A stretch of DNA of 64,000 bases from Nanobdellota archaeon (GCA_038045945.1 JBBSXC010000001.1:1-64000), one strand, 5' to 3'. Numbered from the stretch's first letter, positions 1 to 64,000 are shown. Notes: generated by a model not told the origin, from the sequence alone. Translations and numbers: made by a program.

Positions 1-690
1 CTCCAGTTGTTGGTCCGCCTTCCTCCTCTCCTTCTCCTCCTCCACTTCCCCCCGTTGTTGGTCCTCCTGGTGGTTCTCCCCCAGGTATTGGTGGCGTTCC
101 TCCTTCTCCCCCTTCACTTTCTTTTGGTACACATGTACATAATGTATCTACAACCTTGCATATTCCTTGACCTCCGTTTTGTAGGTTACATGTTAATGTG
201 CATGCTGCTACGTATGCTTCTCCTCCTATTATTGCTGCTTCTTCAGAGTTTATGTCTCCTCCTGATTGTCGATACTCATTTTTTGCTCCTATTGCAGCGT
301 TTTCTGCTCTTGTTCCGCAACCCACGTAATCATCGTCTCCTGTTGTTGGCCCATTTCCTGCGTCTGGTCCTCCACTTGTAGGTCCTCCTTCAGGTTCTCC
401 ACTAGGCTCGCCTCCACTTGGTGTGCTTGGTCCTCCAGCATCAGGTCCGCCAGTTGTAGGACCACCTTCCTCTCCTCCTCCCCCTTCTTTTGGAACGCAT
501 ATGCATTTAGAATTGCATGTTAATCCTTCTTCACAATTATTTGTTGGTATTAAACAAACAGGCCCTATTGCTATTCCGCATGATTCTCCTTCTTTACTTC
601 CTTGAGGTTTGTCTGGTTCGTCTCCTGTTGTTGGTCCTGGTCCTGCGTCTGGTCCTCCAGTTGTTGGTCCTCCAGTTGGTTCTGGTGTTG
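1..690 (-). repeat. Intragenic repeats encoding GGPT(T/S)G(GPDAG) linkers
   Basis: Recurrent plus-strand motifs such as ctccagttgttggtcc and cctgcgtctggtcctcca at about 1-17, 50-66, 335-385, 435-465 and 620-675. Confidence 0.8.
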
Positions 691-1936
691 CTTCACCACT
701 GCAAGTTATGCATTGTTTTGTTGATGGTCTTCTTTGAGGGTCTGCAGAAACCAAGCATGTTCCAACAGATTTTCTTGTTTGTCCCGGTAAGCATGTTCCG
801 TCGCATACTCCTCCCCCTGAACACTCTGCGCCCGGAGTTAATACTCCTCCAGCATCAGGATTTCCTGTTACTGGTCCTCCTCCTAAATCTCCATCATCTG
901 ATATTTTACAATAGCAGTCTTTACCACTAACTACGCATTGTCCTGCTTTGTTATCTTTAATGCATGAAGCTGAACAGACTTCTAGTTGAGCGCAACCAGT
1001 GTCACCATCCATTATTGTGTCACGATTAATAATTGGTTCTTCAACAGGACCTGCAGGTGTCGGCGTATAACCCTCAGGAGGACAAGCACATAAGTTTCCT
1101 TTTATTTGGCATGCTTCGCCATTCTCACACCTGCCGTTTTGTTTACAATATGAATCTAAAGTTTTACATGAAGCGCTGTCTTCACTGCCGCTCATTCTGC
1201 ATTGTTGGGCTAAGTCACTGTACTCATCGAGGTTGTTATGTTTACAATCAGTCCATGAGCCTTCAGTGTTAGCGTTAGCTCCCCCGCTCTTAACCCCTCC
1301 AGCTTGTTCTTGTCCTTGTATTTCTTTTGCTGGTGGACACACTCCGTTAGCGCCACATTGCATTTTCTCTTTTCCGTACGCTTCACCATTACATGTTACG
1401 CTTGCGTAAGTTCCAGCTATTTCTGCTTGAATTTGAGCTTTCTTTGTTCTTGATACTATTCCTCTTAAAGTTTTTAGGTCCTTATCAATAATTTTTTTCA
1501 TTGATGGAGATAAAGCGCCGTAACAACTATCGCCAGGATTAAGATTTGAGCCGGATGATTGAGGGGTTGAAGGTTGAGCATTTGAGGTTGGTGCTGATTT
1601 TTTTGGTGTAGTTTTAGGAGAAGTAGATTTTTTTGTTGTTGGAGCATTTTTTAGTAAACCATAATTAACCGATTCTTTATTTGCTGTCTTAAAGAATGAT
1701 GTTGATGCCGACTTAGGGGATAATAATACTTGTGTTGGTGATAAACAGTTTCCAAAGAAGCATGATTCACCAAATGTTGATTCTAAAAAGTTTGATATTG
1801 AGTTTTCTGATTCTTCATTAGTTTGTGCAGATACTAAGCTTGTAATAGAGAAAACTAGTGCTAATAGGATAATTGTTTGTAATAATTGGTAATTGCTTTT
1901 ATTAAAAAACTTCTTAGACACCTTTTTTTCTTTCAT
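1..1936 (-). CDS. Large secreted Cys-rich, Gly/Pro/Thr-repeat surface protein (partial, runs off the left edge)
   Basis: Manual translation from ATG at 1936 (MKEKKVSKKFFNKSNYQLLQTIILLALVFSITSLVSAQ...) stays open to base 1. It has a signal peptide and several Cys-rich modules separated by GGPTTG(GPDAG) linkers. Absent from the ORF track because its stop is outside the window. Confidence 0.85.
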   Translation of the reverse strand, partial: MKEKKVSKKFFNKSNYQLLQTIILLALVFSITSLVSAQTNEESENSISNFLESTFGESCFFGNCLSPTQVLLSPKSASTSFFKTANKESVNYGLLKNAPTTKKSTSPKTTPKKSAPTSNAQPSTPQSSGSNLNPGDSCYGALSPSMKKIIDKDLKTLRGIVSRTKKAQIQAEIAGTYASVTCNGEAYGKEKMQCGANGVCPPAKEIQGQEQAGGVKSGGANANTEGSWTDCKHNNLDEYSDLAQQCRMSGSEDSASCKTLDSYCKQNGRCENGEACQIKGNLCACPPEGYTPTPAGPVEEPIINRDTIMDGDTGCAQLEVCSASCIKDNKAGQCVVSGKDCYCKISDDGDLGGGPVTGNPDAGGVLTPGAECSGGGVCDGTCLPGQTRKSVGTCLVSADPQRRPSTKQCITCSGEATPEPTGGPTTGGPDAGPGPTTGDEPDKPQGSKEGESCGIAIGPVCLIPTNNCEEGLTCNSKCICVPKEGGGGEEGGPTTGGPDAGGPSTPSGGEPSGEPEGGPTSGGPDAGNGPTTGDDDYVGCGTRAENAAIGAKNEYRQSGGDINSEEAAIIGGEAYVAACTLTCNLQNGGQGICKVVDTLCTCVPKESEGGEGGTPPIPGGEPPGGPTTGGSGGGEGEEEGGPTTG

Positions 1937-1992
1937 GAGCTATCAGTTTGTTTAGTAATAACCCCTATATAAATATTATCGGCACTTGTTTT

Positions 1993-2529
1993 TTACTTGT
2001 TTATTATGTTTATTGATGCTTTTGATCCTATTGTTATTCCTTGTTTTTTCGCCATACCAGCGTTAATTTCTAAAACGTATAGTGCTGACTCATTATTTGT
2101 TATTGTTGGGCAAACTTCTCCTTTGCATGGTTGCGTGTTATTCGTATGGAATACTACTACACCGTTTTTGTCTAACCATAATATGTCTAGTGGTATTATC
2201 ATGTTTTTCATCCATATTCCGTGTTTTCCTTCTTCTTCGAATAAGAATAGCATTCCTTGGTCGTCTCTTATTCCTGTGTTGTACATTAGTCCTGCTTTTC
2301 TTTCTTCAGGTGTTTTTTGTAGGGATATTTGAAAGCATTCTCCTTGTTCATTAAAACATACTTTTCCGTCGTCAAAGTCTGATTGTAGTTGTTCTAAAGG
2401 TATAATGCTTTTTGTGTCTTTTTTCGATAATATTCCCCCGTAGTATAACCCTACAAATAATATTATTATTACGCATGCTAGTATTATTAGCATTCCGCTA
2501 ACGCTTCCTCTTTTTTGTTCTTTTTTCAT
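1993..2529 (-). CDS. DUF192 family membrane-anchored protein
   Basis: N-terminal TM helix; ERKAGLMY, GMLFLF, WMKNMIIPLDILWLD and YVLEINAG motifs. Confidence 0.9.
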   Translation of the reverse strand: MKKEQKRGSVSGMLIILACVIIILFVGLYYGGILSKKDTKSIIPLEQLQSDFDDGKVCFNEQGECFQISLQKTPEERKAGLMYNTGIRDDQGMLFLFEEEGKHGIWMKNMIIPLDILWLDKNGVVVFHTNNTQPCKGEVCPTITNNESALYVLEINAGMAKKQGITIGSKASINIINK

Positions 2530-2621
2530 TCTTGGCTTAGTTGCGGGTTAAATATAAACTTATCTTCCTCTTTTACCCTTTTTATGGAGGATTTTTAAAC
2601 ATTATTTACTACTCTTTTTTT

Positions 2622-3746
2622 ATGAAAAAGGTGGTTTATTCTCTTATTGCTATAATTATTATTCTTTTTTCTTTAATAATAATTTTGTTTAATAAGGGTT
2701 TTGTTGTTGGTAATTCTCCTCCAGATTGGTCTTCTTGTAAAGTTCTTCAAAATAATGGTGATGACAAGATTAGTGTTGTTTTTTTGTCTAGCGAGGCTAA
2801 TGCTAAAAAGTTTTCTGATTATTTGTTTTCTGTTGAGCCTTATAAGTCTCATCGTGAATACTTTAACATTTTTTATGTTGATAGCCCTATTACTTGTGAA
2901 ATTTATAATGGTGTTGCTGTTCTTTGTTATTCTAGAGATAACGTTAAGTTAGCTTCTGTTTGTCCTAATGACTACATTATTGCTGTTAAGGATGGTTATG
3001 ACAAGTCTGTTAGGAGTTCTACTTATATGAATTTTGTTACTCTTAATTCTGCTCATCAGCCTCTTGTTGTTTCTCACGAATTTTCTCATGCCTTAGCTAA
3101 TCTTGCTGACGAGTATGTTCCTGCTAGTATTCCTAAAGGTTCTTATAATTGTGTTTCTTCTTGTCAAGATTTTTCTGGCTTGGTTTGTTATCCTGGTTGT
3201 TCTAAGAGCGATCATTTTAGGTCTGTTGATTATGGTATTATGCGTTCTTTAACTGCTAGTGATTTTGGCGATTTTGATTCTCAAACCATTATTAGTAGTA
3301 TTAGTGATCAGTTGTTTAAGATTTCTAATGGCAGGGTTTCTTTGACAACTCATGCCGTTAGTGATTCTTTAAGTCCTGATTGTTCTTCACAAAAATATTA
3401 TCTTTTTGATGGTCATTATGATGATAATGGTGTAATGGTTATTGATGGTAAGTCTTTGGAGAGTGGTTGTGTTGGCGGGAGTGGTTTTGGTTATTATGAT
3501 TATAGTCTGTTCTTGGATGATGGCGAGCTTTATTCTGATGGTAGTTTTAATCCCGAGTTTATTATTGCTGAATCTCAAGATTCTGGTGACTCCCAAATTG
3601 TTGGCGATTATTTTGTTTCTGATAAACAGTTCTATCTTAAGGTCCCTGTTGTTGATAATTCTAGGTCTTTAGTTATTAGTAGTGGTGAAGAGGTTGTTTC
3701 TCAAGTTTATTTAAATGATGATTATTCGAGGTTTTGTAAAATATGA
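2622..3746 (+). CDS. Secreted zinc metalloprotease, M64 (IgA peptidase)-like
   Basis: N-terminal TM; HEFSHALANLADEY (HExxH...LADEY) and downstream IMR motif. Start moved to ATG 2622. Confidence 0.7.
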   Translation: MKKVVYSLIAIIIILFSLIIILFNKGFVVGNSPPDWSSCKVLQNNGDDKISVVFLSSEANAKKFSDYLFSVEPYKSHREYFNIFYVDSPITCEIYNGVAVLCYSRDNVKLASVCPNDYIIAVKDGYDKSVRSSTYMNFVTLNSAHQPLVVSHEFSHALANLADEYVPASIPKGSYNCVSSCQDFSGLVCYPGCSKSDHFRSVDYGIMRSLTASDFGDFDSQTIISSISDQLFKISNGRVSLTTHAVSDSLSPDCSSQKYYLFDGHYDDNGVMVIDGKSLESGCVGGSGFGYYDYSLFLDDGELYSDGSFNPEFIIAESQDSGDSQIVGDYFVSDKQFYLKVPVVDNSRSLVISSGEEVVSQVYLNDDYSRFCKI

Positions 3747-4192
3747 CGTTTTTAGGTGATAATCGTGGTGTTTCTCAAATTGTTACTACTGTTCTTCTTT
3801 TGTTTATAGTTGTTGCTTTGGTTTCTATAGTTTTTGTTTTTGTTCTTAATTATTCTGCTCCTTTGAGTCTTTCTCCTCAATCCTGTATTGATATGCAGAA
3901 TAATCCTCCAATAACTGTTAATTCTGCTTGTTACAACTCTGCTAGTGATAATGTTGAGCTCATGTTGTCTCGTGGTGTTGATGATTACAGTATTAGTTCT
4001 TTGAAGTCTTCTATTATTTATGATTCTCATTCTTCTTCTTGGTCTTGTGACCCAGCATGTTCTTCTTGTGTTATTCTTCCTACTGGTCTAACTAAGTATT
4101 ATTATATTTATTCTTCTGATAAGCCTAATAGTTTAGAATTAGTCATTAATGATTGTTCGACAGTTTTAGTTAAAAGTATTAGAGACTGTTAG
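3743..4192 (+). CDS. Archaeal type IV pilin-like protein (class III signal peptide)
   Basis: NRG|VSQIVTTVLLLFIVVALVSIVF prepilin-like N-terminus and a Cys-containing globular domain. Confidence 0.75.
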   Translation: MTFLGDNRGVSQIVTTVLLLFIVVALVSIVFVFVLNYSAPLSLSPQSCIDMQNNPPITVNSACYNSASDNVELMLSRGVDDYSISSLKSSIIYDSHSSSWSCDPACSSCVILPTGLTKYYYIYSSDKPNSLELVINDCSTVLVKSIRDC

Positions 4193-4202
4193 GAAATACC
4201 TG

Positions 4203-4781
4203 TTAGGCATCAACGGGGCCAATACTGACTTTTTTGTAACAGTAACATGGTGCTCCTTCTTCGTATTTGTCTAAAGGAAAAAAGCCTGTAGTATAACAAT
4301 ACTGGCCATTTGGGCACTCAGGATTATTAGAACATGAAGAACCCGCTGCTAAACTACCACTATCACTTTTTTCGCCGCCACTGCAAACGTTTCCTCTAAT
4401 CCACTTTGATGCACCTAAAAACAAGTTGTTTACTTGATAAATCTGTTCATTGATCATGTTAAAGTTTGTTGTTACTTGATAAGTTTTTTGTTCTTCTTGT
4501 AATAGTTGTGTGTATTCAACTAGGTTATCATGACCCCAAATAGTTGTTGTATCAAAAGTTCTTATTAGTCCATCATTGTTTATTATTACTATACTTAAAT
4601 AAGGGTTTTCTGATAATAGTTTATCAAATTCTTCGTAACTAGTTGTTTGAGTATTTTCCGGACTTAATTTTACATTAGATTCATTTGATGGATAATTCAT
4701 GTTTACTAATAATATGAATATTACTAGTATTGATAACCCTATAAATGTTCTAAAAGCTCTATTTTGTTTTTCACTCACCAT
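4203..4781 (-). CDS. Membrane-anchored hypothetical protein with Cys-rich C-terminus
   Basis: TM helix followed by VKLSPE; CSNNPECPNGQYCY...CYCY. Confidence 0.7.
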   Translation of the reverse strand: MVSEKQNRAFRTFIGLSILVIFILLVNMNYPSNESNVKLSPENTQTTSYEEFDKLLSENPYLSIVIINNDGLIRTFDTTTIWGHDNLVEYTQLLQEEQKTYQVTTNFNMINEQIYQVNNLFLGASKWIRGNVCSGGEKSDSGSLAAGSSCSNNPECPNGQYCYTTGFFPLDKYEEGAPCYCYKKVSIGPVDA

Positions 4782-4839
4782 TTTTTTATTATCTTTACAT
4801 TAATTTCTAACTATTTAAAAGTGCTTGTTTTTTCTAGAA

Positions 4840-5262
4840 TTATTCTTCTTTTGCTTCGCTTGCTGGCTTTGCTTCTTCTTTTGCTTTGTTTTGTTCTGGG
4901 AATAATTCTGTTAGTTTTTTGTTTCCGTGTTTTACTACTTTCATGTTTATTTGCATTGTGTCTTCGCTTATTATTCCCCCGCGTAAAGTTTTTCTTAGGC
5001 GTAGTCCATGCGGTGATGCTGTTTTCATTCCGAATCCTCTTGTTAGTAGTCTTTTTGTTAGCATTGGGGAGTCTATTTCTTTCATTCCTGGGAATCCTGC
5101 TTTGTCGCTTGTTCCTGTTATTTCTAGTTCGTATCCTTCCCAGTCTTCTTTTATCTCTTTACCACTGACTTTTTCTCCTATTTTTTTACCTATTAAGTGT
5201 TCGCTTTCTAGCTCTGCTCTCCATGCTTTTGTTTTATCGCTTATGTTTAGTTTGAATGCCAT
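4840..5262 (-). CDS. rps6e: 30S ribosomal protein S6e
   Basis: FKLNISD, LIGKKIGE, GYELEITGTSDKAGFP, GLRLRKTLRG and QINMKV motifs. Confidence 0.95.
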   Translation of the reverse strand: MAFKLNISDKTKAWRAELESEHLIGKKIGEKVSGKEIKEDWEGYELEITGTSDKAGFPGMKEIDSPMLTKRLLTRGFGMKTASPHGLRLRKTLRGGIISEDTMQINMKVVKHGNKKLTELFPEQNKAKEEAKPASEAKEE

Positions 5263-5335
5263 TGTATTGTTGTAAGAAAATGGGGCTTTTTAAAGTTTTA
5301 CTTCAATTTTTGCTCATTATTTAGCATCTTTAGGC

Positions 5336-5647
5336 CTAGTTTGTTTCTGGCTTAGTGCATACTGTGCATTGTTTGTTTTTGTGTAAATAATCGATTATTG
5401 GTATGCTGTCTATTAATTTTAGGTTGCAAAAGCCTTCTGGTGAACCAGGTGTTGCTATTTCTCCTTGCCCACATTCATTAGTGCATGATCCTTTTTCGCA
5501 GTAGTTTTCTTCTGGGCTTAAGTATACTGTTTCTTCTGCTAATAAAATGTTTATTAGTGTTCCTACAGTTAGTGCTAATAGTATTATTGATACTGCTAGT
5601 TTTATGTAATTTCTTCTTTTCTTTTGTTTGTTTTCTTTTTTTATCAT
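5336..5647 (-). CDS. Small membrane-anchored Cys-rich protein
   Basis: Basic N-terminus, TM helix, VYLSPEENYC, six Cys. Confidence 0.7.
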   Translation of the reverse strand: MIKKENKQKKRRNYIKLAVSIILLALTVGTLINILLAEETVYLSPEENYCEKGSCTNECGQGEIATPGSPEGFCNLKLIDSIPIIDYLHKNKQCTVCTKPETN

Positions 5648-5654
5648 CGTTTTT

Positions 5655-6284
5655 TTATTCTATTCTGTTTGTTTCTTTTATTAGTATCGCTGTGTATATT
5701 ATTATTCCTACTTCTAATATTTTTGATATTATGTCAATTACCCCTACTCCTTCAGCTACTCCTGCTTGCGGGCCTAATGGTATTCCTATTGTTCTTGTTA
5801 TTATGTATAAAGTTATTATTAGTATGTTCCCTATTATTGCTGTCCAGTAATATGTCATTATTGTTTTTCTTTTTATTCTCTTTTTTCCTCTTGCTCCTAT
5901 TATTAGTATTATTCCGTAAATTATTTGTAGCATTGCTGCCGTTATGAAGAACCATCCGTAAAGGTACCATTCTGCGAAGTGTGCCCTTATGTAAGTTGCA
6001 TGTATTAGTCCTGTTGCTATTGATAGTGTTGCTGTTAGAAGTAGTAGTGGCCTTATTTTTATTCTTTGTAGTTTTTCGTTATTGCTTTGTATTATTAGTG
6101 TTAGTCCGGAGAATATTCCTATTAGTCCGAATATTATGTTTTCTATGTGTGTTCCGACTGTTTCTTCATCAACTTGTTCGTTTAATGCTTCTCCTACGTG
6201 GGCATGTGCTGCATGAGGTAGGAATAACCACAACATCCCTAAGAATAGTAGTAAGCACCCTATTGTGTAAATCGTCCTTTTCAT
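5655..6284 (-). CDS. Polytopic membrane protein with His motifs
   Basis: About 6 TM helices; PHAAHAH and IH...HFAEWYLYGWFF. Confidence 0.75.
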   Translation of the reverse strand: MKRTIYTIGCLLLFLGMLWLFLPHAAHAHVGEALNEQVDEETVGTHIENIIFGLIGIFSGLTLIIQSNNEKLQRIKIRPLLLLTATLSIATGLIHATYIRAHFAEWYLYGWFFITAAMLQIIYGIILIIGARGKKRIKRKTIMTYYWTAIIGNILIITLYIITRTIGIPLGPQAGVAEGVGVIDIISKILEVGIIIYTAILIKETNRIE

Positions 6285-6340
6285 TTTTAATGATTAATAA
6301 TTAGCATATAAAAGGTTAATTGTGATTCATTCTCCTTTTT

Positions 6341-8101
6341 TTAGAAGTTTTTTATTACGCTTATTTCTTGTAAAACTCTCTTCTCTCCATCAGTAAGTAT
6401 TTCTTTGTTTTCTTTTAGTTGTCTGTATTGTTTTGGTCCCATGTCTGCGTATAAGTACCGGAGTGTTTTTATGTGTCTTTCGTAGTTTTGGCCTGATACA
6501 CTTATTGCTATTTCCATTCCTTCTTTTGCTTCTTTTATTGTTTCTTTTCCCTCTTGTATTCCTTTTATTCTTCCTACTTCTTGTCCTTTTTCGTCAATTA
6601 GTTTAATGTTAGGTTTTATTTTTCCTCCGAGGATTTTTACTCCAAATATTGCTGGGTTTGAGTTTCTAAACACGTATTTGTGCAATATTTCTACTTTTGC
6701 TATTGATGATAATTCTAATAGTTTTTCTTTGAGCATTTCTGATCTTCTTTCTTCTTGCCATTTTATTAGTTCGTCTATTAATCTGTATATTACTTCTCCG
6801 CTTATTACTTTCACGTTTACTGGTAGTGTTTCTTTTGCTTCTGGGTCTAGGTATGAGTTGAATCCTAGTATTACTGAGTTTTCTGGGTTTTCTCCTTCTA
6901 GGTTTGCTCTTGCTGATATTACGTCTCCTTTGTTTATGCTTCCTATTCCTGTTTTTAGTATCTTGACGTTTGCTTGTCTTAGAAGTGTTAGTGCTGCTTC
7001 TAGTGATCCTAAACTTTCTGCTTTTAGTATTATGCCTTCGGCATCAGTTGTTATTATTTCTGTTAGTTCTTTGTTGAACTCTTTTGATATTTCTTCTAGG
7101 TTGTTTTCGTATATTAGAAATGGCATTCCTGGCACTACGTCTGCTTTTTCTATTAGTTGCATTCTTAGACCCGTTGATGCTTGTGCTTCTTTTACTGGTT
7201 TGTATTTGTTGCTTAGAGGTTGTATTTCTTCTAGTGTTCTTATTCTGCTTATTATTGGTTTTCCTAAAGAAAAGTTTGCTATTGCTATTTCGTCGTTTGC
7301 TTTTATCAATCCGTCGTAGAGTATTGTTTCTGCGTATTGTAAAGTTTTTTCTTTTTTTATTTCTAGGATTATTCCTTTAGGTCTATTTCCTAATTTTAGG
7401 TTTCCTTTCAAAAACTTTTGTGAAAGTCCACATAGCATCATTAGTAGCCCTGTTATTCCTTCCCCTGTTTTTGCGCTTATTGGTACTAATGCTACTTTTT
7501 TTGTGAAGTCGCTTAGGTTGTAGTATAGTTCGCTTTCCAGCCCATGGCTTGATAGTGATGCCATGAATGTGTATAGTTTTTCTTCGAATGCTATTTTTGT
7601 GTGTTGTGCTTGTGACTCAATGTTTTTTTTCATGTCGTCGTTTTGTTTTCTCCATCCGCTTACGTTGTCTACTTTGTTTAGTGCTATTATGAATGGTGTT
7701 TTGTTTGTTTTGAATAGTTGTATTACTTCTGCTGTTTGTGGTTTTATTCCTTCGTTTATGTCAACTACTAGTATTGCTAAGTCTGCAAGTCCTCCTCCTC
7801 TTTTTCTCAAATTTGTGAATGCTGCGTGTCCTGGTGTGTCTATGAATAAGAATCCTGGTATTTCTAGTAGAACATCGTTTTTTCCTGCGAATGCCGGACA
7901 ATTTTCTATTATTTTTTCTCTAGGCATTAATGTAAAACTTATTTTTTGTGTTATTCCCCCAGCTTCTCCTGATGCTACGCTTGTCCCCCTCATTTTATCT
8001 AGCAGGCTTGTTTTTCCGTGGTCTACGTGCCCTGCCACCGTTACTATTGGCCTGCGTATTTTTTCTTTTTCTTCATTTTGATTGTTATGTTCGTTTGTCA
8101 T
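6341..8101 (-). CDS. infB: Translation initiation factor aIF5B (IF-2)
   Basis: IRRPIVTVAGHVDHGKTSLLD, EAGGITQ, DTPGHAAF, NKVD and GSLEA. Confidence 0.97.
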   Translation of the reverse strand: MTNEHNNQNEEKEKIRRPIVTVAGHVDHGKTSLLDKMRGTSVASGEAGGITQKISFTLMPREKIIENCPAFAGKNDVLLEIPGFLFIDTPGHAAFTNLRKRGGGLADLAILVVDINEGIKPQTAEVIQLFKTNKTPFIIALNKVDNVSGWRKQNDDMKKNIESQAQHTKIAFEEKLYTFMASLSSHGLESELYYNLSDFTKKVALVPISAKTGEGITGLLMMLCGLSQKFLKGNLKLGNRPKGIILEIKKEKTLQYAETILYDGLIKANDEIAIANFSLGKPIISRIRTLEEIQPLSNKYKPVKEAQASTGLRMQLIEKADVVPGMPFLIYENNLEEISKEFNKELTEIITTDAEGIILKAESLGSLEAALTLLRQANVKILKTGIGSINKGDVISARANLEGENPENSVILGFNSYLDPEAKETLPVNVKVISGEVIYRLIDELIKWQEERRSEMLKEKLLELSSIAKVEILHKYVFRNSNPAIFGVKILGGKIKPNIKLIDEKGQEVGRIKGIQEGKETIKEAKEGMEIAISVSGQNYERHIKTLRYLYADMGPKQYRQLKENKEILTDGEKRVLQEISVIKNF

Positions 8102-8162
8102 TGTTATGTTATCAAAGGTGACTATAAAAATATTTATAAGCCAACAATTTTTTGTTAAGCTT

Positions 8163-8531
8163 ATGGATCTTGTTAGTCGTGTTATTGAGGCAGCTGGTAA
8201 GAATAATATTGTTTCTATTTCTGCTCTTTCTCCTCAGGCAGTCGTTGTTAATAGTGATTCTGGCGAATTTGATGTTTATTTTAGTCTTGGTGCTTACCAT
8301 CTTCATAACCCTAAACTTTGGAGGAATGGTAAGGATAGTTTGGCTTTTCCTGACAGCTTGAGAGGTCTAGAACTTGGTACATTACCAGGTACTTTTTTTG
8401 GTGAAAGAGTCTGTAGTAGTATCCCTATAGCTTTAAAGTATGCTAAGGAACACTTATCTACAGTTCACAATCAAGACGAATTTTTTAAGAAGCCATTAAT
8501 TGTTTACGAAAACTTTTCTTATTGTGGTTAA
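8163..8531 (+). CDS. Hypothetical protein
   Basis: ORF from ATG 8163 after a TATA-like tttataa; no recognisable motif. Confidence 0.6.
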   Translation: MDLVSRVIEAAGKNNIVSISALSPQAVVVNSDSGEFDVYFSLGAYHLHNPKLWRNGKDSLAFPDSLRGLELGTLPGTFFGERVCSSIPIALKYAKEHLSTVHNQDEFFKKPLIVYENFSYCG

Positions 8532-8560
8532 GTAAGGCTAACAATTAAAAAGAAATCTCT

Positions 8561-9400
8561 TTATCTTCCACGCCTTCTTCTCTTTCCATGTTTAGATCTT
8601 TCTCTTTCTTCTTTTTCTCTTGTAGCACCAATTATTTCTGATAATTCTTGGTATGATTGGAATGAGGATAGTATTCTTCCGCTTACCATTTTTGCCCATG
8701 GACCTAAGTATACTCCTGGCTCTTCCTCTTCTATCATCATTCCCGCATTGAATACTTCTACTAATCTTTCTGCTGGTGCCATCTCACTTGTTATCGATTC
8801 ATCACCAACCATTTTTATTACTGTTGAATCAGTTTCTAATATGTATACTGCTCCCATTATTCCCCTCTCTAAGTCTTCCTCATCTAATCCGGATTTTTTA
8901 GCGTTTTCTTCGTTAATGTACCCTACTAGTTTACTGTCTAAAAATTTTCCATTCCCCTCCAAGGTTTCATCTACCACTCTCCCTATTGCTCTATACACTA
9001 AGCTTTCTCCTAGAAACCTCCTGTTATTTTCTCCCGGAGTATCGCTTAAGTGGTCTGAAACTTTTATGTCTGCTCTTATACCAAAGCCCCATAATCCCCT
9101 GAGGGGCGTTCTTCTCTCTTCGTAACTTTCACAATGTCTGTAAATACATACTTGTGAGGTTTTTGGATTAATTATTATTATGTAAGGAGCTAATTGTTTG
9201 TACTCTAATACTTCATCCTCTGGCGCTTGTATTCTTAATGATTCTTTTTCTCTAAATCTGAATCCTGACCCGAAAGATAATAATTCTTCTATCTGAGGTA
9301 TTCCTGATTCTTCAACTTTTCTAAAACCGTTGAACGGTTCTCCTCCCGAGAATACTGTTTTTGTTGGCACTACTAATACTTTACTATCAGAGTCACTCAT
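8561..9400 (-). CDS. Divergent NUDIX-like predicted phosphoesterase (COG4112-like)
   Basis: VLVVP, YKQLAPYIII and LVGYINEE resemble the family; the Nudix box is degenerate (RVVDET). Confidence 0.55.
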   Translation of the reverse strand: MSDSDSKVLVVPTKTVFSGGEPFNGFRKVEESGIPQIEELLSFGSGFRFREKESLRIQAPEDEVLEYKQLAPYIIIINPKTSQVCIYRHCESYEERRTPLRGLWGFGIRADIKVSDHLSDTPGENNRRFLGESLVYRAIGRVVDETLEGNGKFLDSKLVGYINEENAKKSGLDEEDLERGIMGAVYILETDSTVIKMVGDESITSEMAPAERLVEVFNAGMMIEEEEPGVYLGPWAKMVSGRILSSFQSYQELSEIIGATREKEERERSKHGKRRRRGR

Positions 9401-9457
9401 GTATATACCACGAAAGAAGAATATTTAATAATTTGTTCACTACAAACACCATTAAAA

Positions 9458-9490
9458 AATACTTATAAATGACATTTCAATAGCTTTTTT
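9458..9490 (+). promoter_or_regulatory. Archaeal BRE/TATA promoter for a leaderless dus transcript (representative of many in the window)
   Basis: aaaaatacttataaat about 23 nt upstream of the ATG. The same spacing recurs before many genes (e.g. 28141, 33959, 36767, 39623, 45252). Confidence 0.6.
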
Positions 9491-10426
9491 ATGAAATCTC
9501 TATCTATTGGCCCTATCAAACTTGCTAATCCTTTTATTCTTGCCCCAATGGTTGATGTTACTGATCTTTCTTATCGTCAGCTTTGTCGCCAGGCTGGTGC
9601 ATCGCTGTCTTTTGTTGAGATGGTTTATGTTAATTCTTTGTCTAATGGTAATGATTTTACTAAGAGACTAATAAGGAAGTATGATGGAGAAAAACCTGTT
9701 GGAATACAAGTTGCTGGTAGTAGTGTTGAAGAGTTCAAGAAGGCTTTGCCCGTTCTCAAAACTTTTGATTTGGTAGATATTAATTGTGGTTGTCCATCGA
9801 ACAGAATAATTGGTGGTAAGGCTGGTTCGTACTTGCTTAATACTCCTAAGAAAATTGCGCAAATAATTTCTTATTTGAAGTCTGAAGGTTTAGTTGTTAC
9901 TGCTAAGATTCGCTTAGGTTTTTTTAAGAATAATGTTTTAGAAATCGCTAAGGTTATTGAGGATGCTGGTGCTGATGCTTTAACTATTCATGCTCGTTTG
10001 GCAACTGATGGTAATGATGTTAAGGCTGATTGGGAAGAAATAAGAAAAGTTAAGCAATTTCTTAAGATTCCTGTTATTGGTAATGGTGATGTTGTTGATG
10101 GTAAGTCTGCTAAAAAACTTCTTAGTTTTTGTGATGGTGTAATGGTTGCTCGTGCATCGCTAGGTAATCCTCTTATTTTTCGCAACATCATTCATTATTT
10201 TGATAATGGTAAAGAAATTTCTACTTCTCCTCAGGAAAGGATTGCTCAGCTAAAAAAGTATTTTTTAAATGTTGAAAAGAATGGTGTTTTGAAAGTTGAG
10301 AGGGTTAAGCATGTTTGTAACTATTTCTTAAATGGTTTTCCTGGTGCTTCTAAGATGAGGAATGATTTTAATAAAATAAAGACGTCTAGTGAAATAAAGA
10401 GTTTTATTGATAATATTACGCTATAA
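9491..10426 (+). CDS. dus: tRNA-dihydrouridine synthase
   Basis: LAPMVDVTD, DINCGCP, TAKIRLG, TIHAR and VIGNGDV. Confidence 0.93.
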   Translation: MKSLSIGPIKLANPFILAPMVDVTDLSYRQLCRQAGASLSFVEMVYVNSLSNGNDFTKRLIRKYDGEKPVGIQVAGSSVEEFKKALPVLKTFDLVDINCGCPSNRIIGGKAGSYLLNTPKKIAQIISYLKSEGLVVTAKIRLGFFKNNVLEIAKVIEDAGADALTIHARLATDGNDVKADWEEIRKVKQFLKIPVIGNGDVVDGKSAKKLLSFCDGVMVARASLGNPLIFRNIIHYFDNGKEISTSPQERIAQLKKYFLNVEKNGVLKVERVKHVCNYFLNGFPGASKMRNDFNKIKTSSEIKSFIDNITL

Positions 10427-10461
10427 TCATTGTTTTAATGTCTCTTTCCCCATGATTTTTT

Positions 10462-10695
10462 ATGAGAAGAAGAGAAGTTAGAGAAGGTTTGGAAGTTATG
10501 ATCCCTGGCGGAGTTGGTGGTTCTTATAATGAAACGTCTAACAGTTTTGTTTCGAGGAGATATGGAGTTGTAAAGCCTTACCAGAATAATAAATTATTTG
10601 ATGATAAAAAGAGAGTTAGGGTTGATGTAGATGATGAAGGAGTTTCAAGAATTATTCTTTATGATTATAAAAAAATAAAAAGAAAGGTTTTATAA
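10462..10695 (+). CDS. Hypothetical protein
   Basis: 77 aa ORF between dus and the dph2 fragment. Confidence 0.55.
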   Translation: MRRREVREGLEVMIPGGVGGSYNETSNSFVSRRYGVVKPYQNNKLFDDKKRVRVDVDDEGVSRIILYDYKKIKRKVL

Positions 10696-10717
10696 CAGCT
10701 TTTTCTTCCATTTCTTT

Positions 10718-11053
10718 ATGAAGATGCATAAAAAATCTATTAAGGAAATTAAGGATGAGTACGAGTTAGACCTTGATGCTATTAGCGGTGAACTAAAAAA
10801 AGTAACTAGCGATAAGAAGTCTAATATGATTGTTCTTTTTCAGTTTCCAGATGGTATGAAGCCTTATTCTACAACGATAGTTGATTATTTTGCTGAAAAG
10901 TTTCCCTTGGTTAGTTTTCTTATTTGGATGGAGTCTTGTTTTGGTGCTTGTGATGTTCCTGTCATTGGTTCGCAGCTTGAGAAGAAGATTGACTTAGTTG
11001 TTCAGTTCGGTCACGTGCAATGGCATAATAATTCGCCAATATGGGAAGCATAA
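10718..11053 (+). CDS. dph2: Diphthamide synthesis protein Dph2, N-terminal domain only
   Basis: [16 protein letters not shown] and DLVVQFGH motifs, but only 111 aa. Confidence 0.8.
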
Positions 11054-11087
11054 AGGTTTAAAAAGCATATTTCTAATTAATTATATC

Positions 11088-11510
11088 ATGGGTTTAATGA
11101 ATGCTAGAAAATTAATGAGTAAAAGAAAAAAGTTTAGGTGGTCCGATCATAAATTCAAGCTTAGAGTAACTGATTCTTATGCTAAGGCAGACCCACTTGA
11201 AGGTAAGTCTCAAGCTAAGGGAATAGTTTTAGAAAAAGTTCAAAAAGAAGCAAGACAGCCAAACTCAGCTATGAGAAAGTGCTGCAAAGTTCAACTAATT
11301 AAGAATTCTCGTTCTGTTATAGCATTCATACCAGGTAACCTTGCGCAAAAGTTTGTTGATGAACACGACGAAGTAATAATTGAGAGAATTGGCGGAAGAC
11401 AAGGAAGACAGAAAGGAGATATACCTGGCGTTCGTTTTCAAGTTATTAAAGTAAATGATCAACCCCTTAGAAGACTTTGGAAGGGTCAGATCGAGAAGGG
11501 TAGAAGATAA
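11088..11510 (+). CDS. rps12: 30S ribosomal protein S12 (uS12)
   Basis: [24 protein letters not shown] and GDIPGVRF. Start corrected to ATG 11088. Confidence 0.97.
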
Positions 11511-12103
11511 TGGTGCAAAAAGTTTTTGATTTATACACAACTGATGATGTAGTAGTTAATGATTTTGGTCTTAAGAGAGTTATAAGTTTAGACTCTAAAC
11601 TTGTACTAAAGAGTCATGGTAGATTAACAGATAAGTATGCTAAGACTAAGATGAATATTGTTGAAAGACTAATTAATCTTGTTGCTGTTCCAGGTCATCG
11701 CGGTAAAAAGCATAAAGTTATCACATCACACTCTTCTGGAAAGTATTCTCGTAATGCTTCAATGATTATGGATTCTTTAAAGATGATTCATGACAAAACT
11801 AAGCAGAACCCTATTCAGGTATTAGTTAAGGCTGTTGAGAATGCTGCTCCTCGTGATGGTACAACAACTATTGAGTATGGTGGAGCTAAGTATCCTCAAG
11901 CTGTTGATCTTTCACCAATTAAGAGAATTGCTTTAGCTTTACGTAACATGGTTCATGGTGCTCAGGATAAATCTTTTGGTAAAAAAATTAAGATGTCCGC
12001 TGCTTTAGCTAACGAAATAATTCTTGCTTCACAAAATTCTAATGATAGTGTAGCAGTTAGCAAAAAGAATGAGAGCGAAAAACAGGCAGACAGTGCACGA
12101 TAA
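11510..12103 (+). CDS. rps7: 30S ribosomal protein S7 (uS7)
   Basis: IVERLIN, NPIQVLVKAVENAAPR, YGG...QAVDLSP; follows rps12. Confidence 0.96.
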   Translation: MVQKVFDLYTTDDVVVNDFGLKRVISLDSKLVLKSHGRLTDKYAKTKMNIVERLINLVAVPGHRGKKHKVITSHSSGKYSRNASMIMDSLKMIHDKTKQNPIQVLVKAVENAAPRDGTTTIEYGGAKYPQAVDLSPIKRIALALRNMVHGAQDKSFGKKIKMSAALANEIILASQNSNDSVAVSKKNESEKQADSAR

Positions 12104-12147
12104 GGACAATAAATAATTTTATATTCTAACAAAAACTTACTTTATTC

Positions 12148-12750
12148 ATGGTTAAACCTCAAGCTGATTTAAAAAAAGTTTTATCAAGGCTTTCTACTGT
12201 TAATCTTGGAGGGTTTGGCAAGTTTGGTCTTTCTTCTCCTTGTGGTAAAGTTGTTGCTCCTTTAGATGTTCTTTTTGAGAGTCGTTCTGGTGCTGATGGT
12301 TCTCAACTTCTTATTATGGGCTTAAAGTATTATGAGTTATTTCCTGAAGGCAGCGGTCTTAATCCTGGAGCTATTGAGGAAAGTGTTGAGGAATTAGTTG
12401 ATAGGAATAATCAGGAACCTTTTGGTAATTTTGGTTGGGTTGTTGCTTATGATTCTACTCGAATGAATCTTGATTCTTCTAACCCTACAAGAGTTTTACG
12501 AGTTAATGTTTGGTCTCATACTAACCCTGATGGTTTTACTTCTAAAGTTTTTGAGTATTATAAGGGTAAAAGAAAAAGTATGATAATTCCCGATCCTCAA
12601 ACTGCTAGAGAAATTAATGGTAAAGAATTTTCTATTGGTACTTATGAAAGAATGGTTTGGAAAAAGTATTTGAAGAGTAAAAGAGAAAGAGACGATGTTG
12701 TAGAATACTTAACTAATTTTTATTCTACAGGGATAGAACCAGCAAGATAA
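12148..12750 (+). CDS. Hypothetical protein inserted between rps7 and EF-2
   Basis: 200 aa ORF with no recognisable motif. Confidence 0.7.
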   Translation: MVKPQADLKKVLSRLSTVNLGGFGKFGLSSPCGKVVAPLDVLFESRSGADGSQLLIMGLKYYELFPEGSGLNPGAIEESVEELVDRNNQEPFGNFGWVVAYDSTRMNLDSSNPTRVLRVNVWSHTNPDGFTSKVFEYYKGKRKSMIIPDPQTAREINGKEFSIGTYERMVWKKYLKSKRERDDVVEYLTNFYSTGIEPAR

Positions 12751-12794
12751 AATCTTCGCAAAAGCTTTTTAAAGGTTCATTCTGATTACTTTCT

Positions 12795-14984
12795 ATGGCT
12801 GCTAAAGAAACATCTGCTGAGAAAATTTTTCGTTTGTCCACAGAGCAAACTCAGATAAGAAATATTGCTACTTCAGCACATATTCATCACGGTAAAACAG
12901 CAATGACTGATACACTACTGGCTGCTGCTGGTATGATGTCTCAAAAGGCTGCTGGTGATTTGGAAGAGGGTATGACTACATGGCAGCATTCTGATGAGCA
13001 AGAGAGATTAATGACAGTGGACGCTGCAAACGTTTCTATGGTTCACGATTTTGGTGGTAAAGAATACTTGATTAATCTTATTGATACCCCAGGACACGTT
13101 GATTTTGGTGGAAACGTAACTAGAGCCATGAGAGCAATTGATGGAACAATCGTTCTAGTTTGTGCTTCTGAGGGAATTATGCCTCAGACTGAAACAGTTA
13201 TGAGACAAGCACTAAAAGAAAGAGTTAAGCCAGTATTATTTATTAACAAAGTTGATAGGCTTATCAAAGAATTAAAGCTTACTCCTGAACAAATGCAAGC
13301 TCGTTTCATGAAAATTATTGAGCACTTTAACACTTTAGTTTACAAAATTGCTGATCCTGAATTTAAGAATCTTTGGCAAGTTAGTATAACTGATGGCTCT
13401 GTTGCTTTTGGTAGTGCTAAGGATAATTGGGCTATGAGTTTACCATTCATGAAGAAGAAGGGTGTTAGTTTCAAGGATATTATTCGTATTACTGAGCTTG
13501 AAGCTGATGAGAGGAAGAAGTGGGTTTGGGCTAATGCTCCTTTGCCGGAAGTTATTCTTGATATGGTTATTAAGCACTTGCCTAATCCTTTAGAAGCTCA
13601 AAAGTATCGTATTCCTAAAATTTGGAGAGGAGATATTGAGTCAGATTTCGGTCAGAATCTTCTTAATTGTGATCCTAAGGGTAAGCCAGCTTTCGTTATT
13701 ACTAGAATTGTTATTGATCCTAGAAGTGGAAAGGAAATAAGTGCTGGAAGATTATTCTCAGGCACTTTACAAGTTGGTCAAGAGGTTTATCTTAATATGG
13801 CTAAGAAGAAACAAAAAATTCAGAATTTGTTTATTTATAATGGTATTAAGCCTGAGCAGATTGAATCAATTAGTTGTGGTAACGTACTTGCTATTAGCGG
13901 TGTTTATTCTGATGCTGGTGAAACAATAACTTTGGAAGAGGAAACTCCTTTTGAGGAATTAAAACACATTTTCGAACCAGTTATTACTAAAGCTATTGAG
14001 GTTAACAAATCAGCTGATCTTCCTAAACTTATTGAGATTTTGAGAAAGGTTGGTAAGGAAGACCCTTCAATTAAGATTCAGATTAATGAAGAGACTGGTG
14101 AGAACCTTATTAGTGGTATGGGTGAATTACACTTAGAGATTATTGAGAATCGTATTAAGACTGAGAAGGGACTAGATGTTAAGACTTCACCACCTATTGT
14201 TGTTTATAGAGAAACAGTAACTAAGGCTAGTACTGTTGCTGAGGGTAAGTCTCCTAATAAGCACAATTTGTTCTTTATCAAGGTTGAACCTTTAGAGGAT
14301 GAAATAGCTAAAGCAATTCAAAACGGAGATATTTCTTCTGGTAGAGTTAAGAAGAATGAAAAAGTTTTGATTAAGAGTCTTGTTAATCTTGGTGTAAGTA
14401 ATGATGAGGCTAAGCAGTATCGTGATGTTTACAAGGGTAACGTTTTCTTAGATAAAACTAAGGGAGAAGTTCATATTGGTGAAGTTATTGAGTTAGTTCT
14501 TGACGCTTTTGAACAAGTTATGGATGCTGGACCATTAGCTAGAGAGCCTTGCACTAAACTAAAAATCTCTCTTGATGATATTAAGCTTCATGAAGATGCT
14601 ATTCATCGTGGACCAGCTCAGGTTTATCCTGCTGTTCGTGACAGCATTTATGCTGCTATGGAACTTGCTGGCAGAAGACTTTTAGAACCAGTTCAGATTC
14701 ACGAGATTGATTCTCCTGCTGATATGATGGCTGAAGTAACAAAGTTAGTATCAACTAAGCGTGGACAAATTATTGATGTTAAACAAGAAAATGATAATTC
14801 ATCAGTAGTTGGTAAGATGCCTGTTGGTGAAATGTTAGGATGGAGTTCTGATTTACGTTCTGCTACTCAAGGCCGTGGTGTTTCAGCACTTAAGGATCAA
14901 ATGTTTGAGATGATGCCACTAGAATTACAAGCAAACGTTATAAGAAATATTAGAACTAGAAAGGGCTTAAGCGAAAACCAATAA
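12795..14984 (+). CDS. fusA: Elongation factor EF-2
   Basis: IRNI...AHIHHGKT, DTPGHVDF, NKVD, GMGELHLE and HEDAIHRGPAQ (diphthamide loop). Confidence 0.98.
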   Translation: MAAKETSAEKIFRLSTEQTQIRNIATSAHIHHGKTAMTDTLLAAAGMMSQKAAGDLEEGMTTWQHSDEQERLMTVDAANVSMVHDFGGKEYLINLIDTPGHVDFGGNVTRAMRAIDGTIVLVCASEGIMPQTETVMRQALKERVKPVLFINKVDRLIKELKLTPEQMQARFMKIIEHFNTLVYKIADPEFKNLWQVSITDGSVAFGSAKDNWAMSLPFMKKKGVSFKDIIRITELEADERKKWVWANAPLPEVILDMVIKHLPNPLEAQKYRIPKIWRGDIESDFGQNLLNCDPKGKPAFVITRIVIDPRSGKEISAGRLFSGTLQVGQEVYLNMAKKKQKIQNLFIYNGIKPEQIESISCGNVLAISGVYSDAGETITLEEETPFEELKHIFEPVITKAIEVNKSADLPKLIEILRKVGKEDPSIKIQINEETGENLISGMGELHLEIIENRIKTEKGLDVKTSPPIVVYRETVTKASTVAEGKSPNKHNLFFIKVEPLEDEIAKAIQNGDISSGRVKKNEKVLIKSLVNLGVSNDEAKQYRDVYKGNVFLDKTKGEVHIGEVIELVLDAFEQVMDAGPLAREPCTKLKISLDDIKLHEDAIHRGPAQVYPAVRDSIYAAMELAGRRLLEPVQIHEIDSPADMMAEVTKLVSTKRGQIIDVKQENDNSSVVGKMPVGEMLGWSSDLRSATQGRGVSALKDQMFEMMPLELQANVIRNIRTRKGLSENQ

Positions 14985-15025
14985 TTCTTTTTTATTGTCT
15001 TTCTTTAATTCTACTAAAAATTCTT

Positions 15026-15685
15026 TTACTTTTTTCTCTTTTTGTATACGTGGGCGTAGAATGGTATTCCACTATCTCTTATTATTTCGCTTTCTACAAC
15101 TTTCATTTTGTGCAATTCTTGGTGTCTTCTGCAATGATTGATATTAACAAATATTGTTCCAGGTTTTGCTTGGTCAACTACTCTCTCAACCAGTTTTTTT
15201 GGCGTTTTATGAATTGAACTATGGAATAATGTTCCAAAATCATTAGGTTTAAATCCTGATTCTTCATATGTTGATTCTTCATTGAAGTCTCCCGGGATTA
15301 TTGATGCTAATTCACCATTAGGTATTGCTCCTCTTGATTGTAAGTATGTTAGGTTTGCTACTCCGTAGAGGAAGAAGTCTTCGTCTCTTTCCGCCCCGTA
15401 TGCACCAAGCCCTATGGATGCTGCTGATGCTAAAACTCTTGCGTCTCCCGCTCCTGCATCTTGCAATAATCCGTACTTGGGTATTATTCTTTGCCCTTTT
15501 AGTCTTTCTAGCAAGGCTGCTAATTCGTCTATTGGTGTGTGGAAGTGGTCGTTGTTTGTTCCTCTAACCATGCAGTTAAAGGTTAGTGAACTCTTCCTCT
15601 TCTTTGATTCTGGGCTTTTGTAATGTGCTACTACTTGTCTAGTTTGGCTACTACCGACTATTCTTAAGTGTGTTTTAGAATGCAT
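15026..15685 (-). CDS. Putative class I SAM-dependent methyltransferase
   Basis: LQDAGAGDARV motif I, YGAE and IIPGDF. Confidence 0.6.
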   Translation of the reverse strand: MHSKTHLRIVGSSQTRQVVAHYKSPESKKRKSSLTFNCMVRGTNNDHFHTPIDELAALLERLKGQRIIPKYGLLQDAGAGDARVLASAASIGLGAYGAERDEDFFLYGVANLTYLQSRGAIPNGELASIIPGDFNEESTYEESGFKPNDFGTLFHSSIHKTPKKLVERVVDQAKPGTIFVNINHCRRHQELHKMKVVESEIIRDSGIPFYAHVYKKRKK

Positions 15686-15785
15686 GGAAAAGACATAAGT
15701 GAAATTTGCCTTTTAAACGTTACTCTAAAAGGTTATTTGTAGAAGGGAAAAATTATAAATTAAAAAATAATAATTGTTGTTTTTC

Positions 15786-16205
15786 TTAACAGTAATACAC
15801 TATTGCGCTTACCATTAGTATGTGTACTAGTGTGTATAAGTTGTTTAGTGAGTAAAGGGATAAGCTTTTTCCTTCCCATAATACACCGCTCATAGTTGTT
15901 GTTAGTATGAATCCTACCCATAATACTACTGCTAGTGCCCATGCTGCTCCTAAACTGCTTACTCCTAATGCGCTGAATAGTACACTTATTGCAACTGCCA
16001 TTACTACGTTTCCTAAGAATGCTGCTATCATTTGTGCTGTCATTCCTTTCTTTTTAGCTTCTTGTATTTGTTTATCAGTCATTTTTATTCCTGATAGCTT
16101 CATCCATAATTTTCCGAATAGTGGCCCGTACCAGACCATCCCTAGAATGATGCTTGCTACTGCTGCTATTAGTACTCCTAATAGATTAAAATATGCAAAT
16201 GTCAT
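15786..16205 (-). CDS. DUF1761 family membrane protein
   Basis: LGMVWYGPLFGKLWMKL and 4 TM helices. Confidence 0.88.
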   Translation of the reverse strand: MTFAYFNLLGVLIAAVASIILGMVWYGPLFGKLWMKLSGIKMTDKQIQEAKKKGMTAQMIAAFLGNVVMAVAISVLFSALGVSSLGAAWALAVVLWVGFILTTTMSGVLWEGKSLSLYSLNNLYTLVHILMVSAIVYYC

Positions 16206-16284
16206 TTTTCACCTCCTTTTAGTTTTTTCATTTTTTTAGTTTCAAAATATTTACATTTTGAGACCACGAAATGTTATTAACATT

Positions 16285-16782
16285 TCAATGGTTTGCTAGC
16301 ATTATTGCTGTTACTGCTATCCACCCTAGTGCGAACATGCATGAGATTATTGCTATTCTTAGTGAAGAAAACTTTTTTTCGCTTATTGAAGCTAGTGCGT
16401 GTGATTGTTCGTACATTTTCTTTATCATTGTTTCTTCATTTATCGCCATGGCTCTTTGTGAATATTCTTCTTTTGTTGATGCTAGTATGTCTCTGAAGTA
16501 TATTACTCCTTCTTTGTTTCCTTGTGTTAGTCTTGGATATATCACTAGTATTATGTGTTTGAATGCTATTATTAGTGATATTATTGCTACTCCTCCAAAT
16601 ATCATTACTTTTGGTTTCATTAGTTCTGCAAAGTTGAATTTTGTTAGAACGTTTGTTAATACTGCTGTTAGTAATCCTAATACGCTGAAAACCCATACTG
16701 CTTTTGAGTCTGCTAGTTTTATTTGTTCTTGTGTGTTTGTTGCTACGAATTTTGCGAATTCGAATCTTGTTTTAGAATCCAT
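16285..16782 (-). CDS. Pycsar effector-like (PycTM/DUF5706) membrane protein
   Basis: QIKLADSKA, TM-TM, YPRL...IYFRDI, LASISEKKF, C-terminal TM. SD-like aggtga precedes ATG 16782. Confidence 0.8.
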   Translation of the reverse strand: MDSKTRFEFAKFVATNTQEQIKLADSKAVWVFSVLGLLTAVLTNVLTKFNFAELMKPKVMIFGGVAIISLIIAFKHIILVIYPRLTQGNKEGVIYFRDILASTKEEYSQRAMAINEETMIKKMYEQSHALASISEKKFSSLRIAIISCMFALGWIAVTAIMLANH

Positions 16783-16965
16783 TTTAGTCTCACCTTTTTT
16801 TACTTCATCACGCATGCTTAATCAGGGGTTTTGTATTATTTAAACATTAACAAAGGTCATTTTTTTATAATATCATTTTTTTGTTTTGCGTAGTTAAGTT
16901 TTTGGTTTTGATTAATAGGACTTTATCATAATCATGTTTTTATAGGCCTTTTAGTAATTATTTTA

Positions 16966-17415
16966 ATGATTAACCAGGCTAATGGTTCTAGTGAGGAGTA
17001 TCGTAAAACTGTTGATTTTGAATCTTTCTCTATAGAGTTTATTGTTCCTGGAATGATTAAGAGTTATATTGACCTTACTGGTTTTGATTTGAATGGGTAC
17101 CTAGAGGATATTGATGGTTGGTTTACTAATTATTTGTTTGAGGTTTTAGATTGGGATAGGGATGGTATTCCTGATAAGGAGTTTGGTAAAGAATTCCAAG
17201 TTATTATTTATGGTATTGCTGATAAAATCGTTGATGGTGTTCCTTATGGTTTAATGGTTGATATCGATTATGATCATACTTCTAGAGTTTTTGGTCGTGC
17301 TAAGAAGGAAAGGGCTTTTGATGACTTAGTTAAGAAGATGAAAGTTATCCCTAAGGAAGAAATGTCTTATAAGCCAGACTTTCAACTTATTGAAATAACC
17401 TTAAGAAAATATTAA
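16966..17415 (+). CDS. Hypothetical protein
   Basis: 149 aa acidic ORF. Confidence 0.65.
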   Translation: MINQANGSSEEYRKTVDFESFSIEFIVPGMIKSYIDLTGFDLNGYLEDIDGWFTNYLFEVLDWDRDGIPDKEFGKEFQVIIYGIADKIVDGVPYGLMVDIDYDHTSRVFGRAKKERAFDDLVKKMKVIPKEEMSYKPDFQLIEITLRKY

Positions 17416-17425
17416 TTAATAATCT

Positions 17426-17908
17426 ATGAGAGGCGTAAAATCTTGCGAGGTTGATAAGAGGCAAAGGTCTAAAGATAGAGTTTTAGTTTTGTACGTTCTT
17501 GATGATAAGTCTGTTAGTGAAATTAGCATGTTAACTGCTGTTCCTAGGAGAACTATTAATAATTGGGTTAAGCCTTACCTTAATGATAAGAATTATTCTC
17601 TTGCTGAAAGAGTAGAGTTAGGTAGAGTCGTTGCTCGTACATGTATAAGCCTTGGAATGTCACTAAATGGCCTAAAAGATTATTTGGCCGTTAGTAGAAA
17701 TTGTGCTCTGGATTATATTGACGGCAAATCTATACCTTCGGACGATAGAAGGGAGTGGATTTTAGAACTTATTAATCGCCGACGCGGAAGAAGTGTTTTT
17801 TCTTCATGGCAAGATTTAATGGATGATATTAATTTTAGAGTAAAATCTTACGGTTATAATTCTCCGTCGCTGAATACTTCTTCAAACTCTTTGGAACAAA
17901 AGATTTAA
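17426..17908 (+). CDS. Tandem helix-turn-helix protein
   Basis: KSVSEISMLTAVPRRTINNWV (HTH) plus a second XRE-like HTH, MSLNGLKDYLAVSRNCALDYIDGKSIPS. Confidence 0.65.
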   Translation: MRGVKSCEVDKRQRSKDRVLVLYVLDDKSVSEISMLTAVPRRTINNWVKPYLNDKNYSLAERVELGRVVARTCISLGMSLNGLKDYLAVSRNCALDYIDGKSIPSDDRREWILELINRRRGRSVFSSWQDLMDDINFRVKSYGYNSPSLNTSSNSLEQKI

Positions 17909-17933
17909 AAAGGATGTTTTTTTATGTTATCTC

Positions 17934-19205
17934 ATGGCAAGAGACAAGAGAAATCTTAATGTAGCTTTCGTTGGTCACGTTGATCACGGAAAATCAACTA
18001 CTATAGGTAGACTTATGTTCGATACTGGTGCTGTTTCACCACAAGAGTTAGACAAGCTTAAAGCTGAAGCTGAAAAGCATGGTAAAGCAGGTTTCGAATT
18101 CGCTTACGTTATGGACAAATTCAAGGAAGAGAGAGAAAGAGGAGTTACTATTGATCTGTCTTATAGAAAAATCCAAACTAAGAAATACCAAATTACAATT
18201 ATTGATGCTCCAGGACACAAAGACTTTATTAAGAACATGATTACTGGTGCTTCACAGTCAGATGCTGCTTTCTTAACTGTTGCTGCTTCTGAAGGTATTC
18301 AACCTCAAACTAAGGAACACTTATGGTTACTAAGAACTATGGGTGTTAGACAAATAGCAATTTTAGTTAATAAGATGGATGTTGCTGGTTACAAAGAAGA
18401 GGCTTTTAACAAGGTTAAAGCTGATGTTTCAACTTTATTAAAACAAGTTGGTTTCAAACCAGATACAATCAATTTCATTGCAGCTTCAGGTTTAAAGGGA
18501 GATAATGTTGGTAAGAGAAGTGAAAACATGCCTTGGTATAAGGGTCCAACAATATTAGAACAATTTGATAACTTCGAAGAACCTGCTGCTCTTAACGCTT
18601 TCCCATTAAGAATGCCTATTCAAGATGCTTACGAAATTACAGGTATCGGTACTGTTCCAGTTGGTAAAATAGTTACAGGTACTATGAAGATTGGTCAAAA
18701 AGTTATAATCCTTCCAGGTAGAAGCGGTACTGGAGTTCCTGGCGAAATAAGAACTATTGAAATGCACCACGAACAAATGCCTGAAGCTCAAGCTGGAGAT
18801 AATGTTGGTATTAACATAAGAGGAGTTGGTAAGAAAGATGTTGCTAGAGGAGATGTTCTTTGCGACGCTAGCAAACCTGCACCTGTTGTTAAAGAATTCA
18901 CTGCCCAAATAGCAGTTATAAACCACCCAACTGTTATTGCTAAGGGTTACACTCCTGTTTTCCACGTTCACACTGGCCAAGTTCCTTGCACTATTACTGA
19001 ATTAATTGAGAAGAGAGAAGGAGACCAAATTGTTAAGAATCCTGACTTTTTGAAGAATGGTGATGTTGCTAAGGTTAAGATTACTCCAATAGGTCACTTA
19101 GTTATTGAGAAACAAACTGATAATCCTATGATGAGCGGTTTCGCCATTAGAGATGCTGGAGCTACTGTAGCTGCTGGTGTTTGTATTGACTTAGTAGCAA
19201 AGTAA
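17934..19205 (+). CDS. tuf: Elongation factor EF-1 alpha
   Basis: GHVDHGKST, EERERGVTID, DAPGHKDFIKNMITG and NKMD. Confidence 0.98.
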   Translation: MARDKRNLNVAFVGHVDHGKSTTIGRLMFDTGAVSPQELDKLKAEAEKHGKAGFEFAYVMDKFKEERERGVTIDLSYRKIQTKKYQITIIDAPGHKDFIKNMITGASQSDAAFLTVAASEGIQPQTKEHLWLLRTMGVRQIAILVNKMDVAGYKEEAFNKVKADVSTLLKQVGFKPDTINFIAASGLKGDNVGKRSENMPWYKGPTILEQFDNFEEPAALNAFPLRMPIQDAYEITGIGTVPVGKIVTGTMKIGQKVIILPGRSGTGVPGEIRTIEMHHEQMPEAQAGDNVGINIRGVGKKDVARGDVLCDASKPAPVVKEFTAQIAVINHPTVIAKGYTPVFHVHTGQVPCTITELIEKREGDQIVKNPDFLKNGDVAKVKITPIGHLVIEKQTDNPMMSGFAIRDAGATVAAGVCIDLVAK

Positions 19206-19291
19206 GGTTTTTGAAAAATTCTTTTATAGATTTTTTTGATTAGAAACAATGCCCCTCTTTTTTCAACAAATTCGGATTAATAAATATAAAC

Positions 19292-19528
19292 ATGGATAGA
19301 CAACACAAAATTTATTGCGGGAATGGTATTTTGTTAGCTGGGCATGTTGATTTATTGGTTGCTTATGACACTGCTAGAGCAATTGGAGGATATGTTGAGC
19401 AGGGAGCTATAGATGCTAGAGGAGTTATTAGTTCTGCAGAGTTAGAGCTTCATAAATTATTATCTGAAGGCGGATTAGGCGATCATCATTTTAGAAGTAT
19501 AGAGACTGGTGTTAGGGAAATTAAATAA
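19292..19528 (+). CDS. Small hypothetical protein (paralogue A)
   Basis: 78 aa ORF resembling the next ORF. Confidence 0.6.
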   Translation: MDRQHKIYCGNGILLAGHVDLLVAYDTARAIGGYVEQGAIDARGVISSAELELHKLLSEGGLGDHHFRSIETGVREIK

Positions 19529-19541
19529 TTAAGGATTTTTT

Positions 19542-19766
19542 ATGTCAAACAAATATTTTGAGGTTCGTGATCGTGATGGAGAATTAGTTTTAAGGACTCA
19601 TCTTGAGGATAAAGCTTATGATTTAGTTCATTGTAGTGATCCTGTTAGAGGACCTTATAAGGCAATGAATTTTGTTGATCAAACCAGGAATGATGGAATA
19701 ACTCCTAGTGAAATGGAATTTGATCATTTTCTCAATAATAGAACTCTTGATGAAATTTTTTCTTAA
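19542..19766 (+). CDS. Small hypothetical protein (paralogue B)
   Basis: 74 aa ORF resembling the previous ORF. Confidence 0.6.
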   Translation: MSNKYFEVRDRDGELVLRTHLEDKAYDLVHCSDPVRGPYKAMNFVDQTRNDGITPSEMEFDHFLNNRTLDEIFS

Positions 19767-19832
19767 CGGTATTTTAATCGTAATTATTAAATAGGTCGTT
19801 AACTTCTTAGTTATCATGAGGGAGGTATTAAG

Positions 19833-20006
19833 ATGCAAAGTCCTTGGTATGCTTGGCTTACATTAATTCTTGGAGTGTTACTTATTTTGCCAGTTCTTGG
19901 TGTAACAACCTTTGGTAGTTTAACATCGGGAATTATTTCTTGGCTTATTCCGATAATAGTGATTATTATTGGTGTAGTAGGATTAATGAAAGTTTACGGT
20001 AAGTAA
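19833..20006 (+). CDS. Small two-TM membrane protein (57 aa, not in ORF track)
   Basis: Strong SD ggaggt 7 nt upstream; MQSPWYAWLTLILGVLLILPVLG...IIVIIIGVVGLMKVYGK; T-rich terminator-like run follows. Confidence 0.7.
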   Translation: MQSPWYAWLTLILGVLLILPVLGVTTFGSLTSGIISWLIPIIVIIIGVVGLMKVYGK

Positions 20007-20137
20007 TAACTTAACGTTCTTTATTTTTTTATCATTTTTTTATAAAAATACTTAAAAATCTTTTATATTTTTTGCTCTTTAGATTCTGAATACTGTAGAA
20101 TCTCAAAGCTTATATATCTTGGTTGTTTTATCGTCTT

Positions 20138-20707
20138 ATGATAGGTGATTCAAACATGAATTTTTCTGTAAATTCTAAGGAGGCTATTAATCATGAGTTG
20201 TCTAAGCTTTCTGATTTTTCCAGGATTTATTATTTGGAAAGGTTGTCTAAGGAAAAGGGCGATATTGTTGTTAAGAAGTATTGTTATAACAAGTTAGCTC
20301 AAATGTATTTGTCTAAAGGTATGCATTCTAAGTCTGCTGATAATATGGAATCTATTGCTAGATTGGCTCTTTCACATGAAGAAAAAATTAAGGTTATGAT
20401 GGATGAGGTTAAGATTCTTATTGATGGCGCGGATTATGCTCGTGCTGAGGCTGTTTTTGACAAAGTTGTTTCTTTAGCTCCTTTAGTTAAGAAGATTGAT
20501 TTGCGTAAACAACTAATTTTTATTTATAAGGCTCGAGCTCAAGCTTTGGAGAAAGCTATGAAAAATGGTGCTGCAATGCTGGCTTATGAGAGAATTTTTA
20601 AGATTGGTGACGAGATTGATAGGAGAGAAACTCGTGAGAAGTTGTTATTCCTTTACCTTAAACTTGGTAAAACAGCAGACTATAATCGACTAAAGGGATT
20701 AGTTTAA
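20138..20707 (+). CDS. TPR-like helical repeat protein
   Basis: Helical repeats (KLAQMYLSKGMHSKSAD, ADYARAEAVFDK, LYLKLGK). Confidence 0.65.
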   Translation: MIGDSNMNFSVNSKEAINHELSKLSDFSRIYYLERLSKEKGDIVVKKYCYNKLAQMYLSKGMHSKSADNMESIARLALSHEEKIKVMMDEVKILIDGADYARAEAVFDKVVSLAPLVKKIDLRKQLIFIYKARAQALEKAMKNGAAMLAYERIFKIGDEIDRRETREKLLFLYLKLGKTADYNRLKGLV

Positions 20708-20731
20708 AAAGACTAAAATTTTCATTTTTTT

Positions 20732-21190
20732 ATGATAGATATTCGCGATCAACCTGTGCCTGGAGATTATTCTTGTTCTAGCATAGCTGATTTTCTTCGT
20801 GGAAGAAGAGAGGTTGAGCCTCATAACCACTTCCTTTTTTCTAAATTACAATACTTTCCCAGAGTTGGTGACGAATCACAGTTTTATCCTATAACCCTTA
20901 GGGATGATACTGGGGAAATAGACGCAAGGGTATGTTATCATGAGAAGGGTGCTGAGGGAGAAAACCTTGTTGAGAGACTTAGAGGCATTAGTGGCGGTCA
21001 GGATATAATGTTGCCCGTTGTTAGGGATAATCTTTGTTTAGATCACGGTGAAGATGTGAATCAAGCGGCTTTTTATCTTGTTTTATTCACTCTTCATCGA
21101 CCTCCAAGAACAAAAGGTGAAAGGAAAGGGTTTAGAGAAATGTTAAAAGAGTTGGTTAGTAGAAGGGTTATGGCTCCTCGACTCATATAA
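20732..21190 (+). CDS. Hypothetical protein (possible OB-fold)
   Basis: ITLRDDTGEIDARV resembles the OB-fold DxTG motif. Confidence 0.55.
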   Translation: MIDIRDQPVPGDYSCSSIADFLRGRREVEPHNHFLFSKLQYFPRVGDESQFYPITLRDDTGEIDARVCYHEKGAEGENLVERLRGISGGQDIMLPVVRDNLCLDHGEDVNQAAFYLVLFTLHRPPRTKGERKGFREMLKELVSRRVMAPRLI

Positions 21191-21238
21191 TTTTTTCTTA
21201 ACCAAACATTTATAAAGATTCATTCTTTGTATTCTTTA

Positions 21239-21403
21239 TAAGAAGATAGTGGTTATAGGTATTATTCATTAATCACAGACAATTTCACTACATCACGCTC
21301 ATTTTTGTTTTAGAGCAAAGGTTAAAAGCCTGTAAGATAAGTGCGAGTTCGAGGTTAATAGCCCTTAAAAAGGCTGAAAATAAGGTCTAAGTCCTATTCT
21401 TCT
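21239..21403 (+). ncRNA. Candidate structured RNA or long 5' leader of dnaG
   Basis: TATA at about 21209-21216. The 5' agaagatag can pair with 3' ctattcttct, enclosing hairpins gctc..gagc, aggt..gcct and agcc..ggct. Confidence 0.35.
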
Positions 21404-21417
21404 TTGGAAAAATAATA

Positions 21418-22713
21418 ATGGCAAAGATAAGTCCAGTATCAATAAAGTATAATATTACGGCAAACTTCACAGCAGAAGGCAGACTTGAAAAGCCAGATGT
21501 TATCGGAGCTATCTTCGGTCAAACGGAAGGCCTTTTGGGTAGTGCGCTAGAGATGCGAGAGTTGCAAAAGGAAGGTAAGATTGGTAGGATCGATGTTGAT
21601 TTGAAGTATGAGGATTCTAAAACTATTGGTAAAATAGTTATTCCATCAGCTCTTGATAAGGCTGAAACTACCATTATAGGTGCTGCTATTGAGACTATTG
21701 AGAGAATAGGTCCATCTGATGCTAAGATTGAGATAGAAAAAATTGATGATGTTAGGGGAAATAAGAGAGAATACATTCTTGAGAGAGCTAAGAAGCTGCT
21801 TGAACAATTCCAGGGTAATGTTCCAGAATCACGAGATATGTCTGATAGTATTAAGGAGTCTGTTAAGGTTGCTAAAATGACTGAGTATGGTGAGGAAAAA
21901 TTACCAGCTGGTGACGTCAGCGGGACTGAACTAATAATTGTTGAGGGAAGAGCTGATGTTGTTAATTTGGTTAAGAATAATGTTTTAAATGTTATAGGTA
22001 TGAACGGTACTAAGCTACCAGCAGAGGTAATAACTCTAAGTAAGGAGAAAGAGGTTATTTTGTTTGTTGATGGTGACCGTGGAGGACAACTAATTATTAA
22101 GAACGTTGTTGATAATGCTAATGTTGATTTTATTTGTGTTGCTCCAGATGGTAAAGAAGTTGAGGAATTAACAGGTAAGGAAATACTTCAAGCTTTAAGA
22201 AAGAAGATACCAATGGAAGAGTACATGAAGGATATGGAAAGAAATGAGTCTAGACCTCGAAGAAGTTACAGAAGAAATGATGATGATCGTGACGGCGATG
22301 GAAGATCATATGGTAGAAGCAGGAGTAGTCCTTATTCTAGAGATAGGGATAGTTATTATGATGATAGATACTCTAGTTCCAGGGATAATTCTAACGACGC
22401 CCCAAGTGCTCCCCCAATTGAGAAGAGAGATCTTAATGAGTCTGAGATGAAGAAGATTAAGGATTTAGCAGTTCAGATTGATGGTCAAAGAACAGCTTAC
22501 TTTTTGAGTGATAAGTTAGGAATTATTGCTGATTCTCCAACAACTTATGTTTCTGGTAAGCTTTCAAGGATGAGAGAACCTGTTTTTGCTATGGTTGTTG
22601 ACGGACTTGTTAGTCCTAGCATGATTAGTGCTGCTGAAAGAAAGGGAATTCATCACATAGCAGCAAAGAACTTTGCAGCAACAGACACAAAAATCAATTT
22701 GGTAAGCGTTTAG
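21418..22713 (+). CDS. dnaG: Archaeal DnaG-like protein (TOPRIM)
   Basis: EKPDVIGAIFGQTEGLLG, IIVEGRADV, FVDGDRGG and APDGKEVEEL. Confidence 0.95.
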   Translation: MAKISPVSIKYNITANFTAEGRLEKPDVIGAIFGQTEGLLGSALEMRELQKEGKIGRIDVDLKYEDSKTIGKIVIPSALDKAETTIIGAAIETIERIGPSDAKIEIEKIDDVRGNKREYILERAKKLLEQFQGNVPESRDMSDSIKESVKVAKMTEYGEEKLPAGDVSGTELIIVEGRADVVNLVKNNVLNVIGMNGTKLPAEVITLSKEKEVILFVDGDRGGQLIIKNVVDNANVDFICVAPDGKEVEELTGKEILQALRKKIPMEEYMKDMERNESRPRRSYRRNDDDRDGDGRSYGRSRSSPYSRDRDSYYDDRYSSSRDNSNDAPSAPPIEKRDLNESEMKKIKDLAVQIDGQRTAYFLSDKLGIIADSPTTYVSGKLSRMREPVFAMVVDGLVSPSMISAAERKGIHHIAAKNFAATDTKINLVSV

Positions 22714-22758
22714 TTCTATTATAATAATATTTAAGTAGTAATTATTTATCTGACCATT

Positions 22759-23097
22759 ATGAAAATTAGTAATTATTTTGGCGTTGCAGCATTAGGGTTA
22801 ATAGCTTCAATGCTTGCTTATTCAGTTTCTAATACAGAAATCCATAGGTCTCATAAAGCTAGTATGTTTTCTAAAATTGAAAAAGTTGCTGATACTGACT
22901 CTAATGGCAGCCTTAGCGTTGATGAAATATCAGCTGTTTATCAAACAATAGGCTTAAACCCCAGCAGGGAGATGAGAAGTAGAGGACTAGTAGGTTTAAG
23001 AGAAGGTGAGATGAGAGATTATTTTAAAGCGAAAGAAAAGTATGATTCCCAAACAGATGATTTACGAAGCTTTTGGTTGCCTGAAAGAGATAATTAG
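22759..23097 (+). CDS. Secreted or membrane-anchored EF-hand protein
   Basis: Signal/TM segment followed by DTDSNGSLSVDE, a canonical EF-hand loop. Confidence 0.65.
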   Translation: MKISNYFGVAALGLIASMLAYSVSNTEIHRSHKASMFSKIEKVADTDSNGSLSVDEISAVYQTIGLNPSREMRSRGLVGLREGEMRDYFKAKEKYDSQTDDLRSFWLPERDN

Positions 23098-23144
23098 ATC
23101 GTTTAATCATTACTTATTTAAACTCTTTTTTCTTGTTTTTATTC

Positions 23145-23606
23145 ATGCTTAGTGTTACTCAAAGGAGGTTTTGGTCAATAGTGGCTTTTTTCGTTATGAC
23201 AGTAATAGTATTAGGATTAATATTTTTGAAAGGAACTTATACAAAGATTTGTGATGATGATGAGTGTTTTAGTAATTCTTTAGCCTCATGTACAAGCACA
23301 GAGTACACAAAAGTATCCACAGACGCAACATGGTATTATCACGTGCAGGGTTTAGAGGGTGATAAGTGTAATGTTTATGTTAAATTATCGCAGTTAAGAA
23401 AGGGAAGTATAGAGATAGTTAAGCTAGAAGGCAAGGACATGAATTGTTATTTACCTTACACTGTAGTAGAGTCACCGCAGAAGAATTTGGAACTGTGTCA
23501 TGGTTTACTAAAAGAGGAAATACAGGCTTTGTTAATACAAAAAATGCACTCTTATTTGCTAGAAAACTTGGGTAAAATAAACCAAGAGTTCACATCAGTG
23601 ATATAA
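23145..23606 (+). CDS. Membrane-anchored Cys-containing hypothetical protein
   Basis: TM helix; CDDDECF...C; CHGLLKEEIQ. Confidence 0.7.
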   Translation: MLSVTQRRFWSIVAFFVMTVIVLGLIFLKGTYTKICDDDECFSNSLASCTSTEYTKVSTDATWYYHVQGLEGDKCNVYVKLSQLRKGSIEIVKLEGKDMNCYLPYTVVESPQKNLELCHGLLKEEIQALLIQKMHSYLLENLGKINQEFTSVI

Positions 23607-23796
23607 GCATACACCTAAAAGTTTGTCCCATACAAGTAACAATAAAAAAACCTGTTTTGTCGACGATAAAATGCTAAAGCTTTGTTGAAAAATTATCATC
23701 ACCACCACTTGATAGTTACAAATAAGTCGTCATTATAATAAGGTTTATAAAGCGTTTGCCGCTTCTTGGTTTAACTAAATTTATTTACCCAAAAAG

Positions 23797-25035
23797 ATGA
23801 ACAATTCAAAACCAATTTTGGTCTATTTGATTGCAGCGATCGTTTTGGTAGCAGTTGTGGGCTTTGCAACAGCAGGCACTGGTTCTCTTGGCGTTTCAAT
23901 TTTGAACGTTGAGTTAAACGGTGTCGATGTTTCTGGCGTTTTAAACGGCGGAAGCATGAATGTTGTAGGCTTCAACGAAGGAACTATCCCTATAGAAGTT
24001 TCTTTTACTGCACAAGAAGACGCATCTGACGTTCGAGTTAAGGCTTGGATTGGCGGACACCGTTCGAGTTTGGAATCTTCAAGTTCCAGATTCAACATGG
24101 TTAATGGTAGTACTTACCATCAGGAGTTTGACTTAAAACTTCCTTCTGATGTTAAGGATTCTGAAAGCTACACCCTATATATTAGGTTGGAGTCTAAGAC
24201 TGGTTACCATGAAGAAAGTTTCAGCATCAAGGTTCAACGTGAGTCTTACGACCTACGTATCCTTTCTGTTGAATTCGATAATTCCGTTAATGCTGGCGAC
24301 ACTCTTGCTGTTGATGTCGTTCTTAAGAACAGAGGATATGAAAGATTAGATGACACTTATGTCACTGTTTCTATCCCTGAACTTGGTGTTAGTAAGAGAT
24401 CGTACTTTGGGGACTTAACTCCGTCTGATGAGAAAGATGAGACTGACAAAGAAGATGCCGTTTTAGGCAGAATGTATGTCAATATCCCATCTGATGCTAA
24501 GGCTGGAGTTTATAGTGTAGAAGTTTCTGCACACAATTCCGACTCCGATGCTAGAGTTTCTCAAACTTTAGCTGTTGGCGGTTCTGTTGGCAGTACTAGA
24601 GTCATTGCGCCTGTTATGAGTAAGGTAGTTGCTAAGGGTTCTGAAGTCTCTTATGACTTAATCCTTGTTAACTCCGGCTCAAAGATCGGTGTTTATGAGA
24701 TCTCTGCTGAAACTTCTGATGGTCTTAATGTTAGGGTTGATGAACCAGTAGTTACTGTTTCGTCTGGCTCTTCCAAGACTGTTAGGGTTACAGTTATGCC
24801 TACATCTAGTGGTTCTAAGAGTTTTGCCGTTAATGTTTACAAAGATGGCACACTTATAGAGCGCGTTCCTTTTGTTGCTGATGTCTCTGGTTCTTCTAGC
24901 TGGAATGGTAATAACGCAGTTGTTTTAACTGTTGTACTTGCGATTGTTTTCGTAGTACTTCTTGTTATACTGATTGTTTTACTTACTAAGAAGCCTGCTA
25001 AGGAATCTGAAGAATTCGGCGAAAGCTACTACTAA
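23797..25035 (+). CDS. Putative S-layer or cell-surface protein (Ig/CARDB-like repeats, C-terminal TM anchor)
   Basis: Signal peptide; beta-rich domains (VDVVLKNRG, LILVNSGS); C-terminal TM plus KKPAKESEEFGESYY; many TAC/TTC/AAC codons as in highly expressed genes. Confidence 0.7.
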   Translation: MNNSKPILVYLIAAIVLVAVVGFATAGTGSLGVSILNVELNGVDVSGVLNGGSMNVVGFNEGTIPIEVSFTAQEDASDVRVKAWIGGHRSSLESSSSRFNMVNGSTYHQEFDLKLPSDVKDSESYTLYIRLESKTGYHEESFSIKVQRESYDLRILSVEFDNSVNAGDTLAVDVVLKNRGYERLDDTYVTVSIPELGVSKRSYFGDLTPSDEKDETDKEDAVLGRMYVNIPSDAKAGVYSVEVSAHNSDSDARVSQTLAVGGSVGSTRVIAPVMSKVVAKGSEVSYDLILVNSGSKIGVYEISAETSDGLNVRVDEPVVTVSSGSSKTVRVTVMPTSSGSKSFAVNVYKDGTLIERVPFVADVSGSSSWNGNNAVVLTVVLAIVFVVLLVILIVLLTKKPAKESEEFGESYY

Positions 25036-25071
25036 TTAGATTAACAATTTTTTATTTTTTATTATTTAATA

Positions 25072-25140
25072 TTTCGCTTGCAAGGAGAAAGGCACATAAA
25101 GTGCTTGAAGTTGATTAGGATCTGAAAGGATTAACAGCTA
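25072..25140 (+). other. Cluster of three predicted hairpins downstream of the surface protein gene
   Basis: tttc..gcaa..gaaa, ggcac-ataaa-gtgct, and agttg..atct-GAAA-ggat..cagct. Confidence 0.35.
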
Positions 25141-25149
25141 TTCTTTTTA

Positions 25150-28020
25150 TTATACTTTTAGGCTTAGTACTTTGCTTACTCCGTCTTGCATGCTTATTCC
25201 GTAAAGCGTTGTGCTTTCTGTTATTAGTGCGTCGTTGTGTGTTACTATTATGTATTGTCCGCTTTTCATGTGTTTTTTTACCAGTTGTGCTAGTTTTTCG
25301 CTGTTTCTTTTGTCAAGGGCTGCGTCTACTTCGTCGAATATGTAGAATGAGTAAGGTTTGTATTCTTGAATGGCAAATATTAGTGATAGAGCAACTAAAG
25401 TCTTCTCTCCACCGCTAAGGCTTGATACGTCAAAGTATTTTCCTCTAGCTATCCTTATTATTATGTTTACTCCTGCAGCGAAAGGGTCTTCAGTGTTTTC
25501 TAGTTCTAAGTATGCTTCTCCTTTGCTTGATAGTTGTAAGAAGTTGTTTGTGAATATTGTGTTCATTGCTTCGAATGTTTTCATGAATGTTCTTTTCTTT
25601 TTTTTGTCAATTTCTGTTATGATGCTCATTATTTCTTCTTTTTCTTTAACTAGTGTTTCTGCTTTTTTTGCTACTTCTTCGTATTGTTGTCTTACTCCTT
25701 CGTATACTTCTAAGGCTCTCATGTTTACTCCTCCCATGGCTGTTGCGTTTAGTTCTTCTGACGTTTTTGTTAGTCTTTCTGACAGTTCGTTTAATGATGC
25801 TTTTATTATTTCTACTCCTTCATATTCTTTTAGTTCTATAGTGTAGCTTTCTTCTTCTGCGTCTACTTTTGCTTTATCGATTTTTAGGTTGTTCATTACC
25901 ATTTCGTACTTTTCCATTTCGTGTCTTACAAGTAAAGATTCTTTTGTTTCTTTTTGTATTTCTATTTGTAAACTGTCTCTTTTTTCGAATAATTTTTTGA
26001 ATTTTTCTGAAAGTTCTTTCTCTTTTTTGTCATGCGATTCTAATTCTGACTCTTTAACAACCATTAGTTTTTTTACTTCTTCTGATTCGTTGGCTAATTG
26101 TTCATCATCTTTTATTGCTTGTTTTACTCCAGTGCGCATTTTTTCTAGTTCGTTTTGTTTATACTTTATTTCTAGATCAATATTATCATCAGTCCTACTC
26201 GAGATATCCTCTATTTGTCTCAGGAGCATTTCGTATAAGTCTTCCGCACTATCATAATTTTTGAAGTCTACTTCAAAATATTTTAGTTTTTTGTTTAAGT
26301 CTTCTAGTTCTCTTAGTAATTCTTTTTCTTGATTGTAGAATCGTTTTATTCTTTCTTTCTTTTCATTAATATTTTCTAGTTTTACTGATTCTATTTTTGA
26401 GTTGTCTAATTGTTCTTTTAGTGCGTGAATTGTTTGTCTTAAGTTTACTGCTTCTGATTTCTTTTTTTCCACTATTTCTGTCCACTCAACTATGTTTTTT
26501 TCTGCTGTTGTTATTTTTACGTCGCATTCGTCATATACTTCTTTTAGGTGTGTTTCTGTGATTTTTGTTTTACATAAGGGGCATATGTCTAGTTTGCTTA
26601 CTTGTTCTTTTATTTTTTTGTTTGCTGCTATTTCGCTTTCTTTTACTGATAATCCTTTTTCTTTTTCGAACTTAGAGTTTTCTGTTTCGAATAAGTCTTT
26701 TTGTTTTTGTTCTATCTCTTTTTGTAATGTTGATATTTTTTCTTTGCATATTTCTATGTCTTTGCTTACCAAATTTACTGATAATTTCTCTATTTCTCGC
26801 AATGAGAATTCTGTTTCGTTTTTTGCTCTTTGTATTTGGTTGTTTTTGTCTTTAACTCTTTCTTTTAGTGAGTCTATTTCGTTTTTTATGCTGTAAAACT
26901 TTTTTCTTTTTGTTTCTATTTCTGCTAGTTCTGCTTTTTTCTTTTCTAACTCTTTTATTTTTTCTGCTACCATTGGCGACTTCTTTTTTAGTAGTCCTAT
27001 TTCTGCTTCTGCTACTTTTAGTTGTTCATCAAATCTTGTTTTTCTTCTTCTTACTTCGTCAAGTCTCATTTCGTTGTTGTCTCTTTTTACTGTTAATCCG
27101 GCTATTTCTGCTCTTAAGTTGGATATTTTGTTGTGTAAGTCCTCCATTTCTACTCCGCTAGATTTTTGTGTGTATTGGTTTATGCTTGTTACTTCTTCTT
27201 CTTTCTTTCTTATCTCCTCTTGTACTTCCGTGATTTTTTCTTTTAGTTTTTCTTTTTGTTTCTGGTTTTTTTCTATTTCTTCTACTATCCTTTTTTTGTC
27301 TTTTTCTTTTGTTTCTATGTTTTTGCTTATTATGCTTGCTTTGTACTTTTTTTGGTTTTCTTCTAGTTTTTTGTATTTTAGCGCTTGTTGTCTTTCGTCT
27401 TCTAGGTTTCTTAGGTATGCTGTTCTTTCTCGCAGTATTGCGTTTATTTCTTTTAGTTTTTCTTCTGTTTTTTCCATTTCTCGCAAGGATCTTTCTTTTC
27501 TGCTTTCGTATACGCTTATTCCAGCTACTTCTTCTACTACTTTTCTTCTTTCTTCTGCGTTCATTCTTATTATGTCTGCTATTTCTCCTTGTAGTACTAT
27601 GTTGTATCCGTGTGGGTCTATTCCTGCTTGTGCTAATAGTTCTAGTACTTCTCCTCTTGTTTTTGTTTCGCTGTTTATTCTGTATATTCCTTGCCCGTTT
27701 CTTCTCACTATTCTTTGTATTTCTACAGTTTTTGCTTCTGTTGTGAAGTGTTTGTCTTCATTGTTGAATACTATTTTTACGCTTGCTTCCCCTGCTGGTT
27801 TGTGTATTTTTGTTCCTGAGAATATTAGGTTTGAGCTTTTTGCTGCTCTCATGCTTTTTACTGATAATCTTCCTAGTACGAAGCATATTGCATCTGTTAT
27901 GTTGCTTTTTCCTGATCCGTTTGGTCCTACTACTATGTTCATACCGTTTTCTAATGGTAGTATTGTTTCGCTTGCGAAACTTTTGAATCCTTTCATCACC
28001 AATTTTTCTATGTAAGGCAT
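25150..28020 (-). CDS. smc: SMC-family ATPase with condensin-type head and central CxxC zinc hook
   Basis: MKGFKSF, GPNGSGKSNITDA, KSMRA, VLQG Q-loop, LSGGEKT and FYIFDEVDAALD; CPLC at residues 480-483 of 956. Confidence 0.9.
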   Translation of the reverse strand: MPYIEKLVMKGFKSFASETILPLENGMNIVVGPNGSGKSNITDAICFVLGRLSVKSMRAAKSSNLIFSGTKIHKPAGEASVKIVFNNEDKHFTTEAKTVEIQRIVRRNGQGIYRINSETKTRGEVLELLAQAGIDPHGYNIVLQGEIADIIRMNAEERRKVVEEVAGISVYESRKERSLREMEKTEEKLKEINAILRERTAYLRNLEDERQQALKYKKLEENQKKYKASIISKNIETKEKDKKRIVEEIEKNQKQKEKLKEKITEVQEEIRKKEEEVTSINQYTQKSSGVEMEDLHNKISNLRAEIAGLTVKRDNNEMRLDEVRRRKTRFDEQLKVAEAEIGLLKKKSPMVAEKIKELEKKKAELAEIETKRKKFYSIKNEIDSLKERVKDKNNQIQRAKNETEFSLREIEKLSVNLVSKDIEICKEKISTLQKEIEQKQKDLFETENSKFEKEKGLSVKESEIAANKKIKEQVSKLDICPLCKTKITETHLKEVYDECDVKITTAEKNIVEWTEIVEKKKSEAVNLRQTIHALKEQLDNSKIESVKLENINEKKERIKRFYNQEKELLRELEDLNKKLKYFEVDFKNYDSAEDLYEMLLRQIEDISSRTDDNIDLEIKYKQNELEKMRTGVKQAIKDDEQLANESEEVKKLMVVKESELESHDKKEKELSEKFKKLFEKRDSLQIEIQKETKESLLVRHEMEKYEMVMNNLKIDKAKVDAEEESYTIELKEYEGVEIIKASLNELSERLTKTSEELNATAMGGVNMRALEVYEGVRQQYEEVAKKAETLVKEKEEIMSIITEIDKKKKRTFMKTFEAMNTIFTNNFLQLSSKGEAYLELENTEDPFAAGVNIIIRIARGKYFDVSSLSGGEKTLVALSLIFAIQEYKPYSFYIFDEVDAALDKRNSEKLAQLVKKHMKSGQYIIVTHNDALITESTTLYGISMQDGVSKVLSLKV

Positions 28021-28140
28021 TAAATATTACCTTAAATAAGATATATAAAACTTTCAACTACTAAGAATCTATAACTATAATATTAACTCTTCAATGACAA
28101 CAAGAGCAAGGTTTATAAATAAAGGCTGTTTCTTACTTTT

Positions 28141-28659
28141 ATGAGACTGAACAATACATTAGCTTCTTTACTAGTTGCTGGCAGTTTAGTTGGTTGTGGC
28201 GATAATTCTCCTAAAACTCCTAACTTAGATAATGCTCAAATGCCTTCTTCTAAACCTGTTGATTATTTAACAATTAAGGGCAAACCCTTGAGTATAAGAG
28301 CAGACTTTGAAATGAATGGCCCAAATGGTTTCTATGGATATTTAGGTATAGCTATAAGAGAACACGAAGGGGATAATATTCCCAGCACTTTAACTGAATT
28401 AAAATTAGGAAAGTTAAGAATAAATACTGGAACACCAACTGAAAGATCTATTTATAGAGATAATCTTAACAAGATTGTAACTTTAGTTCAGGCAGAAATT
28501 GATGATGGAGATAATGAGACTATTGAAATAGAAACAAATTCTACTCCACTTGATAGAGCCTTTGCTCAAAGAGGTCACAACTTTTTCAGAGTTTATGAAA
28601 TTAGAAAAATTAAGGTTAACAGTATTGACTTTGATCTTACTGGAGGAATCAAACAATGA
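28141..28659 (+). CDS. Putative lipoprotein
   Basis: Lipobox LVGC after a hydrophobic signal segment. Confidence 0.65.
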   Translation: MRLNNTLASLLVAGSLVGCGDNSPKTPNLDNAQMPSSKPVDYLTIKGKPLSIRADFEMNGPNGFYGYLGIAIREHEGDNIPSTLTELKLGKLRINTGTPTERSIYRDNLNKIVTLVQAEIDDGDNETIEIETNSTPLDRAFAQRGHNFFRVYEIRKIKVNSIDFDLTGGIKQ

Positions 28660-29141
28660 TTTCTAATTATACTATTGATAAGAAGAACGCTAGGGCTTTC
28701 CGTCTTGTTAAGGATGATATTAATCGTATATTTATGGTTCTTGATTCTATTAAGCGCGATCTTGCTCGCTTAAAGGGTTCTGATATTGAGGTTACTGATC
28801 AACTCATTGGCCTTAATCAGTCTTTGATTAATGTTAAGCATTCTACTGATGAGGCTTTGAAAGGTGCTGAGACTGCTAAGGAAGAGGCTAAAGAAGCTTT
28901 AGAGGGAGTGGAAGAGGCGGTTGAAGATGTTAAGAAGTTTAAGCCTAAAACCATCACCAAAGTCGTTTATAAGAAAGGTTCCAAGTCTACTAAGTTTATT
29001 GCTGCTAAGGAAGGTAAAAAGTTCCATGTTCCTTCTTGCCCTTTTGCTAAGAATATTTTACCTAAGAAGCGTATAGTTTTCAAATCTAAGGATTCCGCAT
29101 TGAACAATGGATTTAAAGAATGTAAATGTTTGTTGAATTAA
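28656..29141 (+). CDS. Coiled-coil protein with C-terminal Ada-like metal-binding domain
   Basis: KFHVPSCPFAKNI...A...GFKECKC. Confidence 0.75.
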   Translation: MISNYTIDKKNARAFRLVKDDINRIFMVLDSIKRDLARLKGSDIEVTDQLIGLNQSLINVKHSTDEALKGAETAKEEAKEALEGVEEAVEDVKKFKPKTITKVVYKKGSKSTKFIAAKEGKKFHVPSCPFAKNILPKKRIVFKSKDSALNNGFKECKCLLN

Positions 29142-29154
29142 GAAGTTTTTATTT

Positions 29155-29604
29155 ATGGCGGCTATTCATCATAGGGAACTTAGGGATATTGCTGGTTATT
29201 TTCTCGATGTTTTGAGACCTAAAGGGATTATTGATACTCAAACACTTGAAGTTTTTTGTAAAAGGCATGAAAGATTGTCTGCAAGCAGTAGTGGAGGAGT
29301 TCAGTTTGGCACGGACAATCATGACGAAGCAGGTTCCACTACTTACAGGGCCACTTATCATAACCCCCATACTAGCTCTATTATTGATTTAAGGGTTAAT
29401 AGCAGGTCTGGTACTATGTGTGTTGTTAAGACAACTTATGCTCTTCAAAATTATATTCCTAAGAAAAAACGTGACCCTAATGATCAGAATAAATGGGTTG
29501 ACGTTGTTGACAGGGATGGAAACACTTCGAGGTTTAGAATTCTTGATAGTTCAAATGGCGACTTTTCTTTAGCTTTTTCAGAATTGGAGAGGTTAGCAAG
29601 ATAA
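29155..29604 (+). CDS. Hypothetical protein (tandem paralogue A)
   Basis: 149 aa, similar to the next ORF. Confidence 0.65.
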   Translation: MAAIHHRELRDIAGYFLDVLRPKGIIDTQTLEVFCKRHERLSASSSGGVQFGTDNHDEAGSTTYRATYHNPHTSSIIDLRVNSRSGTMCVVKTTYALQNYIPKKKRDPNDQNKWVDVVDRDGNTSRFRILDSSNGDFSLAFSELERLAR

Positions 29605-29606
29605 TA

Positions 29607-30044
29607 ATGGCTAGAAAGATTCCTCAGTCAGAAGTTTTTAATGCTGCTAGAAATATTTTGGAAGTTTTTGTTACTGAGGGCGTTATTGATAATTCTTCTT
29701 TGTCTGATCTTTGTTCTCGTTCTCTTTCTAGACCTGTAAACGTTGGAGGCGACCTTGATTCTGTTACCTTCTCTTTAAAGCGCTCTAATCTTGGCACTAA
29801 AGCTTTAACTGTTTCTTATGCTGTTCATCATTCAGGCGGTATTCCCATAGAAGTGATAGTTAATCCTTTATTAGGCTACTTTCAGGTTTTTGTTAAATGT
29901 AATGAGTTTATCCCTGGTTACACTCAATTTCTCCCTCATCAGCAACTCGACCCTAATAATATTACGCAATCGAAAGCTGTTTTAACAAGTGCTGATTATC
30001 ATCTTTGGCGTGCTGAATTAGAGTTTTTAAGTAAGCTTTCTTAA
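29607..30044 (+). CDS. Hypothetical protein (tandem paralogue B)
   Basis: 145 aa, similar to the previous ORF. Confidence 0.65.
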   Translation: MARKIPQSEVFNAARNILEVFVTEGVIDNSSLSDLCSRSLSRPVNVGGDLDSVTFSLKRSNLGTKALTVSYAVHHSGGIPIEVIVNPLLGYFQVFVKCNEFIPGYTQFLPHQQLDPNNITQSKAVLTSADYHLWRAELEFLSKLS

Positions 30045-30772
30045 AATAACTTTTTTTGTTTATCGCCGCTAGGTGATGATTCTTTCTTTTTTTGTTCTAC
30101 TGCTATCTTTTTTGTGTCTATTCCTAAAATATTTTTTAGTGTTTGCCAGTGTTCTCTAAATATTCCTAAGTGTTTGTATTCTTCGTAATGTTTTTTTATG
30201 AATTGTACTGTTTTTGGATCGCTTGGGTATCCGCTTCCGAAGTCTTCTTTTATTTCTTTCTTTATTTTTTCTATTTCTGCGTCTCTTGTTACTTTTGCTA
30301 TAATTGAACCAGCACTTACTGATACATAATTTGCGTCTGCTTTGTGTTCGCATATGAATTTCATTCCCTTAGTGTTTCCTACTAGTTCTTTTACTTTTAT
30401 TAGCCAGCTATTAGTGTTTATTGATGGGCAGTCTAAGACTACTGTGAATTCTAGATCAAGATATTTTTTTCTTGTTTTGTTTATTATTTTTGCTGCTGCT
30501 ATTGCTTCTATAAAGTTAAGGTTTATTCCTTCGCTCATCATGTCGCTTATTTCTTTTGCTGTTAATACTTCATATTCGTAATTTTTAGATATTTTTTTTA
30601 TTTCTTCTAGTATTTTCTCTCTTCTTGTTGCTGTTAGTAGTTTGCTGTCTTTTACCCCTAAGCTTTTTAGTGATTCCTCATCACTTTTTTCTATTAGGCA
30701 TCCTGCTAGTACCATTGGACCTATTACAGGCCCTCTCCCCGCGTCATCTATGCCTAATAAGTATTCTTCCAC
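30041..30772 (-). CDS. rnhB: Ribonuclease HII
   Basis: GIDDAGRGPVIGPMV, VKDSKLL, HKAD, SIIAKVTRD and GSGYPSDP; GTG start. Confidence 0.96.
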   Translation of the reverse strand: MEEYLLGIDDAGRGPVIGPMVLAGCLIEKSDEESLKSLGVKDSKLLTATRREKILEEIKKISKNYEYEVLTAKEISDMMSEGINLNFIEAIAAAKIINKTRKKYLDLEFTVVLDCPSINTNSWLIKVKELVGNTKGMKFICEHKADANYVSVSAGSIIAKVTRDAEIEKIKKEIKEDFGSGYPSDPKTVQFIKKHYEEYKHLGIFREHWQTLKNILGIDTKKIAVEQKKKESSPSGDKQKKLF

Positions 30773-30833
30773 GGAATTGCTTTATCCTCAGTGATTTATA
30801 AGTTTATAGAATAAGAAGTTTCGTCATTTTAAG

Positions 30834-31583
30834 ATGAAAATAATAGTTTTTAATAATAAAAGACTTTATATTTACATGCATTTGTCCTACGACCTCACTC
30901 CCGTTGAGAGAATAAAGGGGTTAGTTATACCTCAAGAAATTAATGAAGATCTCGCTTATTTTTGCGGCGTTTTAGCAGGCGATGGAAGTATAGGTTATAA
31001 CGCCAAGAAAAAGCATTGGTGGATTAAATGTATAGGCAATCCCAGAGATGAAATGGAATTTTATGATTATCAAATAAAAACTCTTATAAAAAAGTTGTTC
31101 AATCTCGATGTTAAGATGAAACTTCACGATAGAGGAACTTGTTATGGTTTTACTATTAGTTCTAGAAGTCTGGTCCGATACTTCACCGAATTTATTGGAT
31201 TACCATTAGGAAAGAAATATGATACCCTAAAGATACCTAACATCCTAATAAAAGGGGGATTAGTCAAACCATTTATTTGTGGTGTTGCCGATACAGATTT
31301 TCATTTGGCTATTAAAAGGAAGAATTATCCAGTCATAGTAGGCGTATCAAAAAGTAGGGCTTTTATTAATGAGATAGGAAATTTTCTTAAAGGATTAGAA
31401 TTTAATTTTTGTGTTTATAAAAGAAGTTATTATGACAAAAGATTTGGAAAGTCTACTGTTAATTATGCTATACAAATTTCTGGGCATAAGTTTTTTGGCA
31501 AATGGATGAAAGAAATTGGTTTGAAACATCCTAAAAACAAAGAAAAGATTAATTTTTTAGGGAATATAAATAGCGGAGGCTAG
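30834..31583 (+). CDS. Free-standing two-motif LAGLIDADG endonuclease-like protein
   Basis: LAYFCGVLAGDGS and FICGVADTDF motifs, GLPLGKK; the 3' end overlaps the tRNA. Confidence 0.8.
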   Translation: MKIIVFNNKRLYIYMHLSYDLTPVERIKGLVIPQEINEDLAYFCGVLAGDGSIGYNAKKKHWWIKCIGNPRDEMEFYDYQIKTLIKKLFNLDVKMKLHDRGTCYGFTISSRSLVRYFTEFIGLPLGKKYDTLKIPNILIKGGLVKPFICGVADTDFHLAIKRKNYPVIVGVSKSRAFINEIGNFLKGLEFNFCVYKRSYYDKRFGKSTVNYAIQISGHKFFGKWMKEIGLKHPKNKEKINFLGNINSGG

Positions 31584-31645
31584 ATTTGAACTAGCGATCT
31601 CAAGGTTATGGGCCTTGCGAGGACTCCTGGCTCCTCCACTCCGCT
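31571..31645 (-). tRNA. tRNA-Met (CAT), initiator type
   Basis: Cloverleaf AGCGGAG TG GAGG-AGCCAGGAGT-CCTC G CAAGG-CCCATAA-CCTTG AGATC GCTAG-TTCAAAT-CTAGC CTCCGCT A; A1-U72 pair; CCA not encoded. Confidence 0.93.
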
Positions 31646-31719
31646 ACATTGTATTATCGAGAACAGATAGTCTTTTAAATGTTACTTTATAATGATTAAA
31701 AGTTTATTGGAGAATCATA

Positions 31720-32061
31720 ATGTACTTACAATTTCATGGTAAATCTTTAGAGTATAATGGTAGCAGGCTTGGTTTGTACCTCCCTAATGATTCTGGTGCT
31801 TACTCCTTTGTTGAGTTGGAGCCTCAAAAAGTTGCATTGACTGCTCATAATCGCCCCAGGTGGAAAGCTATTAATGGTGCTAGGACTCTTCGCGATATGG
31901 CTTCTTCTCAGCTTAATCCTTCTACTTCCCCCGTTAGTTTTTCTTTAACTAATGGTCGTAGAGACATTATTGAGAATACTAAAGGTTTAGCTTCTAAAAT
32001 GCTTGCTCTTTTAGAAGAAAGGGAAAGAGAACATCAGGAAAGTTTGAGAAGAAAGCGCTGA
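31720..32061 (+). CDS. Hypothetical protein
   Basis: 113 aa ORF with an upstream ggag. Confidence 0.6.
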   Translation: MYLQFHGKSLEYNGSRLGLYLPNDSGAYSFVELEPQKVALTAHNRPRWKAINGARTLRDMASSQLNPSTSPVSFSLTNGRRDIIENTKGLASKMLALLEEREREHQESLRRKR

Positions 32062-32064
32062 TTA

Positions 32065-32364
32065 CTAACCAAATTTATATCCGTACTTTTTTAAGTCTAC
32101 TTTTCCTTTTGTTATTGTTATTCCTTCTTTTTTTAGCATTAATTCTTTTTTGTTTATTCCCCATGCGAATCCGTGTAGTTCTCCTTTACTATTTACTACT
32201 CTGTGGCATGGTACGACTGGTGCGTGCGGATTTCTGTTTAGTGCTCCCCCCACTGCTCTGTATCCTTTTGTTCCTATAACTCTTGCTATTTCTCCATAAG
32301 TTGTTACTTTTCCTCTTGGTACTTTTTTGCAATAATAATACACTTTTTCTGCTAATTTCATCAT
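32065..32364 (-). CDS. ogt: Methylated-DNA-protein-cysteine methyltransferase (single-domain MGMT)
   Basis: VPRGKVTTYGEIA, YRAVG and PCHRV active site. Confidence 0.9.
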   Translation of the reverse strand: MMKLAEKVYYYCKKVPRGKVTTYGEIARVIGTKGYRAVGGALNRNPHAPVVPCHRVVNSKGELHGFAWGINKKELMLKKEGITITKGKVDLKKYGYKFG

Positions 32365-32420
32365 TATTATAATAAACCTCAAAGTTTAAAACTCTTCATT
32401 TCTCTCATTATTTCATCAGT

Positions 32421-32503
32421 GCCTACATCGCGTAATGGTATCGCATCGGATTGCTAATCCGAGCCTCGTAAGAGGCCTCCAGGTTCGATTCCTGGTGTAG
32501 GCG
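32421..32503 (+). tRNA. tRNA-Ser (GCT)
   Basis: GCCTACA acceptor stem; TCGGA-TTGCTAA-TCCGA anticodon arm; long variable arm GCCTC-GTAA-GAGGC; CCAGG-TTCGATT-CCTGG; G73. Confidence 0.95.
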
Positions 32504-32576
32504 TCTTATCCTTTTTTTGCCGTAATATTTTTTTACAGCTATTATTTATATATTCATTATTCGTTCTTTTCTTTGT

Positions 32577-33257
32577 ATGAAGAAGTTGATTGTTCCTAGT
32601 AAGAAGGAGCCTTTTGTTGAGAAGTTTCATTTTTTTCTTTTGTGGTTTATTCGTGCTACTTTGTTATTTTCTGCTGGTAGGTCTTTTTTGTTAGGTAACT
32701 GGTACGTTTTTGGTATGTCGCTCTTTGCTTTAATGTTGACTTTTATTGTAGTTTTAGTTGAGCAGCGCTATAAGATTGATATACCAGCAGAGTTCAAAAT
32801 AGGAGTAGCATTCTTAATTTATGGTTCTATTTTTCTTGGTGAAGTTGTTAAGTATTATTCTACTTTTTGGTGGTGGGATCTTGCTCTTCACACACTAACT
32901 GGTGTTCTTGTTGGGCTTATTGGTTTTCTTATTCTTTTGGTTCTTTATAGGAGGCGCAATGTTGTTGCAGCACCTGGTAGTATAGCTTTGTTTTCTTTTG
33001 CTTTAGCTGCTGCTGTTGGTGGGGTTTGGGAAATTTTTGAGTTCTTAATGGACCAGTTTTTCGGCCTTAATATGCAAAAGTCAGGCCTTGTTGATACTAT
33101 GGGTGATATAATTGTTAATGATTTGGGCGCTTTACTTACTTCTTTAATTGGTTATTTTTATCTTAAGGGCGGGCAGATATCTTTTGTTAAGAGGATTGTT
33201 AAGCGTTTTAAGAAGGAGAATCCTAAAATTGCTAAAAACATTGTTAGTAGTGCTTAG
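32577..33257 (+). CDS. Membrane protein (DUF2238/YjdF-like)
   Basis: WWWDLALH, WEIFEF and DTMGDI motifs in a multi-TM protein. Confidence 0.7.
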   Translation: MKKLIVPSKKEPFVEKFHFFLLWFIRATLLFSAGRSFLLGNWYVFGMSLFALMLTFIVVLVEQRYKIDIPAEFKIGVAFLIYGSIFLGEVVKYYSTFWWWDLALHTLTGVLVGLIGFLILLVLYRRRNVVAAPGSIALFSFALAAAVGGVWEIFEFLMDQFFGLNMQKSGLVDTMGDIIVNDLGALLTSLIGYFYLKGGQISFVKRIVKRFKKENPKIAKNIVSSA

Positions 33258-33296
33258 CTAACAAACCTTTTTATACTAGTTTTTCTTACCTACATT

Positions 33297-33653
33297 ATGG
33301 TTGGTAAAGGAAAAGGTGCTGCAAGCGGTAATAAGTCTGATGATTCTAAAATTTTCGCTTTTTTATCTGTTCTTTTAAGCATTGTAGGATTCTTATTAGC
33401 TTATTTTGTTAAGAGGGATGACAAGTATGTAATGTTTTATGCTAAGCAAAGCCTAATAATATTTTTTGGTTGGATAATACTGTGGGTTGTTGGGATGGTT
33501 TTATGGATTGTGCCTATAGTTGGTTCAATGATACACTGGGTTTTGTACTTAGGACTAATAATTTTGTGGGTTATAGGACTAGTTTATTCTCTTAGTGGTG
33601 AGATGAAAGAGATACCAATAGTTGGTAAGTACGCTAATAAAATTAACTTATAA
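33297..33653 (+). CDS. DUF4870 family membrane protein
   Basis: DDKYVMFYAKQS and GEMKEIPIVGK. Confidence 0.8.
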   Translation: MVGKGKGAASGNKSDDSKIFAFLSVLLSIVGFLLAYFVKRDDKYVMFYAKQSLIIFFGWIILWVVGMVLWIVPIVGSMIHWVLYLGLIILWVIGLVYSLSGEMKEIPIVGKYANKINL

Positions 33654-33687
33654 AAAGATTTTTATAGTTGTTGATTATTACCTTATT

Positions 33688-33897
33688 ATGAAAGCTAAGT
33701 CTAGAAGTGTTGGAATAGTTTATAATGATTATAAGAATAAGTCTGGCGGTGCTGTTTACGGTTTGGGTTTTGTTGGAGCAGCTATTTATTATATAAGTCA
33801 AGCAGCAACTTTTTGGTCTGGGGTTTTAGGTTTGCTTAAAGCTGTTGTTTGGCCAGCTTTCCTTGTTTATGAGTCATTAAAGTTTTTGGGAGCATAA
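33688..33897 (+). CDS. Small membrane protein
   Basis: GAVYGLGFVGAAIYYI...LLKAVVWPAFLVY; start at ATG 33688. Confidence 0.75.
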   Translation: MKAKSRSVGIVYNDYKNKSGGAVYGLGFVGAAIYYISQAATFWSGVLGLLKAVVWPAFLVYESLKFLGA

Positions 33898-33958
33898 TTA
33901 TCATTTTTTGTTTTTTTATTAATAAAGGTTTATAAATTCTTAATCATTATTTTGTTCT

Positions 33959-34414
33959 ATGGACCCAACAAGTAATTTTGAGACGTTTAATAATGATAAG
34001 AAAGAGCCTATTACTGTTCAAGTAGCGATTAATAAGGATTCTAAGACTGTTTGGGAATTTTGGAAGAGTCCTGAGCATGTTAAGAATTGGTGTCATGCTT
34101 CTCCTGACTGGTACGCACCTAAGGCTACTAATGACTTAAAGGTTGGTGGAAAATTTAGTACTACTATGGCTGCTAGGGATGGAAGTGCAAGTTTTGATTT
34201 TGAAGGAGTTTACAAAAAAATTACTCCTTTCCGATTCATAGAGTATGATATGAGTGATGGAAGAAAAGTCATAGTCGAGTTTTTACCTGTTAATAACACT
34301 ACTAGGGTAATCCAGACTTTTGATCCTGAAAGTGAAAATCCTGTTAAGATGCAGAAGGATGGTTGGCAAGCGATACTTAATAATTTTAAGAAGTATGTTG
34401 AGAAGAATAATTAG
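33959..34414 (+). CDS. SRPBCC/AHSA1 domain protein
   Basis: NWCHASPDW, DLKVGGKF and GWQAILNNFKKYVE. Confidence 0.88.
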   Translation: MDPTSNFETFNNDKKEPITVQVAINKDSKTVWEFWKSPEHVKNWCHASPDWYAPKATNDLKVGGKFSTTMAARDGSASFDFEGVYKKITPFRFIEYDMSDGRKVIVEFLPVNNTTRVIQTFDPESENPVKMQKDGWQAILNNFKKYVEKNN

Positions 34415-34419
34415 GACGT

Positions 34420-35112
34420 TTATTTCATTTCTATAATTAGTATTTTTGTGTCTTTTTCTATCTCTAAAATGATTTCTTTTGCACTTGTTATTTCTGCTGC
34501 GTCTCCTTCTTCTAAACTATTATTTTCTAATATCGTTTTTCCTTTTATTACGAATAAGTATGCGTTGTTATGAGTCATTTTGTGACTTAACTTTTTGCTT
34601 TTTTCGAATGTTCCTATTAAGAATTTTGCTTCTTGATTAATAAAGACTGCAGGTTTATCTTTTTTGTCACCAGAGACTATTGTTGTTAATTCTTCTTTTT
34701 TTGCCTTAATCGTTTTTTGTTCGTATGATGGTTTAGTGTTTATTGTTTTTGGTTTCATCCATATTTGTAATAAGTGTACTTTTTCTTTTTTTGATGCGTA
34801 TTCTGAGTGTTTTATTCCTGTTCCAGCGCTCATTCTTTGTACTTCACCTGGTGTTATTATTCCGCTGTTGTCTTGGTTGTCTTTATGTATTAGTTCTCCT
34901 TCTAAAACTATTGATACTACTTCTGCATTGTCATGATGATGTGTCGGGAATCCTTTTCCTGCTTCTATGATGTCTTCATTAAAAACTATTAGGTCTCGAA
35001 AGTGCATATTTGCAGGGTTGTAATAGTTGCCAAAACTGAACGAGTGTTTGCTATCCAGCCAGTCCGTTACGGTTTTCCCCCTTTCTGATGATTTTCTTAT
35101 ATTAATATTCAT
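34420..35112 (-). CDS. Pirin family protein
   Basis: HSFSF, GFPTHHH, VQRMSAGTGIKHSE and LLQIW. Confidence 0.92.
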   Translation of the reverse strand: MNINIRKSSERGKTVTDWLDSKHSFSFGNYYNPANMHFRDLIVFNEDIIEAGKGFPTHHHDNAEVVSIVLEGELIHKDNQDNSGIITPGEVQRMSAGTGIKHSEYASKKEKVHLLQIWMKPKTINTKPSYEQKTIKAKKEELTTIVSGDKKDKPAVFINQEAKFLIGTFEKSKKLSHKMTHNNAYLFVIKGKTILENNSLEEGDAAEITSAKEIILEIEKDTKILIIEMK

Positions 35113-35148
35113 TATCTTATTAGTTTGTTAAGGTTTATTAAGCTCTTC

Positions 35149-35472
35149 ATGATTATAATAATCGTGGTTTCTTCAATTAGTGGTGATGTGTTAGTTGTTG
35201 ATGGGCTTAACAGTGTTTTTTCTAGCGTTCAGAAAGAGGTTGATTCCGGACTGGTTTTATTAACTGCTGATGTTTCTCTGAGTTGGGTTTTTCATAAAAC
35301 TCGTATTAATCGTACCGTTGATGGAGTTTCTGAACCTCCGGTTATTCAGGTTTGCCCTAAAGAAGAAAGGATTATTGTTTATGACGAATTATTTTCTGAT
35401 TTGGCAGTAAACATTAAGGAGTGTTTTTTTAGTAATGGTTATAATTATGCTATTAGTAGGCAAAGTTTTTAA
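35149..35472 (+). CDS. Hypothetical protein
   Basis: Fills the gap between pirin and alkD; start uncertain. Confidence 0.45.
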   Translation: MIIIIVVSSISGDVLVVDGLNSVFSSVQKEVDSGLVLLTADVSLSWVFHKTRINRTVDGVSEPPVIQVCPKEERIIVYDELFSDLAVNIKECFFSNGYNYAISRQSF

Positions 35473-35495
35473 TTGCTCTAAACATTAAATTTTTT

Positions 35496-36200
35496 ATGTC
35501 TCATGTTAATCATCTTCTTTCTTATATGAAGAGTCTTTCTGATAATAAGAGAGCTGTTTCTTCTACGCGTTTTTTTAAAACTGGTAAGGGCGATTATGGT
35601 GAGGGTGATAAGTTTTTAGGTCTTACTGTTCCTCAGTGTAGAATAATTGTTAAGGATTATTCTTCTTCTACCTCATTAGATGACATTAGCGTTCTTCTAA
35701 AAAGCGATTTTCATGAGGTTCGCCTTGTTGCTTTGCTTATTCTTGTTGATAAGTACGAAAAGTCCACTCTTGAGGCTAAGCCTTTCATTGTTGATTTTTA
35801 TTTGTCTAATACTTCTAGGATTAATAATTGGGACCTTGTTGATTCTACTGCTCACAAAATTCTTGGTGATTACTTATTAGACAAGGATAGAAGTATTCTT
35901 TACAAGTTAGCTAAGTCTAATAATTTGTGGGAGAAGAGGATTTCTATAGTTTCTACTTACACTTTTATTAGGAATAACGATTTTTTTGACGCTTTAAGGA
36001 TTTCCCAGATTCTTTTTAGTGATAATCATGATTTGATTCATAAGGCAACTGGTTGGATGTTGAGGGAGGTTGGTAAGAAGGATGAGCAAGCGCTTATTAT
36101 TTTTCTTGATAAGCATTATAAGACCATGCCTAGGACTGCTCTTCGTTACTCTATTGAGAGATTATCAAAAAAACAAAAAGATCATTACATGAAAAAGTAA
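35496..36200 (+). CDS. DNA alkylation repair protein (AlkD-like)
   Basis: FFKTGKGDYGEGDKFLG, INNWDLVD, HKATGWMLREVGK and MPRTALRYSIER. Confidence 0.92.
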   Translation: MSHVNHLLSYMKSLSDNKRAVSSTRFFKTGKGDYGEGDKFLGLTVPQCRIIVKDYSSSTSLDDISVLLKSDFHEVRLVALLILVDKYEKSTLEAKPFIVDFYLSNTSRINNWDLVDSTAHKILGDYLLDKDRSILYKLAKSNNLWEKRISIVSTYTFIRNNDFFDALRISQILFSDNHDLIHKATGWMLREVGKKDEQALIIFLDKHYKTMPRTALRYSIERLSKKQKDHYMKK

Positions 36201-36250
36201 TGTTGTTCTTTACAATAATGTTTAAAAACTAGAATAGTTATTTTCTTTTT

Positions 36251-36715
36251 ATGGGAATTGCGGAGATTGATGGTGATCTAAGTTTGGATGTTAATTTTAG
36301 CGGGGGTTTTACTGAGGAGGAGTTTTCTTCTTATCTTGATGAGTTGCATAAAAAAACAGGTTTCGAATTAAGAGCAACTATGAGTTATATTATTATTAGG
36401 GGCGATTCTTCGCCAAAACTTGCTGGTATGGAAAGAGTTGCTGATGGTTTGAGAAGGCAAACGGGTCAGAGGGTTAGGACTTTAGAGGTTATTTCGAGTG
36501 ATAGTAGAAGGACTTCTTTTGATGCCGTGGCTAATATTTTTGGAGAACCTTATGAGATGAGTGACGGTACTAACTCCAGGTGCAGGTATTACGGATTAAA
36601 CGTTATTATGAATGGACAGAATAGATCTTTACAAACTAATGCGGAAGTGGTTGAGGAGATTAGTTCTTTCACTAAGTCTTATAGACCAAGAGGTTTTTCT
36701 GGAAAAAGTTCCTGA
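36251..36715 (+). CDS. Hypothetical protein
   Basis: 154 aa ORF with an upstream TATA. Confidence 0.6.
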   Translation: MGIAEIDGDLSLDVNFSGGFTEEEFSSYLDELHKKTGFELRATMSYIIIRGDSSPKLAGMERVADGLRRQTGQRVRTLEVISSDSRRTSFDAVANIFGEPYEMSDGTNSRCRYYGLNVIMNGQNRSLQTNAEVVEEISSFTKSYRPRGFSGKSS

Positions 36716-36766
36716 TTTTACTGGAGAATAACTAAATTTATAAACTGTTATTATTAATTCTTCTTT

Positions 36767-37147
36767 ATGGAAAAGGATGTTGGTAAGGTTAAGAAGAATG
36801 CTGATACTGATATTATTATAAGAGTTGATGATTTTGGAGGTAAACCAGGCGTTACTATTAGAGAATTTGTTAATGGCGGTTCTGGTAAGTATTCTGGTTT
36901 TACTAAGTCAGGCACTAGAATATCTTTAGAAGAATTTCCTAAGTTTAAGGATTTGATAAACAGTATTGATATTGAGAGTTTGGATTTTTCTGATTCTACT
37001 CCTAAGATGCCTGAGAGAAAACCTTTTGTTAAGGGCGGTAATTCTTCTTATGGTGCTTCTAAACCCTCTTTTTCTGCTACTAAGAAGGAAGAGAAGGAAG
37101 TTGAGGATGATGATGCTGGAAGTGCTGATGGTGAAGAATACTACTAA
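36767..37147 (+). CDS. PC4/YdbC-like ssDNA-binding protein with acidic tail
   Basis: FGGKPGVTIREF...GFTKSGTRISLEEF; ends EVEDDDAGSADGEEYY. Confidence 0.7.
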   Translation: MEKDVGKVKKNADTDIIIRVDDFGGKPGVTIREFVNGGSGKYSGFTKSGTRISLEEFPKFKDLINSIDIESLDFSDSTPKMPERKPFVKGGNSSYGASKPSFSATKKEEKEVEDDDAGSADGEEYY

Positions 37148-37192
37148 TTTTTTCCTCTTAAGCTTTAAATACTTATTATCTTTAATCTTTTT

Positions 37193-37570
37193 ATGAAAGT
37201 TCGTGATATTATGAGGCCTGTTTTTACTATTGATTCTAAATCCTCTGTTGCTGATGCTGCGACACTTATGTCTAAGAATCATACTCACTCTGTGGTTGTT
37301 GTTAGTAATAACAAAATTGTTGGTATTCTAACTGAGGATGACGTTTTTGACAACCTTGATTCTTTAGATGAAAAAGTGGTTGATGTTATGATTAAGGAAG
37401 TTAAAACTATTAGTGATGGTGAAGAACTTTCTGAGGCTGCTGAGATTATGAATCGTGAAGGGGTTAAAAAATTGCCTGTTCTTAAGGGTGAAAAGCTTGT
37501 TGGTATGATTACAGCTACTGACTTAATTGCTCATGCTGGAGAATTGTCGGAAATATTCCTTTTTGATTAA
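37193..37570 (+). CDS. CBS domain pair protein
   Basis: KVRDIM, IVGILTEDD and KLPVL...LVGMITATD. Confidence 0.9.
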   Translation: MKVRDIMRPVFTIDSKSSVADAATLMSKNHTHSVVVVSNNKIVGILTEDDVFDNLDSLDEKVVDVMIKEVKTISDGEELSEAAEIMNREGVKKLPVLKGEKLVGMITATDLIAHAGELSEIFLFD

Positions 37571-38160
37571 TCTGCTAGTTCAGTTCTGTTTTTACCTTTG
37601 TCTTTTGCTTTGTATAATGCTTTGTCAGCTCTTTTCATTATTGAATTCACGTTTTCTTTACCGTTAAATTTTGCTATTCCTCCAGAAAATGTTACTTTAT
37701 ACTTTTTTAGGTCATGATTATTCCACATCCCGTTTCTTATCCTTTCAGATACCCTCATAGCTTTTTTTGTTGGTGTCTCAGGCATTAATAGTACGAATTC
37801 TTCCCCACCAAACCTTGCTAGCGTGTCCGATTTCCTTATGGTTTTTTGTAAGTGGTCTGCTAATTCGTAGAGTATTTTGTCACCTGTCATGTGCCCGTAA
37901 TCAGTATTTATTTTTTTGAAGTTGTCTAAGTCAATTATTAGTATTGTGAAGTCTTGTTCTTTTTTGTTAATTTTGTCTCTTAGGTATCTTTGCATTTCTA
38001 GTTCAAGAACGGACTTAAAAAATCTGAAGTTGTATAGTCCTGTTTTTTCGTCTCTTGTGGATAATTCGTATAAGAATTCTATGTCTTTTCCTATTTCTTT
38101 TAGGAATTTATCAACTTTTACTTTTATTTCCTTCTTCATTAAAGAAATTTTTTGTGCCAT
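37567..38160 (-). CDS. GGDEF-domain diguanylate cyclase-like protein
   Basis: DEKTGLYN, IDLDNFKKINTDYGHMTGD, RKSD I-site, ARFGGEEF and ADKALYKAKDKGKN. Confidence 0.92.
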   Translation of the reverse strand: MAQKISLMKKEIKVKVDKFLKEIGKDIEFLYELSTRDEKTGLYNFRFFKSVLELEMQRYLRDKINKKEQDFTILIIDLDNFKKINTDYGHMTGDKILYELADHLQKTIRKSDTLARFGGEEFVLLMPETPTKKAMRVSERIRNGMWNNHDLKKYKVTFSGGIAKFNGKENVNSIMKRADKALYKAKDKGKNRTELAD

Positions 38161-38297
38161 TAAACATTCATCACCCTTAAGAGTTTCTAGCCCTTATTCT
38201 TTTAATAACTTAACGGTTTCATCATTTTTTTGGCGCTATAACTGAGAAGTTTTCTGCTATCTTAAAGCTTTTAAAAGAGGGCAGTTTTGTATAATTC

Positions 38298-38585
38298 ATG
38301 GTTTATATTAGTCCTTTAATTAAGACTTGCATAATTTTTTTGTTTATGGCTACTTCTCCTCTAGTTGGCGTTATTCTTTCCAGGGTTACTAAGGAGGAAT
38401 TGTTTATTGGGAGGAAATATTTTGTTGGCGTTCTTTGGACCCTTATAATATTAACTTTATTCTTTGTTGATTTGTGGTTTTTTGGTTTTCTCTCTGGTTT
38501 GAATGCTTTAGTTATTGTTCTTACTTGTGCTTACTTCTTTGTTATTGTTAGTATTTCTTTGTTTATGAGTTATAAGCGTTCATGA
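38298..38585 (+). CDS. Small membrane protein
   Basis: Three TM helices; TKEELFIGRKYF. Confidence 0.65.
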   Translation: MVYISPLIKTCIIFLFMATSPLVGVILSRVTKEELFIGRKYFVGVLWTLIILTLFFVDLWFFGFLSGLNALVIVLTCAYFFVIVSISLFMSYKRS

Positions 38586-38620
38586 TTAAGTTTTAATATT
38601 GTTGTTTCTTCTACTATTTT

Positions 38621-39547
38621 ATGATTAATTGTGATGTTTTGATTATTGGTGGCGGCCCTGCTGGACTAACTGCTGCTATTTATGCATCTCGTGCTAACCT
38701 TAATACTGTTCTCTTAGAGGGTTCTAAGGATATTGGTGGCCAGTTGGTTCTTACTACTGAGGTTGAGAACTTCCCAGGTTTTCCGCAAGGGATTCTTGGT
38801 CCAGAATTAATCTCTCGTATGAAGAAGCAGGCGGAAAAGTTTGGTGTTAAAGTTTTGAGTGAGGATGCCATTAATGTTAATTTTTCTTCTAGTCCTTTCC
38901 TCATTGATAGTAATAAGAACAAGTTTAAGGCTAAGTCTGTGATTGTTGCTACCGGTGCTAGAACTAAGTGGCTTGGAATTCCTTCTGAGAAGAAGCTTCT
39001 TGGTAGAGGCGTTTCTTCCTGTGCTACTTGTGATGGTGCTTTTTTTAAGAATAAGGATTTATTCGTTATTGGTGGCGGTGATTCTGCTTTGGAAGAAGCA
39101 TTATTTTTGACCAGGTTTGCCAGTTCCGTTACAGTTGTTCATCGTAGGGATAAGCTTAAGGCTTCTAAGATTATGCAGGGTCGCGCTATGAAGAATGATA
39201 AGATTAAGTTTGTTTGGAATAGCGAAGTTAAAGAAGTTCTTGGTGACTCTAAAGTTTCCGGTATAAGGGTTATTAATAAGGTTTTGAATAAGAGTTCTGA
39301 TCTTAAGGGAGATGGTGTTTTTGTTGCTATAGGACATGAGCCAAATACTGAATTATTTAAAGGTCAGCTTGTTCTTGACCAAAAAGGTTTTTTAGTTGTT
39401 AAGAATAACGTTTTTTCTGATAAGCCAGGAGTTTTTGTTTGTGGTGACGTTCAAGATCATCGTTACAAACAGGCCATTACTGCTGCGGCCTATGGTTGTA
39501 TGGCTGCTATAGAAGCAGAGAAGTACTTAGAGGATAAAGAAAAATAG
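38621..39547 (+). CDS. trxB: Thioredoxin-disulfide reductase
   Basis: GGGPAG, CATCDG, GGGDSALEEA and YKQAITAA. Confidence 0.96.
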   Translation: MINCDVLIIGGGPAGLTAAIYASRANLNTVLLEGSKDIGGQLVLTTEVENFPGFPQGILGPELISRMKKQAEKFGVKVLSEDAINVNFSSSPFLIDSNKNKFKAKSVIVATGARTKWLGIPSEKKLLGRGVSSCATCDGAFFKNKDLFVIGGGDSALEEALFLTRFASSVTVVHRRDKLKASKIMQGRAMKNDKIKFVWNSEVKEVLGDSKVSGIRVINKVLNKSSDLKGDGVFVAIGHEPNTELFKGQLVLDQKGFLVVKNNVFSDKPGVFVCGDVQDHRYKQAITAAAYGCMAAIEAEKYLEDKEK

Positions 39548-39622
39548 TTATTTTTTGTTTATAGCTTCAATTGTGGTAAGACCTATCGCTTTCTTTAAAT
39601 ACTTGTTTTATTTATAGTTTTT

Positions 39623-40213
39623 ATGGGTAAGTACATTATGGTTTCATTAGATGATGATAGTGGTAAGAGTCTTTCTGAGGTTCTTACTAATGATACTTGT
39701 AAGAAAATCATTAATTTTTTATCTGATCATGATGAGTCTACTGAGTCTGATATTGCTAAGAAACTTAATCTTCCTCTTAACACTGTTAATTATAATATGA
39801 GGAAACTTATTCATTCTAAACTTGTTGATGAAGCCCCTCACTTTTTTTGGAGTAAGAAAGGTAAGAAAATTAGGGTTTATCGTATTTCTAACAAGTCTAT
39901 TCTTATAACTCCTAAAGTTAAGAGTAAGATGAATAAGACTCTTACTTCTATAATTACTATTGCTTCAGCGGTTGTTGCTGGTAGTATTATCAGGCTTGTT
40001 TTCCATAAGCAGATTTCTCCACTTGAGAGTCAAATTTATGATAGTAGTGAGTTTGCTATTGCTACTACTCAAAAGATTATTGCTGATAGTTCCGCTGAGA
40101 ATATTAGTCATTTGTCTACGATTATTGCTTCTGTTCCTTCTTGGGGTTGGTTTGTTGGTGGTAGCGTTTTTGCTCTTATTATTATGCTCATACTAAACTG
40201 GAAGAAATTATGA
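39623..40213 (+). CDS. ArsR-like HTH regulator with C-terminal TM helices
   Basis: TESDIAKKLNLPLNTVNYNMRKL, WSKKGKKI, two TM segments. Confidence 0.8.
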   Translation: MGKYIMVSLDDDSGKSLSEVLTNDTCKKIINFLSDHDESTESDIAKKLNLPLNTVNYNMRKLIHSKLVDEAPHFFWSKKGKKIRVYRISNKSILITPKVKSKMNKTLTSIITIASAVVAGSIIRLVFHKQISPLESQIYDSSEFAIATTQKIIADSSAENISHLSTIIASVPSWGWFVGGSVFALIIMLILNWKKL

Positions 40214-40722
40214 TAATGAAAAAATCATTTTTTGTAACTTTAATTATTATTGTAAGTTTTTTTATAGTTGCTGCTTTGGCAATATTTAGTTATAACAGGG
40301 CGAATATTGACCCTATTCTTTCTGAGAAGGGGTTTTTTGGTGAGTTAGTACCACAATCGCAATCAGGCGTTATCGGTCAAGAAGTTTTTTATAATCTTAC
40401 AATAACTGATTATCATAATTACGGTACTCACGAGTACAGATTATTATTTGATCATAATCCAAGCCTCAATGGAGAATTCTATTATGATCATCCTAAAGAC
40501 GGCTCTAATCAGTTAGCGGTAGTTTCAAGTCAGGCTATTAGTGTCTTCTTAAAATCTGGTAAAACAAGTACTACTAGACTAATTGTTACTTCTAAGAATC
40601 CTAATGTTAACATTGGGGATTACAAGTTTTCTATAAAGATTAATGAAGTTAACTCAATTAAATATCAAAATATTGATGGAAGTTTAGAATTACTTCCTGT
40701 GATAATAGCAGTTAATAATTAA
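40210..40722 (+). CDS. Membrane-anchored Ig-like hypothetical protein
   Basis: N-terminal TM and beta-rich body; overlaps the upstream stop. Confidence 0.65.
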   Translation: MIMKKSFFVTLIIIVSFFIVAALAIFSYNRANIDPILSEKGFFGELVPQSQSGVIGQEVFYNLTITDYHNYGTHEYRLLFDHNPSLNGEFYYDHPKDGSNQLAVVSSQAISVFLKSGKTSTTRLIVTSKNPNVNIGDYKFSIKINEVNSIKYQNIDGSLELLPVIIAVNN

Positions 40723-40757
40723 TTGTAAGGAGGTAAAAAAATAATAATATAATAACC

Positions 40758-41522
40758 ATGGAAAAATCTATTAAGATTACTCTTATTATTGCTAGTACTG
40801 TTCTGATTTTGGGTTTGTTAGGATTCATAACTTTCAACGGATTCGTTGATGACTCTAATCCTTCAAACACTGTTACATCTCAGGGTTCATCTGTGATAAA
40901 GGTTGTTCCTGATGTAGTCACTGTTTATTTTAGTGTTCAAACTAGAGATAAAACAGCTGATTCTTCTCAGAAGAATAATTCAGAGATAGTTGATAAGCTT
41001 ACAAATAAGCTTATTCTTGCTGGTTTTAGTAAGGATGATTTAAAGACTCAAGGTTTTAGTGTTTATCCGGAATACGATTGGAGTAACGGCGATAATAAAA
41101 TCAAAGGTTACCTTACTAGTCATGATTTGAAGCTCGAAATTAGTGCTGAGAATTCTGATGACATTGGTAAAGCTATTGATGCTGCTACGGAGTCAGGCGT
41201 TCTTGTTAGCTCCATTAATTTTGAGTTAAGTAAAGAACTTGAGGAGAAGTATAAGACTGAGGCTTTACAAGAAGCTACTGCTAATGCTAGAGCTAAGGCT
41301 GATGCTATTGCTAAGGGTTTAGATAAGGAAGTTGCTAGGGTTGTTTCTGTTAGCACTTCTGACTTTAACTATTACCCTTGGAGAAGTTACAGTCTTGATT
41401 CAAGTATTGCTGAGGCTAGTTATGGAGAAAGCGCAGCTTTAGCTAAACAAGCAGCTGTTAGCATTAATCCAAGTGAGAGAGAAGTAACTGCTCAAGTAAC
41501 AGTAGTATTCAAGCTGAACTAA
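40758..41522 (+). CDS. SIMPL (DUF541) domain protein
   Basis: VTSQG...VVPD, VYPEYDW, ALQEATANARAKADAIA and VTVVF. Confidence 0.9.
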   Translation: MEKSIKITLIIASTVLILGLLGFITFNGFVDDSNPSNTVTSQGSSVIKVVPDVVTVYFSVQTRDKTADSSQKNNSEIVDKLTNKLILAGFSKDDLKTQGFSVYPEYDWSNGDNKIKGYLTSHDLKLEISAENSDDIGKAIDAATESGVLVSSINFELSKELEEKYKTEALQEATANARAKADAIAKGLDKEVARVVSVSTSDFNYYPWRSYSLDSSIAEASYGESAALAKQAAVSINPSEREVTAQVTVVFKLN

Positions 41523-41611
41523 AAAAAACTTTTTTTTGTTTTTCTTTAATTTTTAGTTTAGTTTTTTTGTAGCATAATTAATGTTATAAAGTGTAAAGGA
41601 TTGTTTTGTTG

Positions 41612-41923
41612 ATGTCTATAGATGAAAGATTAAGAAGCTTGGAAGGAATGCGTTTAGAATCATTTGTAGTTAATGCTGATGGAAGCTCGCCAAAGATTCC
41701 TCACAAATTAGAATTTGATTTTTCAAACAAGGGTTATGTAATGGTTAATCCAAAAGATACTATTTTCAGAGATAATGAATTTGAACTTCTTATGAGCGGC
41801 CCGGATGAGGTAGAAATAAGCGGTGCTGGCCTTTATAAAAAAACTTATGATAGGGGAATAATCAATAAAGGAATAACAGCTTCTAGAAGAATTGTTTATA
41901 GAAGAATACCAGATGAGGACTAA
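41612..41923 (+). CDS. Hypothetical protein
   Basis: ORF after a TATA-like gttataaa. Confidence 0.55.
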   Translation: MSIDERLRSLEGMRLESFVVNADGSSPKIPHKLEFDFSNKGYVMVNPKDTIFRDNEFELLMSGPDEVEISGAGLYKKTYDRGIINKGITASRRIVYRRIPDED

Positions 41924-42348
41924 ATTTTTATTTCTTTAATGTTTTTTGTAGTGATCCATGCTACTCCGCTGCCGAAGCCCTTTTTGTTAATATTAAATGG
42001 TTCAATGGTTTGAGGGTTTTTTAGAAGTATTAGCACACAATAATTTTTTGTGCTGTAAAATTCGTTGTTTGGATCACGATTCTTCAAATTTATTCCCCCT
42101 TCACCGCCATACTTCTCTATTATTTCCTTAATTTTTTCTTTGTTTAGTTCGTACTGTAAGACTTTTTCTACTCCAGCTTTTGCTGTTATCTCTTTTCCAC
42201 TTTCTTTAAAGTATATTGTATCTCCAACGATTATTTTGTTCCATGGCACTCTTTTTGTTTTATACCATCTTGATTCTATTCTTTTCTTTCCAGATATAAT
42301 GTCAGGTATTAGCGCTAGTTTAGAATTCATTATTGCAACGTGATCCAT
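41920..42348 (-). CDS. ASCH domain protein
   Basis: IISGKKRIESRW (GxKxxExR) and GDTIYFK. Confidence 0.85.
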   Translation of the reverse strand: MDHVAIMNSKLALIPDIISGKKRIESRWYKTKRVPWNKIIVGDTIYFKESGKEITAKAGVEKVLQYELNKEKIKEIIEKYGGEGGINLKNRDPNNEFYSTKNYCVLILLKNPQTIEPFNINKKGFGSGVAWITTKNIKEIKI

Positions 42349-42402
42349 AGAAAATTAGTGTTTTCGTTCTTTTAATAACTATTTTATTATATTACCATTT
42401 TT

Positions 42403-43320
42403 TTACATTTTTTCTAGTATGCTTATTCTTTTTTCTATAGGAGGGTGTGACGATAGGAGGTTGCCTACTTTGTTTTTTATTGGGTTGCTTAAAAATAGTG
42501 GTGCTATTGCCTTGTTTACTTTTATTGTTCTGTCTTGTACGTTTTGTTCTTCTTTTATTTTTATTAGTGCGTTTCTCAGGCCTGTTGGGCTACGTACGAA
42601 TTTTACTCCGTTAGCGTCAGCTGCGTATTCTCTTTTTCTTGATATTGCCATGCCCACTAGTCTTACTGCTATTGGTGCTAGTATTGCTAGTGCTATTCCT
42701 ATGATCATTAGTATTGCGTTTCCTTTGCTATCATCGTCTCTTCCTCCACCAAACCATAAGCTTCTCAAAAATATTTCGCTCATTATTGCTATCATCCCTA
42801 TCATTACTGTTGCTATCGTCATGAATCTTATGTCGTAGTTTGCTACGTGTGATAATTCGTGTGCTAATACTCCTTCTAGTTCTTGTTTTGTTAGTTTTCG
42901 CAAGGCTCCTTCTGTTACGCAGACTGAAGCGTTTTGAGGGTTTCTTCCTGTTGCGAATGCGTTTATTTGTTCTCCCCTCATTACGTATAGTTTAGGTTTT
43001 GGCATTCCTGAGGCTATTGTTAATCCTTCTATTATGCTGTGGTATTCTCTTTCTAGGGGACTCGAGTGGTTTGCTAGTCTTGCCCCAACAGATGCTATTG
43101 CTATTTTGTCAGAATTGTAGTATCCTATGAATGTGTAAGTTATTGATATTATTATTGTTATTATCATTATTGTGAAGAATAGTGATGGGTTGAATGCTTT
43201 TGATATTACGTATCCTAAAGCTATCATTACTACTAGTATTACCATTATTAGTAATGTCGATTTTATTTTGTTTTTTCTTATTTGTTCATAGAACGATACT
43301 CTTTCTTTTTCTTTAGCCAT
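42403..43320 (-). CDS. htpX: Zinc metalloprotease HtpX (M48)
   Basis: NAFATG, GVLAHELSH, SRKREYAAD and SHPPIEKRI. Confidence 0.93.
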   Translation of the reverse strand: MAKEKERVSFYEQIRKNKIKSTLLIMVILVVMIALGYVISKAFNPSLFFTIMIITIIISITYTFIGYYNSDKIAIASVGARLANHSSPLEREYHSIIEGLTIASGMPKPKLYVMRGEQINAFATGRNPQNASVCVTEGALRKLTKQELEGVLAHELSHVANYDIRFMTIATVMIGMIAIMSEIFLRSLWFGGGRDDDSKGNAILMIIGIALAILAPIAVRLVGMAISRKREYAADANGVKFVRSPTGLRNALIKIKEEQNVQDRTIKVNKAIAPLFLSNPIKNKVGNLLSSHPPIEKRISILEKM

Positions 43321-43375
43321 TATTAATATAGGCTTATTATTGTTTAAAAACGTTGTTTAGTTTAGATCTAGTAGA

Positions 43376-43771
43376 TTATATTTTTGCCTCAAGCCTTGAT
43401 TCTCTTACTTCTCTTATTGGACTAGTTACTATCATGTCCCATTCGTCTCCCTCTTGAACTTTGTCCCCTTCAATTTCTAGTAATGTTGCTACCATCCTTT
43501 TCCCAACTAGCGGTTCTTTAGGTAAAATTTTATAGAATTCTTCAAATGATAAGTCCCCTGGAACGATTTTCTCTTCTTCTCCCTCTTTTTTTAATGAGAA
43601 CACGTGACTTCTTCCACTGTAAACTGCATGTTTTATTCCGTCGCTTTCATTGAAATATCCATCCACTCTGTAATGTCTTCCAACGTGAGGTCCAGTTTGA
43701 GCAACAACGCATGGAATACCCCTTGAATCGTCTACTTCATAATCGCGATTTCTTGTTGTTATAAATGCCAT
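43376..43771 (-). CDS. Hypothetical protein
   Basis: 131 aa ORF. Confidence 0.6.
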   Translation of the reverse strand: MAFITTRNRDYEVDDSRGIPCVVAQTGPHVGRHYRVDGYFNESDGIKHAVYSGRSHVFSLKKEGEEEKIVPGDLSFEEFYKILPKEPLVGKRMVATLLEIEGDKVQEGDEWDMIVTSPIREVRESRLEAKI

Positions 43772-43845
43772 AATAATTCTTTGTCGTTTTACTTTTTAAG
43801 TATTATTGTGTTATCAGAGCTAGCAGTTTTTTATTAAAAGTTTTT

Positions 43846-45168
43846 TTATATTTTTGTTTCTGCTCTTATTGCGCTTGGTGCTTCTCCGCCGTGCCATGTT
43901 AGTCTTGGTTTTATTCTCATTGAGTATATTCTTTCGCTGTTGTCGTCTAGTATTATTGCTGATCCTTTTACTTTTGGTAGGTCGTCCATGTATTTGTTTA
44001 TTGATGATAACAAGTATGATTGCATCATGTTGTTTAGTGCTTTTAGGTCTATGTCTGATGTTACTCTGTGTGATATTACTATGTCTGATTGTGTTATTGC
44101 GTCTCTGTGCAAGGCTCCTGGTTGTTGTGTTGCCATTACTAGTGATATTCCTGGTTGTCTTCCTTCACGCAGGAGTTGTATTAGTGCGTCTGTTGCTGGT
44201 GTTTTGTGGTTTTCTGGTAAGAATTCGTGTATTTCGTCAATGAATAACCATATTAGTGGTACGTCTCTTTTTTGGGATATTCCTCCAAGATAGTTTACTC
44301 CTTTGTTTATTGCTTCTGTTTCTTCTTTTTTTCTCGCATTCATTCTTTCTGTGAATAGTTTTCTTACCACTAGGCCTATTACAAGTCCTCTTACGTTGAA
44401 TGCTCCCACTGCGTTGTATACTGATAAGTCAAGGACTGATGTTACTTCTGCTTTTGCTAAGTCTATTATTCTGCTAGCTTTCTTTTTGTTTTCTTTGTCT
44501 ATGAATACTCCCCACGTTTTTGCTGCCTCAAATAGTCCTTCAGCTATGTTTTTTATGCTTTGTGAAGAATTTTTTTCTGTTTTTATTTTTTCTGTTATGT
44601 CGCTTATGAAGAATTCTTCTCTTTCTATTTTTAGTTGGCTTACTACTTTTTGCATTAGTACTGCTACTTCTCCTGTCATTTCTAGGTTGAATGTTATTAC
44701 CCAGTCTTCAGGTTCTAGTTCGCTAGGCGTTACTCCGAATGATTCGTCTACAGGTATTCCTTTTTTTAGGTACGTTTCGTAATGTCCGTATGGTACTATT
44801 ACTCTTACCGGTAAGTTTTTTGGTTTTATGTTCCATGACTCTAATAATTCTTTTTCTTTGTCGTTTTTGTATTTCATAGTCCAGAATATTCCCATAGTGT
44901 CAAAGATTATTGGTGCTATGTTTTTTGATTCTTCTGCTGGTAGTGCTGATAATTGTTCTGCTATGCTTCCTAAAGTGTAACTTTTTCCGCTTCCTCTTTT
45001 TCCTGCTACTAGTACTACGTGTGTTCTTGCTACGTCTAGGTATATTGGGTTTGATAATGAGTTGTAATTTCCCATTTTTACGAACCCTTTTCCTATTAGT
45101 ATTTTTCCTCTTTCACCAAACTTTTTTTTGTCCTCAGGATCACGTCCTATTAGTATATCGTAAGGCAT
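43846..45168 (-). CDS. HerA/DUF87-like P-loop ATPase
   Basis: GKRGSGKS, WLFIDEIHEF and REGRQPGISLVMATQQP. Confidence 0.85.
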   Translation of the reverse strand: MPYDILIGRDPEDKKKFGERGKILIGKGFVKMGNYNSLSNPIYLDVARTHVVLVAGKRGSGKSYTLGSIAEQLSALPAEESKNIAPIIFDTMGIFWTMKYKNDKEKELLESWNIKPKNLPVRVIVPYGHYETYLKKGIPVDESFGVTPSELEPEDWVITFNLEMTGEVAVLMQKVVSQLKIEREEFFISDITEKIKTEKNSSQSIKNIAEGLFEAAKTWGVFIDKENKKKASRIIDLAKAEVTSVLDLSVYNAVGAFNVRGLVIGLVVRKLFTERMNARKKEETEAINKGVNYLGGISQKRDVPLIWLFIDEIHEFLPENHKTPATDALIQLLREGRQPGISLVMATQQPGALHRDAITQSDIVISHRVTSDIDLKALNNMMQSYLLSSINKYMDDLPKVKGSAIILDDNSERIYSMRIKPRLTWHGGEAPSAIRAETKI

Positions 45169-45251
45169 GAATGTTGGAGGTTATTGGCGTTTTTAATAGT
45201 TATGCTCTCTTAACGTTAATGTTTATATAAAGAATAATCCTTTATTTTATT

Positions 45252-45632
45252 ATGGAAAAAGGTGTTTCTCAGAGTGGTGGTAGGCGGAAGGTTTTGACTC
45301 TTATTGGTGTTTTCTTAGTTGTTGGTTTGTTGAGTGTTATTCTCCTCTATCGTGGTGGTATAACTAGTAAGGTTACTGGTGAGGTTGTTAAGGATAATGT
45401 TGATCCTATTAGTGAGTCTGATGCTGTTAATAGGCTTGTTAGTTTTCTTAATACTAAGTATGGTGATGCTAAGTTTTTTCGTAGTGAGGATTTAGGTAGT
45501 GTTTATTTGGTTGTTATTGAGCATGATGGTCAAAAATATGACTTTTTTATTACTAAGGATGGTAGATACTTTTCTAATTTTATGGAGAAGTTAGAGCTTG
45601 ATAGTGCTTCTGGTAATGTTAGTTCTTCTTAG
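45252..45632 (+). CDS. Membrane-anchored hypothetical protein
   Basis: TM followed by VTGEVV; FFITKDGRYF resembles a DsbC/DsbG N-terminal module. Confidence 0.65.
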   Translation: MEKGVSQSGGRRKVLTLIGVFLVVGLLSVILLYRGGITSKVTGEVVKDNVDPISESDAVNRLVSFLNTKYGDAKFFRSEDLGSVYLVVIEHDGQKYDFFITKDGRYFSNFMEKLELDSASGNVSSS

Positions 45633-46819
45633 GCTTCTATTGCGTTAATATACTTTATTTCTTCTTCGTTTAGTCCTAATTCTTTGTGCGTTTTAGGGTT
45701 TTTTAGTACTTTTATCATGTATGGGAATTCTTTTGTTGCTTTGCTTAGGCTTATATGGTTTTTTTCGCAGTATTTTGATATTACGGATTTTTTCTTTATG
45801 TTTTTTTGGTTTATTATCCAAGTTTTTAGTATTCTTTCAGGTCTTTTGTATGATGTGAATCCGAATTTTGGTTTTTTCTTAGCCAGGTTTATTCCGGCTG
45901 ATAAGAAGTTTGCTTGGTATATTAGAAACCTCCAGTGTTGTCTTCTTATTATTCTTCCTCTGTATAAGTCTGCTAGGCTTAGTGCGTTGTAGGCGTTGTA
46001 TAATTCTTCTCCTTTGTACTCGTTTGGTATGTTTTCGTCCATCCATAAGAATACTTCGTCTATTGATATGTCTGTTTTGTCGAATATGTTTATTAGGTCT
46101 GGTGTAAATTTTCCTTTTAGTATTTCTTTCATTACTGTGAATATGTCTTTTCTTTCGTCTCTTGATGTTAAGGCTTTTGACATTTGTGATGCCTCAACTC
46201 CCCCTTTTAGTATTTCTAAGTCGTTTATTGCTGCTCTTACGTCTCCGTCTGCTTTTATTGATGATCTCAGTAAGTCTTCATCATTGACTTGTATGTTTTC
46301 TTTTTGGCATATTTCTTTTATTATTCCGAATACTGATTTGTAGTCTAATTGTTTTACTGGTATTACTTCTGCTCCTTTTCTTAGTTCTGCGAATCTTTTG
46401 TCCCATATGTCGTTGGCCGTCATTATTATTGGGAATGCGCTATCATTAACTATTTCTATGAGTGTTGCTAGTCCTCCTTCGTCTATTTTTGATATTCCGT
46501 CTACTTCGTCAATTAGTATTATTTTGTTTTTGTTAAATAATGATTTTTGTTCTGATGCTGGCTTTACTACTTTTTCTAGTTCTCCTCTGTTTCTTAGGTC
46601 TGATGAGTTTATTTCTAGTATTTCTGATTTTGTTTCTATTGCTGCTACGTGTGCTATTGTTGTTTTTCCGCTTCCGCTTGGCCCGTAAAAGATTATGCTT
46701 TTTTTGTTTTTCGGGAATGTGCTTAAGAATGCTTTTAGTTTTTCTATCGCGTTGTCTTGCCCTTTTATTTCTTTGAATGTTTTCGGCCTGTACTTTTCTG
46801 ATAGAGAAAGGTTTATCAT
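45629..46819 (-). CDS. rfcL: Replication factor C large subunit
   Basis: EKYRPK, GPSGSGKT, EINSSD, LIDEVDG and GDVRAAINDL. Confidence 0.93.
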   Translation of the reverse strand: MINLSLSEKYRPKTFKEIKGQDNAIEKLKAFLSTFPKNKKSIIFYGPSGSGKTTIAHVAAIETKSEILEINSSDLRNRGELEKVVKPASEQKSLFNKNKIILIDEVDGISKIDEGGLATLIEIVNDSAFPIIMTANDIWDKRFAELRKGAEVIPVKQLDYKSVFGIIKEICQKENIQVNDEDLLRSSIKADGDVRAAINDLEILKGGVEASQMSKALTSRDERKDIFTVMKEILKGKFTPDLINIFDKTDISIDEVFLWMDENIPNEYKGEELYNAYNALSLADLYRGRIIRRQHWRFLIYQANFLSAGINLAKKKPKFGFTSYKRPERILKTWIINQKNIKKKSVISKYCEKNHISLSKATKEFPYMIKVLKNPKTHKELGLNEEEIKYINAIEA

Positions 46820-46823
46820 TTTC

Positions 46824-47795
46824 TTATATTGATTTGCCCTGTCCTGCTAGGACAAATCCTGCTATTAGTGCTTCTAGTTGTATGAATTCGTCACTTCCTT
46901 CTATTAGTCTGAATTCTATTTCTCCCGTTTTTTCTATTAGTTTTACTTTTATTTCTGGTTCTATTGGTAAATTCCATATTTCTTTTTGTATTGCTTTTAT
47001 TATGTCTTCTCCTGAGAATCCTCCGTTTAGCATTATTTCTAGCATTTTATCTCTTGCTGTTACGAAGTCTCCGCTTAGTGCGTATTCCATCACTGTTTTT
47101 ACTTGTGATGGTTTTGCTGATGCTACTACTGTTTCTATTAGTCCGCTAGTGATTTTTGTTGATATTGATGCTGTCGACTGTATTAGGTTTATTGTTCTTC
47201 TGCAGTCTCCTTCGCTTGCTTCGTATATGTTGTCAATTGATTCGTCTGATATTTCTAGTCCTTCTCCTTCAGCTATTTTTTTAAGTATTTTTGCTATGTC
47301 CTTTTTTTCAAGTAGTGTGAATCTGAATAGTACACATCTTGATTGTATTGGGTCTATGATTTTTGATGAGTAGTTGCATGATAGTATGAATCTGCAAGTG
47401 TTAGAATAATTTTCCATTGTTCTTCGTAATGCGTTTTGTGCGTCTCTTGTTAGTGCGTCTGCTTCGTCTAAGAATATTACTTTGAATGGTATGTTTGTTA
47501 TGGCTTTTGTTCTTGCGAAATCCTTTACTTTTTCTCTTATTACCCCTATTCCTCTTTCGTCCGACGCGTTTAGTTCTAAGTAGTTTTCTCTCCATGATTC
47601 TCCGAAGAGTTTTTTTACCACTATTAGTGCTAGTGTGCTTTTTCCTATTCCTGCCGGTCCTGTGAACATTAGGTGTGGCAGATTCATTGATTCTGTTAGT
47701 CCTCTTACTCTTTTTACTACTTCTTCTTGACCTACCATTTCTTCGAACGTTGTTGGCCTGTATTTTTCTGTCCAAATGTTGCTTTTAGGAATCAT
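46824..47795 (-). CDS. rfcS: Replication factor C small subunit
   Basis: WTEKYRP, GPAGIGKS, LELNASDERG, DEAD, AQNALRRTME and IQSRC. Confidence 0.96.
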   Translation of the reverse strand: MIPKSNIWTEKYRPTTFEEMVGQEEVVKRVRGLTESMNLPHLMFTGPAGIGKSTLALIVVKKLFGESWRENYLELNASDERGIGVIREKVKDFARTKAITNIPFKVIFLDEADALTRDAQNALRRTMENYSNTCRFILSCNYSSKIIDPIQSRCVLFRFTLLEKKDIAKILKKIAEGEGLEISDESIDNIYEASEGDCRRTINLIQSTASISTKITSGLIETVVASAKPSQVKTVMEYALSGDFVTARDKMLEIMLNGGFSGEDIIKAIQKEIWNLPIEPEIKVKLIEKTGEIEFRLIEGSDEFIQLEALIAGFVLAGQGKSI

Positions 47796-47880
47796 TTTTT
47801 GTGCACCTTTTTTTATTTCTCCTTTATATTCTTGTGATATTTTGAGTTATTATAAAGCTTATGATGATGAAAGATATAGA

Positions 47881-48246
47881 TTACTCAAGAATTGCTAATA
47901 ATCCGTCTACTTGCGAGGATGTTGATTCATCACCATTATCATACCCGCTTATGTATGAGAATAATGCTACTTCGTATAATAATGCTTTTTCTTTAGACTT
48001 AAAATTTCCTAGAATTGCTGCTACTTCTACGCTTGACTCATAGTTTCCCCTAACTACACCAGTCGTTTTCGGATTTTCTTCAACATTGTTTCTCGCCCAA
48101 GAACCAGCCATGTATCCTTCTGGCAGGATGTTTCTTAAGTACTCTTTTTTTTCTTCACTCAATTTTTCTTTTGCTCCCATAAGCCTCTTCTTAATTGTTA
48201 CAAATTTTGTGCTTTGAGTTTTAATCTCGAATACCATAGTTATCAC
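47881..48246 (-). CDS. Hypothetical protein
   Basis: 121 aa ORF. Confidence 0.55.
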   Translation of the reverse strand: MITMVFEIKTQSTKFVTIKKRLMGAKEKLSEEKKEYLRNILPEGYMAGSWARNNVEENPKTTGVVRGNYESSVEVAAILGNFKSKEKALLYEVALFSYISGYDNGDESTSSQVDGLLAILE

Positions 48247-48314
48247 TGATGATTGTTCTTTATATAGATTATTTTTCTTTAATATATAGTTGCCAACTAG
48301 AACTTTAGAGGTTT

Positions 48315-48422
48315 TTATGTTCTTCTTTGTTTTCTTTTTCTCTTCTCTTTCTTTAGGCGCTTACGCTGCCATTTCCATCTCATTTGTCTTTTCTTCTTCC
48401 ATCTTCGTGAACTTCGCTTCAT
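48315..48422 (-). CDS. rpl41e: Ribosomal protein L41e (eS32), 35 aa, not in ORF track
   Basis: Translates to MKRSSRRWKKKRQMRWKWQRKRLKKEKRKRKQRRT, the archaeal extended L41e pattern MRWKWxxKRL. Confidence 0.85.
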   Translation of the reverse strand: MKRSSRRWKKKRQMRWKWQRKRLKKEKRKRKQRRT

Positions 48423-48483
48423 GTTATTAATGTGCTAAGAGGGGTTTAAAAACCTTTATAAAAGTGATTTGTTTAAGTTCTTA

Positions 48484-50016
48484 ATGAGTAAAATAGAGGA
48501 AATTTTAGAGTCTCTTAGTCTTGTTGAGCGACAAATACTTCCTTTCGTTAGAGAGGGCATGGATGAAGTCGAAAAACGCTCTGGCCTTGATAATACTTCT
48601 ATTTTGCGTGCTTTACAATTCTTAGAAAATAAAGGTTTGATTGTTAAGGATGTTAAAAAATCTAAGGTTATTGATCTTGATGATAATGGTAGAATCTATC
48701 TGGGTGAGGGTTTGCCTGAGAGAAAACTTTTATCTTTGTTAATTAAGGAAAAATCTTTGACTATTAAGGATGCTAAAGTTGACAGCAAGCTTAATGATCA
48801 GGAGTTTAGTGTTGCTTTAGGATCGCTTAAGAATAAGGCTTTGGTTAGGATTGATTCTGGTAATGTGAGTTTTGTTGGTAAGAAGGATGATACGGATAAA
48901 AAGTTTTTTGAGGAAGAATTATTGGTTAAGCTTCCTGTAAGCCTTGATTCTTTGGAAGGTCCTTTGAGGCTTGCTTATGAGAATCTTAAGGAGAGGAAGG
49001 GTATCATAAAAGTTCGTGATGTTTCTGATTATGTCGTTAAGCTTACAAGTATTGGTGAGGATGTTGCTCGTTGCACTGTTGATTCTTCTTATGATAATAT
49101 GATTGAACAAGTTACTCCTGACATTATTAATAATGAGTCTTGGAGGGGTAAGAAGTTCCGTCGTTATGATGTTAAGAGTAGGGTTCCAGAGATAAGTGGT
49201 GGTAAGAAACATTTTGTTAATCAATCTGTTGATTATGGTAAGAGGATTTGGTCTGATCTTGGCTTTAAGGAAATGACTGGTCTTATGACTCAAACATCTT
49301 TTTGGAATTTTGATTCTTTATTCACCCCTCAAGATCACCCCGTTAGAGAAATGCAAGACACATTCTTTATTAAGGACGCCATTGGAAAGCTCCCTAACAA
49401 AAAAATAGTTGATGCAGTAAAGTCTTCTCATGAGGGAAAAATAAAAGGTAGTAAAGGTTGGCAATACGAATGGAAAGAAGAGGGAGCAAAGAGGGTTTTG
49501 ATGAGAACACAAACTACTGGCCTTTCGGCAAAAACTTTAGCTAAGCTTGGAGAATTAAAGAATAGTAATGAGAAAGAGGGGAAATTTTTTGCTTTAGGGA
49601 TGAATTTTCGTAATGAGACTGTTGATTGGAGTCATGGATTTCAATTTAATCAAACTGAGGGAATAGTAGTAGGAAAAGGATTAAACTTCAAAAACTTGCT
49701 ATGGTACCTCAGAGAGTTTTTTAAGAAGATGGGTTATGAGAAGGTCAGGTTTAGGCCTGCTTATTTTCCTTATACTGAGCCTAGTGTTGAGATTGAGGTT
49801 TGGCATCCAGAAAGAAAAATTTGGTGGGAGTTAGGTGGTGCTGGAATGTTTAGGCCTGAAGTAACAATTCCTTTACTGGGAGAGCATATACCTGTTTTAG
49901 CTTGGGGTCCTGGTTTTGATCGTACCATGATGGATTATTACAAAATTACTGATTTGCGAGAGTTTTATGAGAATGATTTGACTAAGTCAAGAAAGAAAAG
50001 GATGTGGATGAAGTAA
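48484..50016 (+). CDS. pheS: Phenylalanine-tRNA ligase alpha subunit
   Basis: FWNFDSLFTPQDHPVREMQDTF, FRNE, YFPYTEPS and ELGGAGMFRPE. Confidence 0.96.
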   Translation: MSKIEEILESLSLVERQILPFVREGMDEVEKRSGLDNTSILRALQFLENKGLIVKDVKKSKVIDLDDNGRIYLGEGLPERKLLSLLIKEKSLTIKDAKVDSKLNDQEFSVALGSLKNKALVRIDSGNVSFVGKKDDTDKKFFEEELLVKLPVSLDSLEGPLRLAYENLKERKGIIKVRDVSDYVVKLTSIGEDVARCTVDSSYDNMIEQVTPDIINNESWRGKKFRRYDVKSRVPEISGGKKHFVNQSVDYGKRIWSDLGFKEMTGLMTQTSFWNFDSLFTPQDHPVREMQDTFFIKDAIGKLPNKKIVDAVKSSHEGKIKGSKGWQYEWKEEGAKRVLMRTQTTGLSAKTLAKLGELKNSNEKEGKFFALGMNFRNETVDWSHGFQFNQTEGIVVGKGLNFKNLLWYLREFFKKMGYEKVRFRPAYFPYTEPSVEIEVWHPERKIWWELGGAGMFRPEVTIPLLGEHIPVLAWGPGFDRTMMDYYKITDLREFYENDLTKSRKKRMWMK

Positions 50017-51668
50017 TGGCTGGCGTAAAGTTTTCTAGAAAAGAGTTTGAGAAGAGATTGAAGATAACTCCTCAAATTATTGATAGGATTAACATGTTTG
50101 GTACTCCTTTTGAAGGAATGACTGATGATGAAGTGGAAATTGAGATATTTCCTAACAGGCCTGACATGTTAAGTATAGAGGGATACTTACGATCTTTAGA
50201 AGCATTCCTTGATAAGAGGGGGAAAACTGGGATGAAGCATTATAAGAAGGAGAAGAGTAATTACAAATTATTGGTTGATAAGTCTGTTCCTAAACAGTGG
50301 CCTTATGCTATTGCTTGTGTAATAAAAGGGGTTAAGCTTAATAGTGATAGGGTTAAGGACTTAATACAATTACAAGAAAAGCTTGGTTCTACACTTCTTA
50401 GAAGGAGAAAGAAGGGTGGTGCAGGACTTTATCCTTTGGGTAAGATAGAGTGGCCTATAAAGTTTGAGGGTAAAAAATTAAGAGAGATTATTTTCCGGCC
50501 TTTAGAAATGGATGATTACATAACTGCTGATAAAATCTTGGATTTACACCCAACTGGTAGGAAGTATGCTCATGTTTGCCAGTCGTGGGATAGTATGCCT
50601 GTTTTCACTGATAAGAAAGGCAGAGTTATGTCTATGCCTCCAATAATTAATTCTCATGATTTTGGCAGGATTGATGAGAAAACAACTGATATATTTTTGG
50701 AAGTAACTGGTAATGATATGAATACTATTCAGAGAACATTAACAATTATTTCTACTGCTTTAGCTGAGATGGGTGGTAAGATTTACGAGGTTGAGTGCGT
50801 ACAAGTAAATGGTGATAAGACTAATCAACCAATTCTTGATGTTGAGAAGATGAAAATTAATACTAAGAATATTCAGGGCACTTTGGGAATTATTGTTGAT
50901 GATAAGGATGTTAAGAAGCTTCTTGAGAGGATGGGTTATGATTATGATGAAAAAAAGAAGGAAGTTTCTATACCTTCTTGGAGGATTGATGTAATTGCTG
51001 AGTGTGACCTTATTGAGGATGTTGCTATAGCTTATGGTTATGAGAATATAGAGCCTCAAATGCCTCTTGGTGTCACAACTATTGGTCAGGAAAGTAATAA
51101 GAGTAAGTTTTGTAGGAAAGTTTCCGAGGCACTTATAGGTTTGGGGTTGTTAGAGGTTTCATCTTATTATTTGCTTAGAGGTTTAGATATTAGGAGAGCT
51201 AGGATTAAGCCTTCATTAGAGGTTGAGGATAGCAAAACTGATTATAAGTATCTCAGACCTAGTTTAGTTCCTGGAATTTTGAGAATTCTATCAGAAAATG
51301 TTGATTCTGAGTACCCTCAAAAAATCTTTGAGATAGGCACAACTTTTAGAAAGTCTAATAGCAGCCAAACAGGCATTGGTGAGAAGACTAAAATTTGTAT
51401 TTCTTCTACTCCAGGTAATTATACTGAGTCTAAGCAAGCTCTTGATTATCTTATGAGGATGATTGGTGTTTCTTATGAGGTTGTTGAAGGTAGGAAGAAG
51501 GATGGCCTTATAACCGGAAGAGTTGGTGACGTGATTGTTGGCGGGAAAAGAGTTGGTTTTATTGGTGAAGTTCATCCTCAAATTCTTAAAAATTTCCGCC
51601 TTAAAGAATCATTAGCTGTTATTGAGTTGAATCTTAAGAGTCTTTATAATTCTATAAAGATTATCTGA
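50016..51668 (+). CDS. pheT: Phenylalanine-tRNA ligase beta subunit
   Basis: PNRPDMLS, MPPIINS, DLIEDVAIAYGY and GEVHP; TAATG coupling to pheS. Confidence 0.95.
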   Translation: MAGVKFSRKEFEKRLKITPQIIDRINMFGTPFEGMTDDEVEIEIFPNRPDMLSIEGYLRSLEAFLDKRGKTGMKHYKKEKSNYKLLVDKSVPKQWPYAIACVIKGVKLNSDRVKDLIQLQEKLGSTLLRRRKKGGAGLYPLGKIEWPIKFEGKKLREIIFRPLEMDDYITADKILDLHPTGRKYAHVCQSWDSMPVFTDKKGRVMSMPPIINSHDFGRIDEKTTDIFLEVTGNDMNTIQRTLTIISTALAEMGGKIYEVECVQVNGDKTNQPILDVEKMKINTKNIQGTLGIIVDDKDVKKLLERMGYDYDEKKKEVSIPSWRIDVIAECDLIEDVAIAYGYENIEPQMPLGVTTIGQESNKSKFCRKVSEALIGLGLLEVSSYYLLRGLDIRRARIKPSLEVEDSKTDYKYLRPSLVPGILRILSENVDSEYPQKIFEIGTTFRKSNSSQTGIGEKTKICISSTPGNYTESKQALDYLMRMIGVSYEVVEGRKKDGLITGRVGDVIVGGKRVGFIGEVHPQILKNFRLKESLAVIELNLKSLYNSIKII

Positions 51669-52071
51669 TTTTTGTTAAGTCGCCTTGAACAATTGTTGGG
51701 TTAAAGGCGTTTAGTTCATCTCTTAAGCTGCCATCAGGCAAGTCGTTATAAAAGAATATTTTTTTGTTTAGTTCCCAGGCCTTGAATACTTCTAAAAATG
51801 TTGCTCCCCCAACATAATTTTTGTTTCCGCTCTTATCAAAATTTAGCACTAGTATTGCATCATTGTTTATTATCTTTTTTACTTGTAACCTTAGCATTTC
51901 CCCTTTCCATTTTGAGTGTTCTCCAGGATTATTTTTTTTCACTTCTTCTTCTTTCATCGGATTACCATAACTGTTCGGTAAGGTTATTATGTGTCCTGCT
52001 TGTTCTAACTCATTTTTTATTGGTGGAACCTTATTATAGAAGTGTTTGCTTGAGCAAATAAATATTTTCAT
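51661..52071 (-). CDS. Nucleoside 2-deoxyribosyltransferase-like fold protein
   Basis: KIFICSS, DAILVLN and YVGGATFLE...KKIFF. Confidence 0.65.
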   Translation of the reverse strand: MKIFICSSKHFYNKVPPIKNELEQAGHIITLPNSYGNPMKEEEVKKNNPGEHSKWKGEMLRLQVKKIINNDAILVLNFDKSGNKNYVGGATFLEVFKAWELNKKIFFYNDLPDGSLRDELNAFNPTIVQGDLTKIR

Positions 52072-52112
52072 AAAAAGATTATGATATCTATTAATAATAA
52101 ACCTTTCTTTTT

Positions 52113-52673
52113 TTATGCGAATACTCCAAGGATGATCATTGCGTTCCCTATTGCGTGCGCAATCATTGCTGGTAGTACGTCGCGTTTGTTAATTATGAAT
52201 AGTAATGAGTATGTTATCCCTATTATTGTTAAGTATATTATTCTTATTGTGTCTGTGTATCCGTGAATCCATACAAATACGAATAGTTGTATTATGAATC
52301 CTAGTATTATGAATGCCCATGATGCTTTCTTGTTATCTATTCTTGATGATAAGAAGAATGCTCCCCCTAGTATTAGCCCTCTTATGAATAATTCTTCGAA
52401 GAATGGCCCTATTATTATGTATGATAAGAGGGAAAAAATGTTCTTTGCTCCTGCTTCTATTAGGAGTATCCCCGCTGCGAATCGAAATATTGATAATACA
52501 ACAAATATTGTTATTGTTGGTATTATGAATGTTTTCATAATGCTTTGGTAGTTTAGGCTAAATATTGCGTGGTGGGGTATCATTTTTCTAAGCCAGAAGT
52601 ATCCTAATAAGAATATTATTCCAACACCGAACCATATCAGGTCCGTGGTTAATAACTGTGATATTAGAGCCAT
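52113..52673 (-). CDS. CPBP (CAAX/Abi) intramembrane metalloprotease
   Basis: EELFIRG, FVWIH and AHAIGN. Confidence 0.88.
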   Translation of the reverse strand: MALISQLLTTDLIWFGVGIIFLLGYFWLRKMIPHHAIFSLNYQSIMKTFIIPTITIFVVLSIFRFAAGILLIEAGAKNIFSLLSYIIIGPFFEELFIRGLILGGAFFLSSRIDNKKASWAFIILGFIIQLFVFVWIHGYTDTIRIIYLTIIGITYSLLFIINKRDVLPAMIAHAIGNAMIILGVFA

Positions 52674-52675
52674 CG

Positions 52676-53239
52676 TTACTTTTTGTTTATTCCGTAAAGC
52701 ATTTTAGTGTATCCAGAATTATCAATTGATCCTAGACCCTCACCAATCATCGATATTACTTCTTTAATCAATTTTTTCGCCCCCATTATTTCTTTTCTGG
52801 CGTGGCATAAGTATTCTATTTCCATCCAGTACCCTATATTGCTAACTTTGTTTATTTCTATGTGCAGCTTGTTATTCTTTTTGTAAGTGTAAACTTCGCT
52901 TATTTTTTTCTTGTGTATCCATTCTTTGAACCCTAAGTCTTTTTGCAGTTCTAAGAAGAATTTTACGTCGCTTTTATGGTTTAGCACTAGTTCGAATTCT
53001 TCTTTTACAACTACTTCCTTATCTGATAGGTTATCAGACTTTTTTTTGAAGTTTACAACATACTGGTTTTTTACTTTTCTTATCCTGAAGGACTTTTTTG
53101 GGTATCCTTTTATGTGTAATGCGAAATAATCATCATTTTTTGTTTGTTTTTCTTTAAATGTCGCTATTTTTGCTACTTCTTTTTTTATTTTTTTGTAGTC
53201 TAAAATTTTTATTTTTGATTCTACTTCGTACCATGACAT
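52676..53239 (-). CDS. CYTH domain protein (class IV adenylate cyclase-like/triphosphatase)
   Basis: YEVESK (ExExK), DDYF, FRIRK, MEIE and GYTKML. Confidence 0.85.
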   Translation of the reverse strand: MSWYEVESKIKILDYKKIKKEVAKIATFKEKQTKNDDYFALHIKGYPKKSFRIRKVKNQYVVNFKKKSDNLSDKEVVVKEEFELVLNHKSDVKFFLELQKDLGFKEWIHKKKISEVYTYKKNNKLHIEINKVSNIGYWMEIEYLCHARKEIMGAKKLIKEVISMIGEGLGSIDNSGYTKMLYGINKK

Positions 53240-53354
53240 TATTTATTCACCATTCTTTTATGATTTATTAATGGTTTTTTAGTTTTATAAAACTATTCAG
53301 TGCAGAGCAATAGAATTTTTAAAGAAAAAGGTTTCTTTTTTGTGATCAACAGAA

Positions 53355-53711
53355 ATGACTAATACTAAAAAAGAATCTAAAGATAGAAGATTTTTAAGGC
53401 AACCTCGCGAATATGGACCGAATGATTTTTTTGAGGGTGAAAGAGTCGTTATATATTTATTTCCAGAACATGGTCTAGAAGCAGACTTGATTAGAGGTAC
53501 TGTGACGTCAACTGATTCTTATAAAAGATGGTATAACCAGACATTCCCTGCGTTAAGGGTGATAATTGAGGGTTCTGCTTTAACATCTAGTGTAAGAAGT
53601 AGAGTGCCAAGAGAGAATTTTTGGTTAAAAACATCTCTACCTTATGAAACACCAATAGCGTATTATAGAATTGCTAGAAAAAATCCTTATGTTCAAGACC
53701 AGGCTAAATAA
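53355..53711 (+). CDS. Hypothetical protein
   Basis: 118 aa ORF. Confidence 0.55.
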   Translation: MTNTKKESKDRRFLRQPREYGPNDFFEGERVVIYLFPEHGLEADLIRGTVTSTDSYKRWYNQTFPALRVIIEGSALTSSVRSRVPRENFWLKTSLPYETPIAYYRIARKNPYVQDQAK

Positions 53712-54220
53712 ACGTATAATTCTTCAAAGAATAATTTTTGTTTTGCTACTATTTTGAATTTGTATCCTTCTCTTACCAAGATTTTTTCTACGTCTGGTGT
53801 CATTGAGCTTGACAAAAATAATATTTTTCCATCTTCTACTAAGAAGTTTTTTGCTCCAATGAGAAATCTTTCTATTATTTCGTTGCCTTTTTCTCCTCCG
53901 CTGGTTATTACTGCGCTTTCTTCATCTTCTAATTCTTCTTTTGGTAGGTATGGTGGATTAAATATTATTATGTGGAATTTGTCTGATTCTGGTACGTTAT
54001 CGAATAAGTCTGATTGTTTTGTTTTTATTCCTAAATTTTTGCAGAATTTTACTGCTTCCTGGTTTATGTCTACTGCGTATACTTCTGCTCCGCACTCTTT
54101 TGCTTCTAGTGCTAGTATTCCGCTTCCTGTTCCCACGTCTAATACTTTCATTCCTTCTTTTACGTAGTCGCTTATTTCGTACTTTAGTAAAAACGAGTCT
54201 TCTGCTGGTTCGTAAATCAT
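53693..54220 (-). CDS. HemK2/MTQ2 release-factor glutamine methyltransferase
   Basis: IYEPAEDSFLL, LDVGTGSG and FNPPYLP. Confidence 0.92.
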   Translation of the reverse strand: MIYEPAEDSFLLKYEISDYVKEGMKVLDVGTGSGILALEAKECGAEVYAVDINQEAVKFCKNLGIKTKQSDLFDNVPESDKFHIIIFNPPYLPKEELEDEESAVITSGGEKGNEIIERFLIGAKNFLVEDGKILFLSSSMTPDVEKILVREGYKFKIVAKQKLFFEELYVYLAWS

Positions 54221-54412
54221 GAAAATTTCCCTCTTCTAATTTTCAGGATGTCGAAATGTACACATTTCTTAATCATAAATTTATTGTAATACTTCCCCAT
54301 ATAAACCTTTTTATGTCAAGAAGATTGTTTTTTTATTATCATAAATTTTTTATGCAGAACTTTAAAAGTTTGTAATCAGAACTTTTATATACTAGTTATG
54401 CTATAATGTATT

Positions 54413-54493
54413 ATGTTAGTTATAAGACAGCTTACAACAATGAATTCTATTAAGGCTGGCTGTGCTTATGATAATATTAAGTGCTTCTACTGA
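54413..54493 (+). CDS. Putative leader peptide 1 (26 aa)
   Basis: MLVIRQLTTMNSIKAGCAYDNIKCFY; the ATG lies about 22 nt after the BRE/TATA cagaacttttatata, the leaderless spacing seen elsewhere in the window. Confidence 0.45.
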   Translation: MLVIRQLTTMNSIKAGCAYDNIKCFY

Positions 54494-54543
54494 AGAGCTC
54501 TTAATAAATAACTAAAAATTTCTTAAGAAACATCTTCCAAAAC

Positions 54544-54861
54544 ATGACACTTAAATCTATAACCCCTGAACTTGAACATAAGCTGACAGTTAGCAACTTA
54601 GTCTTTTTAGCTATTAGTAAGCTTAGTATTAGGCAGCTTGAAATATTGAAGAAGGTTCACAAGTATCATAGTGTTAAGTCTTCTTCTCTTATTCGTGAGG
54701 TTGAGAGAAGGCTTGGTTTTTCTAAGAAGAAGACGATTAGTGAGATTGAGGAATTGGGTGAACTAAAACTTCTTGCTCCTAGGATTATTGATAATAGCAG
54801 GGAGCTTGAGCTTACTGAGCTTGGTGAACTTATAACTGCTGAAGTTGAAAGAGAAGTATAA
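54544..54861 (+). CDS. Small winged-helix (MarR-like) protein
   Basis: LSIRQLEILKKV...HTH...ELELTELGELI wing. Confidence 0.7.
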   Translation: MTLKSITPELEHKLTVSNLVFLAISKLSIRQLEILKKVHKYHSVKSSSLIREVERRLGFSKKKTISEIEELGELKLLAPRIIDNSRELELTELGELITAEVEREV

Positions 54862-54867
54862 AAAATT

Positions 54868-56139
54868 TTAGTCAAGAATAATTGGTTTTGCTGTATTCAA
54901 AATGTTATCAAAGACTTTTTTTACTTTTGTGAAGTTTTTGTTACCTAATGATTTGTGTAGTATCGCTACAGGATGGTAACCCAAGTATTCTCCAACCATC
55001 ATTTTGTCATTAACAGAATGCATTAATTCTTCATTGTCCACGATTATCATTGGTGCAGCTATTTTTCCAGGATAAGTGTAAACCGATAAGTTTTTTGATT
55101 TTCCAGAACGAAGATATATGTCTCTTAAATTTGCTACTGTTGCTAACCATTCATGCATCATGCGGCTGTCTTTAACATTTTTAACAAATTTTTCTTCTGT
55201 AAACACTCTTTCTTGAAATTCTTTAGTTGATGAGTCGGCTAATAACACTCTTACTTGCTGGTCTTTTTTTATTAGTTCTATTATTTTTTTACGCCCTTCA
55301 TGAACAGCTGATAGGCATGTTGATCCTAAAATATCTATTGACTTATTTGCTTTTTCGAAAAAGTTGTACAGGTTTATTTCGTGACGTGAATCAAAAACCT
55401 TTTTGTCGCTTAATGCTATTGCCCATAATTTTTCAAAATAACTTTGAAATGATGCTGCTGCGCTTTGAGAGTGGATAACTACTGATATTATTGGTCTTGC
55501 ATCCCATAAAACCCATGCTACTTTATCTCCATAAACCCATGTGGAGGTTGAGCTTTTGTGAGCGGACTTTAAAAAACGCAGTTCTCCGCTAATATTCTTC
55601 ATAAATGGTAGTGAGTCTGACAAGTCGTTAAGAATAACTCTTGATTTTACACCAAGCCTCTTTTTTTTCATTTGAGCTGATTTGTAGTAGTCTTCTCCGA
55701 CGTTACGAACCATTTCGCTACTTCTTCCTATTGCCACGTATTCCTTTTTCGTTTTAGCACACCAGTCTAACATTCCTTCAAAAAATGATTTGAAACCGTT
55801 AAATCCTATTAGTGTATCGATTTTTGATTCTTTTTCGGTTTCTCTTAATGATTTAGAACTATCAATTATTTTTTTTATTTTTGCTAGTTCGCTCTTTAGG
55901 TTATCTTTTGCTTCCTCACCATATCTTTGCAAGGCCATTATGTTAATAGAATAAACTTTTAGCCCGTTTGTTAGGTTGCATAAAACAAGGCCTTTTTCTT
56001 CTAATCTTCTTATAGAGTTGTAAGCTGTTCCTTTGTGAAGTCCTAGATGTTTAATTACGCTACCAAGTGATGTTTCTCCAGCTGTTAAAACTTCGTTAAA
56101 TATTGATTCTTCTACCTTTGTTAGCTTAAATGTCTTCAT
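54868..56139 (-). CDS. TrmB-like regulator with two tandem effector (PLD-fold-like) domains
   Basis: LTKVEESIF...LGLHKGTAYNSIRRLEEKGLV HTH; TWVYGDKVA...FQSYFEKLW; second domain SIDILG...VRVLL...MIIVDNE. Confidence 0.75.
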   Translation of the reverse strand: MKTFKLTKVEESIFNEVLTAGETSLGSVIKHLGLHKGTAYNSIRRLEEKGLVLCNLTNGLKVYSINIMALQRYGEEAKDNLKSELAKIKKIIDSSKSLRETEKESKIDTLIGFNGFKSFFEGMLDWCAKTKKEYVAIGRSSEMVRNVGEDYYKSAQMKKKRLGVKSRVILNDLSDSLPFMKNISGELRFLKSAHKSSTSTWVYGDKVAWVLWDARPIISVVIHSQSAAASFQSYFEKLWAIALSDKKVFDSRHEINLYNFFEKANKSIDILGSTCLSAVHEGRKKIIELIKKDQQVRVLLADSSTKEFQERVFTEEKFVKNVKDSRMMHEWLATVANLRDIYLRSGKSKNLSVYTYPGKIAAPMIIVDNEELMHSVNDKMMVGEYLGYHPVAILHKSLGNKNFTKVKKVFDNILNTAKPIILD

Positions 56140-56225
56140 AGTAGTCGTATAAGGCGACTAATCTTGTTTAAATATATTGTTATTTTGTTTTATTAATGAA
56201 TGATTGGAGGAATGACTGATTTATC

Positions 56226-57044
56226 ATGGGGATCTATATACCGTATCCCTCTTCAAATCATACTACATCTGTAAGTGACTTTGTTATAACTACTTTAACT
56301 TCTAAATGGCCTTTAACTGCTAAAAAACTCCATTACCATATTAAGTCTTATCAGAATTGTTCTTATCAGGGCGTTCATAAAGCTCTTAAACAACTTTTAG
56401 AGTTTCAAGTTGTTGAAAAGGTTGGTAGAGAGTACTTTATCAGTAAGGATTGGTTACGATCCACTGCTAATCATTTGAAGCTTATTGAGCAGCAGTATAA
56501 TAAGCCTAATAAAGCGGTTAATAACACTTTTATTTTTAATAGTTTAGAAGAAGCTGAGAGGTTTAAGAACGATCTTCATTGGAATCATCTTTATCATGGT
56601 GGACCTCAGGTCCTTTATGCTCATGTTTATCATTTAAGGTCTCCTATTATTAATACTGAGAGCATTCTTAAAAAGATTGAGAAGGATAGAGCTTCTAATA
56701 ATGAGTCTTTTATTATTGTTCATGGCCAGACTAAGCTTGATAAGCATTGTAAGCATTTTTATGAGCAGTCTGGCAAGAATAATGTTGTACTTGGTAAAAT
56801 TTTAGAAAATGATTGTGAGTTAAGAGTTATGGGTGATACTATAACTCAGATGTATCTTCCTAAAGAGCTTATTAGTCAACTTGACGAGTTTTATGATTCT
56901 GCTTCTATTAATAATCTCGAATTATACAAATTGTATGGTTTATTCAAAGAACAACACCAGATCAGGATTACTGTAACTATTAATAAGGAAATGGCTAACT
57001 TGTTAAAAAAGCAGATTCTTCAGTCTTTTATATCTTCAAATTGA
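56226..57044 (+). CDS. Winged-helix regulator with C-terminal effector domain
   Basis: WPLTAKKLH...SYQGVHKALKQL...VEKVGREYFISKDW. Confidence 0.7.
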   Translation: MGIYIPYPSSNHTTSVSDFVITTLTSKWPLTAKKLHYHIKSYQNCSYQGVHKALKQLLEFQVVEKVGREYFISKDWLRSTANHLKLIEQQYNKPNKAVNNTFIFNSLEEAERFKNDLHWNHLYHGGPQVLYAHVYHLRSPIINTESILKKIEKDRASNNESFIIVHGQTKLDKHCKHFYEQSGKNNVVLGKILENDCELRVMGDTITQMYLPKELISQLDEFYDSASINNLELYKLYGLFKEQHQIRITVTINKEMANLLKKQILQSFISSN

Positions 57045-57732
57045 ATACTCTGATGGCATTGCCATGTAATATCAGGTTTTTTTCTTCTTGTGTTAATTCA
57101 GATTTTAACACTTTTAGTATTTCTATTTGGTGATCTGAGAATGGTACGTCTGATCCGAACATTATTCTGTCTGCCCCTACTTGTTTTGCTCTTAGTTTTA
57201 TTATGAATGGTGATGATACTATTGATGTTTCCACGTACACATTGTCGCATGCTTGCATTCTTGAGAAGAATTCGTCTGAGTCTCCAGCAAAATGTCCAAA
57301 CACGAATGGTATTTTTGGGTAACGTTTAGCTAATGTTAATAATCTTTCTGGATCTGTTGATGATAATCCTTCTTTTCTTGTGTGTATTATTATGGGTTTT
57401 GATTTTTCTGATAATATTTTGAAGAACCATGATAATTGTTCATCTAAAGGGTCAAAGTCTTCTCCTCTAGGGTGGAGTTTTATTGCTACAAAATCGTCTA
57501 ATACTCTAACAAGTATATTACGATCAATCACTTTAGGATTGCATCTTAAGACTGGTAATAAGTCTTGATGTAAATCTCTTAACTCTAAACTATGCTCAAA
57601 AACATCTCTCTGAGATTTTAGAGGAAAAACAAGTGATTTAGTCACACCATGTTTTTTCATTGATTCTAACAGTTGTAGTGAGTTAAGACCTGTTTTTCCT
57701 TCTCCAACATGTGTATGGACATCAATTATCAT
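57028..57732 (-). CDS. Metal-dependent amidohydrolase (Amidohydro_2, TIM barrel)
   Basis: IIDVHTH, IKLHP, IIIHT, FGHF and RIMFGSDVPF. Confidence 0.9.
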   Translation of the reverse strand: MIIDVHTHVGEGKTGLNSLQLLESMKKHGVTKSLVFPLKSQRDVFEHSLELRDLHQDLLPVLRCNPKVIDRNILVRVLDDFVAIKLHPRGEDFDPLDEQLSWFFKILSEKSKPIIIHTRKEGLSSTDPERLLTLAKRYPKIPFVFGHFAGDSDEFFSRMQACDNVYVETSIVSSPFIIKLRAKQVGADRIMFGSDVPFSDHQIEILKVLKSELTQEEKNLILHGNAIRVFNLKI

Positions 57733-58280
57733 AATAATTCTACTCCTATACCAAATGCGTCTCCTCTTTCATATCTTAATACACTATATGTTCTATTTAA
57801 GTTGTCATCCTTTGATAATGGACGAGTTTTTGTCAGCATTCGTCCATAACATCCCTCGACTATTTTTCTTGTTATTTTATAATCTTTTATTTTTTCTTCA
57901 GATACGCATTCATCTAGTATGTTTCTTAATGAATGTTCAATAATAGGGTTTTGTGTTGTTGTTTTTATATTCCTTAGTTTACGTGATAGTCCTTCATCAA
58001 CTCTGCACCTCAAAAGGCTATAATAATGACCATTTTTGTGTTTTTCTTCTCTTACTACTGAGCCTGCTAAGTAAAAACTTCCTTCTGATAGGCTCATTGA
58101 TGAAAAGCCTACAGCCTTCCCACGTTCATAAGTAACAAATACTAATTCTGGTTCCTGTATATGCCTCTTTACTTCTTCTGGGCTCATTCCTGAACCAAAA
58201 GTAGCAATTGATAAGTCTACTAGTTCATTCATAACACCTTCTGGTATTGGATTTGTTGATTTTTCGAACTTGTTTATCAT
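57729..58280 (-). CDS. GNAT-fold N-acyltransferase
   Basis: AVGFSS, YLAGSVVREEKHKNGHY (motif A-like) and TTTQNP; ATGA overlap with the amidohydrolase gene. Confidence 0.7.
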   Translation of the reverse strand: MINKFEKSTNPIPEGVMNELVDLSIATFGSGMSPEEVKRHIQEPELVFVTYERGKAVGFSSMSLSEGSFYLAGSVVREEKHKNGHYYSLLRCRVDEGLSRKLRNIKTTTQNPIIEHSLRNILDECVSEEKIKDYKITRKIVEGCYGRMLTKTRPLSKDDNLNRTYSVLRYERGDAFGIGVELL

Positions 58281-58846
58281 AATGGTTCTCCTAAAATTAT
58301 TCTATTCTCTCTTGATGTTACAGGTAAAAATTTTATTTCGGCTTCGAACCCTTCGCTTTTAACTCTTCTTAATCTTGCTTCATCTATGAAGTGTCCAACT
58401 GATTGATAATTCTGAACGCTTTCACCACGCATTAAGTCAGCATATGCCAGAAGATTTCTTTGTGTATGACAACATGTTTGCACAACAAATGGACTTTTGT
58501 TTTTTACTGCTGCTGATATTAATTTGTCTGTTAATTCTCCACATAAGTGCAAACCTGTTAGGAATGCATCTGTTGGTATATCCGTATAATCTTCTATTCT
58601 GCCTACAAATCTAATAAATGGCTTCTTTATTAGTGCAGAATAATAATCAGCTTTTCTTATTAATGCTGGTTCAACCGTTCTTACTGACTTAACACTGTCA
58701 TGTCTTGATAGCATGTAAGCTAATTGATGATCACCTGAGCCTACATCAACTATTTCATAACCGCCTGATATAGAATCAAAAAATTTTGTTGCTTCTTTAT
58801 AAAAAGCGAGAACCTTGTCATCAAGGTTAATCTTTCTCTTAGACAT
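58277..58846 (-). CDS. SAM-dependent methyltransferase (Methyltransf_32-like)
   Basis: IVDVGSG motif I, GLHLCGELTD, TCCH, IDEARL and TSRENRII; ATGA overlap with the GNAT gene. Confidence 0.8.
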   Translation of the reverse strand: MSKRKINLDDKVLAFYKEATKFFDSISGGYEIVDVGSGDHQLAYMLSRHDSVKSVRTVEPALIRKADYYSALIKKPFIRFVGRIEDYTDIPTDAFLTGLHLCGELTDKLISAAVKNKSPFVVQTCCHTQRNLLAYADLMRGESVQNYQSVGHFIDEARLRRVKSEGFEAEIKFLPVTSRENRIILGEPL

Positions 58847-60401
58847 CTCTAGCCACCATTCTACCGACATGGTACAAGTGTTTAATTAATCCATTAACTC
58901 TTTCATCTGTATGGTGATTCATTATTTGGACGTATAATCCTCCAAATCCTTCCGCTTTTTCGTTTAGCCCTACTTTTCTTTTTGATTCTTTGTATGCTGC
59001 TAAGTCTTCTAGTGTTCTTACTTTCATAGTATCACTGTGGGATATGTAGTATCTTTCTTCGTCTCCTGATTCATTAATCCTGTGATATACTCGATCATTA
59101 GCTTTATGTCCCCCTTCTTTCATCTCAAATGGTATTATTGGGCATGCTGAACCAGTTATTAATTTGAACGGGCTTTCTGGGCTTTCTAGTGCTTGTGATA
59201 ATTTTTTTGTTAGTCCTTGCATCCTTTCTGCTTCTTTCCTTAGACCGCTCATTCCTCTGCTTGTTAAATAAGCCCATAGCATTACCGCGTTATGGCCTGA
59301 TCTTGATATGAACATTCCGGGTAATTGTCCCATTTCTTCAACAAATTCATAACCTTGGCTTTTATCACTGTGTAAATATGGTGATTCTAGACTTGTCTCG
59401 TTCATTAGTTCTGTATCTCTGAACATTACAACTCCTCCCCCGTATACTGCCCCTGGTGTTTTGTGAGGGTCTAAAATTATTGCTTTTACTCCTTCTATCC
59501 CAAAGTCCCATTCTTGATGGATTGATTTTTCTCCAATAACAGATGAGAACAAAAATTGTTGTGCTGCATCCACAATTATTGGTGGAGTATTTTTTCCTCC
59601 GTATTTTTCTTTTAGTATTTCAAACATCTCACTTACTTTGTCAAGTCTTCCCTTACTAACGTCACCTACTGTTGGAATAACTGCTAGTATATTATCTCCT
59701 TGCTTGTGAATTTCATCAATTCTTTCTCTAAAACTTTTAAGGTCTGTTTGATATTTATTATCTAATCCATAGTGTACGACTGAGTCAATACCTAAGCCTA
59801 AAACATCTGCTGCTCTCTCAACACATAGATGTGCGTCAACGGGTACAAGAATTTTTGGTTTGTCTCCTAAGAAACTTTGTAAGCCTGAAGCTCTAATTTT
59901 TGGTTTATCATGTTTGTTATTGTTTGCGAATGAAAAACCTTCTTTTTCTCTGAAATATTTGTTTCTAAAGGAATAAAGTGCTTGAGTCATTGATTCGCTG
60001 CCTCCCGAGGTAAACCAGGCGTTGCATCTTCTAATGTTTGGGTGGTGCATTAATTCGCCAAGCATGCTCATTGTTTCCCTTTCTAACTCAAACATTCCTA
60101 CAAACATTGCAGGATCAACCAGGTTAGGGTGTATTCTTCCAACTACACTAGCTGCTAGACTATAAGAGAATTGGTCTGGTAAAGTTCCAGGTTTAGCGTC
60201 CATTATTCCTTTATCATAACGAACGGCGCATCTTTCAACTGCTTTTTCCACTTCTTCGACTAATAATTCTTTATCAATGCCTTTTTCTGGTATTTTAAAG
60301 CATCTTTTTCTTTGTGGAATTATATCAACTAACTTTTTTTTGTTTTGTTGTTTTTCTGAAGAATGATAGCGCTGTATTGGATCAAAAAAATCTGCTGTCA
60401 T
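58839..60401 (-). CDS. Group II PLP-dependent amino acid decarboxylase (MfnA/tyrosine-tryptophan decarboxylase-like)
   Basis: NLVDPAMF..LERE, FTSGGSES, AHLCVERAADVLG, VDAA and LDPHK (PLP lysine). Confidence 0.88.
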   Translation of the reverse strand: MTADFFDPIQRYHSSEKQQNKKKLVDIIPQRKRCFKIPEKGIDKELLVEEVEKAVERCAVRYDKGIMDAKPGTLPDQFSYSLAASVVGRIHPNLVDPAMFVGMFELERETMSMLGELMHHPNIRRCNAWFTSGGSESMTQALYSFRNKYFREKEGFSFANNNKHDKPKIRASGLQSFLGDKPKILVPVDAHLCVERAADVLGLGIDSVVHYGLDNKYQTDLKSFRERIDEIHKQGDNILAVIPTVGDVSKGRLDKVSEMFEILKEKYGGKNTPPIIVDAAQQFLFSSVIGEKSIHQEWDFGIEGVKAIILDPHKTPGAVYGGGVVMFRDTELMNETSLESPYLHSDKSQGYEFVEEMGQLPGMFISRSGHNAVMLWAYLTSRGMSGLRKEAERMQGLTKKLSQALESPESPFKLITGSACPIIPFEMKEGGHKANDRVYHRINESGDEERYYISHSDTMKVRTLEDLAAYKESKRKVGLNEKAEGFGGLYVQIMNHHTDERVNGLIKHLYHVGRMVARDV

Positions 60402-60403
60402 TT

Positions 60404-61438
60404 CTAATAGTATTTTAGAAGCATTACTTTTCTTACTTCTTCCATAGTTTTGCTTGCTTCCTCCCTTGCTTTTTCTCCTCCTTCTCTTAGTACTGTCTCT
60501 ATTGTTTTGTCTGATATGCTGTCAAACCTGTTTCTGTATTCTTTGTATGTTGTTGACATTAATGGTGGTAGTTTTTGTTTGCATTCTCCACATCCTAGTA
60601 TTGCTTGCCTACAACCGTAGTATACTTCAGCGAATTTTTCTTGGTTGTATATTCTGTGAAGGTCGTAAACGCTGCATTCGTCTGGGTTTCCTGCGACTTG
60701 CATACTTGTTCTTTTTGGGTCTATTCTCATCTTTGCAACTTTTTCTGATAATGTTTTTCCTGTGTCTTGTGGGCTTATCGTGTTTGCGTAACTCTTTGAC
60801 ATTTTTCTTCCGTCTGTTCCTAGTATTCTTGGCGCGTTACTTGTCAGTATTTCTGGTACTGGGAATATTGGTCCGTATGTTGCGTTGAATCTTTTTGCTA
60901 ATTCTTGGCATAGTTCTATGTGTGGTTTTTGGTCGTCTCCTACAGGTACATATTTTGCTTTGTGTACTAGTATGTCTGCTGCTTGTAATAATGGGTATCC
61001 TAAAAACCCGTAACTTACTTGGTCTGCTTCTAATTTTTTTCTGTTATGTCCTTCTTCTTTCATTATTTGTACGTATTCTGTGAATGTTGGCATTCTCTGA
61101 AGTCTTGCTACTGTGTTTAGCATTGATAACGCTACGTGTAACTCTGCGTGTTGTGGTACGTCTGATTGTACAAATATTGTTGATTTTTTTGGGTCTATTC
61201 CGAAAGCTAACCAGTCACGAACCATGTCATAAGTGTTTTTTCTTATTTCTTTTGATTCTGTGTTTGTTGTTAGTGCGTGCCAGTCTGCTACGAAGAATTT
61301 GCATGCGTATTCTTCTTGTAATTGTAACCATTTTCTTAATACTCCTTCTATGTGCCCTATGTGTAGTCTTCCTGTTGGTCTCATCCCGGATAATACTGTA
61401 GGTTTTAATTCATCATTAGTTTTTTCTTCTAAACTCAT
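60404..61438 (-). CDS. trpS: Tryptophan-tRNA ligase, bacterial type
   Basis: LSGMRPTGRLHIGH, VADWHALT, QSDVPQHAEL, YPLLQAADIL, VPVGDDQ and KMSKS. Confidence 0.95.
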   Translation of the reverse strand: MSLEEKTNDELKPTVLSGMRPTGRLHIGHIEGVLRKWLQLQEEYACKFFVADWHALTTNTESKEIRKNTYDMVRDWLAFGIDPKKSTIFVQSDVPQHAELHVALSMLNTVARLQRMPTFTEYVQIMKEEGHNRKKLEADQVSYGFLGYPLLQAADILVHKAKYVPVGDDQKPHIELCQELAKRFNATYGPIFPVPEILTSNAPRILGTDGRKMSKSYANTISPQDTGKTLSEKVAKMRIDPKRTSMQVAGNPDECSVYDLHRIYNQEKFAEVYYGCRQAILGCGECKQKLPPLMSTTYKEYRNRFDSISDKTIETVLREGGEKAREEASKTMEEVRKVMLLKYY

Positions 61439-61603
61439 AATTATTCATTATTAAAAAGAAACGAAATAGCTTTGGTTGAAGCTTATTCTTTTTTTAGTGT
61501 TATTATTATAAACTAATAGTTGATTTTTTCCTTTATTACTTTAGTATTATGTAGTTTTTCTTGCACAAAACCTTTTTATAGCTCATTATTCCTTGTTTAT
61601 TTA

Positions 61604-61690
61604 ATGGAAAGAAGTTTTGGTTCATTAGTCATGGTTTGTAGTATTATGCCTAGATGGACTTATACACCTTCTTCTCATATTTTTGGTTAA
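61604..61690 (+). CDS. Putative leader peptide 2 (28 aa)
   Basis: MERSFGSLVMVCSIMPRWTYTPSSHIFG; the ATG lies about 23 nt after the TATA in aaaacctttttata. Confidence 0.45.
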   Translation: MERSFGSLVMVCSIMPRWTYTPSSHIFG

Positions 61691-61746
61691 GAGGCTAATT
61701 TTTTAGCACTTCTTAAAAAAATAAACTTTTTTACCTCTAAACCAAA

Positions 61747-62109
61747 ATGACTAATAAAAATAAATCTAATGCTTTTGAATTTGACTTAGTACTGTCAAGT
61801 GTTTTGTCTTTTGTTAAGTGTAAGATTCCTCAGAAACATATTGATGCTCTTAGAATAATTCATCAGGTTGATAGTGAGCTTAATGCTACTTCTCTTATTA
61901 CTCTTATTTCTGGTAGTTTGTACTGTTCTACTTCTACTTCTTGGAACATTTTAAGGTCTCTTAATAAGCACGGATTTATTGTTTGTGGTACTAAGGATGA
62001 TAAGGGTAAACTTGTTCGTCTTACAAATTTCGGTATAGTAGTAATAGGAGGTGTTTTTGATGACAAAAAAGTCTTGTCCAAGAATCATAGAAGAATATTT
62101 GCTTCATGA
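61747..62109 (+). CDS. Small winged-helix (MarR-like) protein
   Basis: IPQKHIDALRII...STSTSWNILRSLNKHGFI...LVRLTNFG. Confidence 0.7.
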   Translation: MTNKNKSNAFEFDLVLSSVLSFVKCKIPQKHIDALRIIHQVDSELNATSLITLISGSLYCSTSTSWNILRSLNKHGFIVCGTKDDKGKLVRLTNFGIVVIGGVFDDKKVLSKNHRRIFAS

Positions 62110-62272
62110 CCCTTTACTTATTGATGACGGCTTGAAGGGTAGAGAAGTTAGTAAGGGTTTAGATGTTCTCCTTAGTGATGGTATGCAGAACTCTAATAAT
62201 TCTTATGATGATCTTAGGAGTATTATTGTTCCCGGCTATGATGGAGGTAATAGTTATGGTGGTATGATCTAG
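62060..62272 (+). CDS. Small hypothetical protein
   Basis: Strong SD aggaggtg before ATG 62060; overlaps the wHTH 3' end. Confidence 0.5.
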   Translation: MTKKSCPRIIEEYLLHDPLLIDDGLKGREVSKGLDVLLSDGMQNSNNSYDDLRSIIVPGYDGGNSYGGMI

Positions 62273-62347
62273 TGCTCTTTTAGGATATAATTAGAAATAA
62301 TAGTTTTTAGTATAGATTTACTTAAAAGAGAACAGAAACTCATTAGG

Positions 62348-63418
62348 ATGATGTTAGCTGGTACATTCTCAAATACTGATATAAGAAAAGCCATAAGTAG
62401 CGGGGAGATTATTTCTAGAGCTGAAATAAGTGATGTTCAAGTTCAGCCTTCTTCTCTTGATTTAACTATTGGTAGAAAAATTTGGTGTTTACCTTACTCT
62501 TCAATACCTCAGGGGAGAATAGAGGATTACTTGGATGGGAAGAAGTCTGATGTTGAAGATAAAGACGAGACTTATTTGCATAAGAGAGTTTTATACGTTG
62601 CTGAAATAAATGAGGAGTTAAGATTACCTGGCGATGTTGAAGGAAAATCTGAGCCTAAGAGTTCAACTGGTAGGATTGATGTTCATGTAAGGCTTCTTAC
62701 GCAGGGCGGACAAGCTTATGATCAGGTGAGACCTGGTTATAATGGAAAATTGTTTTTAGAAATTTTTTCTAAAACTTTTGATTTAAAAATAAAGTCTGGC
62801 ACTTCTCTTAACCAGTTAAGATTATCTGATAATGGTTGCGAATTTTTGAGTAAGTCTAGGCTTGAGGAGTTATGCACTGATCAGAGAGTTATTTTTACCG
62901 GCGATGGTAAGGCTATTAGCCCTGATGAATTTTTGGAGGATGATTCTATATCTATGACTCTTGATCTTAGTGGTGATAATCCTGGCTATATTGGTAGGGA
63001 TGATGCTCCCCCTCTTGATCTTTCTCGCTTCGATCATGGTTTACTTAAATATTTTGATGTTCCTAAAGTTTTTGATGAGGGTCTTGTTACTAGGCCTGGT
63101 GCTTTTTATTTGCTTAGGTCTAGGGAGAGGGTTAGGATTCCTCGCAGGTATGGTGGTGAAATGGTTAGTATGGAAACAAATCTTGGTGAGTTTAGGGCTC
63201 ATTATGCTGGTTTTTTTGATCCTGGCTTTAATGCTCGTGCGGTTTTAGAGGTTAGGAATATTGGTGGTTCTCCTTTCTTGTTAAGGCATGGTCAAAGGAT
63301 TGCTAACCTCAAACTTTTAAGGTTGAAGACTAAGCCTTCAATAATTTATGGTAGGGGCATTGGTAGTAATTATCAGGGTCAGCAATTAAACCCCGGTAAA
63401 TATTTTAAAGCAATTTAG
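62348..63418 (+). CDS. dcd: Two-domain dCTP deaminase (DCD family)
   Basis: QVQPSSLDL, PKSSTGRIDV, HYAGFFDPGF, VLEVR and SNYQGQ. Confidence 0.88.
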   Translation: MMLAGTFSNTDIRKAISSGEIISRAEISDVQVQPSSLDLTIGRKIWCLPYSSIPQGRIEDYLDGKKSDVEDKDETYLHKRVLYVAEINEELRLPGDVEGKSEPKSSTGRIDVHVRLLTQGGQAYDQVRPGYNGKLFLEIFSKTFDLKIKSGTSLNQLRLSDNGCEFLSKSRLEELCTDQRVIFTGDGKAISPDEFLEDDSISMTLDLSGDNPGYIGRDDAPPLDLSRFDHGLLKYFDVPKVFDEGLVTRPGAFYLLRSRERVRIPRRYGGEMVSMETNLGEFRAHYAGFFDPGFNARAVLEVRNIGGSPFLLRHGQRIANLKLLRLKTKPSIIYGRGIGSNYQGQQLNPGKYFKAI

Positions 63419-63463
63419 ATATTTGGAGTGTAGGTTTATTAATTTGTAAATCTCTGTTATAAT

Positions 63464-63733
63464 ATGTCAAAAAAAGAAATCTCTACTGGTGTAGTTCATG
63501 GTGTGCCTGATGATTTGCGTAAGACTCTTGCTTCTTCTTCGCATGCTCTAAAATCTTGGGAGAGTCTTACTCCTCTTGCTCGTAATGAGTGGATTTGTTG
63601 GGTTGAGTCTGTTAAAAAGGTTGAGACTAGGAATGATCATCTTAGAAGGCTTCTTCAGGATCTTATTAATGGTAAGCGTCGTCCTTGTTGTTGGGCTGGT
63701 TGTATTCATCGATTTAAAAATAAGAGAAATTAG
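63464..63733 (+). CDS. YdeI/OmpD-associated family protein
   Basis: VPDDL, WESLTPLARNEWICWV and GKRRPCCWAGC. Confidence 0.8.
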   Translation: MSKKEISTGVVHGVPDDLRKTLASSSHALKSWESLTPLARNEWICWVESVKKVETRNDHLRRLLQDLINGKRRPCCWAGCIHRFKNKRN

Positions 63734-63796
63734 CCATATTTACAAAACGCCCCCACCGCCGAAGGAGTCATCAATGCATCAAGCAGGGATATAAAA

Positions 63797-63979
63797 TTAA
63801 GTTTTCTTCTTATCAGAAATTTTTCTTATCCATTGTACATCAATTAATATTATTAAAAATGCTATGCCTATCTTTAACCACCATACTCCCTTAAAACCTT
63901 CCAGTAAATCTTGTATCCCTAGGGCTCCTAAACCGCCAGCAGCCATTATTAAGAACTCATCAAAAAGTGTCTGATCCAT
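63797..63979 (-). CDS. Small membrane protein
   Basis: 60 aa with two hydrophobic segments. Confidence 0.5.
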   Translation of the reverse strand: MDQTLFDEFLIMAAGGLGALGIQDLLEGFKGVWWLKIGIAFLIILIDVQWIRKISDKKKT

Positions 63980-64000
63980 TTTACTATAAACTACAATCTC

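Follow-up and report, generated by a model that had tools for sequence, protein, structure and literature searches.

Clusters in which an aminoacyl-tRNA synthetase (aaRS) accompanies an amino acid decarboxylase are known from lactic acid bacteria, where the linkage of aaRS genes to the tyramine and histamine clusters was described as 'a general feature' (PMC3315439). The tdc operon has the gene order tyrS-tdc-tyrP-nhaC (PMC12607914). According to these sources the linked aaRS is specific for the decarboxylase's own substrate, differs from the housekeeping copy and was proposed to act as a sensor or as a charging safeguard (PMC3315439, PMC12607914). In addition, resistant second aaRS copies are documented in producers of indolmycin, mupirocin and albomycin (PMC9437257). 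Extra TrpRS paralogues, some of them with an extra tRNA-Trp (A73), are present beside the canonical archaeal TrpRS in DPANN archaea from groundwater (Mukai et al. 2017, PMC5370408). The words 'decarboxylase', 'pyridoxal', 'methyltransferase' and 'acetyltransferase' do not occur in the text of that paper.

The window analysed here is a stretch of 64,000 nucleotides (JBBSXC010000001.1:1-64000) from the Nanobdellota archaeon GCA_038045945.1, referred to as genome G000. The organism is a tiny groundwater archaeon belonging to the DPANN. On the minus strand between 57028 and 61438 five ORFs form one operon (Table 1). The ORF list, the junction letters and the profile scores confirm the five co-oriented, coupled genes of the original prediction as well as the families assigned to them, the GNAT being recognised via its family members and a model. 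The TAG of trpS is followed by AA and the ATG of the decarboxylase gene, a gap of 2 nt. The TAA of the latter overlaps the second ATG of the methyltransferase gene by the predicted 8 nt (ATGTCTAA), but counted from the first ATG at 58870 the overlap is 32 nt instead. Both the methyltransferase/GNAT and the GNAT/amidohydrolase junctions are ATGA overlaps. The region in front of trpS, common to this gene and a divergent ORF (61747-62109), is the presumed promoter region; no T-box, riboswitch or other Rfam family was found at E<=1 between 54000 and 64000. A hydroxylase, an ASMT-type O-methyltransferase and an exporter are all absent from the operon. The TrmB-like HTH protein, whose BLAST-cluster relatives lie near the clusters in loci L013, L016 and L127, is a possible, weakly associated regulator.

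Table 1 Features of the operon and its surroundings in the window
Feature	Position	Strand	Remarks
TrpRS, second bacterial-type copy, first gene	60404..61438	-	344 aa; TIGR00233
MfnA-like group II PLP decarboxylase	58839..60401	-	520 aa; PF00282
Methyltransf_32 SAM methyltransferase	58277..58870	-	197 aa (first ATG) or 189 aa (ATG 58846)
GNAT-fold N-acyltransferase	57729..58280	-	183 aa; fold model and PF00583 of family members
Amidohydro_2 / TatD-like metal-dependent hydrolase, last gene	57028..57732	-	234 aa; PF04909
AT-rich intergenic region upstream of trpS	61439..61746		308 nt, sequence read
TrmB-like HTH protein, two genes downstream	54868..56139	-	423 aa; PF01978 1.4e-5, just below cut-off

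The TrpRS matches PF00579 (2.5e-64, profile search) and TIGR00233 (304.5 bits, cut-off 176.75), the latter with residues 12-339 on model positions 2-326 of 328, an alignment which spans the catalytic and the anticodon-binding parts. Its closest solved structure is 2g36 (301.6 bits, residues 14-341). The protein carries HIGH, KMSKS and QAADIL and is of the bacterial type with an Fe-S motif. Among seven cluster TrpRS, L25, H26 and G28 of the HIGH region are invariant (the motif reads HLGN in one sequence), as are K212-S216, Q152, A154, D155, I156, L157 and four cysteines. Three class Ib genes are present in G000, namely this TrpRS, an archaeal TyrRS and a housekeeping archaeal TrpRS (NF008927, 512.5 bits vs 478). 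A search for a second, archaeal-type trpS, which the original prediction had suggested, thus succeeded, and the operon TrpRS is the extra copy. In G094, G443, G154 and G127 the remaining class Ib genes, typed by BLAST, are likewise an archaeal TrpRS and a TyrRS; G560 and G612 have three class Ib loci each, a count without assigned types. The only tRNA-Trp found in G000, about 19 kb from the operon, has A73 and G1-C72, the archaeal identity. Since bacterial tRNA-Trp has the discriminator G73 (PMC5370408), efficient charging of this tRNA by the bacterial-type TrpRS is putative. TrpA and IGPS were not found in the 93%-complete genome, so that Trp is probably scavenged and burning it would be costly.

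The decarboxylase (PF00282, 1e-29, 103.9 bits vs cut-off 27) is the sole match above cut-off to this family in G000. In the alignment to Methanocaldococcus jannaschii MfnA the motifs SGGSE, AH, VDAA, DPHK and PYL are kept. K314, D278, H191 and Y342, aligned with DPHK, VDAA, AH and PYL, are invariant in 19 decarboxylase relatives, together with Y320. We take K314 to be the Schiff-base Lys, D278 the pyridine-N Asp, H191 the ring-stacking His and Y342 the catalytic-loop Tyr. According to its AF2 model (pLDDT 80.5) the protein folds as a group II decarboxylase, the top Foldseek matches being MfnA (6m4y/6jy1/3f9t; E 1e-24, TM 0.86 by target), then SPL, GAD and AADC. It is filed as MfnA-like, not as MfnA, as it reaches 114.2 bits against the equivalog TIGR03812 with a cut-off of 299.4; the enterococcal TDC type (roughly 620 aa) was rejected as well (TIGR03811, 43.9 bits vs 905). 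It exceeds MfnA by about 120 aa and is extended at both the N- and the C-terminus, a conserved GGLY(I/V)Q(V/I)M motif being part of these extensions. The family is rare. Twelve full-length relatives were found, and it occurs in 3 of 401 sampled genomes in one sampling and in 6-7 of 401 in another, G000 being counted in both, and in none of 60 close relatives of G000.

The methyltransferase matches PF13679 (Methyltransf_32; 1.9e-8, 34.8 bits vs cut-off 27), and in the Atlas all its neighbours by feature and by structure belong to this family. It consists of a bare catalytic domain with a weak match to TRM13 (18.5 bits, below cut-off), and a 64%-identical relative carries PF05206. Homologues are located 3' of the aaRS/decarboxylase in L013, L025, L026, L052 and L127, L052 being without a family decarboxylase. 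The sequence match of the GNAT lies under the Pfam threshold (PF13673, 19.7 bits vs 23.6). However, its family comprises 178 representatives at E<=0.001, and the assignment is confirmed by PF00583, matched by 33 of 55 members, and by an AF2 model (pLDDT 95.9) with RimI, IAA acetyltransferase and EctA as top Foldseek matches; the Atlas score to GNAT clusters is 0.96. When checked for the acetyl-CoA pyrophosphate loop (Q/R-x-x-G-x-G/A), the family showed the consensus QGxGxY and the operon protein HKNGHY, with the second Gly alone kept. Given the family loop and a resemblance to small acetyl-CoA acetyltransferases and not to Fem or L/F-type aminoacyl-tRNA transferases, the suggestion that TrpRS feeds Trp-AMP or Trp-tRNA to this enzyme finds no support. 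GNAT homologues occur in L016, L017 and L052. The amidohydrolase belongs to PF04909 (Amidohydro_2; 2.9e-24, 86.8 bits), its closest solved relative being the 'predicted amidohydrolase' 3cjp (1.9e-11). Its position is taken in other loci by non-homologous deacylases, AstE_AspA (L012, L016, L017, L018, L052, L127) or M28 (L008), and M20 peptidases are found close to the decarboxylase in L028 and L126.

A class Ib aaRS adjoins the decarboxylase in 14 of 19 related DPANN family loci, the near-identical L010 and L011 counting as one. Among the five unpaired loci, L009 and L028 are without an aaRS, L017 and L018 are cut 5', and at L125 the 5' side has none while the 3' side is cut. In each of the 12 measured pairs both genes point the same way, with a spacing of -14 to +12 nt. 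As the same-strand pair recurs, the linkage in the operon is not due to chance. The neighbourhood search proposed in the original prediction hence recovered the trpS–decarboxylase linkage in other DPANN contigs and genomes, but conservation does not extend to the complete set of five genes; neither is the linkage unique to G000 nor the operon trpS its only one. The conserved core is the aaRS–decarboxylase pair only and the accessories are interchangeable, comprising methyltransferase, GNAT, deacylase, Lrp/AsnC regulators and in some cases tRNA-Trp/Tyr genes or an EF-1alpha paralogue. The module is accessory and patchily distributed in DPANN. Lrp/AsnC-type regulators lie beside many loci in place of the TrmB-like HTH protein, and L027 is flanked by prephenate dehydratase, prephenate dehydrogenase and an aminotransferase. 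A hydropathy scan revealed no multi-TM protein adjoining the pair in the loci scanned, hence no linked transporter or antiporter; the nearest one in the window, Rce1-like with 6 TM, lies at 52113-52673.

The decarboxylase tree contains a 100/100 split between a clade of 13 rows (8 bacterial-TrpRS-linked, 3 archaeal-type-TrpRS-linked, L009 and L125) and a clade of 8 rows with three bacterial-TyrRS-linked forms and unlinked ones. As judged from sequence, the decarboxylase clade is shown to match the predicted amino acid specificity of the partner aaRS. The archaeal-type-TrpRS-linked group is nested within the bacterial-TrpRS-linked one, which suggests that the lineage of the partner was swapped and its amino acid kept. 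Pairwise identities of TrpRS and decarboxylase are correlated (r=0.92; 15 non-independent pairs from 6 loci), which supports a probable co-inheritance of both. In G165 (L052) a bacterial TrpRS, a Methyltransf_32-like gene, a GNAT and AstE_AspA are present and no family decarboxylase was found at E<=1e-20, so the TrpRS is also tied to the tailoring enzymes alone. The aaRS slot beside a related decarboxylase is occupied in G280 by a GCS2-type carboxylate-amine ligase and an M20 peptidase.

Because the ligase–decarboxylase pairing recurs in related archaea, the operon is probably a working unit making or handling a Trp-derived amine. As best explanation, tentatively and with somewhat less than even confidence, we propose an archaeal variant of the tyrS-tdcA/hisS-hdcA clusters. 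The decarboxylase would convert L-tryptophan to tryptamine, the Methyltransf_32 enzyme and the GNAT would place methyl and/or acetyl groups on the nitrogen of the amine or of the amino acid, and the acyl form might be reversed or recycled by the amidohydrolase. The co-translated bacterial-type TrpRS would keep tRNA-Trp charged as the Trp pool drains and tryptamine, a competitive TrpRS inhibitor (PMC12607914), builds up; this safeguard we infer from analogy with tyrS and hisS of the lactic acid bacteria. The reading is favoured by the extra TrpRS copy with its intact motifs, tight conserved pairing and co-inheritance, by the retained PLP Lys, Asp, His and loop Tyr in a group II fold, and by the amino-acid-type Lrp/AsnC regulators and the prephenate-pathway neighbours of L027. 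Furthermore, the decarboxylase clades appear to track Trp- or Tyr-specific partners, and with such clades an MfnA-like enzyme would fit the aromatic amine originally predicted. Against this reading counts that MfnA, the closest relative of solved structure, uses Tyr and Asp, the window protein scoring 114 bits against the MfnA cut-off of 299, and that an adjacent transporter or antiporter is missing, unlike in lactic acid bacteria. A probably scavenged amino acid would moreover be costly to destroy. N-acyl amino acids whose carboxylate is free are known as substrates of AstE/AspA-type deacylases, which fits N-acetyl-Trp better than N-acetyl-tryptamine. The A73 archaeal tRNA-Trp facing a bacterial-type enzyme and the gene set of G165 also count against the reading, and the tRNA-Trp/Tyr genes and EF-1alpha paralogues of related loci point toward translation.

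These translation genes would suit an unlikely alternative in which the paralogous aaRS makes a dedicated Trp- or Tyr-tRNA pool, accompanied in certain lineages by a tRNA copy and an EF-1alpha paralogue of its own, on which the PLP enzyme, the TRM13-like methyltransferase and the GNAT act, the latter acetylating the aminoacyl amine, a scheme likened to SepRS/SepCysS and Sec. A tRNA-Trp gene lies within the G443 cluster (L025, 11339-11414), L014 also has one, and tRNA-Tyr genes adjoin the TyrRS-linked clusters of G154 and G127, each genome having a second tRNA-Tyr elsewhere. The EF-1alpha paralogue directly 3' of the decarboxylase in L014 and G560 (L126), in the latter genome besides a canonical EF-1alpha with 46% identity to it, is a further argument, the two paralogues being slightly closer to each other (44.7%) than to the EF-1alpha of G000 (39-42%); so are the TRM13 match and the PF05206-bearing relative of the methyltransferase. 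However, the window operon has neither a tRNA gene nor an EF paralogue, the sole tRNA-Trp of G000 is distant, the methyltransferase lacks anything beyond its catalytic domain, and the PLP enzyme with all its decarboxylase hallmarks matches MfnA, SPL and GAD, not SepSecS/SepCysS. An esterified carboxyl makes decarboxylation impossible. Moreover, the tRNA-Tyr of L052 stands beside a TrpRS cluster, an amino acid mismatch, and all cluster anticodons are ordinary (CCA, GTA). Distinctly improbable is the idea that the aaRS–decarboxylase modules serve translation as natural 'second channels' for an aromatic amino acid, in which the paralogous TrpRS or TyrRS, with a tRNA copy and EF-1alpha paralogue of its own in certain lineages, feeds a tRNA-dependent process linked to PLP enzymes. 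If true, they would constitute an aaRS / PLP enzyme / elongation factor system not known before, with an architecture comparable to the Sec and SepCys machineries, and the window operon its reduced form.

The missing TrpA and IGPS agree with another explanation of low probability, Trp scavenging and homeostasis. Deacylases or peptidases would free Trp from N-acyl-Trp or peptides, GNAT and methyltransferase would act on excess Trp or analogues as a buffer or for detoxification, surplus would be removed by the decarboxylase, and a high-affinity second TrpRS would capture scarce Trp in an auxotroph. The recurrent non-homologous hydrolases (AstE_AspA in six loci, M28, M20, here Amidohydro_2), the decarboxylase-free set of G165 and the neighbouring Lrp/AsnC regulators and Tyr/Phe pathway genes are in line with it; however, it offers no reason why, of all genes, the decarboxylase shows the tightest and most consistent coupling to the aaRS, or why an auxotroph should combine taking up a scarce amino acid with destroying it. 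Self-resistance, brought up in the original prediction, is decidedly unlikely: the operon would make a Trp-derived TrpRS inhibitor, host-directed signal or toxin, with the extra TrpRS as resistant copy as in indolmycin producers. The TrpRS is indeed extra and evolutionarily distinct, the decarboxylase family is patchy and HGT-like (few of 401 genomes, 0 of 60 close relatives), the tailoring enzymes vary between loci and antibiotic producers offer a precedent (PMC9437257), but neither an exporter nor a scaffold-building enzyme besides the decarboxylase is present, and the same logic recurs with TyrRS. If the 'inhibitor' is the amine itself, this overlaps with the tryptamine proposal. Very improbable, finally, is a TrpRS that forms Trp-AMP and transfers Trp to the amine of the decarboxylase, giving an aminoacyl-amide which the amidohydrolase can cleave. 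The carboxylate-amine ligase and peptidase of G280, the recurrent amide hydrolases and a bacterial-type TrpRS facing an archaeal-type tRNA (PMC5370408) would suit it; the full anticodon-binding region, the conserved KMSKS and the tRNA genes accompanying some clusters would not.

Compared with known systems, the operon is unlike SepRS/SepCysS and Sec in having no dedicated tRNA or EF and a PLP enzyme of the decarboxylase type. With the TrpRS of indolmycin producers and TrpRS II of D. radiodurans it shares a divergent second TrpRS tied to specialised Trp chemistry (PMC9437257). It is set apart from them by an apparent lack of indolmycin-type genes and nitric oxide synthase, and its paralogue is of another domain's type, nearest to the Thermotoga-like 2g36. 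The TrpRS-A as well as TrpRS-A-like and ORF1 clusters of DPANN and CPR likewise have an extra TrpRS beside the canonical copy (PMC5370408). The window paralogue is bacterial-type and not TrpRS-A, whereas an overlap with TrpRS-A is possible for the divergent partners of archaeal type in L014, L015, L126 and L053. In both sequence and fold the decarboxylase is matched best by MfnA, the L-tyrosine/L-aspartate decarboxylase of archaea, but the window family is linked to aaRS genes, and neither a methanofuran nor a CoA context was seen. Like melatonin-type routes (decarboxylase, SNAT, ASMT), the operon combines a decarboxylase with a GNAT and a SAM methyltransferase; unlike them, it has no hydroxylase, and its methyltransferase falls into Methyltransf_32 and not among the O-methyltransferases of the ASMT/COMT type. 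That Tyr-type clusters (L026, L127) use these accessories as well speaks for chemistry at the amino or backbone group. The original prediction knew of no description of this gene set; a close analogue is nevertheless the aaRS in the tyramine (tyrS-tdcA-tyrP-nhaC) and histamine (hdcA...hisS) clusters of lactic acid bacteria (PMC3315439, PMC12607914), where a second aaRS also adjoins a group II PLP decarboxylase. In contrast to these, the present operon has no T-box/Rfam element and no antiporter, its decarboxylase is MfnA-like and not of the TDC type, its setting is archaeal (DPANN), the partner is TrpRS here and TyrRS in sister loci, and the genes are translationally coupled with a methyltransferase, a GNAT and a deacylase attached.

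Five genes on the minus strand, assigned to one operon in the original prediction, were all found as described in the ORF listing and the translations (see the table). A gap of 2 nt, read from the letters of the junction, separates trpS from the decarboxylase gene. The decarboxylase stop overlaps the methyltransferase gene by 8 nt when the second ATG of the latter is taken (ATGTCTAA) and by 32 nt with the first, and the methyltransferase/GNAT and GNAT/amidohydrolase junctions are both ATGA overlaps. Upstream lie 308 AT-rich nt common to the operon and a divergent ORF, and an Rfam scan of 54000-64000 gave no element at E<=1. The stretch is present in four DNA runs of a single groundwater-metagenome study, two of them possibly its source, and in no RNA run listed; the DNA runs are uninformative on expression. 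A two-domain dCTP deaminase (DCD_N + DCD_C; NF005734 274 bits, slightly below the 283-bit cut-off) is encoded divergently upstream of the operon. Translation genes are abundant in the window, which also carries EF-1alpha and, about 5 kb from the operon, the PheRS beta subunit.

Positions of the genes and neighbouring features discussed (L, locus compared with the window; G, genome, G000 being that of the window; C, contig)
Feature	Position	Strand	Size or remark
TrpRS	window 60404-61438	minus	344 aa
PLP decarboxylase	window 58839-60401	minus	520 aa
Methyltransferase	window 58277-58870	minus	197 aa
GNAT	window 57729-58280	minus	183 aa
Amidohydrolase	window 57028-57732	minus	234 aa
dCTP deaminase	window 62348-63418		356 aa
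PheRS beta subunit	window 50001-51668
EF-1alpha	window, about 17.9-19.2 kb
tRNA-Trp(CCA)	G000 C1 c[80574,80645]		C4.A69 mismatch in acceptor stem
tRNA-Tyr	G000 C3:124006-124225		called with 146-nt intron
tRNA-Trp(CCA)	L025 11339-11414 (G443:C24)		Rfam score low, 45 bits
TrpD-family/BtpA pair	L009 2683-4676
TrpD-family/BtpA pair	L025 11422-13400
TrpD-family/BtpA pair	L126 4196-6167
EF-1alpha paralogue	L014 6534-7874
EF-1alpha paralogue	L126 9991-11310 (G560:C10)
Decarboxylase, ligase and peptidase genes	L028 5834-10065 (G280:C1)
Three TrpRS-like genes	L053 4430-9337 (G039:C1)		within 5 kb

The decarboxylase belongs to the group II PLP enzymes (PF00282, 103.9 bits) and is the sole match over the PF00282 cut-off in G000. 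Its nearest family is MfnA, the archaeal Tyr/Asp decarboxylase, yet it reaches only 114 bits against an equivalog cut-off of 299. SGGSE, AH, VDAA, DPHK and the loop PYL align with Methanocaldococcus jannaschii MfnA, and H191, D278, K314, Y320 and Y342 are unchanged across 19 relatives. The AF2 model (pLDDT 80.5, with a low-confidence segment 343-358 immediately after the loop tyrosine Y342) matched MfnA, sphingosine-1-phosphate lyase, GAD and AADC in a fold search. A housekeeping MfnA or beta-alanine role was rejected on account of the patchy distribution and the score under the MfnA cut-off. Twelve full-length relatives with 30-36% identity, one of them named Woesearchaeota, were present in an index of 5.8 billion proteins. 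Among 60 close relatives of the genome none had the decarboxylase; two other matches were weak (25.5 and 16 bits). Strong matches occurred in 3 of 401 genomes of a phylum sample, and strong or medium ones in 6-7 of 401 of a class sample, G000 included in each. A genome-contig scan gave one locus only, the 3603-nt contig G094:C2.

Comparison of 19 family loci (the window, L008-L018, L025-L028 and L125-L127, with the near-identical L010 and L011 counted as one) revealed a class Ib aminoacyl-tRNA synthetase (aaRS), i.e. TrpRS or TyrRS, adjoining the decarboxylase in 14. No aaRS stands beside the decarboxylase in L009 and L028; L017 and L018 end at the 5' side, and L125 has none 5' and its contig ends 3'. 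Four more distant decarboxylases (L128-L131) likewise have no aaRS nearby. In L028 the genes after a distant decarboxylase encode a GCS2-type carboxylate-amine ligase and an M20 peptidase, so that an ATP-dependent ligase stands where the synthetase would be. The pairs measured share one orientation throughout (12/12), with spacings of -14 to +12 nt. The core of the neighbourhood originally proposed, the aaRS-decarboxylase pair, recurs, and it is the accessory genes that differ between loci. The partner is a bacterial-type TrpRS upstream of the decarboxylase in the window, L008, L010-L013, L016 and L025, a divergent archaeal/eukaryal-type TrpRS, also upstream, in L014, L015 and L126, and a bacterial-type TyrRS downstream in L026, L027 and L127.

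A maximum-likelihood tree of the decarboxylases is divided into two clades (split support 100/100). Clade one has only TrpRS partners, of either origin, and clade two comprises TyrRS-paired and unpaired forms. Since the group with archaeal-type TrpRS is nested inside the bacterial-TrpRS group, the partner lineage was replaced and the amino acid kept. Identity between TrpRS correlates with identity between their decarboxylases (r=0.92, 15 non-independent pairs). The pairing arose at least three times in archaea, the partners being a bacterial TrpRS, an archaeal-type TrpRS and a bacterial TyrRS. The agreement between decarboxylase clade and amino acid of the partner is strong comparative evidence for functional coupling, and the two enzymes are very probably coupled around one aromatic amino acid. 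A complex prediction for decarboxylase and TrpRS (score 0.00, mark 0.32) gave no answer and weighs neither way.

The operon TrpRS is of the bacterial type (TIGR00233, 304.5 bits vs a cut-off of 176.75). Its best solved relative is 2g36 (301.6 bits), which we take to be the Fe-S TrpRS of Thermotoga maritima. All four cysteines of a C-x20-C-x6-C-x2-C set are matched in the alignment with 2g36 and kept in 7/7 cluster-linked TrpRS, which suggests an Fe-S cluster in the operon enzyme. L25, H26 and G28 of the HIGH region, KMSKS and the QAADIL pocket are also invariant in these seven, and the sequences of the cluster-linked TrpRS suggest functional synthetases maintained by purifying selection. The original prediction proposed looking for a second, archaeal-type trpS, and an archaeal TrpRS (NF008927, 512.5 bits vs 478) does exist in G000, an 847-kb, 93%-complete genome, whose third class Ib enzyme is an archaeal TyrRS (NF006330, 395 bits vs 220). 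In all host genomes checked the linked aaRS comes on top of two further class Ib genes; for G094, G443, G154 and G127 these were identified as archaeal TrpRS and TyrRS, and for G560 and G612 they were only counted. The one tRNA-Trp(CCA) of G000 detected by ARAGORN has G1-C72 and A73, that is archaeal identity; the discriminator is G73 in bacteria and A73 in archaea, as stated in PMC5370408. The occurrence of bacterial-type TrpRS and TyrRS in archaeal genomes, alongside tRNAs with archaeal identity elements, bears on natural orthogonality.

Accessory genes vary by locus around a constant theme. The window methyltransferase is a Methyltransf_32 protein with a TRM13 match below threshold; its Atlas neighbours all belong to Methyltransf_32, and a homologue search found 2 proteins in all. 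Methyltransf_32 genes occur in the window, L013, L025, L026, L052 and L127, and Methyltransf_23-like ones in L008 and L012. The GNAT (window, L016, L017, L052) is identified by family membership and fold, with likeness to small acetyl-CoA acetyltransferases; a PDB sequence search gave chance-level matches only, and the fold matches and the acetyl-CoA loop consensus of the family speak against a Fem or L/F-type aminoacyl-tRNA transferase. The last gene of the operon encodes an Amidohydro_2/TatD-like metal hydrolase. Elsewhere AstE_AspA deacylases (L012, L016-L018, L052, L127), M28 or M20 peptidases (L008, L028, L126), CM_2-domain proteins (L052, L025) and, in L027, prephenate dehydratase, prephenate dehydrogenase and an aminotransferase were found. 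Lrp/AsnC-type small regulators, a 21-member BLAST family in which two L026 members were confirmed to carry the AsnC ligand domain, occur in around 9 loci. A TrpD-family glycosyltransferase (Glycos_transf_3, ~400 aa) paired with BtpA adjoins the decarboxylase in L009, L025 and L126. Among the loci scanned, none has a multi-TM transporter next to the pair. Trp- and Tyr-type clusters draw on the same accessories, whose probable target is the amino or backbone group that both amino acids share.

The most economical mechanism for the window operon is offered by a known bacterial analogue. By this analogy the decarboxylase would convert Trp to tryptamine, the tailoring enzymes would N-methylate, N-acetylate and deacylate the amine or amino acid, and the co-translated TrpRS would safeguard translation, a reading which we put forward tentatively and hold at somewhat below even chances. 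Tryptamine is a competitive TrpRS inhibitor according to PMC12607914. One rival explanation is self-resistance to a bioactive product. Another is Trp scavenging and homeostasis: TrpA and IGPS were not found in the 93%-complete G000, so Trp is probably imported. The aaRS could also work as a ligase. The archaeal pairs are small, tractable enzymes for deciding whether the aaRS is safeguard, sensor or catalyst.

A tRNA-centred system is the remaining rival. The G443 cluster contains the sole tRNA-Trp among the 29 Rfam tRNA hits of that genome; its acceptor end is unusual, with a G1.A72 mismatch or, in the ARAGORN drawing, an 8-bp stem. A tRNA-Trp also adjoins the L014 cluster. G154 and G127 both have archaeal-type tRNA-Tyr next to their TyrRS-linked clusters and a second tRNA-Tyr elsewhere. 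All Rfam tRNA hits of G443 and G154 and 20/22 of G127 (leaving out C1:37819-37944 and C1:72975-73054) were run through ARAGORN, whose intron mode mis-assigned some anticodons, and cluster-adjacent hits were covered via L025-L027. The 'tRNA-Tyr' calls L105 and L070 were ruled out by G1-C72 and a non-A discriminator. A pattern search and BLAST with the G000 tRNA were uninformative for tRNA-Trp in other genomes. Integration at tRNA genes as the sole cause of adjacency is opposed by the agreement of tRNA and aaRS specificity in L025, L026, L027 and L014; L052 is mismatched. An EF-1alpha paralogue lies directly 3' of the decarboxylase in L014 and L126 (44.7% mutual identity), in L126 after a 1-nt gap (9989 to 9991), and both loci have the divergent archaeal-type TrpRS; G560, the source of L126, also has a canonical EF-1alpha elsewhere with 46% identity to the paralogue. 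In G165 TrpRS, a Methyltransf_32-like gene, GNAT and AstE_AspA are present and the family decarboxylase is absent at E<=1e-20. The tRNA genes, the EF-1alpha paralogues and G165 pull toward a translation role, and the link to tRNA genes and EF-1alpha paralogues is potentially the much more novel side of the clusters. In L053 two tandem divergent archaeal-type TrpRS copies precede a Zn-alcohol dehydrogenase, and a bacterial-type TrpRS precedes a small radical SAM/SPASM protein; these may be the TrpRS-A/TrpRS-A-like clusters treated in PMC5370408.

DPANN archaea are usually seen as metabolically minimal, and the clusters point to amine or N-acyl aromatic metabolites in them. In the literature surveyed, mainly titles and abstracts together with a term search of PMC5370408, no aaRS-decarboxylase cluster was described in DPANN or other archaea. 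The window operon is best filed as an archaeal version, new for archaea, of a kind of cluster known from bacteria. Ever since tyramine and histamine clusters were reported from lactic acid bacteria, it has been a question why aaRS genes occur in decarboxylase clusters. In those bacterial clusters a second tyrS or hisS has been proposed as a sensor of the amino acid or as a means of securing charging during decarboxylation (PMC3315439; PMC12607914). The archaeal clusters likewise place an aaRS paralogue beside a decarboxylase. However, they differ from those of lactic acid bacteria in having neither antiporter nor T-box, in their tight translational coupling and tailoring enzymes, and in the tRNA or EF-1alpha paralogue that sometimes accompanies them.
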